A program made the translations under genes and the position numbers. A DNA stretch of 64,000 bases, taken from Octopus sinensis. Taxonomy: Eukaryota. The stretch is from NCBI RefSeq assembly GCF_006345805.1, contig NC_042999.1, forward strand, positions 5,208,001 to 5,272,000, given 5' to 3'. Within the stretch, counting starts at the first letter, position 1, and every line of letters begins with the position of its first letter. Positions 1 through 64,000 of this stretch are shown piece after piece. The notes beneath the pieces were generated by a model that was given only the letters and a program-made list of their open reading frames with translations, made no database searches and was not told the DNA's origin.

Positions 1-742
1 AATTGACATGAATGCTTTGTAGTCAAAATACCAGTTTTTCTGTGGTTTTCACAATATTTTTCTTTTTAGTAAGTGCCTCTATTTAAAACAAACCTATTAA
101 AATTTCTGAATAATGTTTTAGTAATTTAGATATGGACCCAAATAAAATATAATACCTGCCAGTGAAATAATGGATACTATTGTAAGTTATGGAATACAGG
201 GAAGTTCATGTTTAAGTTGGAATGAAAAATGAGGAGATGAACAGGCATAAAAAGATTTACTGTAATTGTAACCTTTCGTCAGAAATGTGGAATTAACTCT
301 GAAGTTAGCCAGAGACAACACATTTTATATTGCTATGTGAATCAAACAAAGTTATTGAGGAACATATTCTTTAAAAATTATTCTAAAGTATTTCATTCTG
401 ATTTGGAATCAACAACACAAGTACCAAGAGATGATAAAACAGACAAGTCACAGTGTACAGTCGTAATCTTGTCTTACACTTATACAATCCTGTTCACCAT
501 AACAGAAATTCTTCTTGTCACTTCTTTGCTTTTCCCTTGACGTAACAGTTCGTTTCTTGAGGGTCTCCCCACAAAAAGATCTCATTTGCTTCCTTCAGTT
601 TTCTTTGTAGGACTGGTTTTCACTATTTTGTTTATATTTTGAGAAGAGCAAACAATTTTTTTGTTTCACCTCAGGGCATTTGAAAATGCTTCTTTTATCA
701 AGTACCATTACGTTATAACAAGCTGATATTTTATATATTAAC

Positions 743-2367
743 ATGGATTCTATCAGGTATCAACTGAGATATAATCTAAATGGTAATTTGGAGCTTGACT
801 TACGAAGGCATCGATTAGTTGCAATACCATCCAGTGTGTTCAGGTATCCAGCAATCAAAGTATTAATTTTACAAGAGAACTTTCTGGAATATCTACCAAG
901 TGACATTGCCATGTTAGCATCATTAAGTGTTTTGCAATTACAGAAAAACAGACTAATGACCATCCCCAGAGAAATAACATACTGCCGCCAACTGCGGTAT
1001 TTGGATCTCACTAGTAACAATTTCATCTCTTTTCCACAAGCCATTATTTTCTTAAAACAACTCAAAATCCTCAAAATAGCAAACAACCAAATCAAAGACA
1101 TTCCATATCAAATTAGTTATTTAGATAAATTGTGCAAATTCGACATTCATAAAAACAATTTACAGAATCTGCCAAATTCAATGGCAAGTCTCAAAAAATT
1201 GCAAGAATTAGATTTATCAGAGAATCTTTTTGAGCAGCTTCCTCCAGTTATATGCTCGTTATGCAACACTAAATCCTTAAATTTTAGTAGAAACTTATTG
1301 ACTTATATAATACCTTGTTTGGATAATTTGAAGAACTTGCAAGAACTCAACGTCTCATACAATAACTTAATGTCTGTGTGTTTATCGATGAACAAATTAA
1401 AGAAGATGAAGTATCTGAACCTGAGTTACAATCAACTGACGGAAGTGCCAACATCTCTACAGCAGCTGCCATACCTGAGAATACTTCACATTCAAGGAAA
1501 TAAAATTAAGCATGTACCAAATGGCTTCACGAGTTTAATGTACCTGAATCTTTCTAACAATCAAATCTATAATTTTACAATAGGAAAAATGAAGAATTTG
1601 TTATCACTGAACGTCAGTCACAACAGATTGAGTCAATTACCTCACGGCTTCTATCAGCTGAAACGACTGGAACACCTGATTGTTAACGACAATCACATAA
1701 AGTCCATACCTTATGAAATAGTAAGACTAAAACACCTACGCACACTGGATATTAGCAACAACAGGTTAACGAGCGTACCCCCATATATTCCTCAAATTAC
1801 AAGTTTGGAATATTTCAATACAGAAAACTGTAACGGAGAACAAGAGACAAACTCACAGAGAAACGAATTCATCACAGCAAAGAAACACTTTATGAAAAAA
1901 CACGAAAGCAACTTAATTCAGAAGAAGTGCCTCGAAGCGAAACCTCCAAAGCAATATTCCTCAGTGAAAAGTTTTACTGGGGATAACCAATATACAAAAA
2001 GAAAACAGTGCAAACGCTTCCAATGCCAGACGGGGACATTGTTGAAGAACACGGCTTTATTAGAATACGACACAACCCATTACACAATGCCATCATATAA
2101 GGCTCAGGCATGGAATAACACAGATGCCAACTCCATATCAAATGTATCCAATCAAAGGCAAATCTTAAATAGAGGAGGAAGCCAATGGCTCCATGCTTAC
2201 TCTAAAAGCACGGACAGCAAACGAAACCTTCACACAAGCGACAGCACGAGTGGTTTTGCTGATGAGATTGAGGTCAGTATTGCCAGTGATGTCTCTTCAA
2301 ATGATCCAGCAATGATGACCATTCACGACTGGTTGGAACCAGAACCAGAACACAGGAATACCAACTG
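743..2367 (+). CDS. LRR-ZU5 gene, coding exon 1: about 15 tandem 23-aa LRRs plus a low-complexity linker
   Basis: Regular LxxLxLxxNxLxxLP repeats over aa ~15-365. In-frame TAA at 716 upstream of ATG 743. Acceptor tttcacctcag at 674 implies an upstream UTR exon. Strong donor TG|gtaagt at 2368, so the ORF-track stop at 2371 is intronic. Confidence 0.93.
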
Positions 2368-3963
2368 GTAAGTACAACAGATGTTATAAACAGGAATTTT
2401 TCTGATAATTAGTACATAATTACATTTCTAGATTAGTTTCAGAAACAATATAACCTTGAAGGTGAAAAGAAAAATAATTATATAAGCATTGTAGGTGCAG
2501 GTGTTTAGTAAGAAGCTTGTTTCCCAACCTGGTTCTGGGTTCAGTCCCACTGCGTGGCACCTTGAGCAAGTATCTTCTACTAGTTTTGGGTTGGCCAAAG
2601 CCTTGTGAGTGGACTTAATAGATGGAAACTGAAAGAAGCCTGTTGTGTGTGTATATATAAAGAACACCTTTCAACCATTGGGCCTCACGGAAGCAATGAC
2701 CAAGACCTTTGGCATTATGTCATGCTTGAGAAGAAGACCCATCAAGCCAAGCCAAGCAAAATCCCAGTTGTGGCAGATACCGGTGTTATGCAAATTGGCA
2801 CCCATGCTAGTGGCACATAAAAGCACCCCAGTGTCAAGCAAATGGCACATAAAACCACACATTACACTCTTGGAGTGGTTGGTGTTAGGAAGGGTATCCA
2901 GCTGTAGAAAACCATGCCAGCATGGACAACAGATGTTAAATGATGATGGTGATGATGATAGGTATGATTGCCTTTGTGTCTGTGTTTGTCCCCCACAACT
3001 GCTTGGTAATCAGTGTTGGTTTGTTTACACCCTTGTAACTTACACACTGATGGAATAACTACCAAGCTTAAAAAAAAAAAGTACTAATGTTGATATGTTG
3101 TACAAAAAATTTTTTCAAGGCGGTGACCCAGCATGGGTGCAGTCTGACTGGAGCAAGTAAAAGATAAAGATTTCCACTGAAATCTTATTTGAGAACAATA
3201 GGATAAAGTATGTTTCATTTAAATTAGAAATCTTGGAGTAGAGAGGCTTAGTGGAAGGAGAGGAAAAAAAACAAACAAACTGATACTCTATTAATTACGA
3301 TGACAAGTGTTCCTGTATCAACAGAACAGCCTGCTTGTCAAATAATTAACAGGCAAGTGGCTGGGCATTCCATGGACATGTGTACCCTTGATGCAGTTCT
3401 CAAGGAGATTCAGCGTGACACAGAATGCGAAGGGGCCGGTCATTTGAAATACAAATCCTTTCTTCCAGCTGAGTGGACAGGAGCAATGGGAAATAAAGTG
3501 ACCTGCTCAGGGACACAACATACTGCTGGGGATTGAACTCTTGATCTTACAATCGTGAGCCAAATACCCTAACCCAGCATTTCTCAACTGGAGTTCCTCA
3601 GGGACACTAGGGTTCCGCAAGAAAGAGTGAGATAGGCTAATGCTAATTTCATGATCTTAATATTACTTACTATACATGCACAACATATTATTGGTTATTG
3701 TAATATAGACATCATCCTATCTAACCTATTACGTTATCGAAAAATATAACAACCATAATATATATATATATGATATTTACCACTTGAACTACAATGAAAA
3801 AAATACAAGAAAGATATGGTATAGAAACACTGCCCTGACCACTAAGCCATGCGCCTTCATCTATATTAGAAGTGAGAAACTGAGAGACATAAGAAAATAA
3901 CTCTTTAACCAAACTCTTTTAAATGGGTTAAAAGCAAAACCTGAAACATAAATTCCATTGCAG

Positions 3964-4186
3964 GCCGACAGTCCAGTTCAGCTTTGATGAAACTATTTCA
4001 TGTGGCTGTAGTGATTCTAATGCAACAGTGGCCAATCCAAGAGCACATGGTCTGGTGAAGGTATTTAAAGAGATATTCAGCATAACAGAGGCCGGAGGAG
4101 AGTTTGTCTCCTCAGACAACTCTAACATCTCTTTAAATATACCAAGTGACAATAATGTGGAACAACACCTACAGGTTATCATGCAG
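3964..4186 (+). CDS. LRR-ZU5 gene, exon 2 (N-terminal half of ZU5-like domain)
   Basis: ttgcag acceptor in phase 2 matches exon 1; ITEAGGEFVSSDNSNISLNIP resembles the ZU5 start (xxGGxL...xxP); CAG|gtgagt donor. Confidence 0.85.
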
Positions 4187-5409
4187 GTGAGTGGAAACAT
4201 TTTTATAGATTATGAAATTCCATTCAAAATCTTCAATTTTAGAATACATGAAATTTTGTGACTGTTTAAAATAGATGCCATATAATCCATTAACTGGACA
4301 TTTCTACATGGATGCACTTGAGGAAAATTTCATTCCTCAGTTGTCTTCTTTGTACTCAGATAATTCTCAAACAACTTACACAACAGGGAATGATTAGTTA
4401 GATTGCTAGACTATGGCCATGCTATAGCACCACTTTCAAAACTTTATTCTTTAGTCAATCAAATTGTTCCCAGAGATTATTTAAGATTGGTACTTGTTCT
4501 ATTAGTTTCTGTTTTTGCTATTCGAGCGAGGTCATTGCCAGTGCCGCTGGACTGGCTCTTGTGCAGGTGGCACATAAAAAGCACCATTTGAGTGTGGCTG
4601 TTGCCAGTACCACCAAAGTGGCCCTCATGCCGGTGGCACCTAATAGCACCCACTACACTCTCAGAGTGGTTGGCATTAGGAAGGGCATCCAGCTGTAGAA
4701 ACTCTGCCAGATCAGATTGGAATCTGGTTCGCCAGTCCTCAGTCAAATCGTCCAACCCATGCTAGCATGGAAAGCGGATGTTAAATGATGATGATAATAA
4801 AGTTCTAAGGATGTAAAGAAACCCACACAACTTGCATCTACCAAATTTATTCACAAAATAATAATGGTGGTTCAACCTGGACCTAAAGATGAAATTATTT
4901 GCCTGTTGAGCCTATAAATTCTTTCAGATCATGGATAGAGCCAGCCGATAACGTGTGCAATACAAGCATGTACTGCACTCTGTAGTGTGTAAAAATGCAT
5001 CTAAAATCCAATTTGTGCAAAGATGTTGCTATTTTCTTTTAGAATTAGAAGAGAACCTCAAGGGTTTCAGATTAGGTTACATACAACAAGAAAATCTTGC
5101 AAATGTTTCCAATGTCAGACAAGTACATCGTTATCACTCAACTTAGCAGTTTGGCAAAAGTGACCCTGATAGAATAAGTACCAGGCTGAAAAAAAAAATG
5201 TACTGGGGTGATTTGTTCAAAATTCTTCAGGGTGGTGCCCTAGCATGGCTGCAGTCTAATGACTGAAACAAGCAAAAGATAAATTTGCCCCACTCTTTTT
5301 TTTTTTTTTAAAATTTCATTCACAATATGATGGAAAGACAAATGCAACATCTGGGGATCATTGAAAAAAAAAAAAAAGGGAAGCCACTCAAGTTCGAGGT
5401 TTTGTTTCC

Positions 5410-5765
5410 AACCCAGGAATTTCATCTCTAATTCTTCTACAGGAACCAAATCATCAGCATATAGGAGTTCCCATTGATAGTAGGTCTTGAACTCCTCTCT
5501 GATGGCCTGTAAGACTATGAATGAGGATTGAACCTAAATGTGTTCCTGTCTTCATGCCAAATTAATTGCTCAACGTATTGCAGACTCATTTTACTAACTG
5601 CACACACATACATAAATTGTACAACCCTAGCAAGCCATTCGTCTACACCTAGTTTCTTTAATGACCACCAGATTACTGAGCATGGCATCCTATCAAAAGC
5701 CTTCTCCAAATTAAAAAAAAATGCTAGATATGGTGTCTTACTCAGCAGTTGTTTCACCACATTTA
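5410..5765 (-). mobile_element. Decayed RTE reverse transcriptase fragment
   Basis: LEKAFDR...IWWSLKKLGVDEWL, followed by QGSxLSP-like and ELLYADD-like segments with frameshifts. Confidence 0.8.
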
Positions 5766-6149
5766 CAGTAAATTAAATGATTCACAAACTAATCCTTCAA
5801 GCACACAACCACATTGTTGATGGGTCAAGTCAGCTACAGTACAGGTATTGCCAAATGTGAGTTGGTTTATAAACAAGAACCTCTCCAACAAGAATCCAGA
5901 ATACCCCAGTTGTAATGTTCAGTTCCTTAGAATAAGATGAAGACTGAATTGGCAATCCAGAGTATTTAAACAATAATAAATGATGATATATTTAGATTTT
6001 AGAACTTAATTCAGTTTAAAGATTTTCTTCTCAAAAGGGTAGACTGCCAGAAGAGATTCCAAGACAATGTTTCATCAGAAATTTGAATTTAAAATATTTA
6101 AGGAAAAAAACCCCCAGTATATAAACAGAAATCTAACTGAAGCAATAAT

Positions 6150-6188
<39 letters not shown>

Positions 6189-6977
6189 CATCATCATCAT
6201 CATCATCATTTAGCGTCCGCTTTCCATGCTAGCATGGATTGGATGGTTCAACTGGGGTCTGGGAAGCCAGAAGGCTGCATCAGGCCCAGTCTGATCTGGC
6301 AGTGTTTCTACAGCTGGATGCCCTTCCTAACGCCAACCACTCCGTGAGTGTAGTGGGTGCTTTTTACGTGCCACCCGCACAGGTGCCAGATGGGGCTGGC
6401 AAACGGCCACGGATGGATGGTGCTTTTTATGTGCCACCGGCACGGTTATATATATATATATATATATATATAATCATCATCATCATCATCATCATCATCG
6501 TTTAACGTCCGTTTTCCGCGCTAGCACGGTTTGGACGATTTCGACCGGGGTCTGGGGAGCTCGGGACTGCCCCAGGCTCCAGTCTAGTCTGGCAGTGTTC
6601 TACAGCTGGATGCCTTCCTAACGCCAACCACTCCGCGAGTGTAGTGGGTGCTTTTTACGTGCCACCTGCACAGGTGCCAGAGGGGTCTGGCATCGGCCAC
6701 GTTCGGATGGTGCTTTTTATGTGGGGGGGGGGTGCAGAAATATAGGGGAGCACCAGTGGGGAGGGGTGGTTCAGAGAAATGATGACAGGTTCTAGGCAAG
6801 TAGAACGTAGGATATCGACAGAGGGGTAATGCATGGTGAAATAGCGTATTGAAGAGGGGGGTTCGAAGAGTAGACACCTATAATGGTGGTGGGACAAGCG
6901 ACATCCGGTATAGATGGAGCAAAATATAGAGATATCCGGTATTGGTGGTGGGGGGTGGGAGGGCGGTCGCACCGCGC

Positions 6978-7246
6978 ATTGGGAGATGAGGTTTTAGGCG
7001 GCAGAAAGAAGACAGGATTGAGATGAAATGCTTTGCGGTGGTGTGAATAAGTTTTTGTGAGTGAAAGTTTTTATGCTTCAGCTAGCATTTGAGACGAAAG
7101 ACAACGATAACGCTATTAGATGGGGATACAATAATAATAAGGCTTGCAAAAACAATGAAAAGAGGAAACAGGTCGGGAACTTAGCTGATGTTTTTTCATC
7201 CTGCGGTATTTTGCTAAGCCTGTGGAAGCGAGTGAAGGTGAGATAT

Positions 7247-7294
<48 letters not shown>

Positions 7295-7470
7295 TGAGAG
7301 AGAGACAGTGAAAACAGAGGGAGAACCGACACCACATAGCGAGAGAGAGAATTGGGAGATGAGGTTTTAGGCGGCAGAAAGAAGACAGGATTGAGATGAA
7401 ATGCTTTGCGGTGGTGTGAATAAGTTTTTGTGAGTGAAAGTTTTTATGCTTTAGCTAGCATTTGAGACGA
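6978..7470 (+). repeat. 120-bp direct repeat (6978-7097 and 7351-7470, one mismatch) around a spacer containing (AG)n
   Basis: Direct base comparison. Confidence 0.9.
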
Positions 7471-7640
7471 TAAAAGTAAAAGTTTTCACAAGCAAATATC
7501 TCAATTGTGGTCCTTAGAATGATAGAGTATAGCTTCCTGAAAGTACCTTATATTACATTTGCTATTAATATTTGAGCAGCTGATAAACTGATTACATGCA
7601 TGTCTTGCCTTTTATTTTTTTTTGTTGGTGATTAATGCAG

Positions 7641-7927
7641 GTAATTAGTATCAGTGAAGACGCCATTCTGTCGGCTCAAATCCAAGACCCTCTCCTGAAC
7701 AACATACTTTCCGTAAGTGTTATTGTGATGCTAACGCCCAACACTGACGTTCCATTTACCATTCCTATAACCATCAACCTGCCAGCACCACCGACACTGG
7801 AAGACAACGAAGTCAGTGGCTGTTTACACGTGCTGACGGCAAAGAACGACAACACCTGTACTCCTTTCTTTAGAAATTATACTCTGGAAAATGGATACAT
7901 AACCTTACAAACCTACCACTTAGCAGG
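7641..7927 (+). CDS. LRR-ZU5 gene, exon 3 (C-terminal half of ZU5-like domain)
   Basis: atgcag acceptor in phase 0; SVSVIVMLTPNTDVPFTIPITINLPAP resembles ZU5 SPxVxVxP..F.KPITxxxP; ends QTYHLAG|gtgagt in phase 2. Confidence 0.85.
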
Positions 7928-9317
7928 GTGAGTGAACATTTCATTATTTGTCATAAATAAAAAAAAACAATTTACAGACATTTAAACCATCCCCACCTCA
8001 CAATTCAAAATATCTTATATTAGTCTTCAACGTACTCAACAGAGTGGTATGAATTTCCTCTAACAAACTCTCTATGTTGGTTTCAAATTTTGGCACAAGG
8101 CCAGCAAGTTCAGGGGAGGGGGAGGAGTAAGTTGATTACATTGATCCCAGTGCTCAACTGGTACTTATTTTATTGACCCCAAAAGGATAAAAGGCAAAGC
8201 CAACTTTGGTTGAATTTGAACTCAGAACATAAAGGCAAATGAAATGCCACTAAGCATTTTGCCGGGTGTGCTAACGATTCTGCCAGCTCGTTGCCTTACT
8301 CTCAATTTATATTGAGAAGCATTCATTTAAATCCTAAATTTTAGGATAAAATACCCAATAATAAAGAGGAAATGACAGACTGAAAAGACAGGGACATTCA
8401 ATCAGTTGGTAATTCCCATCTAGAGGCTTACTTGAGTTAAAATATTTAATACTAACTCACAACAACAATGTACATGGCTGATGCCAGCGCCACCTTGAGT
8501 GGCTTCTGTGCCGGTGGCACGTAAAAAACACTAACCGATTGTGGCCATTTCCAGCCTCCCCTGGCCCCTGTGCCGGTGGCACCTAAAAAGCACCCACTAC
8601 ACTCACGGAATGGTTGGCGTTAGGAAGGGTATCCAGCTGTAGAAACACTGCCAGATCAGACTGGAGCCTGGTGCAGCCATCTGGCTTCCCAGACCCTGGT
8701 CAAACTGTCCAACCCATGCTAGCATGGAAAACGGACGTTAAACGATGATGATGATTTATACTGAAATTTTTCTAGTGAATGAAATTGCCTGAAAATTCAG
8801 ATACTATTATTTTGACCTAAATAACTAAAACAAGAATTTCATTGAAATCCATTTGATAGAGACTACACACACAAGTCACAATTTGTGTCAAGCATTTGTT
8901 ATCATCATCATCATCATTTAGCGTCCGCTTTCCATGCTAGCATGGGTTGGACGGTTCAACTGGGGTCTGGGAAGCCAGAAGGCTGCACCAGGCCTAATCT
9001 GATCTGGCAGTGTTTCTATGGCTGGATGCCCTTCCTAACGCCAACCACTCCGTGAGTGTAGTGGGTGCTTTTTACGTGCCACCCGCACAGGTGCCAGACG
9101 GGGCTGGCAAACGGCCATGGATGGATGGTGCTTTTTACATGCCACCGGCACGGGGGCCAGGCAAGGCTGGCAAACGGCCACGGACGGATGGTGCTTTTTA
9201 CGTGCCACCGGCACGGAGGCCAGTCGGGGCGGCGCTGGCAACAGACACGGTCGGGTGTGTAACGGACTGACAATCGGCATGAATGGGTTAAGGTATTTTC
9301 TTTTGCTAAACTTACAG

Positions 9318-9345
9318 TACTGCAGTGATTAGCTTCTATTGTTAG
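9318..9345 (+). CDS. Probable last coding exon of LRR-ZU5 gene (TAVISFYC*), giving about 720 aa
   Basis: tattttcttttgctaaacttacag acceptor in phase 2; HLAG-TAVIS aligns with the ZU5 end HFSW-FLVVS; an alternative acceptor at 9552 exists. Confidence 0.45.
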
Positions 9346-10048
9346 ATGTGATGTGTGCTTGCTTCTGAATGCATCCGTCAGGTTACATAGTTACATAGCA
9401 CTTCTGTTTTAATGTTCTAACAAAGCCGAGAGGTGTTAAGTCCCCAACTCACAACACTTGCTTTGTAATTGTACTCCACTAACAACACTAAGCTGACATT
9501 GGAAACCAAATCAGTAACTGGGAATTGTTACATTTCCTTTCTTTCTTTAAGTTTTCATCGTTATAACTGGTGCACTGTAACGAAGCTATATGGGGAAAAT
9601 TTATTGATTAACATTGTGAGCAGCTCTGCAACTAATTCTGAACAAATATTAGTTGAAATCCAGCTTAAGAGAGCAAGCTTACACATGTTCAACTAGGCAT
9701 AAACATATAAATGTTTCAGTGTCATTTAATTTTTTTCTAACAAAGCACATGTCTGGAAGAGTTTTTTCTTTTTTTTTTTGAAGCAAGTCAAGCCTTAACC
9801 TGAAGATGATCTGAAATTATTGCTAAATGTAGGACAGATTATTTTTTTAAGATGTAGATTTAAGAAGGTTATGACAGACAAAAAAAAGTATTCATATGAG
9901 ATTAAAAGGATTCTGGATATTATCTGATGTATGGATTTAGTGAAGAAGTAGACCAGTGGGCCTTAACCTTTTTTGTGTAGCACCCCCCACTAAGTGGTGA
10001 GTGAGGTATCATGACTAAACTAACTTCACATGGATGATAATTTATAAA

Positions 10049-10443
10049 TCTCTCTCTGTATATAAAGCTGAAGTTGTCTGTGTATGGCAGGTTTGATAAC
10101 CTTCAACTAACACTATCTCCTCCGAGACCCTGCGGCGCAAGTTGACCAAAATTGAGAGTATGATAGAAGAAGGCTTGCTCTTCCTTCCGTAGAAGAAAAA
10201 ATTCAAATCGGACCTTGTTAACACCAAAAATTATTTGCATCAAAAAGCTGCTTTTTTTTCTATGAAAATCCTTATTTTTTTTTAATGATTTTTTGACTGC
10301 TGTGTCGCCATTTTTCGGAGTATTTCAACCAGAAAAATGTTCACTTAAAGAGAATAACAAGCTACATAATGCAAAAGTTTTACTTTTCAATAATTCCAAT
10401 TCTAAAGGGTTGGAAAGAAAACAAGCCTGAGCAATACTGCTAG
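10049..10443 (+). mobile_element. Probable non-autonomous Helitron
   Basis: A|TC 5' end with tatataaagc, CTAG|T 3' end, no TSD; the subterminal hairpin is only degenerate. Confidence 0.45.
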
Positions 10444-12244
10444 TTTTACTCTAAAAATGGATTGTATAAGCTTTTAACAGTGAAATGATAAAAAAATGAT
10501 ACAGACAAAAGTTGAAAGTTTACTTTATACCTAACAAATTAATCACTGCTCTGTGCCAGATGAGATCTCATTTTTGTGTTAATAACCATTACCAGTTTTA
10601 TCAGGTATAATATAATTATTTACTTTAGGTAAGTTATGTACAATTATGTTACCTCACTGCCCACTAAAGCCTAGTGCCTTCTTGGGGGCAATACTGCTCA
10701 CATTGAGAACCTCTGTCTTATTAGAGACTCAACTGATGGCTACAGTGGAGTAACATTCCCGTATCTACACACACACAGATATCCTGGATTGCATTCAGAG
10801 AAGAGCTACCCACTTAATTGTTATTCAATTATTTACAGACATACTCCACCTTCTGGCCCACATGCGTGCTTCCTCCTCTCTTTGTCTTTTCTAATGTCAC
10901 TCTAATGCCTCTCTTCTTCAGAGCTGGCTTGTCTCCTATCCTTGCCACCCAGCCACCCCTAACCTCTTGCCACTCTTGCTGTATTCATTCCACTTGGTCC
11001 TAACCATTATTTCTAGTCCTTTCTTCTCGTAACATCAACCTTCTGAAATCTTGTCTTTCCTGCAAATGTTGAGCCACAACACTTTCAATGGTGCACTAAT
11101 AGCATCAATTACCACTCACAGACAATGACTTATCCCCCACACTCACAAAATAATATCAATATTTTTACTGGAAGGCATCTACACTTGTGCTTGCCTGTTC
11201 ATATAGTTCCACTATTCACAGCAATATTAATGCAAGAATGTTATAAATTAGAGACTGTATCAGTGATAAGTTGTGGCAATTGCCTTAATCAAAGATTTAA
11301 AACATGAAAAAGTAGAAACTTAGGAAAGAATAAAAGTTTGCTAATTAAGGGTTGGAGAATGCTTTCCTTCATACTTTCAAAGGTTTTCTGTCAGTGAATA
11401 TTTTCTATGAGTTGAGGTCTGAACACTTTTTCAAAAAATACAATACATTTTAGATTAATGCAGGGTGTGGCCTTTGTGATGTTCTTTATTACTTAAATTG
11501 GGCTAAAATAGTCAGGTACATAATGATTTAGTGCTGGGGTTCTCAACAGGGGCCCATATGATCTTTGGGGATCCATATAAGATCTTGTTAAAATTTATCT
11601 GCAATGAATTAGTTACACTTCGACAATACACAAAATATTGTAACACTTATTTCTACAATTCCTAAGAATGTTTAATTATCAAAATATAATGGAAGCCAGA
11701 CATGTGATGATGATGATGATCATTGTACTTTTAAGATACGATCGACTGTTGGTCTAGACTAGAAATCTCTTGCATATATTTAAGTGAATATCTCTGATTG
11801 TTAATTAACTGCAGGCCAGCCTTAATTGTACAGATCCATGATTAAAAAAAAAAAATAACGTTCTGTGACCAGCTTTTTCAGACATTGCATCAAGAGTGCA
11901 CCATGCACTGATGTGTCCTGCAGTTCTTAGAATGGGACAAAGTGATTTGAAATTTTGGCTCATTGTTATGAGTAATTTCTTCTCAAGAATCACCATTCAT
12001 ACTGCACATTAATTAAAATGCATACTTCTCTTCCTCAAACATATAACCCCATTCAATGCCAAAGATTTTATTGAAAAATCATCAGAAAAGTTTTCAAATA
12101 CAATCATATGCTTATGGCTTGGAGCAGATAATACTATATTATTTCTTTCAGATCAGGTTTTGATGGAACTCTTGGAGTCTTGCATTTGTAGCAGGCTTGC
12201 TGCCTGCAGGATATGGCACCACGCTGTCTGTTCTTTTCCATTAC

Positions 12245-12353
12245 CTAAGACTTTCCTGATGATTTTGGCCATTTCAAGGTGGCAAACCTTTTGCAACAGT
12301 TCTACTGGGCATTCTATTCCCATTTCCTTTATATTCCTCTTGATGCCCTCTAA
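12245..12353 (-). mobile_element. C-terminal fragment of an R4/Dong-type (RLE endonuclease) LINE
   Basis: LEGIKRNIKEMGIECPVELLQKVCHLEMAKIIRKVL resembles the LQKxxLLGTAxIxRKVL terminus. Confidence 0.55.
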
Positions 12354-12950
12354 TCAGGGATGTGCTGCCTAGGTAGACAGTACCTACCTTCATAAAATAG
12401 ATTGATAGCAACATCATTTTCCTTTTATGGCAAAATATGTACTTAATTCAATAAAATTATGTAGGTTACTCTGATTACTATACAAAAAATATAATATTTT
12501 GTAGATTAGGTAAGCATAATTCGTCCCTGCTTTTCAATCTCAATATCTAAGCTATGCATAATACTGCTATAGTACACATGCTGCATACATTCATAGAACA
12601 TTTTCTTTATGTGCTATAAAGGCAGATGTAAATCTACCTACAACTCAGTTGCACACCCGTGTTTTACTTATTTTTTGTGTGTTTTACTACATAAAGGTTA
12701 CCAACTGCCTACCCTGAGTAATTACTGATGGCATGTACCTGCTTTTGATACTGTTCCCAAGGACCCAACAATAATTGGTACATTATTATTATTATTATTA
12801 TTTGATGACATGCTTCAAAAAAAAGACATGTGTAAAACTGAACAATCCATATAAAGCACAACAAAACGATATCAACTGATTCACACACCACAAGTTTATC
12901 AATGTTGTTTTTGTGTGTTTTAACACAGGAAAGTTGCAGTAATGACCAGA

Positions 12951-13009
12951 TCAAAATGCCAATATAAGGCCTGTAAATGCACCGAAAGTCTGCTGATGAT
13001 GATTTTGTC
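12951..13009 (-). CDS. Candidate terminal exon of a hinge-less SMCHD1 form (GQNHHQQTFGAFTGLILAF*)
   Basis: Long polypyrimidine acceptor (ttccattcttcgtgtttccatcttcag); phase-1 reading is compatible with exon 37 and stops after 19 residues; no clear homology. Confidence 0.35.
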
Positions 13010-13554
13010 CTGAAGATGGAAACACGAAGAATGGAAACTAAACTTAAGACAGAAGTCAGCTGAGGCTTTATTCTATTTTAATTAAATTCTAAAGACACAA
13101 AATTTAGCAACAAAATAAATGCTTCTCTTTTTTTCTTTTCTTTTAATTTAATTTGTTTCAACAAAATCGTTCCCTCGACCAAATTCAATTTATTGAAACT
13201 CACACAGGTTATAACGAGTAAGAAACCTGTTGATAATTAAAGATAATCACAATTTTGATTCGTTACATTGGTATTAAGGTCCCAGGATTGAACAAGATGA
13301 CTATATATGATTGATACTAAGGATATGTCAGGAACTTGTTGACCAGAAATAAATGAAAAGCAATGTCAGAGATTGCAGAGATGGATTTTGAAATGGCTAA
13401 GACTTATAGTGAACAGATTTCCACCATAAAGAATATTCCCAAATACTATACATTTTGTAGAATACCAAAAAGGTTTCTTATAGAGTGCACCAACTCCTTC
13501 TGTACAGCAAACACAATATATATCATAATATATATAATCTTTATATATACATAT

Positions 13555-13850
13555 ATATCACGTGATCACGTGACCGACCAGACCATCAGATGTTGTTACA
13601 CATCGCTGGTCACAATGCGTTCGCATTGTTTTAGCCATCGAATGACGCCACCCCGCTGGCTAAGCGAGCAGGCCAACAGAAGAAAGAGTGGTGAAAGAGT
13701 ACAGCAGGGATCACCACCCCCTGCCGGAGCCTCGTGGGGCTTTTAGGTGTTTTCGCTCAATAAACACTCACAACGCCCGGTCTGTGAATCGAAACCGCGT
13801 CCTACGACTGCGAGTCCGCTGCCCTAACCACTGGGCCATTGCGCCTCCAC
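13555..13850 (-). mobile_element. tRNA-derived SINE, family 3 (head also at 30915-31296)
   Basis: ggcgcaatggcccagtggttagggcagcggactcgc...gtttcgattc head; tail ends gtcacgtgatcacgtg before (AT)n. Confidence 0.8.
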
Positions 13851-13889
13851 ATACAAATATATATAATATAATAATCTTTATTGACTTAC

Positions 13890-14016
13890 CATTATAGAAC
13901 AAGAAAGGAATCTCCAATGGTTCGATCTTTTCTTTAAGGTTCTGTGCAGAGACTGTGCAGGATAAGACATACTCAAAACCATCTTTTCCTGGTGTGTTTT
14001 CTTGTAAGGTAACTTT
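13890..14016 (-). CDS. SMCHD1: SMCHD1 exon 37 (127 nt), last homologous exon found
   Basis: [20 protein letters not shown]...[11 protein letters not shown]; strong gtaagt donor, phase 1. Confidence 0.92.
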
Positions 14017-17000
14017 CTAGAAAATTAAATGATTCCATTTAGTACCAAAAGTTCAGGACAAGAGAGACGACATAAGAGAAATAAGTCAAATATAATTTCC
14101 TAAATGAAAAAGATATCCAATAACCAAGACTAAAATCACGAGTATTCGTTATGACAAGAGAGAAAGTTAACTCGTTAGCATTCAGATTTCTCTGTCAAAT
14201 GTAAGGTTTGTTTATTCATATCGATTTGAACTCGTCATGCTTTACCTTGGAGCTTTGAGATTTCAAACGACGTGTTTATTTCATCATCATTGTTTAATGT
14301 TCGCTTTCCATGCTGGCATGGGTTGGACGGTTTGAAGGAGGATTGGTAAGTCAGGAAGCTGCACCAAGCTCCAATCTGATCTGACAATGTTTCTACACCT
14401 GGATGCCCTGCCTAAGAGCTTAATATTGTTTATAAAGAAACAAAGTATTAATAAAGATCCTGCTTTCTCAGAAAGTGGTTGGCGTTAGGAAGGGCGTCAA
14501 GAAATAGAAACCATGCCAAATCAGATTGGAACCTGATGCAGCTTACCAGTTTTCAGTCAAACCATCCAACCCATGCCAGCATGGAAAACAGACATCAAAG
14601 GATGATGATGAATGTCATTCTGAAATTTAGAATCAAAACGGGTCCTCATTTTAAAGATTATAATTTATTGTACTGAGCAGATAAAACAAAGTCTTAGAAG
14701 TTCTCCTGGTTTGTCTTCTGCGTGTTTACAGGATGTGAAGAAAGATCTTATCGCAAACATTATTATATTAGCAAGCTGAATTAGATTTTGAAAAACATTT
14801 CTGAGTGAAGACTGTACCTGTAGAAGGGCTCGCCCTTTGAGTAATGGAACCAAAAGCTGTTTTGAAGGCCCTACAAAAGCAGGTATTTCATCCACCTCAT
14901 CTTGGGCTTTAACAACTACTTTGACCGACCCATCAAATTTTGGCTCTACTGGATTATCAAACTGGTCCTAAAAAGATATCAAAATAATATCAATAAATAA
15001 CTTGTGATATCAATTAAGAAAATTAAACAAACTTTGAAGACAAAAAGAATTTCCTTACCCTGAGCTCAAGAAGAAGAGATTCAATTAGGCAACGACTGGT
15101 ATTATTCTTGGAATTGCTCACTGTGGGGGTCCCTAGTGTCTCTAATGGCACTAACTTGGTTGGCACACTGGGGAGCACAGTAAGTGAGATCTAGGAGGAG
15201 AGAAATGGTTACAATGATATTATTAAGTTCTTCATATGGAGACACAACACAACCATTACATACAATGGTCATTCCATGCATCCATACTTTACAGAAAGAT
15301 AAAATCTGTCGGAATGTCTTTTTTTTTCTAAAAAACAAAAAAAAAAACAAAACAAGAAAAAAATCAAACTAAAAAACCTCACAAATAAAACAAACCATCT
15401 TTCACTTATTTAGAAACAAATTACTGACAATAATTGTTACCAGCGTCGCCTTACTGGCACTTGTGCCCGTGCTAGTAGGGTATTAAGAGCACCATCCGAG
15501 CGTGATCGTTGCCAGAGAAGCCAACTGGATCCAAGCTGGTGGCACGTAAAAGGGCATCATTCAAGCGTGATCATTACCAACATCACCTTACTGGCACCTG
15601 TGCCGGTGGCATGTGTAGAAAGATTCGAGCGAGGTCATTGCCAGTACCACCTGACTGACCCCGTGCCAGTGGCATGTAAAAATCACTCACTACACTCTCG
15701 GAGTGGTTGGCGTTAGGAAAGGCATCCAACTGTAGAAACTCTGCCAGATCAAGATTGGAGCCTGTTGCGGCCGTTAAACGATGATGATGAAACTATGTTA
15801 ATCAAATATTTGGAAGTTGAGACATGGCATAAATACCAAAAAATATTGAATTTCAAATTTTGGCACAAGGCCAGCAATTGTGGGGGAGGGGGTAAGTTGA
15901 TTACATCGACCCCTCAGTACTCAATTGGTACTTATTTTATCCACCTCAATAGGATGAAAGCAAAGTCAACCTTGCTGGAGTTTGAACTCAGAAAGTAAAG
16001 ATGGACAAAATACTGCTGAGTATTTCGCCCAGTGTGCAAAGAAATACTAAAATAACAAAGAAATATTAAAATAACACTCCCTAAATACGCATGCATATTT
16101 GTGTATCACATTTAATTTGAGCAGACAAAATAAATGTATAAATGGTGTGGTTTGAACAAGTTTACTTAACGAGAAACAGCAATCAGTTGCTAAATCCACA
16201 CACAATTTTAACCCCTTCGTTACCATATTTCTAAGTAATACACACTTCTTATAACTTTCAATTAAATTCTAAAATAATCACGAATTTAGACTGGTTTCAT
16301 TAAACAACTGTAACTTTTTTATTTATCGACATTTATGTAATTCTTGGAACACAATTGAAGAAAAGGTTCTTAATTCTTAATTCTACTGCACGACTTTTGA
16401 CTCAAAGTGACCAAGTTTGTTTCTGTATTGATCGCTTCAAACAAGCTTACATTTGCTTGATTTCTTCATATCTTCCATTGAAAAGCCCTCAAATTCAGTA
16501 TCACTGCTTGATAGCATGAAACTGTTATCCATTTTCAAAGTTGAAAAAATTCACCAAAGAGAAAAAATCTCCCAAAATTTGCAGAGCTCAGATATCATGT
16601 CAAACAATGTCAGAAAGTAACTCGACTATTTACAAAGTGAAATCACGTGTTTTCACAAATGAGATTTGTGCTGAAATTCCCATTAAAATATCAATGGGTT
16701 TGTTTGGCTATCTTCGGCCAGGTTGGTCATCTAAGCCAAAAACTTTTTCATACAGGTTGGTAACGAAAGGGTTAAATTGGCTACAACCACCAAAGACTAG
16801 TAGATTTTATTCTAAATAAATAAACAAAAAGAGAAACTCACCACTTCACTATCTACATTATATTTCCCATCATAATATACAAACATAATACTGAACTTGC
16901 CAGCCAACTCTGGACAGCGTTTGTTGCTGTAAAATATAGGAAAAATAGAAAATAAAAAAATGCGAATTTTATAGAAAAGATCAAAGGAGAAGTGAGATTT

Positions 17001-20000
17001 ATGAAATAAGAAACAAATAAGAAATTATTATGGGATCAATGGAACAACAAGAAAACTAAAATATCGTCATACCTGAAAGTAAAGATTCCTTTCTCATTGT
17101 TCACGTTGTCAGGTGCATATGAAATTGCCTGAAATAAATTTAGTGTGATAACATATCGAATAGGAAATCATATAAATGAATTTAACATTCAATCTGCAAA
17201 TGGCTGGTTACATTCATCTCTATCAAATGTCTTCCTTTTTTTCTTCATTATCATCACCGTCATTTAGCTTCCGTTTTCCATGTGGGTATGGGTTAAATGG
17301 TTTGACTGGAACTGGTAGGCCAGAGAACTGTATCAGGCTCCAGTCTATTTTGGTTTAGTTTCTATGACTGGATGCCCTTCCTAATGCCAACTACACCACA
17401 GAGTGTACTGGGTGCCTTTTATGTGTCACCAGCACTGGCCATGACTACGATTCCACTAAGCTTGACATGTCTCTTCCCAAACACAGCAAATCACCAACAG
17501 TCTTGGTCACTTGCCATCTCCTCCACATTCAAAGACTATGCTTCAGCAACTCATCCTATGTCTACCTGGGTCTACCTCTTCCACAAATTCTCTCCACAGA
17601 GATCGGTACTTTTTTATGCAGCTGTTCTCGTCCATATACATCACATGGCCACACCAGTGCAGTCTTCTCTCTTGCACACTACATCATCATCATCATCATT
17701 GTTCGACCGTGGTCGAGACAAAGGAATTTACTATGTTACGCCAGACCTCACGGTCCATCATGGCATTACGGAGGTCCTGTTGCTGAATGTCTGTATCCCT
17801 GGAGATTACATCAGGGTAGGAGAGTGTGCGCCCTCTGATATCATGAGCAGATGGCTTCCAGAGGAGAAGAGTAGAAATTACCTCGTTTTCAGCTCTACAA
17901 CAACGTCCAGCAAACTGGACTCTTCTACCTTTCACAAGAGATGATACAGGTGGTAGTTTCCCATATATTTGTACTTTGGTTGGATGACGCTGCCACGAAA
18001 GATTTTGAGCTCTCATAAGGAGGTGAGTATAAGTTCCATCCAACCACCTCTCAAGCTTCTTTCTTGCACACTACATCCGATGCCTCTTATATCCATTTTT
18101 CTCTCTCAAAGCACTCCTCACACTCAGTCGTATGTCCACACTGACAATGCACATCCCATTAACATCTGTATTAACAAAGGTAAGAAGTTATTTGAAAAAG
18201 AAAAACTATACTGTGAGGATTCCTTTTAGAAATAAGTTCTTAACCCATGCTTATTGAACATAACATCTAAACTTCTACCCCAACACACACATTTATACAT
18301 ATATATACACATTTCTTGCACCCTACATTCTGTAATTATATGTAAAAGTTAAATATTTTGAAGACCATTTCTATGTTATTTACCAGTTGCTGAAGATTTT
18401 ATAGACCTTGCTAGTTTCATGTAACAAGCACCCAGTCCACCTTGTAAAGTGGTTGGCATTAGGAAGGGCATCCAACTGTAAAACCATGCCAAAACAGACA
18501 GTGGAACTTAGTGCAGACCTCTGGCTGGTGAGCTCCTGTCAAACCATCCAACCCATGCCAGTATGGAAGACAGACGTTAAAAAATGATGATGATGATGCT
18601 GAAAACCCAAAAAGTGGCTGTCTATTTATGTCCCCCAAATGTTTTACAAATCTGCTGAAGGCAGTTTCAATGAAGTGCTTACAATTCCCAGAGAGAAAAT
18701 ATCAAGGGTTTAATAAGAATTGTTCAATTCAAGCCAGCAAAATTCAACTGAGGTGGGGGGGGGGGGGCAGGGGACTGTAAAATACATAAAGAAACTACTT
18801 ACTTTGGGAGGTGGTATTGACTGGTGACTAGAATCTGAAGGCCATTGTTTCATTGACAGATGTGAATGCTTTGCCAAAGTTAATGGATTACCATCTTCAG
18901 CCAATACTTTCACTGTGTATACTTTAAAGAGATTAGGAAAATAAATATTACAGTTTATTTCATATAAAAAATTGCTAAGTGAAAGGTGTGTGTGTGTGTG
19001 TGTGTGTGAAACGGATTTGATAAAGAAGTCTCAAAGCCTATTTTATCATACTTTTTATAACTAAGTTGGTTGCATCTATAAGATCAGAAATATATATTAG
19101 TCTTTACTCTTTACTCTTTTACTTGTTTCAGTCATTTGACTGCGGCCATGCTGGAGCACCGCCTTTAGTCGAGCAAATCGACCCCGGGACTTATTCTTTG
19201 TAAGCCTAGTACTTATTCTATCGGTCTCTTTTGCCGAACCGCTAAGTGACGGGGACGTAAACACACACCAGCATCGGTTGTCAAGCAATGCTAGGGAGAC
19301 AAACACAGACACACACATATATATAAATATACATATATACGACAGGCTTCTTTCAGTTTCCGTCTACTAAATCCACTCACAAGGCATTGGTCGGCCCGGG
19401 GCTATAGCAGAAGACACTTGCCCAAGGTGCCACGCAGTGGGACTGAACCCGGCACCATGTGGTTGGTTAGCAAGCTACTTACCACACAGCCACTCCTGCG
19501 CCTATTCTATATTATTCTATATTTTTATATTTATTATTTGGTTATTAAGCGTGTGAATTCCTACTTTTGTATGTTTAATGCCAGCTAGGAGCCTGAAAGA
19601 ACTTCAACTTGTGCAAATGTATTTCTTCTGTTTGAAATTACAAAGATCTTATTTGGGCAAAATATTATAATATTTTTTAAAGATTGATTTAAGTTATATG
19701 AATTAATTTAATACCCTTGTAATTAACTGTAAACGTATTCATTTAAAACGATTCTAATTAATATGTCATTTTTTAAAGTTTTCCAATGACATGAATTTTT
19801 TACAATAAGAATTGTCATAGAATAATTTTAATCCCTAAGGAATTCCTAAGCTGTGTATGAAATATTTTCAACATCTCTCGTCTCTTTGTATTAAGTTTCC
19901 ATTCCTGCTATTTTAAAAATTTCTGTGTCTGCATCATGCAAAAGACTTACCAGGCAACTTTGAGCCAGCTTCTACTGCTATATTACTTTTACAATCAACC

Positions 20001-23000
20001 TCAAGACTAAGAGGTTTGGTTGGATCTGGTCGAATGCTGATCTTAATTCTTGGCCCTGTGATGGTTCTACTCCCTCCAAGCAGAGCTTTCACTGACAATT
20101 CATAGACACCCCTGTAAAACGAAACAGTTCTCTTTCATAATCAATTTTAAAAAGGCATGAAGAAGTTTTTGAATTCAGCAGAATTAATTGTAAATAGAAT
20201 CCCAAGAAGAAGGAAAAAGAGAAGAAAAAAGAACCACAATTTGGTCTTACCTTGGCCCATTGACAGAGAAGGCTCCAAAGTCTACTTGTCCTTCATTATC
20301 GGTTTTCAATGTAGTAGCAGAAGGCACAATCTGAAATTGTAAATCAATTTAGCATGTCATTTTTTCCCTAATATCAATATTCCAGAAGCAAAACAATAGT
20401 TTTAAATGATTGCAAAACCAGATGAAGGTTTTATTAATCCACTAGAGGTGAGAAGATTAATTACATTAGACGGATATTTGTCCTCATCTTGTTTGTTGTT
20501 AACACAACATTTCAGCTGATATAACCTCCAGCCTTCATCAGGTGTCGTGGGGAAATTTCAAACCTGGGTTCTCACTCCTAAGGTATTTTTCGATATTATT
20601 ATTATTCAGGTCATTGCTTGGAATTGAACTCGGAATCTTGGGGTAAATAGCCCGTGCTTTTAACCACTATGCCATATGCCTGTGGGCATTCCAGGCAGTG
20701 ACCTGAATAATTATAATAATAATTACATCGAAAAATACCTAAGGAATGAGAACCCAGGTTCAAAATTTCCCCAAGACACCTGATGAAGGCTGGAGGGTAT
20801 ATCAGCCGAAACGTGTTAACAACAAACAAGGTGTGAACAAATATACGTCAAATGTAAACAATGTAAATAATTCCTCATCTCTTAAATATAGAACTGAAAT
20901 CTTGAAAAGATCAGCATTTTTTAAATACCAATCTCTCCTGTTTACTATAACATGTATATAATACTCAAAAGTTGTTTCACTTAATGACTAATAGAAATTT
21001 TGAAGAGACCATAATAAATTTATTGGCATTAAATTTTAGTATGCTTTACATTATATGCTGAACTTATGTTATATGGAAAAACTTTTATAAATTATACAAT
21101 TTGTATTATTTTTAAAGAAATGCAATTCATTATAATGTAATAATTTGCTGATAAAAAAATACCTTAATTTTTTGATCTTTATTCAAAAGGATTTTTACAT
21201 CTTTCTCTTTACATTGGTTGCCCCTGTCATCACACAGCGATACAACTAAATGTTGATTAATTTTTCCACCATCATACACCACAATAGGCTGAAGAAAAGA
21301 AAAAACAACATATAAAGAGGTTTGGTTTGCTGTAGCATGGCTCAGTATTTGTGCTGAATCTTAAAACCCTTCCCACAAAACATAACAACTAAAATGTCAC
21401 TCTACCAACATGATAACATGTACAAGAGAAATCCTTACCAACAGCCAATCCAGAGAGATTTTGTGACTCTGCTCTTCCTGACAAAAATTTCATTTTATTG
21501 GTTTGTTTTCAACCATTCTAGATATTTTATGGCAAATAATTTCTTTTATTGCTATTAAGTTTTTTTAATTTATTTTACTCTTTCTTGTATACATTATATT
21601 GGGTCATCCTATCAATAATGCATTTTTTTTAATTGCATGCATCAAAGTCAAAGAGGGGACGGGATAAACTACCTGCATCAACTCTGTTTATCTTAATTTT
21701 GAAAAATAAAAGACATCATCATCGTTTAACGTCCGTTCTCCATGCTAGCACGGGTTGGACGGTTCGACCGGGGATCTGGGAAGCCAGAAGGCTGCACCAG
21801 GCTCCAGTCTGATCTGGCAGTGTTTCTACAGCTGGATGCCCTTCCTAACACCAACCACTCCGTGAGTGTAGTGAGTGCTTTATACGTGCCACCCGCACAG
21901 GTGCCAGACGAGGCTGGCAATGGCCACGATCGGATTGGTGCATTTTACGTGCCACCGGCACGGAAGCTAGTCGAGGCGGCACTGGCATCGGCCACGATTC
22001 GGATGGTACTTTTTACGTGCCACCGGCACAGAAGCCAGTCGAGGCGACGCTGGCATGAAAAAACAAAAAACTGCATTATTTATGGGATGACCCAATATTT
22101 CACAAAGCTAATTTTTGGCATTATTTCAGTCTTTGATTATCTGCATTCCATTTTACGAGCAATTTTCAAGCAAACAAAAACACTTTTCGAAACATCTAAA
22201 GAAACATTTATTGTGTAAATAAATGAAAAATTGAGAAGTGTTTATTACTGAATGTCTTAAAAATTATCAGAACGAGGGAGAAGACAGGGATTCTAATGCA
22301 AGATTATGGAATAGCAAAGGGGAAATAAGTCATAAGAAACGGGCAGAATTTGGCAGAGAACAAAAAGCTCTATATGTACTGAGCTGGGAAAGGTTTGCTG
22401 AAAGTAGCAGCTAAGTGACATTTGGAGACAGAGCTAGAATGGCACCAAGAATAACTGTTGCCACTCCTATTTCATAATGGTTTCTCTTTTTTGGGGGGTG
22501 GGGGTATCAAGGGCAGATAAAACCTTTAAGATGTCTTCCCATTTAGCAAATAGGTTATAAAATCTGGGTACATGGAGTAAATAAAATGATAGCATAAACA
22601 ATTAAATATAAGAAATAATAATTTTCCTTTTTTACTTTTGTTTAAATTAAATAAAAAAATACTTTACTTTTCTAAACGCTGGTTGAGGAAAAGTTTCATC
22701 CATACAAGCTACAGATATTGCATCACTTAAATGAAGACGACCCTGATAGACGAATGTAGATGTGCGAATGGTTTTCAGATGAATTGGATGAAAATATCAA
22801 TTTTACTAAAATGTAGACTTATTTAATTGAGTTCACCTGAATTTTGCAAGGCGCATCAAGTCATGCATCGAAAATGATGGGAATCATGTTGAAAATATTG
22901 TTTATTAACATTATAATTAAATAAAATTGTTTTGTTTTAAAAGTATGTGTTAATACCCATGTACCCAGACTTTGTGGACACCCTGTAGAACATACCAAAA

Positions 23001-26000
23001 GTCTTGGAAGAAAGGAACAATAGAGATCAAAATCAAAATAATAAAACCAACACTAACAAGAAAAAAAAATCTGTTTGAAACCCAAATGAAGAAAACAACA
23101 AAGAATCAAAAGAAAAGACGATAATAATAAAGATCTGAATTATAAAGAGTATAAAGTATACGTAGCTAATGGTTGGCAAATGCAGAGTTAGAGTTTACTT
23201 AAGATATTTATGGATCTAAATAGAGTGTACTTCCACATCACCAGTTTCTTTGTATTTATAAAAAGAGAAAAATCTGTTGCAAAAGAAAGAAAAGGCTTAC
23301 CTCATCCAAGTCCCATCCTGGAATAATAAGCTGAGAAGGAGGCCCTGATACCAACTCAATGCGGATGTAATCCTTGAGTTTCTTCCATTGAAACATCAAC
23401 TCTTTGGAACCAGTGTGAACATCCTCTAACTGGATGCCTTTTACACAGAAGGCACATTGCTGAAACAGAACCAGAGGAAACTGAGAATTGAAACAGGGTG
23501 AACATCATATTCAATCATCATCGTTTAACATCAGATCTTCAGACTGGCATGGGTTGGATAGGGGCCACACCAAGTTCCAAGATCTATTTTTGGCTTGGTT
23601 TCTACAGTTTGATGCCCTTCCTAATGACAACCACTTTGCAGAGTGTATTGGGTGCTTCTTATGAGGCACCAACACCACTGCTTTTTACGTGGCATGAGTA
23701 ATTACATTTTAAATTGTCACAATAATCTTAGGTTAATTCCTAATATATATATATATGTGCATCACTGAATATTGTAATCCTTTAGCTTCAGATTATTCTT
23801 ATCTACCATAAATCCTTGAGTATAATCCGCATTTTCCTCCCAAAATTTAAAGGTCAAAATCCCTAGTGCATACTATATACGAGGTTAAAAATTAAAAATA
23901 TTTTCTAAGCAATGTCTGAGTCTCTCTTTGCTGTCCGGCAATGTTTATTCAGACACATTTTGTGATGTCGGGTGCAAAAATACCTTAAGCTAAGCCTGAA
24001 AGCAATGAAGTCATAAAAGAATCATCCATAACTTGCTATAAGCAACATTTACTAAACATTAATACTGTTATTTCTTTATTTTCTGCAAACAAAATGCACA
24101 AAAAAGCTACACGTTTGCATTATGTTATACATACAATAATAATAAAGGACGTTACCATATAGTTTTACAAACCAAGGATGTTACATAGACCTCCTTGACT
24201 CAAGTTAGAAGAGGGGTGCGTATTATACAAGAGGTTTAAGTTTTTCAGAGGTACAGCCCCCTAAAAAACCCCTGCGTATTATACTCAAGGGTGGACTATA
24301 CTCGAGGATTTACGGTATTCACATTGTTTTGAATTAATCAGGTATTATCATGAAGCTTTGAGATTTTGGTGATGTGATTGCCTAGTTTAAGAATGACATT
24401 GTAGAACAGGTGTGAGAGACCAGGTCTGGCTAGATGGAATATAAAGTGGGTAGAATTTTTGGGTTGGTTTAAATGCTAAAAGGTTAAATAAGTGACATTT
24501 TTTTTTTGCAGGTGAAAATCTTGAAACAATTTTGCAACTTTACCAATCTGTTCCAATTTCCAGGTCATTAAAATATTTGCTTCAACAATCCAAATATATA
24601 TTTATGAAATTCTAACAAGACAAACGAATACACACACACAAAAAAGTTTTAATGTGAATTTAATTTCTATAAAAGTTTTTTTGTTTGTCATAATTACTTA
24701 CCTGACCTTTATACTTCTGGATTTTGTCAGTCATTAAGCCATCAGCACTAATGTTCAGCTCTTGTAGTTCTGAAGCTTGGAACTGAAGAGGAGAAAATAA
24801 AGATTTATTTCATATCTTGAGAGAAGACGAACAAAACCCTTGTATAAAAACTTTATATCTCATCACCATCATCATTTATAACATCTGTTGTACATGCTGG
24901 CATGGGTTGGCTGGTTTGACCAGGAATGGTAAGCTGGAAGGCCGCCCCAGACTCCAGTCTGATTTGGTATTGTTTTCCACAGCTGGATGCCCTTCCTAAC
25001 GCCAACCACACTGAGAGTGTAATGGGTGCCTCTATGTTCCACTGGCACAGGTGCCATTTGCATGACACCAGTATCTGCCACAACTGCAAGTTTTGCTCAG
25101 GTTGATGGGTCTTCTTCTCAAGCATGACAATGTCTGGACAGCTTCCTGCTAGCCAGCTCCATGTCTAAAACTACCTTAATTTTATAAAACATGGTAATTT
25201 GGCTGCATTTTTCATTCCTCAAAGGCCTCATTTATGACAAGTATTAAACAGAAATGGTTGGGTCACCAATTTTTCAATGCTAGTAAAGTGGTGGATCATT
25301 TGTCAGACATCATACAACTGCCCACCTTGGATGTTTTTCTGAAACCCAATTAAGGCAAAGACTTCCTGGATATTCTGGTAGATTAGGAGACAACTAGTCT
25401 TATATACAAACATCAAACATGAGGCCTATTATATAAGGAATTCAAAGACTTGTCATTACACAAACAATATAACGACAATTTAAAGAAAGGAAAATGTGTG
25501 AAAGTAAATACGACTTTATAAAAATTTTTAAAAAAGGGATTAAATTGATTAACTTACATCTGTTATTTCATTGCCATTTTTATCTCTGATGCTGACTTGA
25601 ATCTCACTTTCCATTTGCTCCTTAATACGTAAACTGCAACTCCCTTTTACCTTGCACCTCATCTGAGAAGGTTCTCCTGCTTTGGCCCTGCACATTGAGA
25701 AAGTTAAATCATGACAGGAAGTTTAAAAGAATGTAAAAAACAGACAAACAAGAGAAAAAGAGAGAATAAGAAAGAAAGTTCTACACACACACACACACAT
25801 ATAAATGAAAGAATGGAGTCGAACGAAGATGTTAACAAAATTCCTTTACTCTCGACATGTTTCGAAGATAGCATGTTTTCATTCCAAAGGAATAAAGGGT
25901 GCATTATGCAATCTTCTCAACAGGAAAGAAAGGGATGCTGACGATAAACATAGGATAATTCATTCACCTACTTATATATATATATATATTTATTAGCAGT

Positions 26001-26330
26001 TAAGCCTGGTTTCACCCGGTCTGTTTGGATAATGTGGGTATGACTGTTTTCGGTTAGACATAATCTATAACAGCGTTTGTCAACCTTATCATTTTGGGTC
26101 CCCTGTTTTGATTGGAGCCTCCAGCTGTATGAAAATTTCCACCACCCCCACTGTCAGAAAACAGCTTCAGATCGATTTTCTCAATAAGTATGGGGGTTAG
26201 GAAAAAAATACAAACTGCATTCCAATCTATGTACCTGTCTCCACATGTGTGCCATTTTTCATGCAAATCCACCCAGCCATTTGGCTGTGAACCTCAAGAC
26301 AAGAAAGAATATGATTGCCCATGTCCAAAT

Positions 26331-26369
<39 letters not shown>

Positions 26370-29300
26370 TAGTGAGAGAGAGAGAGAGAGACGCACATGT
26401 AGGAAAAATAAAGAGGAAATCCAACTTACTTTATTGTGAAACTAAAGTGAGTGTCCGATCCGTCCAGAATACTAACATGGCAATACTTTTGGTCAGAAAT
26501 TGAAGTTGGAATTTTGATATCGGGCAATTTGTTTTGAAGTAGAAGTTCTTTATTCATTTTAGGGGTCCAGTTTACCTGACAATACAGAAAATGAATTGAT
26601 TATGTTTGAAAGATGAAAGAAGACCAGCTTTACCAACCTGACAATGGGGATATCACTGAATGGCATGACATAAGCAACATACCTTTATCTTGGCGGAAAT
26701 CTTTTCATCCATCTTGATTTCTCGACCAGCTTCATCAAGAAGTAAGAATGCTGAAACGAAAAGGAATATCTACATAAAGCTGAGAAACAGATAAAATTTA
26801 TCAAACAAAGAGAATTATGGGTGCTAAAGAAGAAAAGCTTATACTTCTCAAACCTCAAAGATCCCACAAGGCCAGCTATTCGCACTGGTTGCTATAACTT
26901 AAAGTTAAGTAAATATTACCCCATTATCACAGGTAGCTTTTCCTAACAGAGGAAATGAACTTACCACCATCTAGTACCTAGCTAGAGACAAGGAGAAAAA
27001 AACCCCAAAAAAAACAACTGTTAAGAATTAAAGGGTACTGATCCCTCCCCTCAACTGTCGATTGCTTAGTGAACAACAACACATGTAAAGTCTCATAGGA
27101 CTTCCACCTCAAATAACTCTTATGAAAAACAACAACCGACTTATCAAACACGAAACAACTTATTGTCAAGTAAGCCATCTATGTCCCCATGAAGCCAATT
27201 TTACCCTGTCATGCTGTATTCCCACTACAGGAGGAATAGGTTAAACACCATCTCTGTTGTGTCTGGGGAGAGTCATTTTCTCTTTGTGCCTTATATTGTA
27301 ACACACTCACCGGCAAAATTTCCACTTATTTCTTATTTTTATTTTCCTAAAATTTTTGTTGCGTCTTGCAAGTCAAGACTATTGAAAAGGTTGCCAGACA
27401 TAAGTGGAAATTTTACCGGTGAATGTGTTACAATATAAGGCACAAAAAGAAAATGACTCTCCCCAGACACAACAGAACATGCTTCAACAAACGAACTTAC
27501 ATAAAGAATCTTGCAAACCAAATCGAAAAATGAAACACCGTCTCTGTCGGATTCCCAGTAAAGTGGTAATAAGCAACAGACATACAAAAAAGAAGACGCA
27601 ACCGATTCTGTCCATTAGTTTGTCTGCAATCGTTACTCTTGAACTGAATATGCAACTATTTTTTTTTTTTTTGCAAAGGTGGAGGGTAAAGTTAGGAGAC
27701 AGGGGTTCAGGCCTGAGAAGATTAAATTTTTTGACAGTATGATTCCCCCACCTCTCGTAAATGGAAACTGGCCACAGAATAACTTTTCAACTGATTCAGT
27801 TCCAGATTATAAGTCTAATAGATTTTGTTTTTGGATTTGGTTTGCAAGATTCTTTATATGAGTTCGTGTGTTGAAGCATATTCTGTTGTGTCTGGGGAAA
27901 GTCATTGTCTTTTTGTGCCTTATAATGTAACACATTCACCAGTAAAATTTCCAAAGAGTCAAAACTATTGAAAAGGTTGCAAGACGCAACGAAAATTTTA
28001 GGAAAATAAAAATAAGAAAAAAGTGGAAATTTTACCGGTGAGTGTGTTATATTATAAAGCACAAAAAGAAAATGACTCTCCCCAGACACAAACGTCTAAT
28101 AGAACTACAACTTTACAAACAATTATACCTAACATCCGAATCTTGCTCTTTATTCATCACTATTAAATCATTAGAGTTTGTAGGCAACATTCTAGTGTCT
28201 TCTTTCTTATTCTATTTGTTTTAATAGAGCACTTGTACTGGTGTCACATAAAGAAACTTCTGTGCTGGCTTCATGTAAAAAGCACCCAGTACACTGTAAA
28301 GTGGTTGGCATTATGAAGGGCACCCAGCCACAGAAACCATGCCAAAACAGACAATTGGGGCCTGGAACAGTCCTCCAGCCTGCCAAACTATTCAACCCAT
28401 GCCAGCATGAGAAACAGACAACAAATGATGATGATATATTTTGTATTGAAATCAAACTCGGTGACTGGCATTCGTTGCTAGTGGAGCGCTAAGAGCACCA
28501 TACGAGTGAGATCGTTGCCAGAGCAACAAGCTCGCCTTTGTGCCAATGGCACTTTAAGCACGCCATTTGAGCATGACTGTTACCGGTGTCACCTTACTAG
28601 CACTTGTGCTGGTGGCACGTGACAAAAACATTTGAGTGAGGTTGTTGCCAGTGCCGCTGGACTGGCTCCTGTACCGGTGGCACATAAAAAGCACCATTTG
28701 AGCATGGCCGTTGCCAGTTCCACCTAACTGGCCCTTGTGCCGGTGGCACGTAAAAAGCACCATTTGAGCGCGGCCGTTGCCAGTACCACCTAACTGGCCC
28801 TTGTGCCGGTGGCACGTAAAAGCACCCACTACACTCTCAGAGTGGTTGGCATAAGGAAGGACATCCAGCTGTAGAAACATTGCCAGATCAAGATGGAGCC
28901 TGGTGCAGCCATCTGGCTCGCCAGACCTCAGTCAAATCGTTCAACCCATGCTAGCATGGAAAGCAGACGTTAAACGACGATGATGATGATGAGGTTTTGA
29001 AATGATTGAAAATGAAGACAAATACATCAATGGAATCCTGTACCTCAACCATCTTCATTACAACTTAGCACATTGTATAAAAATATTCAAAATAACTGTT
29101 TTCCTGAATTAATAAAAAGTTGATTTTAACCCTTTAGTGTTCAGATTACTCTGTTAAATGTAATACTTTTCCACTCAAATTGTTTTGAATTAATCATGCA
29201 TTATCTTATAGTTTTGAGGTTTCAATGATATGATTGTTTATTTTTAGAATGTCAATGTAGGTTAGGTGTAAGGGGCTAGATATTGCCAGTTTGAATATAA

Positions 29301-32300
29301 AACATGTAGAATATTTGGGCTGGATATGGCCGGTTTAAACACTAAAGGGTTAAACTTGCTGAAATGCTAATTAAGTAAAGTTTAAGAAATCCATTGCAGA
29401 CCCTTGGTAATACTTACTTAAACCCTGCATGTATTCGCCTGCAACAGCAACTACTTCCTGAGAGTTTTTGATGCGTACTGTCTTCTCCACAGTGCCGTCT
29501 TCATTGTACAAATCGTAACTCAATTCAATGCTTGCAGTCTTCCCACTTGGAATCAAACATAACTTCCGTTCCACTGTTTTCACGTCTTTGCTATTCTGTA
29601 GAAAAAAAAAGAAGGAAGCTTACCTAAGAAATCGCATTGTCCCACATGTGTAGTCATTACTGCAATGTGGGCTACATTTAAGCCTAAAATGGAGTCTATA
29701 TTTGTGATACAATTTCAATAGATGCAGGAGTGGTTGTGTGGTAAGTAGCTTGCTTACCAGCCACATGGTTCCGGGTTCAGTCCCACTGTGTGGTTTCTTG
29801 GGCAAGTGTGTTCTACTATAGCCTCGGGCCAACCAAAGCCTTGTGAGTGGATTTGGTTGACAGGAACTGAAAGAAGCCGGTCGTTTATATGTATGTGTGT
29901 TTATATGTATATTTATATGTATGTATGTGTGTGTGTGTGTCTTTGTCCCCCCAACATCGCTTGACAACCGATGCTGGTGTGTTTACGTCCCCGTAACTTA
30001 GCGGTTTGGCAAAAGAAACCGATAGAATAAGTACTAGGCTTACAAAGAGTAAGTCCTGGGATTGATTTGCTCGACTGAAGGCGGTGCTCCAGCATGGCCG
30101 CAGTCAAATGACTGAAACAAGTAAAAGACTAACAGTTAATAATCACGAGAGAGCAATCATTGTGAAACTTGGCTCCCATAACAAACTGGAGGGTTTAACT
30201 TGTGTTATACATACCTAGTTTTGATATGGGAGGTGGTTGAAAAAGGCTTCTCTATCTCAAGATTTAAGACATAGCATCCCCTATGTCCCTCTCTCAGTTG
30301 AGAGGTCCTGCTTTTGAGGGCTCAGGGGTGCTGGCATCATGTAAAAAGCATTTGTCCCAGTGCCACATATAAAGCACCCATGCCAGTTCCACGTAAAAAG
30401 CACCCAGTAAACTCTGTAAAGGGGCTGGCATTAGGAAGGGCATCAGGCCATAGAAACCATACCAAAATAGACAACTGGAACCTGGCCAGCTCCTGTTAAA
30501 CTGTCAAATTCGTGCTAACATGGAAAGTGGACATTGATGATGATGATGAACTAAATTTTACCTGCAGTTCAATTTTAGCCACAACTTCCTGGTTACTTTT
30601 CACTTTTTTCATGTATAATGATTCTCCAGTCAATATTCCAGTGCCACTACTTGAACAGTCAAGACTATAAACTGGTAAACCAGAGATTCCTTGGAACTGA
30701 AAAGGAAAACAAAATTGATATTTATTATCAAATTTTAATTTTGGTAATCAATCATTATCACCTAAGGATGTAAAATATTATAACAAAAAACCCCCAAAAA
30801 CCAACCCCCGCCTCCAACTTTTGTTGTATTTGGATTTGTCAATGCTTCACCATCAATTTGCATCCTAGTTGCAAGTCAACCATATATTTTATTCTAGAAT
30901 CATTTCCTTCAATATTTTTGGAAGCACTTTGTCGGTTACGACGACGAGGGTTCTGGTTGATCCGAAAAAACGGAACAGCCTGCTCATGAAATTAACGTGT
31001 AAGTGGCTGAGCACTCCACAGACACGTGTACCCTTAACGTAGTTCTCGGGGATATTCAGCGTGACACAGAGAGTGACAAGGCCGGCCCTTTGAAATACAG
31101 GTACAACAGAAACAGGAAGAATGAGAGAAAGTTGTGGTGAAAGAGTACAGCAGGGATCCCCCACCCCTGCCAGAGCCTCGTGGAGCTTTAGGTGTTTTCG
31201 CTCAATAAACACTCACAATGCCCGGTCTGGGAATCAAAACCGCAATCCTACGACTGCGAGTCCGCTGCCCTAACCACTGGGCCATTGCGCCTCCACCCTT
31301 CAATATTAATCTGCTTAACAACATCAATTACAGAGGAAGCATTGTGAACTTATTTCGTTGCAAGTGACTTAACAGTTCTCTCCAACACTCAAAGCTATGG
31401 ACACTACAATTTTCATAATTCCTTTCCTCATTACATGAGACTTTATTCCCATAGCTGTGTCTAAAATATGCAGATATTCAATATTTAAAAAAGGTGAACT
31501 GTGCAAATTTTCTCAGAAGAGTTTGGTTGGGTCAGGAATTAGTTGCTAAAGGATAGCTTTTGTTTTCATATTTGCCTTTTCATTTATCTCAATGCTGTCC
31601 TGGAAGGAAACCTACCTCAGTCAAATTTTAGCATTTAGTAAAAAATTATCTGTTTTCACTATTTGGACACTAAACTCTGCTTGCGAAGACCTGTTGGGGC
31701 AAGTGAAATCGGAATCGAAATTGAACCAAATTCTATGACTGGCACCCGGCTGTTGCCAGTGCCACTGGACTGACTCCTGTGCAGGTGGCAAGTAAAGAAA
31801 CACCGTTTCGACCCTGTGCTTGAGGAGACCTATTGAGTCAAGTACATCAACATCAAAAATCAATGGAAATTGTAGTGGTGATCCCTGTGCCAGTGGCACG
31901 TAAAAAGCACCATCTGAACATGGCCAATGCCAGCGCCACTTTGACTGGCTTCCATGCCAGTGGCATGTAAAAAGCACCAACCAATCATGACCATTGCCAG
32001 TCTTGCCTAGCACCTGTACCAGTGGCACGTAAAAAGCACCCACTACACTCACGGAGTGGTTGGTTTTAGGAAGGGCATCAAGCTGTAGAAACACTGCCAA
32101 ATCAGACTGGAGCCTGGTGCAGCCTTCTGGCTTCCCAGACCCCGGTCGAACTGTCCAACACATGCTAGCATGGAAAACGGATGTTAAACGATGATGATGA
32201 TGATAATCCACACCCAACCCTTTTAGATTAGATAAACTCTCTTGACAATTACTTAACTAAATAACAGAGGCAACTATTATGCCAGGCTGTTCCAGAGTTC

Positions 32301-35300
32301 CATCGTCACCTCTTTGCAATTTAACTCCACCCTACGTCATAGAGATATGGGGCTGCACAGCCATAGTAAAGCTTATCTGTTGACAAAGTTGGATATCTAG
32401 AATAAAAACTAACAGACTCTTTAGCATTGCTGCAGATAACATCTCTAGTATTAGTGATAAGATAAAATACTCTTGGTCCATACTGTAATGCAGTTGATGA
32501 TGAGTAAGGCATCAAGCTATAAAGACAAAGAAGATGAGGACCAACCTGTGCCATACAGAAAATATGATGATAAAACAGAACTCATTACAGAGAAAAAAAG
32601 AAAAGACAAAATGTTTTACCTTACAAGTAACCACCAGTTTATTCTCAGTAGTAACATTGCCTGCAATATCTAGAACTTCTACATTGAACACAGGAGCAGT
32701 TCCATTTTCAAGGTTCAAGTTTTGATCTGGTTTCACAGAGAGCTGATAGGGGGGACCTGGCACAAAATTAATCCAATCATTAATTAGAAAAACAATCTTC
32801 AAAGAACGGAATTTTGTCTGAATATTTTTTAACAAATCTGAGTTTTAAGTTCTAAAGAAATTAACCCTTTCGTTACTGAAACCTGCTCTGGCTGCTCTGT
32901 TGTACAAATGTCTTACCTTCATAAGGTTTGGATTAAAATCTTCCACCCAACCTTAGTCACAATTTATGTTGCTAACACTAGCTTAATGATAACTGAGTTA
33001 TTTTACCAAATTCTTTGTTATATTTCAAATTAATTGAAAGAAACACAGAGCATCTCAACAGAAATATGGTAACGAAAGGGTTAAAGTCACCATGATATTT
33101 TTAACCCTTTCATTACCAACCTGGTTGAAACCGGCCCTGGCTCTGTAGTGCAAATGTCTTTCATAAGTTTTGAATCAAAATCTTCCACCAAACCTTAGTC
33201 ACAATTTGTGTTCCTAACACTAGCTTAATGATAACTAAGTTATTTTACTAAATTCTTTGTTATATTTAAAATTAATTGAAAGAAACACAGAGCATCTCAA
33301 CGGAAATATGGAAAGGATTAAAGTTGGAGAGAGAGAGAGAGAATAAGGCAGGCCTTAACTTTTTTGATACCAACCTGGCTCTGTAGTACAAATATCTTGT
33401 TTTCAAAAGTTCTGAATTAAAATCTTCCCCCAAACCTTAGTCCCAATTTATGTTCCTAAATTGATTGAAAGAAACACAGAGCATCTTAACAGAAATACAG
33501 TAACAAAAGGGTTAAAAATAATTTTCTTACCAGGAAGTAAACGGATTTTTAAGGTTTGTTTTTCTTCTAACTCGTCCACTTTCACGGTCAAATTGAAATT
33601 CTGTAATAAAACAACATCAACAATATTTTAGAAACAATTCACTTATTCAGACTTTTACTTTCACAACACATCAATAGACTGAAATTATTCTCAAAAACTT
33701 TTCACTTTTATTCTGGTCAACCATTAGCTCATCAACCTCACTTCTTATATTCTAAATCTTGCCTTATCTTTAGTGGCCACTACAACAGTGGAGCTGAATC
33801 CACCAGAGACTTGGTCTTTAAATGTTGTATGCCATTTTTCTTTTGTTCTCATGATATCAACAAAAACATTTGACCCATTAACATTTAAACTGGTCATATC
33901 TGGCCTCTCCTACCTAACTTGCAATGTCACTGCGAAAATAAACAATGACATCGCTGAAATTTTGAAGCCACAAGATAATGGAAGATTAAGTCAAAACAAT
34001 GTGAATAAATAAGCATTAGATTTGGAAATTGCAGTTGCGATACCAGTGCTGGTGGCATGTAAAAGAACCATCCGAACGTGGCTGTTGCCAGCGCTGCCTC
34101 GACTGGTCTCCGTGCTGGTGGCACGTAAAAAGCACCAATCGATTGTGGCCGCTGCCAGCCTCCCCTGGCACGTAAAAAGCACCCACTACACTCACGGAGT
34201 GGTTGGTGTTAGGAAGGGCATCCAGCTGTAGAAACACTGCCAAATCAGACTGGAGCCTGGTGCAGCCTCCTGGCTTCCCAGACCCTGGTTGAACTGTCCA
34301 ACCCATGCTAGCATGGAAAACGGACGTTAAATGATGATGATGATGATTTGACAAAGTAATCTGAATGCTAAAGGGTTAATGATGTCTTGGACAAGTTGCA
34401 CACCAATGAGTTCAACCAAGTTCTCGTCTGTTGTGTCTGGAAGCTTCATCATCAAAAGGCCAATCTCAATTTTTTCATCTCTAATGTGTTATGTCCTCTT
34501 CATTCACCCTTCAGTACAGAGTAACTTTGAAAGAGTGAGAAAGTACCACTTAGAACAACTTGTGACATTCAACAAAGAACAGGGGTGACTTTGATTAGAG
34601 TACTGCTCACCTATCTGGGGCAGTGCAGTTATTGTTATTCCAGATTGGATCTCCAGTTTCAGCTGGTTCAACCAAAACTGCAAATCCAATCTGGAACTCG
34701 ACCGACAAAAGAAAACTCCGAAAGACCCATCCTTGTTTTTCCTTGTCCCCTTGTCTAACTGTCTGGATGTTTTGTTGTCCCTTTCTGTATCATCTAACAG
34801 TGGGGATGTTTTGCATTCTTGTACATTTTTTGCATTTTTTTATATACATATAGTGGCGTACATACACTTTGGTCTTACATACATACTTGTATGTGTGTAC
34901 GCTCTTGCCTTGATGTTGCATGCTAATTGTAAAACAGAATCCAGCCACTGAGGCTTTTTGTTGTTTGAAGGACTGAAGGAAACATGTGAGGGTTGGTCAT
35001 AGGAAAAGTATCTTGGTCATAGAAGATCTGTCTCTTAGTGAACTTTGCTTGGAAAAAGGGACATTAAAGCAATGATGAAGATGAGCCAAAGCAAACTTAC
35101 CTTTCCTGTAGTACAATTAACCAGGCCTTTTGCAGAAATACCTTTGATCAACAGATGGTTACCTTTCACTTGTAAACTATCGTAACTAATATCCAGTCCA
35201 CTAAAACAAAAACAAACATCAAATTACTGACCGCCTCACATTTCTGTGTTCAATTTATTTTCTAACGTTAGATATAAAATAAAATTTTTATATTGAGTCG

Positions 35301-38300
35301 TAAGTAATTAAAAAAATAATAATATTCATTTCTATTCACTAAACGAATTGAAGGCATGGCTGCTCTCGATTATTGGGATCGCCTTAAAGCCTTGAAACTT
35401 TACTCTCTCCAGCGTCGCCGTGAGCGGTACATCATTTGTAAGATGTGGAGAATATACCGCCAACTTTGCCCAAACGACCTTAACATTAGCTTCAAGGTTC
35501 ATCCAAGACTGGGACCACGGGCCATACATCCCCTGCCCAATTCAAGATCACAGCATACATGTACACTACAAGATAATTTCTTTTCCTCAACAGGCCCTGC
35601 CCTATTTAACATTGTCCCGAGGGAGATCAAGGAGGAAAAGGATCCCATCAACTTTAAACGGACTCTGGATAGATTCCTTCAAAGAATACCAGATAAGCCA
35701 CCCATAATTGGATACAACTCACCCAACAAGAACTCACTACTTGAACAAAACTTGACTTAAACAGGATTCGAATAATCCTATCAGGTGGTGCTATTAAGTT
35801 AGACATGGCCTGGACCAATCTTTGGTCGAAACATATCTAAGTTATCTAATTATTCAATATTTGGAAAGACAAACATTTCATATTTTAAAAAACCTGAAAT
35901 TAATAGAAATAAACACTTGATAAAATTGATAAAACACACACACACAAATGTATTAAAAATATTACCTAGCCTCAAGAGAAGGTTTGCAGTCACTGTTTGG
36001 TGCCGTTATGTGGTTGAATTCATCTTGAAATTCAAGAGGAATTTGGAATGGAACCCCCACACGAAAGGGTCCATCCAGTAAAGCAACTGTAAACTTCTTG
36101 GGTTCAGCTTCTGTTAAAACATTAAAAGGAATTTTGATCAAATGAATGATGTGCTAATTTGCATAACAATTATAATTAATCAAATAGCATTTAAATACTC
36201 ATTTTTTTTTTGACTTGTTGAGACAGGAGGAAGGGATAGAGCCCGTGGCCCTAGTGAAGTTGATGTTGTGAAATGTTCTGGTCAACACCTACAGAAAAGA
36301 TATGAACAGGGAGGAGATTCCAGTGGGGCAAATTTTCAGGGGATGAAGGACTGGGTATAGTGGTTGATGCAGGGAAAAGAGGATTAGAGGCACCAAGGGC
36401 AGTGGGAGGTGGAGGTACAGGACCAGCCAGGACTGAGAAGCAGAAACCGTTATAGTTGAGATAGAATAGATAAAGCGAGAGGACAGCTTGGCCATGGGCT
36501 AAAGGTTGGAGTGTGTTGGTTAGTGAGATGACATCCCAATCCTCTGGGTGGCCCTTCTCTGCATGTGACCCAGGATGTCAGTGTTAATAGCAGCAGCCTC
36601 ATCCCAGATGTGAGAGAAGGGCCTCATTTAAGCCTTGTAAAGTGTCAGCAGCCGTTAAGGACTGAAATACCTTCTGGTCCTAAAAAGGTCTATTCTTTGG
36701 GATGTAGTCCTAGCTATGTTAAGGGTGAGCTTTGAACAAGAGAGATTCCCGGTGACAGCGAGAGATCTAGCTGAGTGCTGCTCTTGTTTAGAGGGGGTGT
36801 GATATGGTGTTTTATTGAAAAATTAGAATTATTTAAAAAAAAAAATATTTATCCAAACTAATTACTTACCAGTGACAAAAAATTTAATGCGGTGAGATGG
36901 CAGATCTTTCCCTGCAAAAGTTGTTGCACCACTTTCGTTCAAAACAACCTGGAGCTGAAGTGTGTGATGCCCTAAGTTTTTGATGTTTTCTACAGGAAAG
37001 AAATTTTTTATTGCAATAAGTCTTTTGCCATAAAATATTGAAAATAGTTTTTGTGAAAGAAAAACAACAACAAAAAACAAAAATAACAACAAACAAGCCT
37101 ATATTGAATGTGAAACACAATCTCAATTTTGAATGTTATGGTCAAACAATTATTTTACACTTATTTTTGTTTCTTTAAAAAGGAAAAAACTTTAAGTACA
37201 AACAACTGTAATGCTAGAGCAATTACAAAAACATGTTTTATAGGTTAATTGGCTGAGCCAAAAAGAAGCAGCAGGGTTTAGAACCATTTTGGGCTTTACA
37301 ATTTTACTGGCAGTTGAAAAATGTTTGTACATAACAGAAACCAAACAAAACACGAATTTATGGTATAATTGTGAACCTACCCATTTTTCTGAACCAATAT
37401 GGCCAGTTCTTTCCATGCTGACTAATATGTGATACAATCACTTCATCACCATTAGAAGCTAGAGAAAGAGAAGAGTTAAGATTAATATTTAAAAAAAAAA
37501 AAATCTGAAGAGGTTGTCAAAAAGGCAAAAAAAAAATGTGCTATTGATAGGAATATTTTTTATTTCATTTTTAGAGGAAATAAAAAATATTAAATTTCGC
37601 TTTTGGATTTGGTTTGCAAGATTCTTTATATGAGTTAGTGTGTTGAAGCATATTCTGTTGTGTCTGGGGAGAGTCATTCTCTTTTTGTGCCTTATAATGT
37701 AACACACTCACTGTTGAAATTTCCACTTATTTTAGGAAAATAAAAATAAGAAATAAGTGGAAATTTTACTGGTGAGTGTGTTACATCGTAAGGCACAAAA
37801 AGAGAATGACTCTCCCCACACACAACAAAAAATATTAACAATTACTAAAAAAGAAAAAAAATTAAAACAAAAGTTTAGTTTTCACTTCTTTTAGTTTCTT
37901 AATTAATCCTGTAGCATTTAAACTGGTCATATCCATCCCAAATATCTCGCTTTATGTTGAGATGGCCAGATCTGGCTTCTCACTCATACCTTATAATATC
38001 ATTCTAAAAGTAAACAATCAGATCATTGAAATCTCAAAGCTGTCCAATGAAGCCTGATTAATTCAAAACAATGTGAATAAATAAACATTACATCTGCTAA
38101 AGGTTTATTGCTAATGTCTTGGGTATTTGAAATATCTACAAGTCAGAAACAGAAGGGAAAAAGTTAAGGGTTTGCTATTAATTTGAACCAAAGTTAAAAA
38201 CTTACAATGCCAGATAATCTTGAGTTCCACTAACAATTTCTTGTGTGCTGGGGCAGTTCCAGGTAACTGCTTGATGGTCTCACCTTTTTTGTTTATAATT

Positions 38301-39868
38301 TCTACCTTAATATCACCTGAAATAACACGAAAAAAAATATGTTACAGCAAATTTTCAAATCTATCAATAAACATCAACAGTTTATGGAAAAATAATTTTA
38401 AAAAACCCTGTGAAAGAATACAAATATGATTTTAAGGATGACAATATTTAACACCCTTCAATATTTTCTCATTTTAATTTCTGGGCTGTAAAATTAGGAA
38501 GAAAAGATTGGCAAACCAAATATGAGAATAGTAAAATATTGCAATTAGTTTGTGATGGTTCATTTGAGTCAGCAAAAGGCAGACACATGGATTTACTTCT
38601 TGGATCAGTAAGATATCATTTGCAAAATAGATTTGAGGAACATGATAATCCTTTGATCTTGTCCCACTCTTGAAAATGTAATAAACTACCATTAAATCTA
38701 TAGTTTGAACTACCATGTATACTCAAGTGATATTTGATCCCAATTAAAAGATGACCACTAATCTGTGGCCAAAATTCAGCCTTAAATAATGGTTTGAAAA
38801 ACTCAACTTATACCAGGGTATATACAGGTGTATAGTTTCTATAAAGTTTCTTAAAAGTGGTTGATATACCGAAACAGAGAGATTATTTTTATCCTGGTTA
38901 TTTTCAACTTTATGTGTATGTGTGTATATATATATATATATATATGAAGACCTGTTGAGGCAAGTGAAATCGAAATCAAATTCGATGACTGGCATCCATG
39001 CTAGTGGAGTGCTAAGAGTACCATACGAGCATGATCGTTGCCAGAGCAACAAACTGGCCTCTGTGCCTGTGGCATGTAAAGAGCACCATTCGAGTGTGAT
39101 CATTACTTCCGTTGCCTTACTGGCACGTGAAAAAACATTCGAGCAAGGTCGTTGCCAGTGTCGCTGGATAGGCTCCTGTGCAGGTGGCACATAGAAAGTA
39201 CCATTTGAGCGTGGCCGTTGCCAGTACCGCCTGACTGGCCCTTGTGCCGGTGGCACGTAAAACCACCCACTACACTCTCAGAGTGGTTGGCATTAGGAAG
39301 GGCATCCAGCTGTAGAAACTCTACCAGATCAGATTGGAGTCTGGTGCAGCCATCTGGTTTGCCAGACCTCAGTCGAATCGTCCAACCCATGCTAGCATGG
39401 AAAGCGGATGTTAAACGATCATAATCATTGGAAACGAACCCTTACAGCTGTTTCTAGTCTCACATCAACTCATGTGTGAATCAACGAGATAGAAAGAAAT
39501 ACAAAAATTATTACCAATGGTTTTCCCTGCAGGTCTGCGTTCACTTTCCACAACTTCATTGTCATCAGGCCAAGAAACGACTAATTGATCAGGTAACCTG
39601 AAGGTAATATGACAAAAAGAAAAAGGTTTGGAATAGAATTCAAAAAAACAACTTGAAATAAAACAACAACACACAGTTGAATCCACCCAACTTCTTTGGA
39701 ATTTGATCTCAAAACACTAACGTTCCAAATCAAGTATAAATCACTCAAATTATTTCTATAAAATAAAGCAACCAGTTGTCAATTTGACTTCTTTAAAATA
39801 TTCATATTTATATTTTCAGAAAGTGTCTTAGAATTGTTAACCCTCTTATGGCCATATTTTAACAAAAT

Positions 39869-39904
<36 letters not shown>

Positions 39905-40255
39905 TCGACACCGTTGGTCATGAATGACCATGGGTGCACCTAAGAGGTTCCCTTCCAGAGTACAAGTCCTGGTGGAAAGTCACCTCACCGGCAAATGCAC
40001 AAGCTAGGGTTGATTTTATGGAAAACCAACAGTTGCCCATGCTTACCAGCCTCCCCTTGCCACATCTCTGATGTTATCCAAGAGAAAGGTAAAGGGGCCG
40101 ATACGGCTTGGCACCAGTGACATTGCAACTCATTTCTACAGCTGAGGGAACTGGAGCAACATGAAATAAAGAGTCTTGCTCAAGAACATAGCCCGGTCTG
40201 GGAATCGAACTCACAACCTCATGATCATTAGCTCGACACTAACCACTGAGCCATG

Positions 40256-40286
<31 letters not shown>

Positions 40287-43105
40287 CAGATAATCATCAT
40301 TTAATGCTTGTTTTCCATACTGGCATGGGTTGGCTGCATCAGGGTCCAGTCATCTGTTTAGGCCAATGGTTTCTATGGTTGGACGCCCTTCCAAATGCCA
40401 ACCACTTTATATTGTGTACTAGATCCTTTTTATGCGGGACCAGCACCAGTCCTTTTTACACAATACCAGCACTAACAGGGTTACTGAGTAGCTGGCAAGA
40501 CACTGTCTTTTATACACCTTTTAGGTGACATATTGGTTTCAAATTTTGGCACAAGGCCAGCAATTTCGAGGGAGTTGGTATATAGATTACATTGACCCCA
40601 GTGCTCAACTGGTACTTATTTCATTGACCCCAAAAGGATGGAAACTAAAGCTGACCTCGGCAGAATTTGCTGCCTTAATTTAGGAAATCATTAATAATTA
40701 CAGAGGGGGCTGCCACACAGCACTACCAGTTGCCTTATAGCAACTGGAAAAGCATAAAAGAGTCATTCTCTTCAATAAGTTTGTAGTGCCGCCTGCCTGG
40801 TGTCCGTGACTGAAGAGGAGATAACTACTCTGAAATGCTTGCATCTCACAGTCTGGGTAGGTGGCACTGTGAGCTGATCTAGGTGTATACTCTTTTACTT
40901 GTTTCAGTCATTTGACTGTGGCCATGCTGGAGCACTGCCTTTAGTCGAACAAACACACACACATATTATACAGATACATATATACGAATGTCTTCTTTTA
41001 GTTTCCGTCTACCAAATCCACTCACAAGGCTTTGGTCAGCCCGAGGGTATTGTATAAGACTCTTGCCCAAGGTGCCACGCAGTGGGACTGAACCCGGAAT
41101 CATGTGGTTGGTAAGCAAGCTACTTACCACACAGCCACTGCTACACCTAATTGTCAACAAATGAGATATATTTTCCATGATAAGACGCAGTAAATAGCTT
41201 GTTCACCGATTCGAACTTGCCTCAAGCATATTCAGACTGATTACAGTAATTACAATAATTAATAATAATAAATAGAAGCATTCTTACTTGGCTTCTTCTT
41301 CTTCAATTGCTTTTTTAACTTGATGTGGTGTGGCCAAACGATCTAATTTAAACAGAGGTTGGACTTTTACTTCATTATACAAGCAACGTGGTTCCTGGGG
41401 AAAAAAAACAAAACAAAGAGGATATAAATTTATCAAAATGTAATTAAAAAAAGAAAAATCACAAAATATTTTTCTTTGCTTATGCATAAAAAAATTCATA
41501 AAGATTCAAAAAAATGTTCTGACGCTGAGCTTTGTAAACAAGTTAATTATACCTGTATAAAGAAATGTTATGAAGCTGAGTTAATTATACCTGAATGAGT
41601 TGAATGTCACCACCAGTTGCATACACTTCTCCCTCATGGTCTCCATACAATAAAAAGCATTTAATGGTACCAAGAATTGTAGGAACAGTGCGACTGATTC
41701 TAACCTGAAAATTTAAAAATAGAAAACAAATTCCAGTGTTAGAAAACATTTCTCAGAAATATTTATTAAAAAGAAATAATTTACCCAAATTCTCATATTT
41801 TACACAGAATCCTTTTCAGGGAAAATGAATTTTTTTATTGGTGATTTTAATTAGTCAAATATTTATTTCTTTACTACCCACAAGGGGCTAAACACAAAGA
41901 GGACAAACAAGGACAGACAAAAGGATTAAGTCGATTACATTGAATCCCAGTGCGTAACTGGTACTTAATTTATCGACCGAAAGGATGAAAGGCAAAGTTG
42001 ACCTCGGCGGAATTTGAACTCAGAATGTAACGGCAGACGAAATACGGCTACGCATTTCGCCCGGCGTGCTAACGATTCTGCCAGCTTACCGCTTTAATTA
42101 GTCAAATATTGATTGGGAAACCTTTCACTGTCTGCAAAGTACAAAACATTTCCTTGACTTAGTGCTGGATTCAAACTGGTCCCAAGTACATCCACTCTTA
42201 CAGTTCTGCATCTCTAGTTGAGAAACTCCATCTTAATCAGAGTATCGATCCACCGGAAGCTGTCAAGAGACATACAACCAGAAGAATACTCACCATCAAT
42301 TCCTTGCCGTATCTTGAGCATCCTGCTTCCTTAGGCATCAACAAACTAAAGGTTCAATGTCTAGTAGGTGATTTGGCAAAAGTCCACAAGATTATCCACC
42401 ATCTTTCCAACAACCTTTTGGATTCCATATCTCCAGGGCCTGTTACGCAGGGAGATGGCAGAATTGTTACTGTGCCGGACAAAGTGCTTAGCAGCATTCC
42501 CTCTGACTTTACATTCTGAGTTCAAACACTGCCAGTGATGACTTTGCCTTTTATCTCTTTGGGGTTAAGCATCGGACAAAATAAGTACCAGTCAACTTCC
42601 TCCAAAATTGCTGGCTTTGTGCCCAAATTTGAATCCAATATCTCTAATACTTGTGGACAGGGTCATACAATCCAAAAAAAACTGCAGCATCTATGACTTA
42701 CTTTTTTTTAATTTCTTTTTCTACTTCAATTATAACAAACAGAATAAGCTGAGGTCTGCTTAGAACAAGGCAATATTGTTTACTCTGAATTTTATAGAAG
42801 CCACAAATTTCACAATGGATACTGAAAATTTTAAATTTTCAAATTAAATTTCATCGTTTGTATGTTTGCCTAGATAGCAGATCGACCAACTGAGAAGCCC
42901 AAATAACATGTTAAAAAGGAAAAAAAAAGAAAAAGGTGCAGGAGTGGCTGTGTGGTAAGTAGCTTGCTTACAAACCACATGGTTCCAGGTTCAGTCCCAC
43001 TGCGTGGCACCTAGGGCAAGTGTCTTCTATAATAGCCTTGGGCCGACCACAGCCTTGTGAGTGGATTTGGTAGACGGAAACTGAAAGAAGCCTGTCGTGT
43101 ATATG

Positions 43106-43183
<78 letters not shown>

Positions 43184-46100
43184 AGTGTTTGTCCTCCCAA
43201 CATCGTTTGACAACCGATGCTGGTGTGTTCATGTCCCTGTAACTTAGCGGTTCGGCAAAAGAGACCGATAGAATAAGTACTGGGCTTACAGAAAATAAGT
43301 CCTGGGGTCGATTTGCTTGACTAAAGGCGGTGCTCCAGCATGGCCACAGTCAAATGACTGAAAGAGTAAAAAAATCCAATGAAAACTTACCAAGTTGCCC
43401 TTTTTAAATATTTTTCCATCCCATTCAACTTGTTCATAAACAGACCAAGGAGTCTGTCTATGTTTGGGGAGATCAGGCCGGAGAGCATGACCTTTGAATT
43501 CTGAAAAGTGAATTTGTTTGTCAAATTTTTCATGACATTCTTTAAGCCAATTAACAAATTCCTTGTCAATACCAGTTCGCTTTTCCTGAAACAGGGAAAA
43601 AAAAATATATTTTAAAACAAATTTTTAATATTGCTAGAACATTTATAGATAAATAACAGTTTTCTATTTTGTAGTGTTCCAGGTGATTGTAATTAGATAA
43701 CCTAAAATTAACTGAGCTAAACGTTTTTTTCACATTGATGGCTTCTCTGAATAACTAAGCCATTTTATAGACATTCATAATACTGATTAATCTGATTAAG
43801 AAAAGGAATGCTGCTGCTGTTGTTGTTGTTGTTGTTAAGCAACAAGACAGGTAAGGGTGATTAGGAGATGGTCTAGGGCTTAGGGGCGGGGGACTCCAGA
43901 CCTTGGAAAAAAAAAAAAAAATTTGGTCATCTTGAAATCGAGGGCTCTTCGTTGACGCCTGATATCACTGGGAGGTGGCCCTTGAAGTTGCTGGAAATGG
44001 AGATCTCCAGGTCCAAATTATTGAACAGCAGCTGCTGCTGTTGGTAGGAGTAGGAACCACATATTTTGACAGGAAACTATCAGGGTCATTCTCATGAAAG
44101 TTAAACTGAAATAGATTTCCAAAATTTTTTAGAATGCCCCAGAAAAATTGCTATATACATGTAAGGGTATGTTGAACTTGTTCATTTTCAACCAGATATT
44201 ATTAATACTGGGGCTATTTCTTCAAGAGCTACACTATTTGGAAGATATAGAAAATATTTGTCTTGAAAATGTTAAGTCCAGGTAAATGAGAATTGTGACC
44301 ACAGACATTGTTGTCCAGCAAACTCATTAATTTGAACCTTCAATGTTCAAATGTAAATAAACACGTTGAGGCTTTTTACGTTGCTCTGGAGAAATTCAGA
44401 GGAATTAGCAGTTAAAATTTTCAGGTGGAAACGGTTATTCTGTGCAATGTCCTGTACATCACATATTTTGGATCCACTTTAAGAAATTCAACATACATTC
44501 CAGGTAAAAACAAAAAAGAAGTTTTTAGCTTAATATTTGTCTGAGTGGTCATACTTTACTATGGAAACTGAATTAATACAATTCTTGAAAATATTCAAAA
44601 TTTAAAGCTTAAATATTTCATAATTTGGCTCTAATTGTTATCATACATCACATGAAAATGGCCCATTCTCCCTAACGGCCACCTGCTTTATTTGTTTTTG
44701 TCTACCCTCCATGCTACTGATATCAATTCTCAATGACACTCTGCAAAGAGTGCAATGTGTTTGGTTTTAAATAGCTAAGGAATTGTTCATCATCATCGTT
44801 TAGCGTCCGCTTTCCATGCTAGCATGGGTTGGACGGTTCAACTGGGGTCTGGGAAGCCAGAAGGCTGCACCAGGCCCAGTCTGATCTGGCAATATTTCTA
44901 CGGCTGGATGCTCTTCCTAACGCCAACCACTCCATGAGTGTAGTGGGTGCTTTTTACGTGCCACCTGCACAGGTGCCAGACAAGTCTGGCAAATGGCCAC
45001 GATCGGATGGTGCTTTTTATGTGCCACCGGCACAGGGGGGGCCAGGCAAGGCTGGCAACGGCCACGAACGGATGGTGCTTTTTATGTGCCACTGGCATGA
45101 GGCCAGTCGGGGTGGTGCTGGCAACCTTTATAAAATTTTGTCACATTCAATTATTTCGCTAACCATGACACACATCACATAAACACATTGTATATAAAGC
45201 ATAAATACACACATAAACACATTGTATAGAGAACTGCCTCCCCTATCAGGTAACTGAGGCTACATATCTCACAATAATCTTTTTACTTGATTCAGATACT
45301 AGAGTTGAAAAGTTCTTGCAAATCTAAGTACGAAAATAGACTTACATGGCCATTAATAATTCGACAGAAAACTGTACTTTTTTCCTTGAGCTTCATCTCC
45401 AAATCAATGAAAGTCAGTTTATTAGTACTGACTTGGAATTTGTCGTTAGTCCACAACACACCAGAAACTCTGGAAATAAAGAAAGAAGTTAATAGAGTTC
45501 AGTTTTGAGGAAAGATTCTGTTTCAATATCAAACAAGTAGCTCTCTCTCTCTCTCTCTTATGAGTGGTGAGTAAGTAGAGGAAAAGTAGGGTTGAGAGGT
45601 CCCTTTACTCCTGACATGCTGAGGACTTGGCAATCTCTCTCTCTCTCTCTCTCTAGTATTAAAAAAAAATCTGATCTAGTAAACACTATAAAGTAGTTGG
45701 TAAGTGAGTGGAGAAAACAACACAGAATAAAATATTACCTGTTATAGCAATCTGCTGGGACAACTTTTGACTTTTTTGGAGCACTACACCAATCAAATCT
45801 GTTAAAACCAAAAAAAAAATTAATCACTAAAACTGACAAAATTCCCCTCAAATAAAAGAAGCAAAAGATTTTCCTTGTATTAATTATAAATCTACAAATT
45901 AAAAAAAACACTCACAGCTCAAAAATAACTGAATATAATCATTTTTAATTAATTGTAAATTGAATTGTTTATATTCTTCCTTTGTGTAGAGGTATGGCTG
46001 TGTGGCCAAAACATTTTACAACTGCATGGCTCTGCATCTGATCCCACAGTGCAAAGCATTGGGGCAAGGGTCTTCTACAACTGTGAGATGCTGAATGCTT

Positions 46101-49100
46101 TCTAAATGAAATTTGGTAGACTGAAGTCAGTAATCAATATTGGGGAAAGAATATTGTCAATAAACAGGTGAGTCAAATGAAAAGACCTTACATAGGACAC
46201 TCTTGCCATCAAAGAGTGTTGGAAACCAATGAGGTTATAGGTTTCTAATATTGTTTACAAAATGCAAGATATAAAATATAAAACAATAACACATAACATT
46301 AACATTTTAAGAATTAGTTGCCAGAAGTTGAATTTTCAGAACAAAACTACATCTCAACAAGAAGAAGATAATACATCATCATCATCCGCTTTCCATGCTA
46401 GCATGGGTTGGACGATTTGACTGAGGTCTGATGAACCAGATGGCTGCACCAGGCTTCAATCTTGATCTGGCAGAGTTTCTACAGCTGGATGCCCTTCCTA
46501 AATCCATAATATATTTAATTTCTCATAATATATTTAATTTCACAATATCAGCCACTGTCTTGGGGGGGGGGGATATGAGATATAAAATCAAATATGAAAC
46601 ATGGCTGATGCCAGCGCCGCCTTGACTGGCTTCCGTGCCAGTGGCACGTTAAAAGCACCAACCGATTGTGGCCGATGCCAGACTCCCCTGGCACCTGTGC
46701 CGGTGGCACGTAAAAGGCACCCACTATACTCGCGGAGTGGTTGGCATTAGGAAGGGCATCCAGCTGTAGAAACACTGCCAGATCAGACTGGAGCCTGGTG
46801 CAGCTCCTGGCTTCCCAGTCCCCGGAAAACGGACGTTAAACGATGATGATGATGATGATGACGGTAAATATATTTAATAAGGTCTGGGAGCTCCTCTATG
46901 CTGATGACCTTGCTCTAATTGCTGAGTCGCTATCAGAACTGGAGGAGAAGTTTCAGGTGTGGAAACAAGGATTAGAATCGAAGGGCCTCAGAGTCAATCT
47001 AGCTAAAACCAAAGTCGTAATCAGTAGGAAGGTAGACAAATCACAAACGCCTTCAGGTAGATGGCCCTGCTCGATCTGTAGAAAAGGTGTAGGTAGAAAC
47101 TCTATAAGATGCACCAAGTGTAAGCTATGGACACATAAGAGGTGCAGCAATGTCAAAGGAAGGCTAACTAGGAAGATGGTTTTTGTATGTGGCAGATGCT
47201 CAGGAACAATAAACACTGAAAATGCTCTGAGACCAACTTCCGTCACTTTCCAGGGAGAAAAACTAGAAATAGTTGATAGTTTCCGTTACCTAGGTGACCA
47301 AGTCAGCAGCGGGGGCGCGTGTGCTGAAAGTGTAACTGCTAGAGTAAGAATAGCTTGGGCAAAGTTCAGAGAGCTCTTACCTCTGCTGGTGACAAAAGGC
47401 CTCTCGCACAGAGTGAAAGGCAGACTGTATGATGCGTGTGTACGAACAGCCATGCTACATGGCAGTGAAACATGGGCCGTGACTGCTGAGGATATGCGTA
47501 AGCTCGCAAGAAATGAAGCCAGTATGCTCCGATGGATGTGTAATGTCAGTGTTCATAATCGACGGAGTGTAAGTACCTTGAGAGAAAAGCTGGACCTAAG
47601 AAGCATCAGTTGTGGTGTGCAAGAGAGACGATTGCGCTGGTATGGTCATGTGGCGAGAATGGATGAAGATAGTTGTGTGAAAAAGTGCCACTCCCTAGCG
47701 GTTGAGGGAACCTGTGGAAGAGGCAGACCCAGGAAAACCTGGGACGAGGTGGTGAAGCACGACCTTCGAACTTTAGGTCTCACTGAGGAAATGACTAGAG
47801 ACCGAGTCCTCTGGAAGTGTGCTGTGCGCGAGAAGACCCGGCAGGACAAGTGAGTCCATAACCCGTGGCCTTCTACTTGGGATGGAGCCAGCCTATGTAT
47901 GCATACCTTCCCTTCTTGGGACACAAAACTCTACTTGTGAAGACCTGTTGAGGCAAGTGAGGATCAGAATCGAAATCGATCAATGGAAATTGCAGATGTG
48001 TTACCAGTGCCGGTGGCATGTCGATACTCTACTTGTGAAGACCTGTTGAGGCAAGTGAGGATCAGAAATGGAAATCGATCAATGGAAATTGCAGATGTGT
48101 TACCAGTGCCGGTGGCATGTAAGAGAACCTTCCGTTTCGCGACCGTTGCCAGCACCGCCCCGTTTCGTGTCCGTTGCCAGCCTCGCCTGGCCCTTGTGCC
48201 GGTGGCACATAAAAAGCACCATCCGTTCGTGGCCGTTTGCCAGCTCTGTCTGGCACCTGTGTGGGTGGCACGTAAAAAGCACCCACTACACTCACGGAGT
48301 GGTTGGCGTTAGGAAGGGCATCCAGCCGTAGAAACACTGCCAGATTTGACTGGGCCTGATAAAGCCTTCTGGCTTCACAGACCCCAGTAGAACCGTCCAA
48401 CCCATGCTAGCATGGAAAACGGACGCTAAACGACGATGATGATGATGATGATGATGTTGATTAACCAACACATTTCTTGAATAGGAGTAGGTAACATGTT
48501 TTGGGTTTATGTGGTTGTAAGTGAAACTAATTTATAGGCTTTAAAATGTTAGGATAATTTGCACAAATACGATGAAGCATGAAAGGCTTGGTGGAAGACA
48601 TGTTTCTATGGTTCTTACTGAATTCCTATTTCCATGGAAAATAGTTAAATTGAAATGAAAGAACACTCACTCTTCAATAAGTGTATAAGGAATTAATCTA
48701 CCATTCCAGTAGCATTCAAATACAGGGCGTCTTCCACGTGCTGGCCGGTCATTGATAGCATAATCATGGTCATCTTCGGGTTCTGAATCTACAAGAGAGA
48801 GAGACATGAAGAAGAATAAATTATATGTGAAGAAAGATACAAATTAGTGATGATGATAGGGGCAATTGTGGCAAAGGGGCTAATGAGAGAGTCAAGTCAT
48901 TTAGAAGTGATTCGTAGCTAAATTTGTGAAGGTGTATGGCCTAGTGGTTAGACTGTTGCACTCATGAATTCTAGAGCATGAGTTCAATTCCCAGACTAGG
49001 CAACATGTGTTCTTGAGCAAAACACTTCATTTCACGTTGCTCCTGACCCCTTTTCAATCAGGGGAGAATGTCGGTCTGGTTGCCTAGCCAGCAAGGTGAT

Positions 49101-52100
49101 GTCATCATTCAAAGGCTAAAACGATGCAAAGCGCATTGTGACCAATGGTGTGTAACAAAACGATAGTCTGGTCAGTCATGTGATCACACCATCAGCTAAA
49201 TGAACCAGAAATGACCGAAAGAAATATTTGCTTAAGTGTGCAAAAGAATAAATCAATATATTTGCTAGAAATGGAACGTAAGAGGAAGAAAAGTTGACTG
49301 CTTACATCTGGGATCAATAAAGTCTGTGGGGAATGTTTCATGGTCATATAAAAATGGATGATATCTGAGGACTCCTTCAACCACTCCGGCACCCTCTACT
49401 TTCGCTTTGAAATCAAACACTGAAGCTCCTGTCTTGACAAACTGACTCTGAAGGTCATCATTAATATCGCGAAGGTTCAAGTTTTTCATCAGCACCAACC
49501 CCTTGAATAATTTGATCTGCAAATACAAGAAAATGGAACCTCCATTTATTGTTAATAGACATGCTGAAAGACAAAAAAGAATTCCAAAATAGTTTTGTAC
49601 ATAAACATCATCATCATTGTTTAACGTCCGTTTTCCATGCTGGCATGGGTTGGACGGTTCGACTGAAGTCTGGAGAGCCAGCGGCTGCACCAGGCTCCAA
49701 TCTGATCTGGCAAGATTTCTACAGCTGGATGCCCTTCCCAATGCCGACCACTCCGAGAGTGTAGTGGGTGCTTTTTACATGCTACAGGCACAGGAACCAG
49801 GCAGGTGGGCCTGGCATCGATTATATCTGGATAGTGTTTCTTACGTGCCGCTGGCATAGGAGTCAGTCAGGGCTTATTGGCATCAGCCATGTTTGGATGG
49901 TGCTTTTTACGTGCCACAGGCACGGGAGCCAGTCAGGGGGCACTGGCATTGGCCACGTTCAGATGGTACTTTTTACATCCCACTGGCACGGGAGCCAGTC
50001 AGGCAGACCTGGTATCGACCACATTCGGATAGTGCTTTTTACATGCCACTGGCATGGGAGCCAGTCAGGGAGCACTGGCCACAGCTACGATTTTGGTTTT
50101 ACTAGACTCAACAGGTCTTCTCAAGCATATCATATCGTCCGATGCATCAGGGGTACTTTTAAATGGGCTGGACATGCAACACTGGCATCGGCCATGGCTA
50201 CAATCTCACTTTAGATGTTGGGTCTTCTCAATCACAGCATATCCCCAAAGGTCTCGGTCTCCTGTCATCACCTCTGTGAGGCCCAACGTTCAAAGGTCAT
50301 GCTTCACCACCTCATCCCATCAAGTTTGAATCTAACAATTTTGTTATAAACCAAAAGATTTCCATAGATTTGCAAAGAAATAATAAGTTCAAACCAAAGC
50401 AGCTGTATAAGTTTTTCATTAAATTATACATTCAACTAAAACTAAGTACATTAATTTTCAACTTGATAGAAAAATCTTCATTGTTAATGATGTAAACTGG
50501 TGACATATTTATCCCCACTTCAAATGCAGAATTCTGCATTAATTACCATGAGAGAACCTCTCATATGGACTTGGGGTGCTTCTAGTTTTAAGCAGGGATA
50601 AATATTACTTTTGGGATTAACACTGCTTTTGTCACTATTAATTATATATTAATTAAATATAATTTACATTTTTTTTAAATGGTTACACAATATGGACAGT
50701 GAGCAATACAATGAAAACTATAGAAATTTCAGAACTTTTCTCTAATGAGAAGCTGTTACCATAGAGACAGACTGTAGGCTTTATCAACAACTGAGGTTGT
50801 CCATTAAAGAAAGGAAAGGATGTATTCTTTCAACTCGATGAGATATTAGAAGTTTGGGAGATTATAAGTGAATTGTCAGCTTACTTCAATGTTGATATGT
50901 CTGAATGGACTAGCTGGTCGCATTACTCTGTTGGGGTCATGGGCTGGAGGATCTTGGTTGCCGTTGGGGCCGTGTAGATAATAATGGTAAATGTGACTGA
51001 AAAGAGCAGACAACATATTCAAAGCATTTCACAAACCACATCTTCAATATACTTGAGTAATTTCTTTTTATTCTCTTTTTCTTTTCTCTTTTACTTGTTT
51101 CAGTCATTTGACTGCGGCCATGCTGGAGCACCGCCTTTAGTCGAGCAACTCGACCCCGGGACTTATTCTTTTTGTAAGCCCAGTACTTATTCTATCGGTC
51201 TCTTTTTGCCGAACCGCTAAGTGACAGGGACATAAACACACCAGCATCGGTTGTCAAGCAATGCTAGGGGGACAAACACAGACACACATATATACGATGG
51301 GCTTCTTTCAGTTTCCGTCTACCAAATCCACTCACAAGGCTTTGGTCGGCCTGAGGCTATAGTAGAAGACACTTGCCCAAGGTGCCACGCAGTGGGACTG
51401 AACCCGGAACCATGTGGTCTTCTGCTATAGCCCCGGGCTGACCAATGCCTTGTGAGTGGATTTGGTAGACGGAAACTAAAAGAAGCCTGTCGTATATATG
51501 TATATATATATATGTGTGTGTGTGTGTGTATATGTGTTTGTGTGTCAGTGTTTGTCCCCCTAGCATTGCTTGACAACCAATGCTGGTGTGTTTACGTCCC
51601 CGTCACTTAGTGGTTCGGCAAAAAAGACCGATAGTATAAGTACTGGGCTTACAAGAATAAGTCCTGGGGTCGATTTGCTCGACTAAAAAAGGCGGTGCTC
51701 CAGCATGGCCACAGTCAAATGACTGAAACAAGTAAAATAGTAAAGAGTAACATTTATTAACACACATTTACAAAATACTTGGCTTAACCCTTTCGATACC
51801 AACCTGGCTGAAACCACCTCTGGCTCTATAGTATAAATGTCTTATTTTCATAAGTTCTGAATTAAAATCTTCCACCAAACCATAGTCATAATTTATGTTC
51901 CCAACACTAGCTTAATGATAACTAAGTTATTTTACTAAATTCTTTGTAATATTTAAAATTAATTGAAAGAAACAAAGAGAATCTCAACAGAAATACGGTA
52001 ATGAAAAGGTTAAATTTCTGTAGAAAGTTCAAATTTGTTAAACAAAAATAATGAAATCATACAGTAAGTTCATTATTATTTTCATAACAAATTATCTTTT

Positions 52101-55100
52101 TTTAAAGTAAAAACCATAAAAAAAATACATAAGAATTCATTAAAATCAAAATAGATGAGAATGGTTTAGCATAAATTTGCCAATTACAAAACTCTTAACA
52201 AAAAACACAAATGCCTCACAACACTGAATTTAAATTTGTGTTGCTATACTTTTCATTATATTAAATCACATCTTAAAGATCTCCTTTCTATTTAGATCAA
52301 TGCTTCTCAACCCATTTCTATCTAGGGATCCCTTTGATTCCTATTTTATTCGGATGGACACCCTCATAGTCATTTGATCTTTAAAAATCCCTATTATATT
52401 TTTGTAATTAAAGTTGTTAAAATATTTTGTGTACTATAAGTATAACTAATTTATTGCAGATAAACTTTAATAATAAATTCTCACAAGAACCCTCAAGGGC
52501 CAGGTGGACCCTGGTTGAGAGAACCACTGATTTAGATGCTAACATAAAAGGTTCTAATTTTCTCATAGCTGACAAGAGAGAATTGCTCAAATGCTTAAGA
52601 TCAGAATTTTGAAAAAAAAAACGAAACTCACGCTAATTGCCGACACCACTCCCTCAGATTGTGTTTTAGATATGGAATGTGACCTGAATTGATACCAGTA
52701 ATGGCAACCACTGTAAAACTTTCACGGTTTTCTTCTTCAGTAATAATTTTTCTGAAAATCTCATCTTCTGGAGCAACGTGGCTAGAGTCACCAGGCTGAA
52801 AAAGAAGGCAGTGAAAATATGGATACTTAACCCTTTAGTGTTTAAACCGGCCATATCTGGCCCAGATATTCTACTTGCTTTACATTCAAATGGGCGATAT
52901 CTAGCCTCTCACACCTAACCTACATTGATATTCTAAAAACAAACAATCACATCATTGAAACCTCAAAGCTATAAGATAATGCATGATTAATTCAAAACAA
53001 TTTGAGTGAAAAAGTATTACATTTAACAGAGTAATCTGAACACTAAAAGGTTAAATTGTGTTTAGGAGAAAAGTTTGCTGGTTGTCATTGAATAAAAGCA
53101 CACCTTTGTTTGAAATGCAATAAACAGCTATAAAGCATACAACACATTAGAATAGGCTTTGCAGTGAAGACAAAAGCTATTTTCTTTTCTTGCAAATATG
53201 TCAGTTTCTCTCGGACGACTGACTTGGAAGACTGAATGGTCTAACTAGTCTTTATTTTTTATGTCTAATAAATTATTTTAACCCTCTTTATTTATCATCA
53301 TTTAACGTCCATTTTCCAAGAGTTGGACAGTTTGACAGGAGCTGGTAAGCCAGAGGATTGCATCAAGCTTCACTGTTTTGGTGTGGTTTTTACAGCTGGA
53401 TGCCCTTCCCAACACCAACCGCATTACAGAGTGGATTGGGAGCTTTTTTATGTGGCACCAGCACTGGTGCCATGTAAAAAGCACCAAGTCCACTCTGTAA
53501 TGTGGTTGGTGTTAGGAAGGACATCATCATCATCGTTTAACGTCCGCTTTCCATGCTAGCATGGGTTGGACAGTTCAACTGGGGTCTGGCAAGCCCGAAG
53601 GCTGCACCAGGCCAGTCAGATCTGGCAGTGTTTCTACAGCTGGATGCCCTTCCTAACATCCAGTTGTAAATTCTAGGATGAAATTTGTTAATACCTTCAT
53701 TATTATCATTAGACGTTTTTACATGTTGACATGAATAATAAAAAAAAAAAAAAAAAAGATATTTTATGCAATTCCCTTTCTACTTCCAATTATGTTTGAA
53801 CAAGACATGGCAGTGCTAGCCACCATGACCACCACCATTTAACATCCAAGCGGGGTCGTTGCCAGTGCCACTGGACTGGCTCCTGTGCAGGTGGCACATA
53901 AAAAGCACCATTTGAGCGTGGCCGTTGCCAGTACCGCATGACTGGCCCTTGTGCTGGTGGCACGTAAAAGCACCCACTACACTCTCAGAGTGGTTGGCAT
54001 TAGGAAGGGCATCCAGCTGTAGAAACACTGCCAGATCAGACTGGAGCCTGGTGCAGCCATCTGGTTCGCCAGTCCTCAGTCAAATCGTCCAACCCATGCT
54101 AGCATGGAAAGTGGATGTTAAACGATGATGATGATGATGATGATGATGTGTTAGCATGTTTGGGATCCTATAACGAGATGCCCATCCCAACACCAACAAC
54201 TTTACAGTGTGTGCTGGGTGCTTTTATCATGGCACCAGCACAAATAAGGACTTGCAAGGCGAAAGGTCTTAGAGTGGCCCCGATAACTGAGAGAGAACAG
54301 AAGAGCACACTGGAAATAGATTTTCCCAAATGCTCGGTTGGGTCACTGGACGTAGTCAATGGGTTCTGTTACTTATGTGACATAATCAGTAAGAGTAGTG
54401 ACTGTTCAGAAAGCATTGTAGCCAGGATAAGAAAATTTAGGGAGCTACCAACTCTGCTGGCAATGAAGGTCTTTCTCCGCAGAAAAGCAACCTCTCATCA
54501 GCCTTATCAGTCACAAGCGTGGCTGGGTGGCCAGAAGCTTGTAATTAATTAATTACACCAGAGAATTATTTCTAATTGATATCAACCAGTTTCCCCCGAC
54601 TACAAATTTTCCCATAATTGTTTCGAGTTAACTTTTAATGATCCTGCCACTTAAACTGTTAACACTTACTTAACTACTGTTGTTTTTGTAGATGGTGTCC
54701 CCGAGTAATATAACCTGTTTCTCTCAAGCTAACCAATTCTATCACACATGTAGTCACACGTTTGTGCAGGCGCATACGCACGCACACACACAAACAATTG
54801 CAAGTATATCAAATACCATACAATATAAATTCTTGATTCGTAAAATTATCTCCGTTTCTAAAGGATGTGCCATAATTATCAGTAGGCTGTAGAGACTTGC
54901 TCCACATAAGAAGAGGAGATAATCTCAAGAATCAACAATTCTCCGAAACTGACATAGTATTAGGGAAAAGAGAAGCTGACTGTTAGGAGATAAGAGAACA
55001 CTCGGAGAGGGATGTTTCTGCCACAATAAGCGTCACCAGCACGACAAGTGCCCAAACATATCTTCAGCAGCCAAGGAACTTAGACAGGAGCGGCTGTGTG

Positions 55101-57774
55101 GTAAGTAGCTGCCTTCATGGCAAATATTTATGAAATAAAGTAGCTTGCTTGCTTGCCAACCACATGGTTCTGGGTTCAGTCTCACTGCGTGACATGTTGT
55201 GCAAGTGTCTTTTATTATAGCCTTGGGCTGACCAAAGCTTTGTGAATGGATTTGGTATACGGAAACTGAAAGAAGCCTATCATGTGTGTGTGTTGGACTA
55301 CTTAACAAAAAAATAAATATTGGAATCGATTTGACTAAAACTTTTTCAAGGCAGTGCCCCAGCATGGCTGCAGTCTAATGACTGAAACAAGCAAAAGATA
55401 AAAGATTAAATGAGAAAGAACTTACTTTTCTGTTTCTAATGAAACCACTGTAAATAGACTCGTTATTTTTCTCTTTCTTTTCAAAATCATCTTTTGATAT
55501 AGTTAGTTCATGAATATCTTTTGAACCAGCTGGTCGAGTTATCATCTGGAAAAATAGACATGATTAAAATAAACAAACGGGAAATTGTTTAAAAAAAGAA
55601 AAAAAAGACTTTAAATTACATGCATTTAAAGACTTGTCAATGTATTCTCTATAAATGATGCTGTTGTTTATGTCCGAAATATGTCTTTTCAAATTGTGTT
55701 TGTGTGTGTGTGTGTATGAGGACTGATCAAAAATGGTATTGAGATTGGTGCTATAAAAAGAAAATTACAACACCCATCACATTGGTATTCAAAGTGGTCC
55801 CTTTCTGAAGCCACACACTTTATCCAGCATCATTCCATTGATGGGAAGCATTCCTGGAACTCCTTGTTTTTGGATAGTAATCAGCTGCCTAACTGCATTC
55901 TTTTGGATTTCCATGACACCTTGAAATCTTGTTGGGCCCTTCCACTACAAAAACTGAGCCTTGGGTTTCAGGGTCATAGCCATAGACCCACAATTCAACA
56001 CCTGTTATAACCATTTTCAAAACAATCTTTGATCTTCCTCGAAACAGTCAAAGAGATCTTGTGCAGTTGAAACCCAACCTTCTTTTTGAGACAACCTCAC
56101 TCTACACGCTTTACTTTCAAGTTCTGCAGTAAACAACAGAAGTGGGTGAGAATGTTATATCTCAGTGTGCATGTGAGACAGAGTTCAGGGTCAATCCGTA
56201 CTAAGCGGCTTCAATCTGTGTACTTTAGCTGTTACCATAGCAACAATCCCAATAATTTTTGATCAAACCTCATATGTGCATGTATATATACAAACACACA
56301 CACACAAATTAACACATCAGCATCATTTGTATTGCATTACTCAAATTACAAATAATAAAAATCAATCCTTTAAATGAGTTTATTTGGAAGTTTAAAGATT
56401 TTCTATAAAAAATATTGTTATTTAAATTGCTATAATAATACTAGTCAATGTACACTAAATAAGGGATGAATTGGTCAGGAAAGCCTCATATTAATTACTG
56501 AATTTTATAAGAAAGCAGTGAAGCTAAACATTTTTGTGGAGCAGAATAGCCATAACAATTTTTTGAGTTATATCTGTTTTAGACTAATCAACCCAGTTTG
56601 TTCACTTCAACTAAATACCAGCCAACTCATTTAACATGGGATGTCTACAGCCTAGATTTTAACTCACTGCACTCCACACACAAAATAGCAGATGTTAATG
56701 CGCAGTGGTTGAGTATCTCGTTCATTTTCACAGTTGTGATTTAGGAGTTGTGTTGGATCAATGAGGTGTTTCCAAACATTTTTATCAAAAATCCCTACAG
56801 TTAGTACCACGCCTAATTCACTAGTACTGACTGGGCTTGTACAACATCAAATGCGGTTATATAATTCGGGAAGGGCCTAACTTAAACGATGGATAGTAAC
56901 AGAGCAGAGGGTAAAGCAAATTAGTTAACATAATGAATCTATTTTGCAGATATGAATTAAAATAGGAACAAAATCATCAGATAAGTAGGCAGTATATATT
57001 TATGTATATCTCATGGTTTCATTAAATAAAAAGCATTTAGGTAAGAGGAATAACAATCAAACTGACTTTAGTAGCATTTCCTATATAAAAGATAGCCTGT
57101 TTGCCACCAACTCCAAAATAGGATATGTCACTGTTTAAAGACCTCGGTGGTTCATATCTTACTGCACTGTTATCATCTCGATCAACTGAATTTCTGCTAA
57201 AAATAAAAGAAAAATGAAATATAAACTGAAACAAAATAAATAAAAAAGAAAAGAAAAATATAGCATTGAATGAGGAAACTAAGCAATATATATGAGTAAA
57301 ATTCCTCTTGGGGGAAGATTTGCCCTCTCAATTAAACATAGACTCAAACACAAGTTATTTAATTCTTAAATTTTATTAACTGAAAATAACTACAACTATC
57401 GTCTGAAAAAGTTATTGTGAAAAGCGGAAAGGAAATAACAAAAAGTAGTTCTATTTAAACCCAAAGATCAACATTTTCTGTAATTTTGAGAGTGTACTAA
57501 AACCTGTTCATTATACACAGATATACCTATATCTATCTATATATATATATAAATAAGGATAAGATCGTTAATTTAATTATCAATCTTATCAGGTGGCCAG
57601 CATGGGAATAAAACCCTTCAAAGGTAATAATTATTATTAAAATTATAATTTAGGGTATCTAAGAGATACCTCAACGTTGGAAATACCAGTGGTTTTAGAG
57701 TCAAGTTTTGGCTGCTATTTCCAGCAAGGAGATATCTCTTAGATACCATAAATTATAATTTTTTTTATATATAT

Positions 57775-57830
<56 letters not shown>

Positions 57831-60800
57831 CGTACCTGTGCATGCTTTGGAACCAAGTAGCCCATAAGGTTTTATCCCACTGTACGCTGGGCCTGTGTCT
57901 TCTAGCACTGTTCTGGGCTGAGCAATGTCTTGTGAATCAAATTTAGCTGACAGAGACTGTGCTGAAGCCAGTTCTATGCAAAAGTGTTTATTGAGAGGAT
58001 GACTAATTTACCAGGGTATCCAACAAAAAATAACGTTGGGTATTTTGAAATTGAGTAACATCTTGTTATGTGGAAACAAAATTCAAACATTTGATAGGAA
58101 TAAAGTGACAAAATATCAGACAAAGTTCTAGATTAGTGAGTGAAAGATGGGAAGTTCCAAGAGGGTGTTTATGTTTAGAGACATCCAAAACAATTAGTGA
58201 AAGCTTGTACATGTTACCTCACTTGGGTGTTAAGATTATGGATGCTTGTCACACATGCACACATACGTGTGTGTGCACTATTGTATTGAACTGTATGCCA
58301 TTATCTCAGAAAAAAAAAAAGGGTAAAATAAGCACTAGACTGTAAAAGTGATGATGGTCATATATGACTGATTGGTGTAGGAGTGGCTGTGTGGTAAGTA
58401 GCTTGTCTACCAACCACATGGTTCAGGGTTCAGTCCCACTGCGCGGCACCTTGAGCAAGTGTCTTCTACTATAGCCTTGGGTCGACCAAAGTCTTGTGAG
58501 TGGATTTGGTAGAAAGAAATTGAAAGAAGCCCATCGTATATATGTATATATATGTATTTATATGTGTGTATATGTTTGTGTGTCTGTGTTTGTCCCCCCA
58601 ACATCGCTTGATAACCGATGCTGGTGTGTTTACATCCCCGTGACTGGAGCAGTAATCTCCCAAACTCTTTTCTCATTGAGATGACTGTTCAAGTAATTTA
58701 TTAATTTATAAAAATTTGAAGTAAAAACGGTTTATCTTCTGCCTGATATTTGATAAGATGAAATTCATCATCAAAACCGGTAATATTTTCTTTATATAAT
58801 TTTTAAACCATTTTATTAAATTCTTTCTTAACCCATTAACTACTAAGTTTTTTTTATTCATATTTTTTGGCTTTGCCAGGTGTCTTAGGAGTTAAAATAA
58901 TAGATAGTATTTAAATTTTCCTCATATGTGAATCATTTTGGAAATTATGATAAATTTTTCGGAAAGTTTCAAATGGGGATTGCTGAAAAAAAGCATATTT
59001 ATCCATTTCTGTTTAATTGCAATAATAAACATTTTAGCTTTTTTTATGAATGATACAGGTGGGAAATGCAAAAAGAAAAAAAACAAAAGGTTTTCAAAAC
59101 AGTCAATATTTTTGTAGTTCAAAAATTGCGATTTATGACATAAAACATCATCTAGAATTAACCAGAGCTAATAATGACTAAATATTGTTAAACACACCTC
59201 TGCAAATGCCATGTACATAAGCAATTCACTTTAAATACAAGGAACAACGGGCAGTGAGACTGTTTTTAGTATATCCCCAAATGGGGCTCATAGCAGGCAA
59301 TGGGTTAAATTGAAATGTCTTAGATTTACTTCTGTGCAATTTCCACCTCCATCTTTTCAACATCATCACCATCAATTGACGTGTGCTTTCCATGCTGGCA
59401 TGGGTTGGATGGTTTGACAGAGGACCGGCAAGCCAGGAGGCTGCACCAGACTCCAATCTGATCTGGCAAGGTTTCTACAGCTGGATGGCCTTCCTAATGC
59501 CAACCACTAAGAGTGTAGTGGGTGCTTTTTACGTGCCATCAGCACGAGGGTCAGTCAGGCAGCACTGGCATATATAATATTATATATATATACACACACA
59601 CACACACAATACCAAATATATATATATATATATAATATAAAAATTTTATTTGTATAGATCTCTACTCTTTTTTCAACTACACACACACACACACACATAT
59701 ATATATAATGTGTGTGTGTGTGTGCTTCAATGAAATTCCCACCAAAATATCCGAAACCAAATATTACATTTCCTCCTCATATACAGTTACTAAACTAGAA
59801 GCAAACCTATCTAATGTAAGACACTAGATGTAATGTAATAAAGTACATGCATTGGCAGCTGTTAACTTAAATCCAAGTTAATAAACTCTTTGTTCCCCAG
59901 ATTTAAGAATTCTGTTTAAAATTAATTGATCCCAAAATAACAGTGATGAGTTTGCTGTATACAGTACACAGATGCATGGCAATTTGGAAAAGGAGAAGAG
60001 GGGACTGGAGTAACAATAAGTAAAGAAAGAGAGTAAAGAGAACCAAAAGTAGATGCATAGTAAAGATAATGGCACTAGGTTCTGAGTTCAATTTTAAGCA
60101 AGGCACTTAGGTGAACTACAGGACTTTAAGAAGGCTGGAGTGTACACAGCTAAAATGAGGACACCATTCTGAGTAATACACAGTATAAAATTTCCCCCTC
60201 ATCATCATCAAACAATTTAATATTAATTATAAACAGTTTAATCCAAAAATTAGAAAAATTCCTACAAACTTTTCATTCAACTCTTAATTTCTCAAATGTT
60301 TAAATGTTTTCTTTTTTTCAATACAGATGCTATAAACATGCCCTCATTTGGGGGTTTCACAACATTCTAAGAAATGTCAATCTTTCATGAAAATAACTGA
60401 GACAAATAAAAAAAAAAAGGATCTCAAATTATTTCAGTAAACAAGTAACAGAAAATGTTAGGAACCATTAAAAATGCTGCTCAAAGACAATGAAAAGAAA
60501 GTTTCACCTTCAAAATGAGAGAGTAATAATGCAGAAAACTTAAATTTCCACCTAAATTTTAGAGCAATTTCACACACCAAAACAAGCCACTGGGTACACA
60601 AAATGGAATCACTGTTTGAAGTAGATCACATATTGCATACTCCCCTACCTACTGTCTTCGTTAAGTAAACCTTAATTACTTCATCATCATCATCTTTTAA
60701 CGTCCATTTTCCATTCTGGCATGGGTTGGATGGTTTGACTGAGGTCTGGAGAGCCAGCAGCTGCACCAGGCTCCAATCTGATCAGGCAATGTTTCTACAG

Positions 60801-62463
60801 CTAGATGCCCTCCCTAACATAAACCACTCTGAGAGTGTAGTGGGCGCTTTTTATGTGCCACCAGCATGGGAGCCAGACAGGCAGGCCTGGCATCATCCAT
60901 ATTCGGATGGTGCTTTTTACGTGCCACCAGCACAAGGGCCAGTCAGGTGGGCCTGGCATCATCTACATTTGGATGGTGCTTTTAAATGCCACCAGCGCAG
61001 GAGCAAGTCAGGGGGTACTGGCATCAACCACGTTCGGATGGTGCTTTTTATGTGCCACTGGCACTGGGGCCAGTCAGGCGGACCATGCAAAACAAAAATA
61101 TTTTCATCACTCAGTTGGAACACAAATCAACTGACAGTTGCACTAATTACAAAGTTACAAGTTCAACTCACACTCACAGCTACGGTCAACTCATACAACC
61201 AAGCTCAATCCTGAACAACACATAACCTGAAGTCCCCTATTACACAAGATGGATTCTTTGCCCCAGATGACTTCTTAGGAGAGGCCGACAGTTTTGTAAT
61301 TATATTGGCTAAAAGGAAATGTACGAGGGCGCACTGAAACATTCCTCGTTTTGGGTAAAATAAAATACAAGAGGATCAGTTAATTACGATTTTATTCAAC
61401 ATGTTCCCCTCTCAGATGCACACAATTATTGCAGAGGCCCTTCAGTTTTTCTAAGCCCTGTAAAAGAACTCAGAAGGTTGAGCCTTAAACTAGGCCTTTC
61501 ACAACACCCTTAAAGCTAGGAACTTTTCAGCATCCCCTCACAATGCAGGCATTCCAATTTGTAAATAGGGATGTTAAAATTAGTAAAAGTTCGGCTTTCC
61601 TCCTCCTAAATGAGAATAAGGTACTGTAGCCACCTGGGTTTTAAAGGGATCACTGTTCTTCAAAACATTATATACATGGAGAGGATTTCAACGTCCTGCA
61701 ATGCCTAATCCCTAACAAATCCACATTGCAGCAACTGACAAGGACCAGGGTAGCAGTGATGATCTCTCTCTATCATCAAAGGGATACCATGGAAGTGCCC
61801 CTGCATGACCACAGTCATGTGTGTGTGTCTGTGTGTGTATGTGAGCACATGTCCATCTGACGTATATAAATTAACTGGAACACCAACACAGCTTCTATGA
61901 GATTAAAGCTGTATAGAAAGTTACATAAATGATTGGAAATTGGATTTTAGTGAGATTAGAACTATATTTGGTACCATGGCAACTTTGATCATTTTTACAT
62001 AAGGCACAAATAGATTTCATTTCTCGTTAAACTGAAATCTGCTTGAACCAAATCCTAATAACAATCAAGAATAATGAATATCAAAGTTAAAGACAGAGTT
62101 TCGAGGTGACCTACAAAGGTCAGCTCGAATATAAGTGACTCAACTCACCGCCGTTTATCCTTTCTTATAAATTTTGAAAGTCTGTAGATAGCCCAGTTGT
62201 TAAGTTGCCGAGGTGTCATACCCTTGCCGTTATCAAGGACAAAGATACAGTTTCGATTTGGATTTCCTTCATCAAAATGCTGTTCAAAGACAAAAATAAA
62301 AAAAAACACATGAGACACATACAATTTACATATATTTTTATATAAAATTCCACGGAAGCATCGAAGGATTAATTACTCACCAATCTGATTTCGATGTTAC
62401 GGTCAGCATTGTTATTTGCTGTGGCTGTTAAGGCATTGTCGATCAACTCAGCAAATGCATAAG
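13890..62463 (-). CDS. SMCHD1: SMCHD1 orthologue, partial: 37 in-window coding exons (GHKL ATPase, transducer, Ig-like region); 5' exons beyond right edge, hinge exons not found
   Basis: Manual spliced translation gives one open frame of 4443 nt with GT-AG boundaries and matching phases. GHKL motifs AELIDN, DNGKG and [11 protein letters not shown] are present, plus [34 protein letters not shown] and QVSTNKLTF, all matching vertebrate SMCHD1 as recalled. Confidence 0.96.
14818..14967 (-). CDS. SMCHD1: SMCHD1 exon 36 (150 nt)
   Basis: [50 protein letters not shown]. Confidence 0.9.
15059..15190 (-). CDS. SMCHD1: SMCHD1 exon 35 (132 nt)
   Basis: [44 protein letters not shown]. Confidence 0.92.
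16208..16775. mobile_element. TTAA-flanked (piggyBac-like) non-autonomous element
   Basis: TTAA-CCCCTTCGTTACC...GGTAACGAAAGGG-TTAA terminal inverted repeats. Confidence 0.75.
16842..16926 (-). CDS. SMCHD1: SMCHD1 exon 34 (85 nt)
   Basis: [28 protein letters not shown]. Confidence 0.85.
17073..17128 (-). CDS. SMCHD1: SMCHD1 exon 33 (56 nt)
   Basis: [18 protein letters not shown]; phase 0/2 fits neighbours. Confidence 0.82.
17690..18050 (-). mobile_element. 3' end of a second RTE-like LINE family with (TGA)n tail
   Basis: [20 protein letters not shown]...[13 protein letters not shown]...[11 protein letters not shown] then tgatgatga. Confidence 0.75.
18803..18921 (-). CDS. SMCHD1: SMCHD1 exon 32 (119 nt)
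   Basis: [39 protein letters not shown]. Confidence 0.88.
19103..19503 (-). mobile_element. Full-length tRNA-derived SINE, family 1 (at least 10 copies: about 2494-3170, 5130-5280, 29720-30130, 40890-41150, 42935-43370, 51085-51748 x2, 55083-55408, 57826-57970, 58375-58640)
   Basis: A box TGGCTGTGTGG, B box GGTTCAGTCCC, internal (TA)/(TG) microsatellite, tail gactgaaacaagtaaaag; CpGs retained in this copy. Confidence 0.85.
19951..20111 (-). CDS. SMCHD1: SMCHD1 exon 31 (161 nt)
   Basis: [53 protein letters not shown]. Confidence 0.92.
20251..20330 (-). CDS. SMCHD1: SMCHD1 exon 30 (80 nt)
   Basis: [26 protein letters not shown]. Confidence 0.91.
20501..20546 (-). ncRNA. Penelope-type minimal type I hammerhead ribozyme motif (partly decayed)
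   Basis: GACAC-CUGAUGA-A-GGCUG(loop)CAGCU-GAA-AUGU-U-GUGUU; stems I and II pair. Confidence 0.65.
20775..20817 (+). ncRNA. Hammerhead ribozyme motif, second arm (3-nt deletion at the cleavage site)
   Basis: GACAC-CUGAUGA-A-GGCUG(loop)CAGCC-GAA-ACGU-GUU. Confidence 0.55.
21163..21288 (-). CDS. SMCHD1: SMCHD1 exon 29 (126 nt)
   Basis: [42 protein letters not shown]. Confidence 0.9.
22685..22987 (+). mobile_element. IS630-Tc1-mariner transposase relic with right TIR
   Basis: [27 protein letters not shown]; terminal gactttgtggacaccctgTA. Confidence 0.7.
23301..23459 (-). CDS. SMCHD1: SMCHD1 exon 28 (159 nt)
   Basis: [53 protein letters not shown]. Confidence 0.92.
23804..24317. mobile_element. 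Tc1/mariner-pogo (Tc2-like) MITE nested in a TTAA MITE
   Basis: TIRs TACCATAAATCCTTGAGTATA and TATACTCGAGGATTTACGGTA (19/21 match), TA ends. Confidence 0.8.
24702..24782 (-). CDS. SMCHD1: SMCHD1 exon 27 (81 nt)
   Basis: [27 protein letters not shown]; strong splice sites, phase 0/0. Confidence 0.85.
25558..25687 (-). CDS. SMCHD1: SMCHD1 exon 26 (130 nt)
   Basis: [43 protein letters not shown]. Confidence 0.88.
26430..26575 (-). CDS. SMCHD1: SMCHD1 exon 25 (146 nt)
   Basis: [48 protein letters not shown]. Confidence 0.93.
26683..26750 (-). CDS. SMCHD1: SMCHD1 exon 24 (68 nt)
   Basis: [22 protein letters not shown]. Confidence 0.9.
27254..28090. repeat. Fold-back structure: two hairpin elements head to head forming about 270-bp inverted arms; third copy at about 37600-37826
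   Basis: tgttgtgtctggggagagtc...gactctccccagacacaaca about 75-bp inverted repeats occur twice, plus the shared gaatcttgcaaaccaaatc arm. Confidence 0.85.
28480..28992 (+). mobile_element. RTE 3'-tail element with (GAT)n end, representative of about 30 copies in both orientations across the window
   Basis: Same sequence as the 3'UTR of the RTE at 47854-48456: tandem ggtggcacgtaaaaagcacc units, gtggttggcgttaggaagggcatccagctgtagaaac, catgctagcatg, then (gat)n. Confidence 0.88.
29126..29353. mobile_element. Second TTAA MITE family (also 52827-53054, about 23776-24486, about 33867-34379, about 37907-38105, about 14168-14280)
   Basis: TTAACCCTTTAGTGTT...AACACTAAAGGGTTAA termini; shared ttgttttgaattaatcatgc. 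Confidence 0.78.
29418..29595 (-). CDS. SMCHD1: SMCHD1 exon 23 (178 nt)
   Basis: [25 protein letters not shown]...VAGEYMQGL. Confidence 0.9.
30562..30696 (-). CDS. SMCHD1: SMCHD1 exon 22 (135 nt)
   Basis: [45 protein letters not shown]. Confidence 0.93.
32620..32756 (-). CDS. SMCHD1: SMCHD1 exon 21 (137 nt)
   Basis: [45 protein letters not shown]. Confidence 0.93.
32861..33515. mobile_element. Three TTAA MITEs of one family (32861-33084, 33101-33321, 33355-33515); a further copy at 51784-52013
   Basis: Each starts TTAACCCTTT-like and ends AAGGGTTAA-like; shared internal aaccttagtcacaatttatgtt and gaaagaaacacagagcatct. Confidence 0.8.
33531..33600 (-). CDS. SMCHD1: SMCHD1 exon 20 (70 nt)
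   Basis: [23 protein letters not shown]. Confidence 0.92.
35101..35200 (-). CDS. SMCHD1: SMCHD1 exon 19 (100 nt)
   Basis: [33 protein letters not shown]. Confidence 0.92.
35340..35850 (+). mobile_element. CR1/L2-group LINE 3' end
   Basis: [22 protein letters not shown]...GPALFNIVP...FKRTLDRFL; short repeated tail atctaagtt/atctaatt. Confidence 0.8.
35966..36110 (-). CDS. SMCHD1: SMCHD1 exon 18 (145 nt)
   Basis: [33 protein letters not shown]...PSLEA. Confidence 0.95.
36400..36790 (-). mobile_element. Decayed Jockey/L2-group LINE 3' fragment; a related fragment lies at about 10750-11170 (+)
   Basis: [16 protein letters not shown]...SHIW...ILGHMQRRA; the 10.8 kb copy reads ILDCIQRRATHLI. 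Confidence 0.6.
36870..36989 (-). CDS. SMCHD1: SMCHD1 exon 17 (120 nt)
   Basis: [39 protein letters not shown]. Confidence 0.94.
37381..37458 (-). CDS. SMCHD1: SMCHD1 exon 16 (78 nt)
   Basis: [25 protein letters not shown]. Confidence 0.95.
38206..38316 (-). CDS. SMCHD1: SMCHD1 exon 15 (111 nt)
   Basis: [36 protein letters not shown]. Confidence 0.94.
39515..39597 (-). CDS. SMCHD1: SMCHD1 exon 14 (83 nt)
   Basis: [27 protein letters not shown]. Confidence 0.93.
41288..41394 (-). CDS. SMCHD1: SMCHD1 exon 13 (107 nt)
   Basis: [35 protein letters not shown]. Confidence 0.93.
41591..41704 (-). CDS. SMCHD1: SMCHD1 exon 12 (114 nt)
   Basis: [38 protein letters not shown]. Confidence 0.95.
42230..42440 (+). 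mobile_element. Decayed CR1-like LINE fragment
   Basis: [28 protein letters not shown]...[10 protein letters not shown] resembles the RRATRMI..LxYxERL..L motif. Confidence 0.5.
43100..43180. repeat. Long (TA)n microsatellite inside a SINE; others at about 6150-6190, 7250-7290 (AG), 39865-39900, 57765-57828
   Basis: Direct reading. Confidence 0.95.
43391..43585 (-). CDS. SMCHD1: SMCHD1 exon 11 (195 nt)
   Basis: [27 protein letters not shown]...[20 protein letters not shown]. Confidence 0.95.
45346..45469 (-). CDS. SMCHD1: SMCHD1 exon 10 (124 nt)
   Basis: [41 protein letters not shown]. Confidence 0.95.
45739..45798 (-). CDS. SMCHD1: SMCHD1 exon 9 (60 nt)
   Basis: [19 protein letters not shown]. 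Confidence 0.92.
46885..48456 (+). mobile_element. Young 5'-truncated RTE-clade LINE: RT C-terminal half (YADD at 46897) with PHD finger, 3'UTR and (GAT)n tail
   Basis: Open frame WELLYADDL...FRYLGD...[12 protein letters not shown]...[11 protein letters not shown]...GRPRKTW to TGA 47853; 3'UTR with tandem units ending in (GAT)n. Confidence 0.92.
48671..48788 (-). CDS. SMCHD1: SMCHD1 exon 8 (118 nt)
   Basis: [38 protein letters not shown]. Confidence 0.95.
48933..49190 (+). mobile_element. tRNA-derived SINE, family 4 (head also at 3290-3575 and 39915-40255, minus)
   Basis: tggcctagtggtt A box, gagttcaattcc B box, core gttcttgagcaaaacacttcatttcacgttgctcc. Confidence 0.7.
49306..49516 (-). CDS. 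SMCHD1: SMCHD1 exon 7 (211 nt)
   Basis: [63 protein letters not shown]. Confidence 0.95.
50885..50996 (-). CDS. SMCHD1: SMCHD1 exon 6 (112 nt)
   Basis: [37 protein letters not shown]. Confidence 0.94.
52298..52529. mobile_element. hAT-type MITE with perfect 8-bp target site duplication
   Basis: CAATGCTTCTCAAC...GTTGAGAGAACCACTG; ATTTAGAT on both sides. Confidence 0.85.
52632..52795 (-). CDS. SMCHD1: SMCHD1 exon 5 (164 nt)
   Basis: [54 protein letters not shown]. Confidence 0.94.
54280..54530 (+). mobile_element. Decayed RTE RT fragment
   Basis: [15 protein letters not shown]...[18 protein letters not shown], similar to the 47.2-47.4 kb RT. Confidence 0.7.
55426..55545 (-). CDS. SMCHD1: SMCHD1 exon 4 (120 nt)
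   Basis: [40 protein letters not shown]. Confidence 0.95.
55715..56110 (-). mobile_element. Internally deleted mariner relic
   Basis: [16 protein letters not shown] and RFQ...EIQKNA...EFQECF-like segments; TATGAGG end. Confidence 0.75.
57067..57193 (-). CDS. SMCHD1: SMCHD1 exon 3 (127 nt; NAGNAG alternative +3)
   Basis: [42 protein letters not shown]. Confidence 0.93.
57639..57762. repeat. 34-bp inverted repeat (32/34) with a 56-nt spacer
   Basis: aaaattataatttagggtatctaagagatacctc versus gagatatctcttagataccataaattataatttt. Confidence 0.85.
61322..61541. mobile_element. Mariner-type MITE
   Basis: TACGAGGGCGCACTGAAACATTCC...GGAACTTTTCAGCATCCCCTCACA imperfect TIRs. Confidence 0.6.
62149..62279 (-). 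CDS. SMCHD1: SMCHD1 exon 2 (131 nt)
   Basis: [37 protein letters not shown], DxGxG motif. Confidence 0.95.
62381..62463 (-). CDS. SMCHD1: SMCHD1 in-window exon 1 (83 nt)
   Basis: [31 protein letters not shown] motif I; ttaag acceptor, gtgagt donor. Confidence 0.95.
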
Positions 62464-62513
62464 CTTAATAAACGAAGAAAAACAGATTAGGTTATTACAT
62501 CTGTATATGAGGC

Positions 62514-62700
62514 AGCGAGCTGACAGAATCGTTAGCAGGCCGGGTAAAACGCTTAGTGGCAATTCATCTGTCCTTGCATTCAGAGTTCAAATTTCGCCAA
62601 TACTGACTTATCCTTTCAGGGTCGATAAATTAAGTACCAGTTGAGTACTGAGATTGATGTAATCAACTTAACCCCTCCCCAAAAGTTTCAGGCCCTGTGC
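62514..62700 (+). mobile_element. tRNA-derived SINE, family 2 (also about 8089-8296, 15858-16020, 40537-40670, 41885-42090, 63780-63990 on minus; 42455-42650 on plus)
   Basis: Head ggcagcgagctgacagaatcgttagc, B box gagttcaaatt, body cctttcaggggtcgataaattaagtaccagttg shared by the copies. Confidence 0.8.
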
Positions 62701-64000
62701 CTATAGTAGAAAGGATTATTACAGCTTCTTTACAAAATAAAGAAACTCAGCTAACGAGTTATCATAAAAATGAGTTGAAGGGGTCAGAAATTCTACAAAT
62801 AACATTTTGCCAAAAACTGTACACTCAAAATTTGAAGAGGACTAAATTAAATACAAAACTTTTAAAAACAAATGAAACTAAAAAGCCTTTTCTATGTGAC
62901 GCCCACACCCTTTTTTTAAAACTTTTGATTTATAATATCCTCTTAGAATTCCATTTCAAAACAATTATTATAGACTAGAAGTATCTAAAAATTCCAGTGA
63001 CTTTGAAAACAGTTGCTACAAGTTTTTAGAAAACCATGAAATTCATCATTTTTATGAAAATGTATTTTTACTGAAATAATTAATTCTTGAGATGGTGTAA
63101 AATCCATCCAAATATCATTGAAAGTAGAATCTCAGGAGAGAACAACTCTGAAGATTGATTATTCTTACACATTTGTCAATTCTTTTACACTGAAAGTGTT
63201 ATCTGTGAGCTTTATCTTTCATCATCATCGTTTAACATCCGCTTTCCATGCTGGCATGAGTTGGATGGTTTGACTGACGTCTGGCAAGCCAGGAGGCTGT
63301 ACCAGGCTCCAATCTGATCTGGCAAAGTTTCTACAGATGGATGTCTTTCCTAACGCCAACCACTCTGATAGTGTAGTGGATGCCTTTTATGTGTCACTGG
63401 CACAGGCATCGGCCACAACTACGATTTCACTTGACTCAACGGGTCTTCTCAAGCAAAGCATATTGTCCAATGATTGAAGGGGTACTTTTAAACGGGACAG
63501 TTATGCAACACTGGCATCGGCCACGACTACAATCTCACTTGGCTTGCCAGGTCTTCTCAAGCACAGTATATCTCCAAAGGTCTTGGTTGCTTGTCATTAC
63601 CTCTGCGAGGCTCAATGTTCAAAGGTTGTACTTCACCACCTCATCCCAGATCTTCCTGGGTCTACCTCACCCACAAAGGTGATAAGCAAACAAATCCTAG
63701 AAAGAGCTACAGTCAGCTCCACTTCATTTTTCCACTGTCCCTATGTTATAAAATTACTGGATGGAATAATAATATATATTGGTTTCAAATTTTGGCACAA
63801 AGCCAGCAATTTTGGGAAATGGGCTAAGTTAATTACATTGACCCCAGTACTTAATTGGTACTTATTTTATTGACCCTGAAAAGATGAAAAGAGACGTTGA
63901 CCCTGGTGGAATTTGAACTCAGAACATAAAGATGGATGAAATGCCATTTAGCATTTTGCGTGGTGTGTTAAAAATTCTGCCAGCAAATGCAGTTAACAAC

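Follow-up and report, generated by a model that had tools for sequence, protein, structure and literature searches.

Animal SMCHD1 proteins, among them those of mouse (hinge PDB 6n64) and Branchiostoma belcheri (KAI8505876.1), carry an ATPase, an S5 domain and a long Ig-like region ahead of a C-terminal part of about 430 residues that comprises a coiled coil, an SMC hinge and a tail. In plants, a GHKL ATPase and a hinge exist as separate proteins, namely MORC6/DMS11 and DMS3. We know of no leucine-rich repeat (LRR) gene nested within SMCHD1 of vertebrates, and our literature search returned nothing on the structure of invertebrate SMCHD1 genes, on a nested LRR gene or on a conserved pair of the two. 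We analysed a 64-kb stretch of Octopus sinensis DNA (the window) in which the ATPase, S5 and Ig-like parts are colinear with the animal proteins up to the residue before the coiled coil, and in which the C-terminal part is not encoded. Most likely, this layout is an ordinary gene arrangement, as found in snails and mussels, and not a hinge-less SMCHD1.

SMCHD1 up to exon 37

On the minus strand, full-length SMCHD1 homologues align colinearly from about 62.5 kb to position 13891, where all alignments stop. Each protein contributes 20-28 colinear HSPs, the segments together correspond to residues ~95-1635 of full-length SMCHD1, and the end residue at 13891 is the one preceding D-x-K-K-Q. For Branchiostoma belcheri (P0092, 2068 aa) residues 139-1635 match 62461..13891, and four further homologues end at residue 1609 of 2028 (P0101), 1617 of 2015 (P0097), 1590 of 2090 (P0099) and 1001 of 1419 (P0089), so that the last ~400-430 residues of the full-length homologues find no match in the window. 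The GHKL ATPase (Pfam HATPase_c_3) and the SMCHD1 S5 domain are both present, as proteins with PF13589 and PF22899 align at 43.3-62.6 kb on the minus strand with 42-77% identity. The long Ig-like middle region is likewise present and colinear with known SMCHD1 to the start of the coiled coil. A Pfam search with its last ~360 residues gave no match, nor did a word-indexed protein search with its last five exons, a region that is poorly conserved and for which the database returned proteins below 600 aa only.

The preliminary description of this DNA had counted 37 exons and put the largest intron at about 5 kb; the first figure is consistent with the homology-supported segments between 13.9 and 62.6 kb (Table 1), and the second fits the widest gap between them, ~4.9 kb (57195 to 62109). 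The strong donor that it assigned to exon 37 (FLFYN) also held. This exon ends in IPFLFYN plus one G, followed by GTAAGT, a phase-1 consensus donor with its GT at 13889-13888. The orthologous exon of the snail Bulinus truncatus (L008:526-654; 53% identity, E 1.5e-11) has identical last residues and an identical donor, the final codons reading TTC TAT AAT G|GTAAGT in the window and TTT TAT AAT G|GTAAGT in Bulinus.

Table 1. Positions of the SMCHD1 segments, the nested LRR gene and repeats in the window
Feature	Position	Strand	Remarks
Upstream SMCHD1 exons (GHKL ATPase, S5 domain, Ig-like region)	13891..62560	-	at least 34 homology-supported coding segments
SMCHD1 exon 37	13890..14016	-	last exon of the Ig-like region; sequence read and homology
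SMCHD1 intron 37, visible part	1..13889	-	at least 13.9 kb, leaves the window at its left edge; without coiled-coil or hinge exon (searches with positive controls)
Nested gene exon 1	743..2272	+	ATG at 743, ~14 leucine-rich repeats, then low-complexity tail; Pfam LRR
Nested gene exon 2	7641..7927	+	acceptor cag|GTA, phase 0; donor GG|GTGAGT, phase 2; conserved C-terminal region
Nested gene last exon	12929..13013	+	(G)KVAVMTRSKCQYKACKCTESLLMMILS, then stop codon
Interspersed SINE-like repeat, example copy	6144..6723	.	matched up to 53 times in other parts of the window
Further SINE-like copies	~2490-2960, 4520-4803, 8469-8769, 8899-9257		

Absence of coiled-coil and hinge exons from the window

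The C-terminal coiled coil and the SMC hinge (Pfam PF06470) are nowhere in the 64 kb, and SMCHD1 most likely exits the window inside an intron. A tblastn search of the window with the mouse hinge (PDB 6n64_A) reached a best E=0.7, on a SINE-derived frame, and 49 hinge-containing proteins, including those of the molluscs Biomphalaria, Bulinus, Lymnaea and Mytilus, gave nothing at E<=0.01. In six-frame searches with profile HMMs, the best window match was E=6 for exon 38 ('DAKKQxQMA..') and, over both strands, E=5.1 for the coiled-coil/hinge model (496 positions, built from 48 sequences). The latter model recovered 21 exon pieces in the control loci L002, L007 and L008 (E=0.006 to 5e-65). Because the exons of the control loci were recovered by the same HMMs, the absence of hinge and coiled coil from the window is real and not a matter of search insensitivity. 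The preliminary description had reported by eye that these 13.9 kb lack such exons, looking for DxKKQQQM in phase 1 and for GKIAHL, SWH, DCVV and GKFGG; the expected motifs are correct for molluscs, and the absence is now borne out on both strands by tblastn and profile HMMs with positive controls.

That coiled-coil or hinge exons lie within 1-13889 in a form too divergent or too short to recognise was a caveat of the preliminary description itself, and exon 38 is indeed only ~41 codons long. We regard this as extremely improbable: every control exon in the three loci, the 41-codon exon 38 included, was found by the HMMs, no match of the profile HMMs on the minus strand of 1-13889 had an E-value below 21, and the hinge ranks with the best-conserved parts of SMCHD1, its core sharing 63-78% identity from mouse to molluscs over the parts covered. 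A hinge that is lost or has diverged beyond recognition is unlikely because of this same conservation.

Among the database matches were neither an identified cephalopod hinge exon nor a protein identical to the exons of the window, and the contigs of P0066, P0062, P0084 and P0085 share neither nucleotide similarity nor SINEs with the window. One Logan contig (L001, ERR3431203) is 89% identical to the window over one N-terminal exon and was the only candidate resembling a related cephalopod.

SINE copies occupy much of 1-13889 outside the LRR gene described below. Scans of 1-14100 for Rfam families, tRNAs and tandem repeats yielded nothing relevant, and neither reverse-transcriptase-like ORF fragments at 5243-5772 (-) nor an ORF at 17699-18070 (-) had a Pfam match.

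An antisense LRR gene within the probable intron 37 and its counterparts in other molluscs

Past exon 37, SMCHD1 would continue on the minus strand into an intron whose length is 13.9 kb or more. In addition to SINE insertions, this stretch contains, on the opposite strand, a complete three-exon LRR gene of cytoplasmic type (743..13013). The frame of its first exon stays open to 2371, giving an LRR ORF of 542 aa; with a putative phase-0 donor GAG|GTCAGT at 2273, the spliced product of the three exons is predicted at 633 aa. A second candidate would end the exon at 2367 instead of 2272. The exon matches Pfam LRR_8 (3.2e-41), LRR_14 (6e-34) and LRR_4 (2e-33), and its nearest PDB sequences are LRRD1 (1.2e-60) and SHOC2 (7.6e-50). 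With its run of ~23-residue repeats of the LRR_8/LRR_4 type, the gene fits the SHOC2/LRRD1-type cytoplasmic LRR proteins; neither a signal peptide (judged by eye only) nor a transmembrane segment is evident in the protein.

PIDD1 combines LRRs with a death domain and also has ZU5 domains, and LRRD1 combines LRRs with a death domain. Membership in LRRD1/PIDD1 was rejected, as Pfam searches gave no death domain or ZU5-UPA C-terminal to the LRRs. The region encoded by exon 2 is predicted to adopt an all-beta fold and matched no Pfam family (exon 2 alone: no match at E<=0.1; exons 2 and 3: none past threshold at E<=1). The C-terminus has what we take to be a ZU5-like look; a ZU5 identity was discarded, there being no Pfam support and the AF2 single-sequence model of the region being of low confidence (pLDDT 55) and too weak for a fold search.

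The stop codon of the nested gene lies ~880 bp from the donor of exon 37, and its exons have counterparts at the same place in other molluscs. The closest parallel is the Bulinus truncatus locus (L008; GCA_021962125.1, JAGDYQ010000207.1:582047-604401), in which an N-terminal SMCHD1 model with ATPase, S5 domain and Ig-like domains 1-7 extends to position 827, an antisense LRR gene follows at 991-7617, exon 38 lies at ~10.4 kb and hinge exons extend to 20087. As in the window, a multi-exon antisense LRR gene thus lies directly downstream of the FLFYN donor, and its last two exons and their intron phase are shared: exon 2 is 35% identical over 100 aa to L008:1504-1217, with intron position and phase in common, and the last exon is 60% identical to L008:1080-1006, with the acceptor cacag|G in both. 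Bulinus differs in its shorter intron (~9.7 kb) and in an LRR region spread over several exons, as opposed to the single LRR exon of 1.5 kb, the nested gene of 12.3 kb and the longer intron of the window.

The acceptor-side half of the Bulinus layout, an LRR gene and then exon 38, recurs in Mytilus coruscus (L009) and in a mollusc-like Logan contig (L002). Over 308-354 aa, exon 1 shares 36-38% identity with the antisense LRR genes of both loci: in L002, a 766-aa LRR ORF (37%, ungapped over 308 aa, E 3e-65) is followed after ~3.8 kb by exon 38 and the hinge exons, and in Mytilus the gene (38% over 354 aa, E 9e-68) lies upstream of a DAKKQSQM exon at 9968-10099. The orthology of these LRR genes would rest on synteny and 35-38% colinear identity, although proteins of this repeat family are alike anyway (SHOC2, E 8e-50). 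In the annelid Ridgeia piscesae, no LRR gene was found within 10 kb upstream of a mid-hinge model, a negative that carries no information on the nesting, as this view did not take in the FLFYN|DAKKQ intron.

This order bears on whether the assembly is at fault, that is, whether a misjoin or collapse left of or within 1-13889 moved the hinge exons to another scaffold. The sole pointer in that direction, itself not positive evidence, is the length of intron 37, at least 2.8 times the largest other gap. The equivalent intron is long in Bulinus and Mytilus too (>9.9 kb in the latter), the window contains no N, multi-copy repeats make up 23% of 1-13889 as against 30% of the whole window (intra-window self-BLAST), and exon 37 and nested exons 3, 2 and 1 are ordered and oriented as in Bulinus. 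That nested exons 2 and 3 match Bulinus in order, intron position and phase speaks for a correct assembly across 743-14016, and an assembly problem appears very improbable.

Probable position of the hinge and comparison with nested and split genes

Considering these data together, it is very probable, judging from the sequence and its molluscan parallels, that intron 37 hosts the nested gene along its 13.9 kb or more and that exon 38 and the hinge are situated to the left of base 1, at a distance of a few kb. The window would thus have been cut inside intron 37, 742 bp past the ATG of the nested gene; in the three loci used for comparison, the distance from the 5' end of the LRR gene to exon 38 is ~2.5-4.5 kb. 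Exon 38 of this species would open with AT, completing the split codon G|AT (Asp), and encode D-[AV]-K-K-Q-x-Q-M. In Bulinus this exon reads ctacag|AT GCC AAG AAG CAG CAA CAG ATG ('DAKKQQQM'), and the acceptor AG|AT G[CT]x AAG AA is also found in L002 and L007. Together with some nine to ten further exons for the coiled coil, SMC hinge and C-terminal tail, exon 38 should be located on the minus strand left of the window, the hinge exons being spliced, we infer, to exon 37.

A cephalopod SMCHD1 that truly ends after exon 37, its hinge lost or carried by a gene of its own as in plant MORC6 and DMS3, would agree with the lack of a hinge in 64 kb, with the physical separation of both halves by the nested gene in all molluscs examined and with the separate models that the annotators of Bulinus gave to the halves. 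Against it stand the conserved phase-1 donor and the matching AT at the start of exon 38 in Bulinus, L002 and L007, as well as the unconserved 41-codon tail obtained by reading past FLFYN into the intron. The halves are also joined in other animals: in eight gene models or transcript contigs of at least 900 aa, FLFYN (or FMFYN, FIFCN, FVFYN) runs straight into D-x-K/R-K, with uninterrupted FLFYN-DAKKQSQM or near variants in RefSeq XP_041360659 (P0089), Logan P0094 and P0099 (both with an mRNA-like coding density), Branchiostoma P0092 and Pocillopora P0100, and none of the 183 matches is a hinge-less animal SMCHD1. We therefore hold a hinge-less or split protein to be very unlikely. It could also be speculated that the ancient nested gene finally split SMCHD1 in cephalopods, leaving a hinge-less ATPase/Ig-like part and a hinge lost or turned into a separate protein; this is just as doubtful a course of events, which, if true, would give animals a counterpart of the plant pair MORC6 and DMS3.

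Of the three explanations raised in the preliminary description, the long intron is thus well supported, with an antisense nested gene as its guest and Bulinus as its model, a hinge-less or split SMCHD1 finds no positive support, and an assembly fault is countered by the gapless sequence and the Bulinus-like order. The missing hinge would then reflect a window edge within a long intron rather than a novel protein architecture. The SMCHD1 intron that separates the Ig-like region from the coiled coil hosts an antisense LRR gene in one gastropod, one bivalve and one cephalopod as well as in the mollusc-like contig L002, and this nesting, if confirmed, would be older than the split of these mollusc classes.

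The nested LRR gene may also explain the fragmented automatic annotation of molluscan SMCHD1. The GenBank record of Bulinus has the SMCHD1 parts annotated as three separate genes, which looks like an artefact of the nested gene. SMCHD1 of Biomphalaria, Lymnaea and Mytilus is annotated as hinge-only fragments. We contend that the SMCHD1/LRR pair is a natural case for the study of transcription interference between host and guest.

The likeness to plant MORC6/DMS11 and DMS3 is superficial only, consisting in an ATPase part that has no hinge within the stretch examined; unlike in plants, there is no sign of separate transcription units, and splice phase and the joined animal models favour one protein. 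A further resemblance is to nested antisense genes of animals, which are likewise complete protein-coding genes housed, on the opposite strand, in a single long intron of their host. Compared with other nested genes, the SMCHD1/LRR pair appears to be conserved in gastropods, bivalves and a cephalopod, which is unusually deep.

SMCHD1 in the window

With a GC fraction of about 0.37 the window is AT-rich; it carries many SINE-like repeats and has zero N. At the nucleotide level only one contig comes close, the 1355-bp L001 (Logan, run ERR3431203), with 89% identity over one SMCHD1 exon, and no search returned a protein identical to the window exons. A large SMCHD1 gene occupies the minus strand, with 36-62.6 kb matched by N-terminal fragments bearing the Pfam domains HATPase_c_3 and SMCHD1_S5. 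Full-length SMCHD1 proteins, which an exhaustive HMMER search gathered from the seed P0080, a coiled-coil fragment of Bulinus, are colinear with the window in 20-28 pieces each, and all alignments stop at base 13891 (Branchiostoma belcheri P0092, residues 139-1635 of 2068; P0101, up to 1609 of 2028; P0097, up to 1617 of 2015; P0099, up to 1590 of 2090; P0089, RefSeq XP_041360659, up to 1001 of 1419).

When all homology matches are merged, at least 34 coding segments are obtained with a widest gap of about 4.9 kb, figures compatible with the 37 exons and largest intron of about 5 kb of the preliminary description. Exon 37, the last in the window, is followed by a consensus donor, GTAAGT, in phase 1. 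At the other end, the homologues align only from residue ~95-139 onwards, at window ~62.46-62.56 kb. Either the first exon or exons go unrecognised in the last 1.4 kb (62560-64000) or they lie past the right edge, and the gene may be cut by both window ends.

Coiled coil and hinge

The preliminary description had found no coiled-coil or hinge exons in the 13.9 kb after exon 37, and this was borne out by tblastn, a set of hinge-bearing proteins and two HMMs. The mouse hinge, taken from the alignment to PDB 6n64_A, gave a best tblastn match to the window of E=0.7, a spurious one arising from in-frame translation of a SINE-like element. A database search with this hinge yielded 49 hinge-bearing proteins, those of Biomphalaria, Bulinus, Lymnaea and Mytilus being 63-78% identical to mouse over the covered parts, and none of the 49 matched the window at E<=0.01. 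The HMM of exon 38, which opens the coiled coil (D[AV]KKQxQMA...), reached at best E=6, and a 496-position profile of coiled coil, hinge and tail reached at best E=5.1 across the window and E=21 within 1-13889 on the minus strand. As the three control loci yield 21 exon pieces to the same profile (E=0.006 to 5e-65), the absence of the hinge from the window is not due to divergence or short exons. No cephalopod hinge exon was identified among the database matches.

A hinge-less SMCHD1, or one split into separate genes, would likewise show no hinge in the window, and the public annotation of Bulinus has three models (1604, 190 and 280 aa), placed around a nested leucine-rich repeat (LRR) gene, for what looks like one SMCHD1 gene. 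Other animals have the halves joined, with an unbroken junction from FLFYN to the coiled coil in eight sequences of at least 900 aa, each a gene model or transcript contig. The junction reads ...IPFLFYNDAKKQSQM... in P0089 and P0094, ...LPFLFYNDVKKQQKM... in P0097, ...FMFYNDARKQEEM... in Branchiostoma (P0092) and ...FLFYNDVRKQQQM... in Pocillopora (P0100), with variants in P0099, P0102 and P0103. Judging by coding density, P0094 (907 aa/3.2 kb), P0237 (1315 aa/4.1 kb) and P0099 (2090 aa/7.6 kb) appear to be mRNA-derived assemblies. The simplest reading of the Bulinus annotation is therefore that the nested gene produced an artefact; the same may explain why Biomphalaria, Lymnaea and Mytilus show fragments with the hinge alone. 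We consider a hinge-less or split octopus gene very unlikely.

An antisense gene after exon 37

The 13.9 kb following exon 37 carry a plus-strand gene with three recognisable exons (see table). Exon 1 matches the Pfam families LRR_8 (3e-41), LRR_14 and LRR_4, and among PDB sequences it is nearest to LRRD1 (1e-60) and SHOC2 (8e-50); an exact-match look-up of its open frame returned no record. Since exon 2 starts in phase 0, the exon 1 donor is likely GAG/GTCAGT at 2273. The intron between exons 2 and 3 shares both its position and its phase 2 with Bulinus. The conserved region that exons 2 and 3 encode has no Pfam match, and a single-sequence AlphaFold model of it is all-beta at low confidence (pLDDT 55).

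The remainder of 1-13889 is ordinary intron, with SINE copies alongside microsatellites. The multi-copy share of 1-13889 is 23% vs 30% for the whole window (intra-window self-BLAST), and Rfam and tRNA scans gave 0 matches. The SINE-like element, headed by (ATC)n/(TA)n, occurs at many other window sites, with up to 53 matches. Two 120-nt copies look like a recent local duplication within the first intron of the nested gene. Two minus-strand open frames resemble retroelement remnants by eye (e.g., ..NLEKAFDRMPCSVIWWSLKKLGVDEW..) and have no Pfam match at E<=0.01.

Coordinates of features in the window and in comparison loci
Feature	Sequence	Position	Strand	Remarks
SMCHD1 exon 37	Window	14016..13890	minus	Ends ...IPFLFYN plus one G
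Antisense LRR gene	Window	743-13013	plus
LRR gene exon 1	Window	ATG at 743, open frame to 2371	plus	About 14 leucine-rich repeats, then low-complexity tail
LRR gene exon 2	Window	7641-7927	plus	35% identity over 100 aa to Bulinus LRR gene
LRR gene exon 3	Window	12929-13013	plus	Stop codon at end; 60% identity over 25 aa to Bulinus LRR gene
SINE copies	Window	2490-2960, 4520-4803, 6144-6723, 8469-9257		About 2.5-3.0, 4.5-4.8, 6.1-6.7, 8.5-9.3 kb
Internal SINE unit	Window	9064-9223		63 nt, repeated 2.5 times
Direct copies	Window	6978-7097, 7351-7470		120 nt, 99% identity, 373 bp apart
(AG)27 microsatellite	Window	7251-7305		Between the direct copies
Open frames	Window	5243-5772, 17699-18070	minus
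SMCHD1 exon	L008	526-654		Reads LVLQESTSGKDGFEYLLRCTV...ALDIPFLFYN; ends G/GTAAGT
Antisense LRR gene	L008	991-7617	minus	1174 aa
SMCHD1 exon 38	L008	About 10.4 kb		ctacag/AT GCC AAG AAG CAG CAA CAG ATG (DAKKQQQMATLS...)
Hinge exons	L008	Extend to 20087
Antisense LRR gene	L002	1492-5011	minus
Antisense LRR gene	L009	1-5610	minus

The same intron in other loci

In the annotated Bulinus truncatus locus L008 (GCA_021962125.1, JAGDYQ010000207.1:582047-604401), the 1604-aa model carries HATPase_c_3, SMCHD1_S5 and Ig_SMCHD1 domains 1 to 7, and the exon at 526-654 is the orthologue of window exon 37, with an identical end and phase. The split codon G/AT encodes Asp, and the spliced product thus reads FLFYN-D-AKKQQQM, in agreement with the DxKKQQQM segment that the preliminary description had expected. 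The order LRR gene, exon 38, hinge recurs within 13 kb in L002 (Logan SRR34434955, the contig of hinge protein P0060), gastropod-like in sequence, whose 766-aa antisense LRR ORF is 37% identical to the window ORF over 308 aa, ungapped (E 3e-65); exon 38 follows about 3.8 kb past the start of this ORF (acceptor tttcag/AT GCA AAG AAA CAG), then hinge exons and the C-terminus ...RIASMTTVVSDDGRKRLRKT with its stop codon. Mytilus coruscus (L009) likewise has an antisense LRR gene before its DAKKQSQM exon (38% identity over 354 aa, E 9e-68), in a host intron of more than 9.9 kb. A further locus, L007 (ENA ERZ25069296 ctg15701, 14.8 kb), has very short introns: exon 38 through hinge take up 2.2 kb. 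The 2.9 kb upstream of exon 38 hold no LRR gene, and a 540-aa antisense ORF with no Pfam match lies downstream at 10610-12232.

In each of the three comparison loci with an LRR gene, the distance from its 5' end to exon 38 is 2.5-4.5 kb; the window holds only 742 bp past that end. A misassembly, which the preliminary description had also raised, is very unlikely. Of the explanations first put forward, the long intron is the one supported: the intron after exon 37 would be long and host to a conserved guest gene on the opposite strand. Its presence in the gastropod Bulinus, the bivalve Mytilus, the mollusc-like contig L002 and the window suggests that the host-guest pair is ancient.

As SMCHD1 architecture, the missing hinge in the window is ordinary. 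No description of an LRR gene nested in the FLFYN/DAKKQ intron was found in the searchable literature, and its conserved nesting across gastropod, bivalve, cephalopod and mollusc-like contig, which appears undescribed, is a small but real addition.
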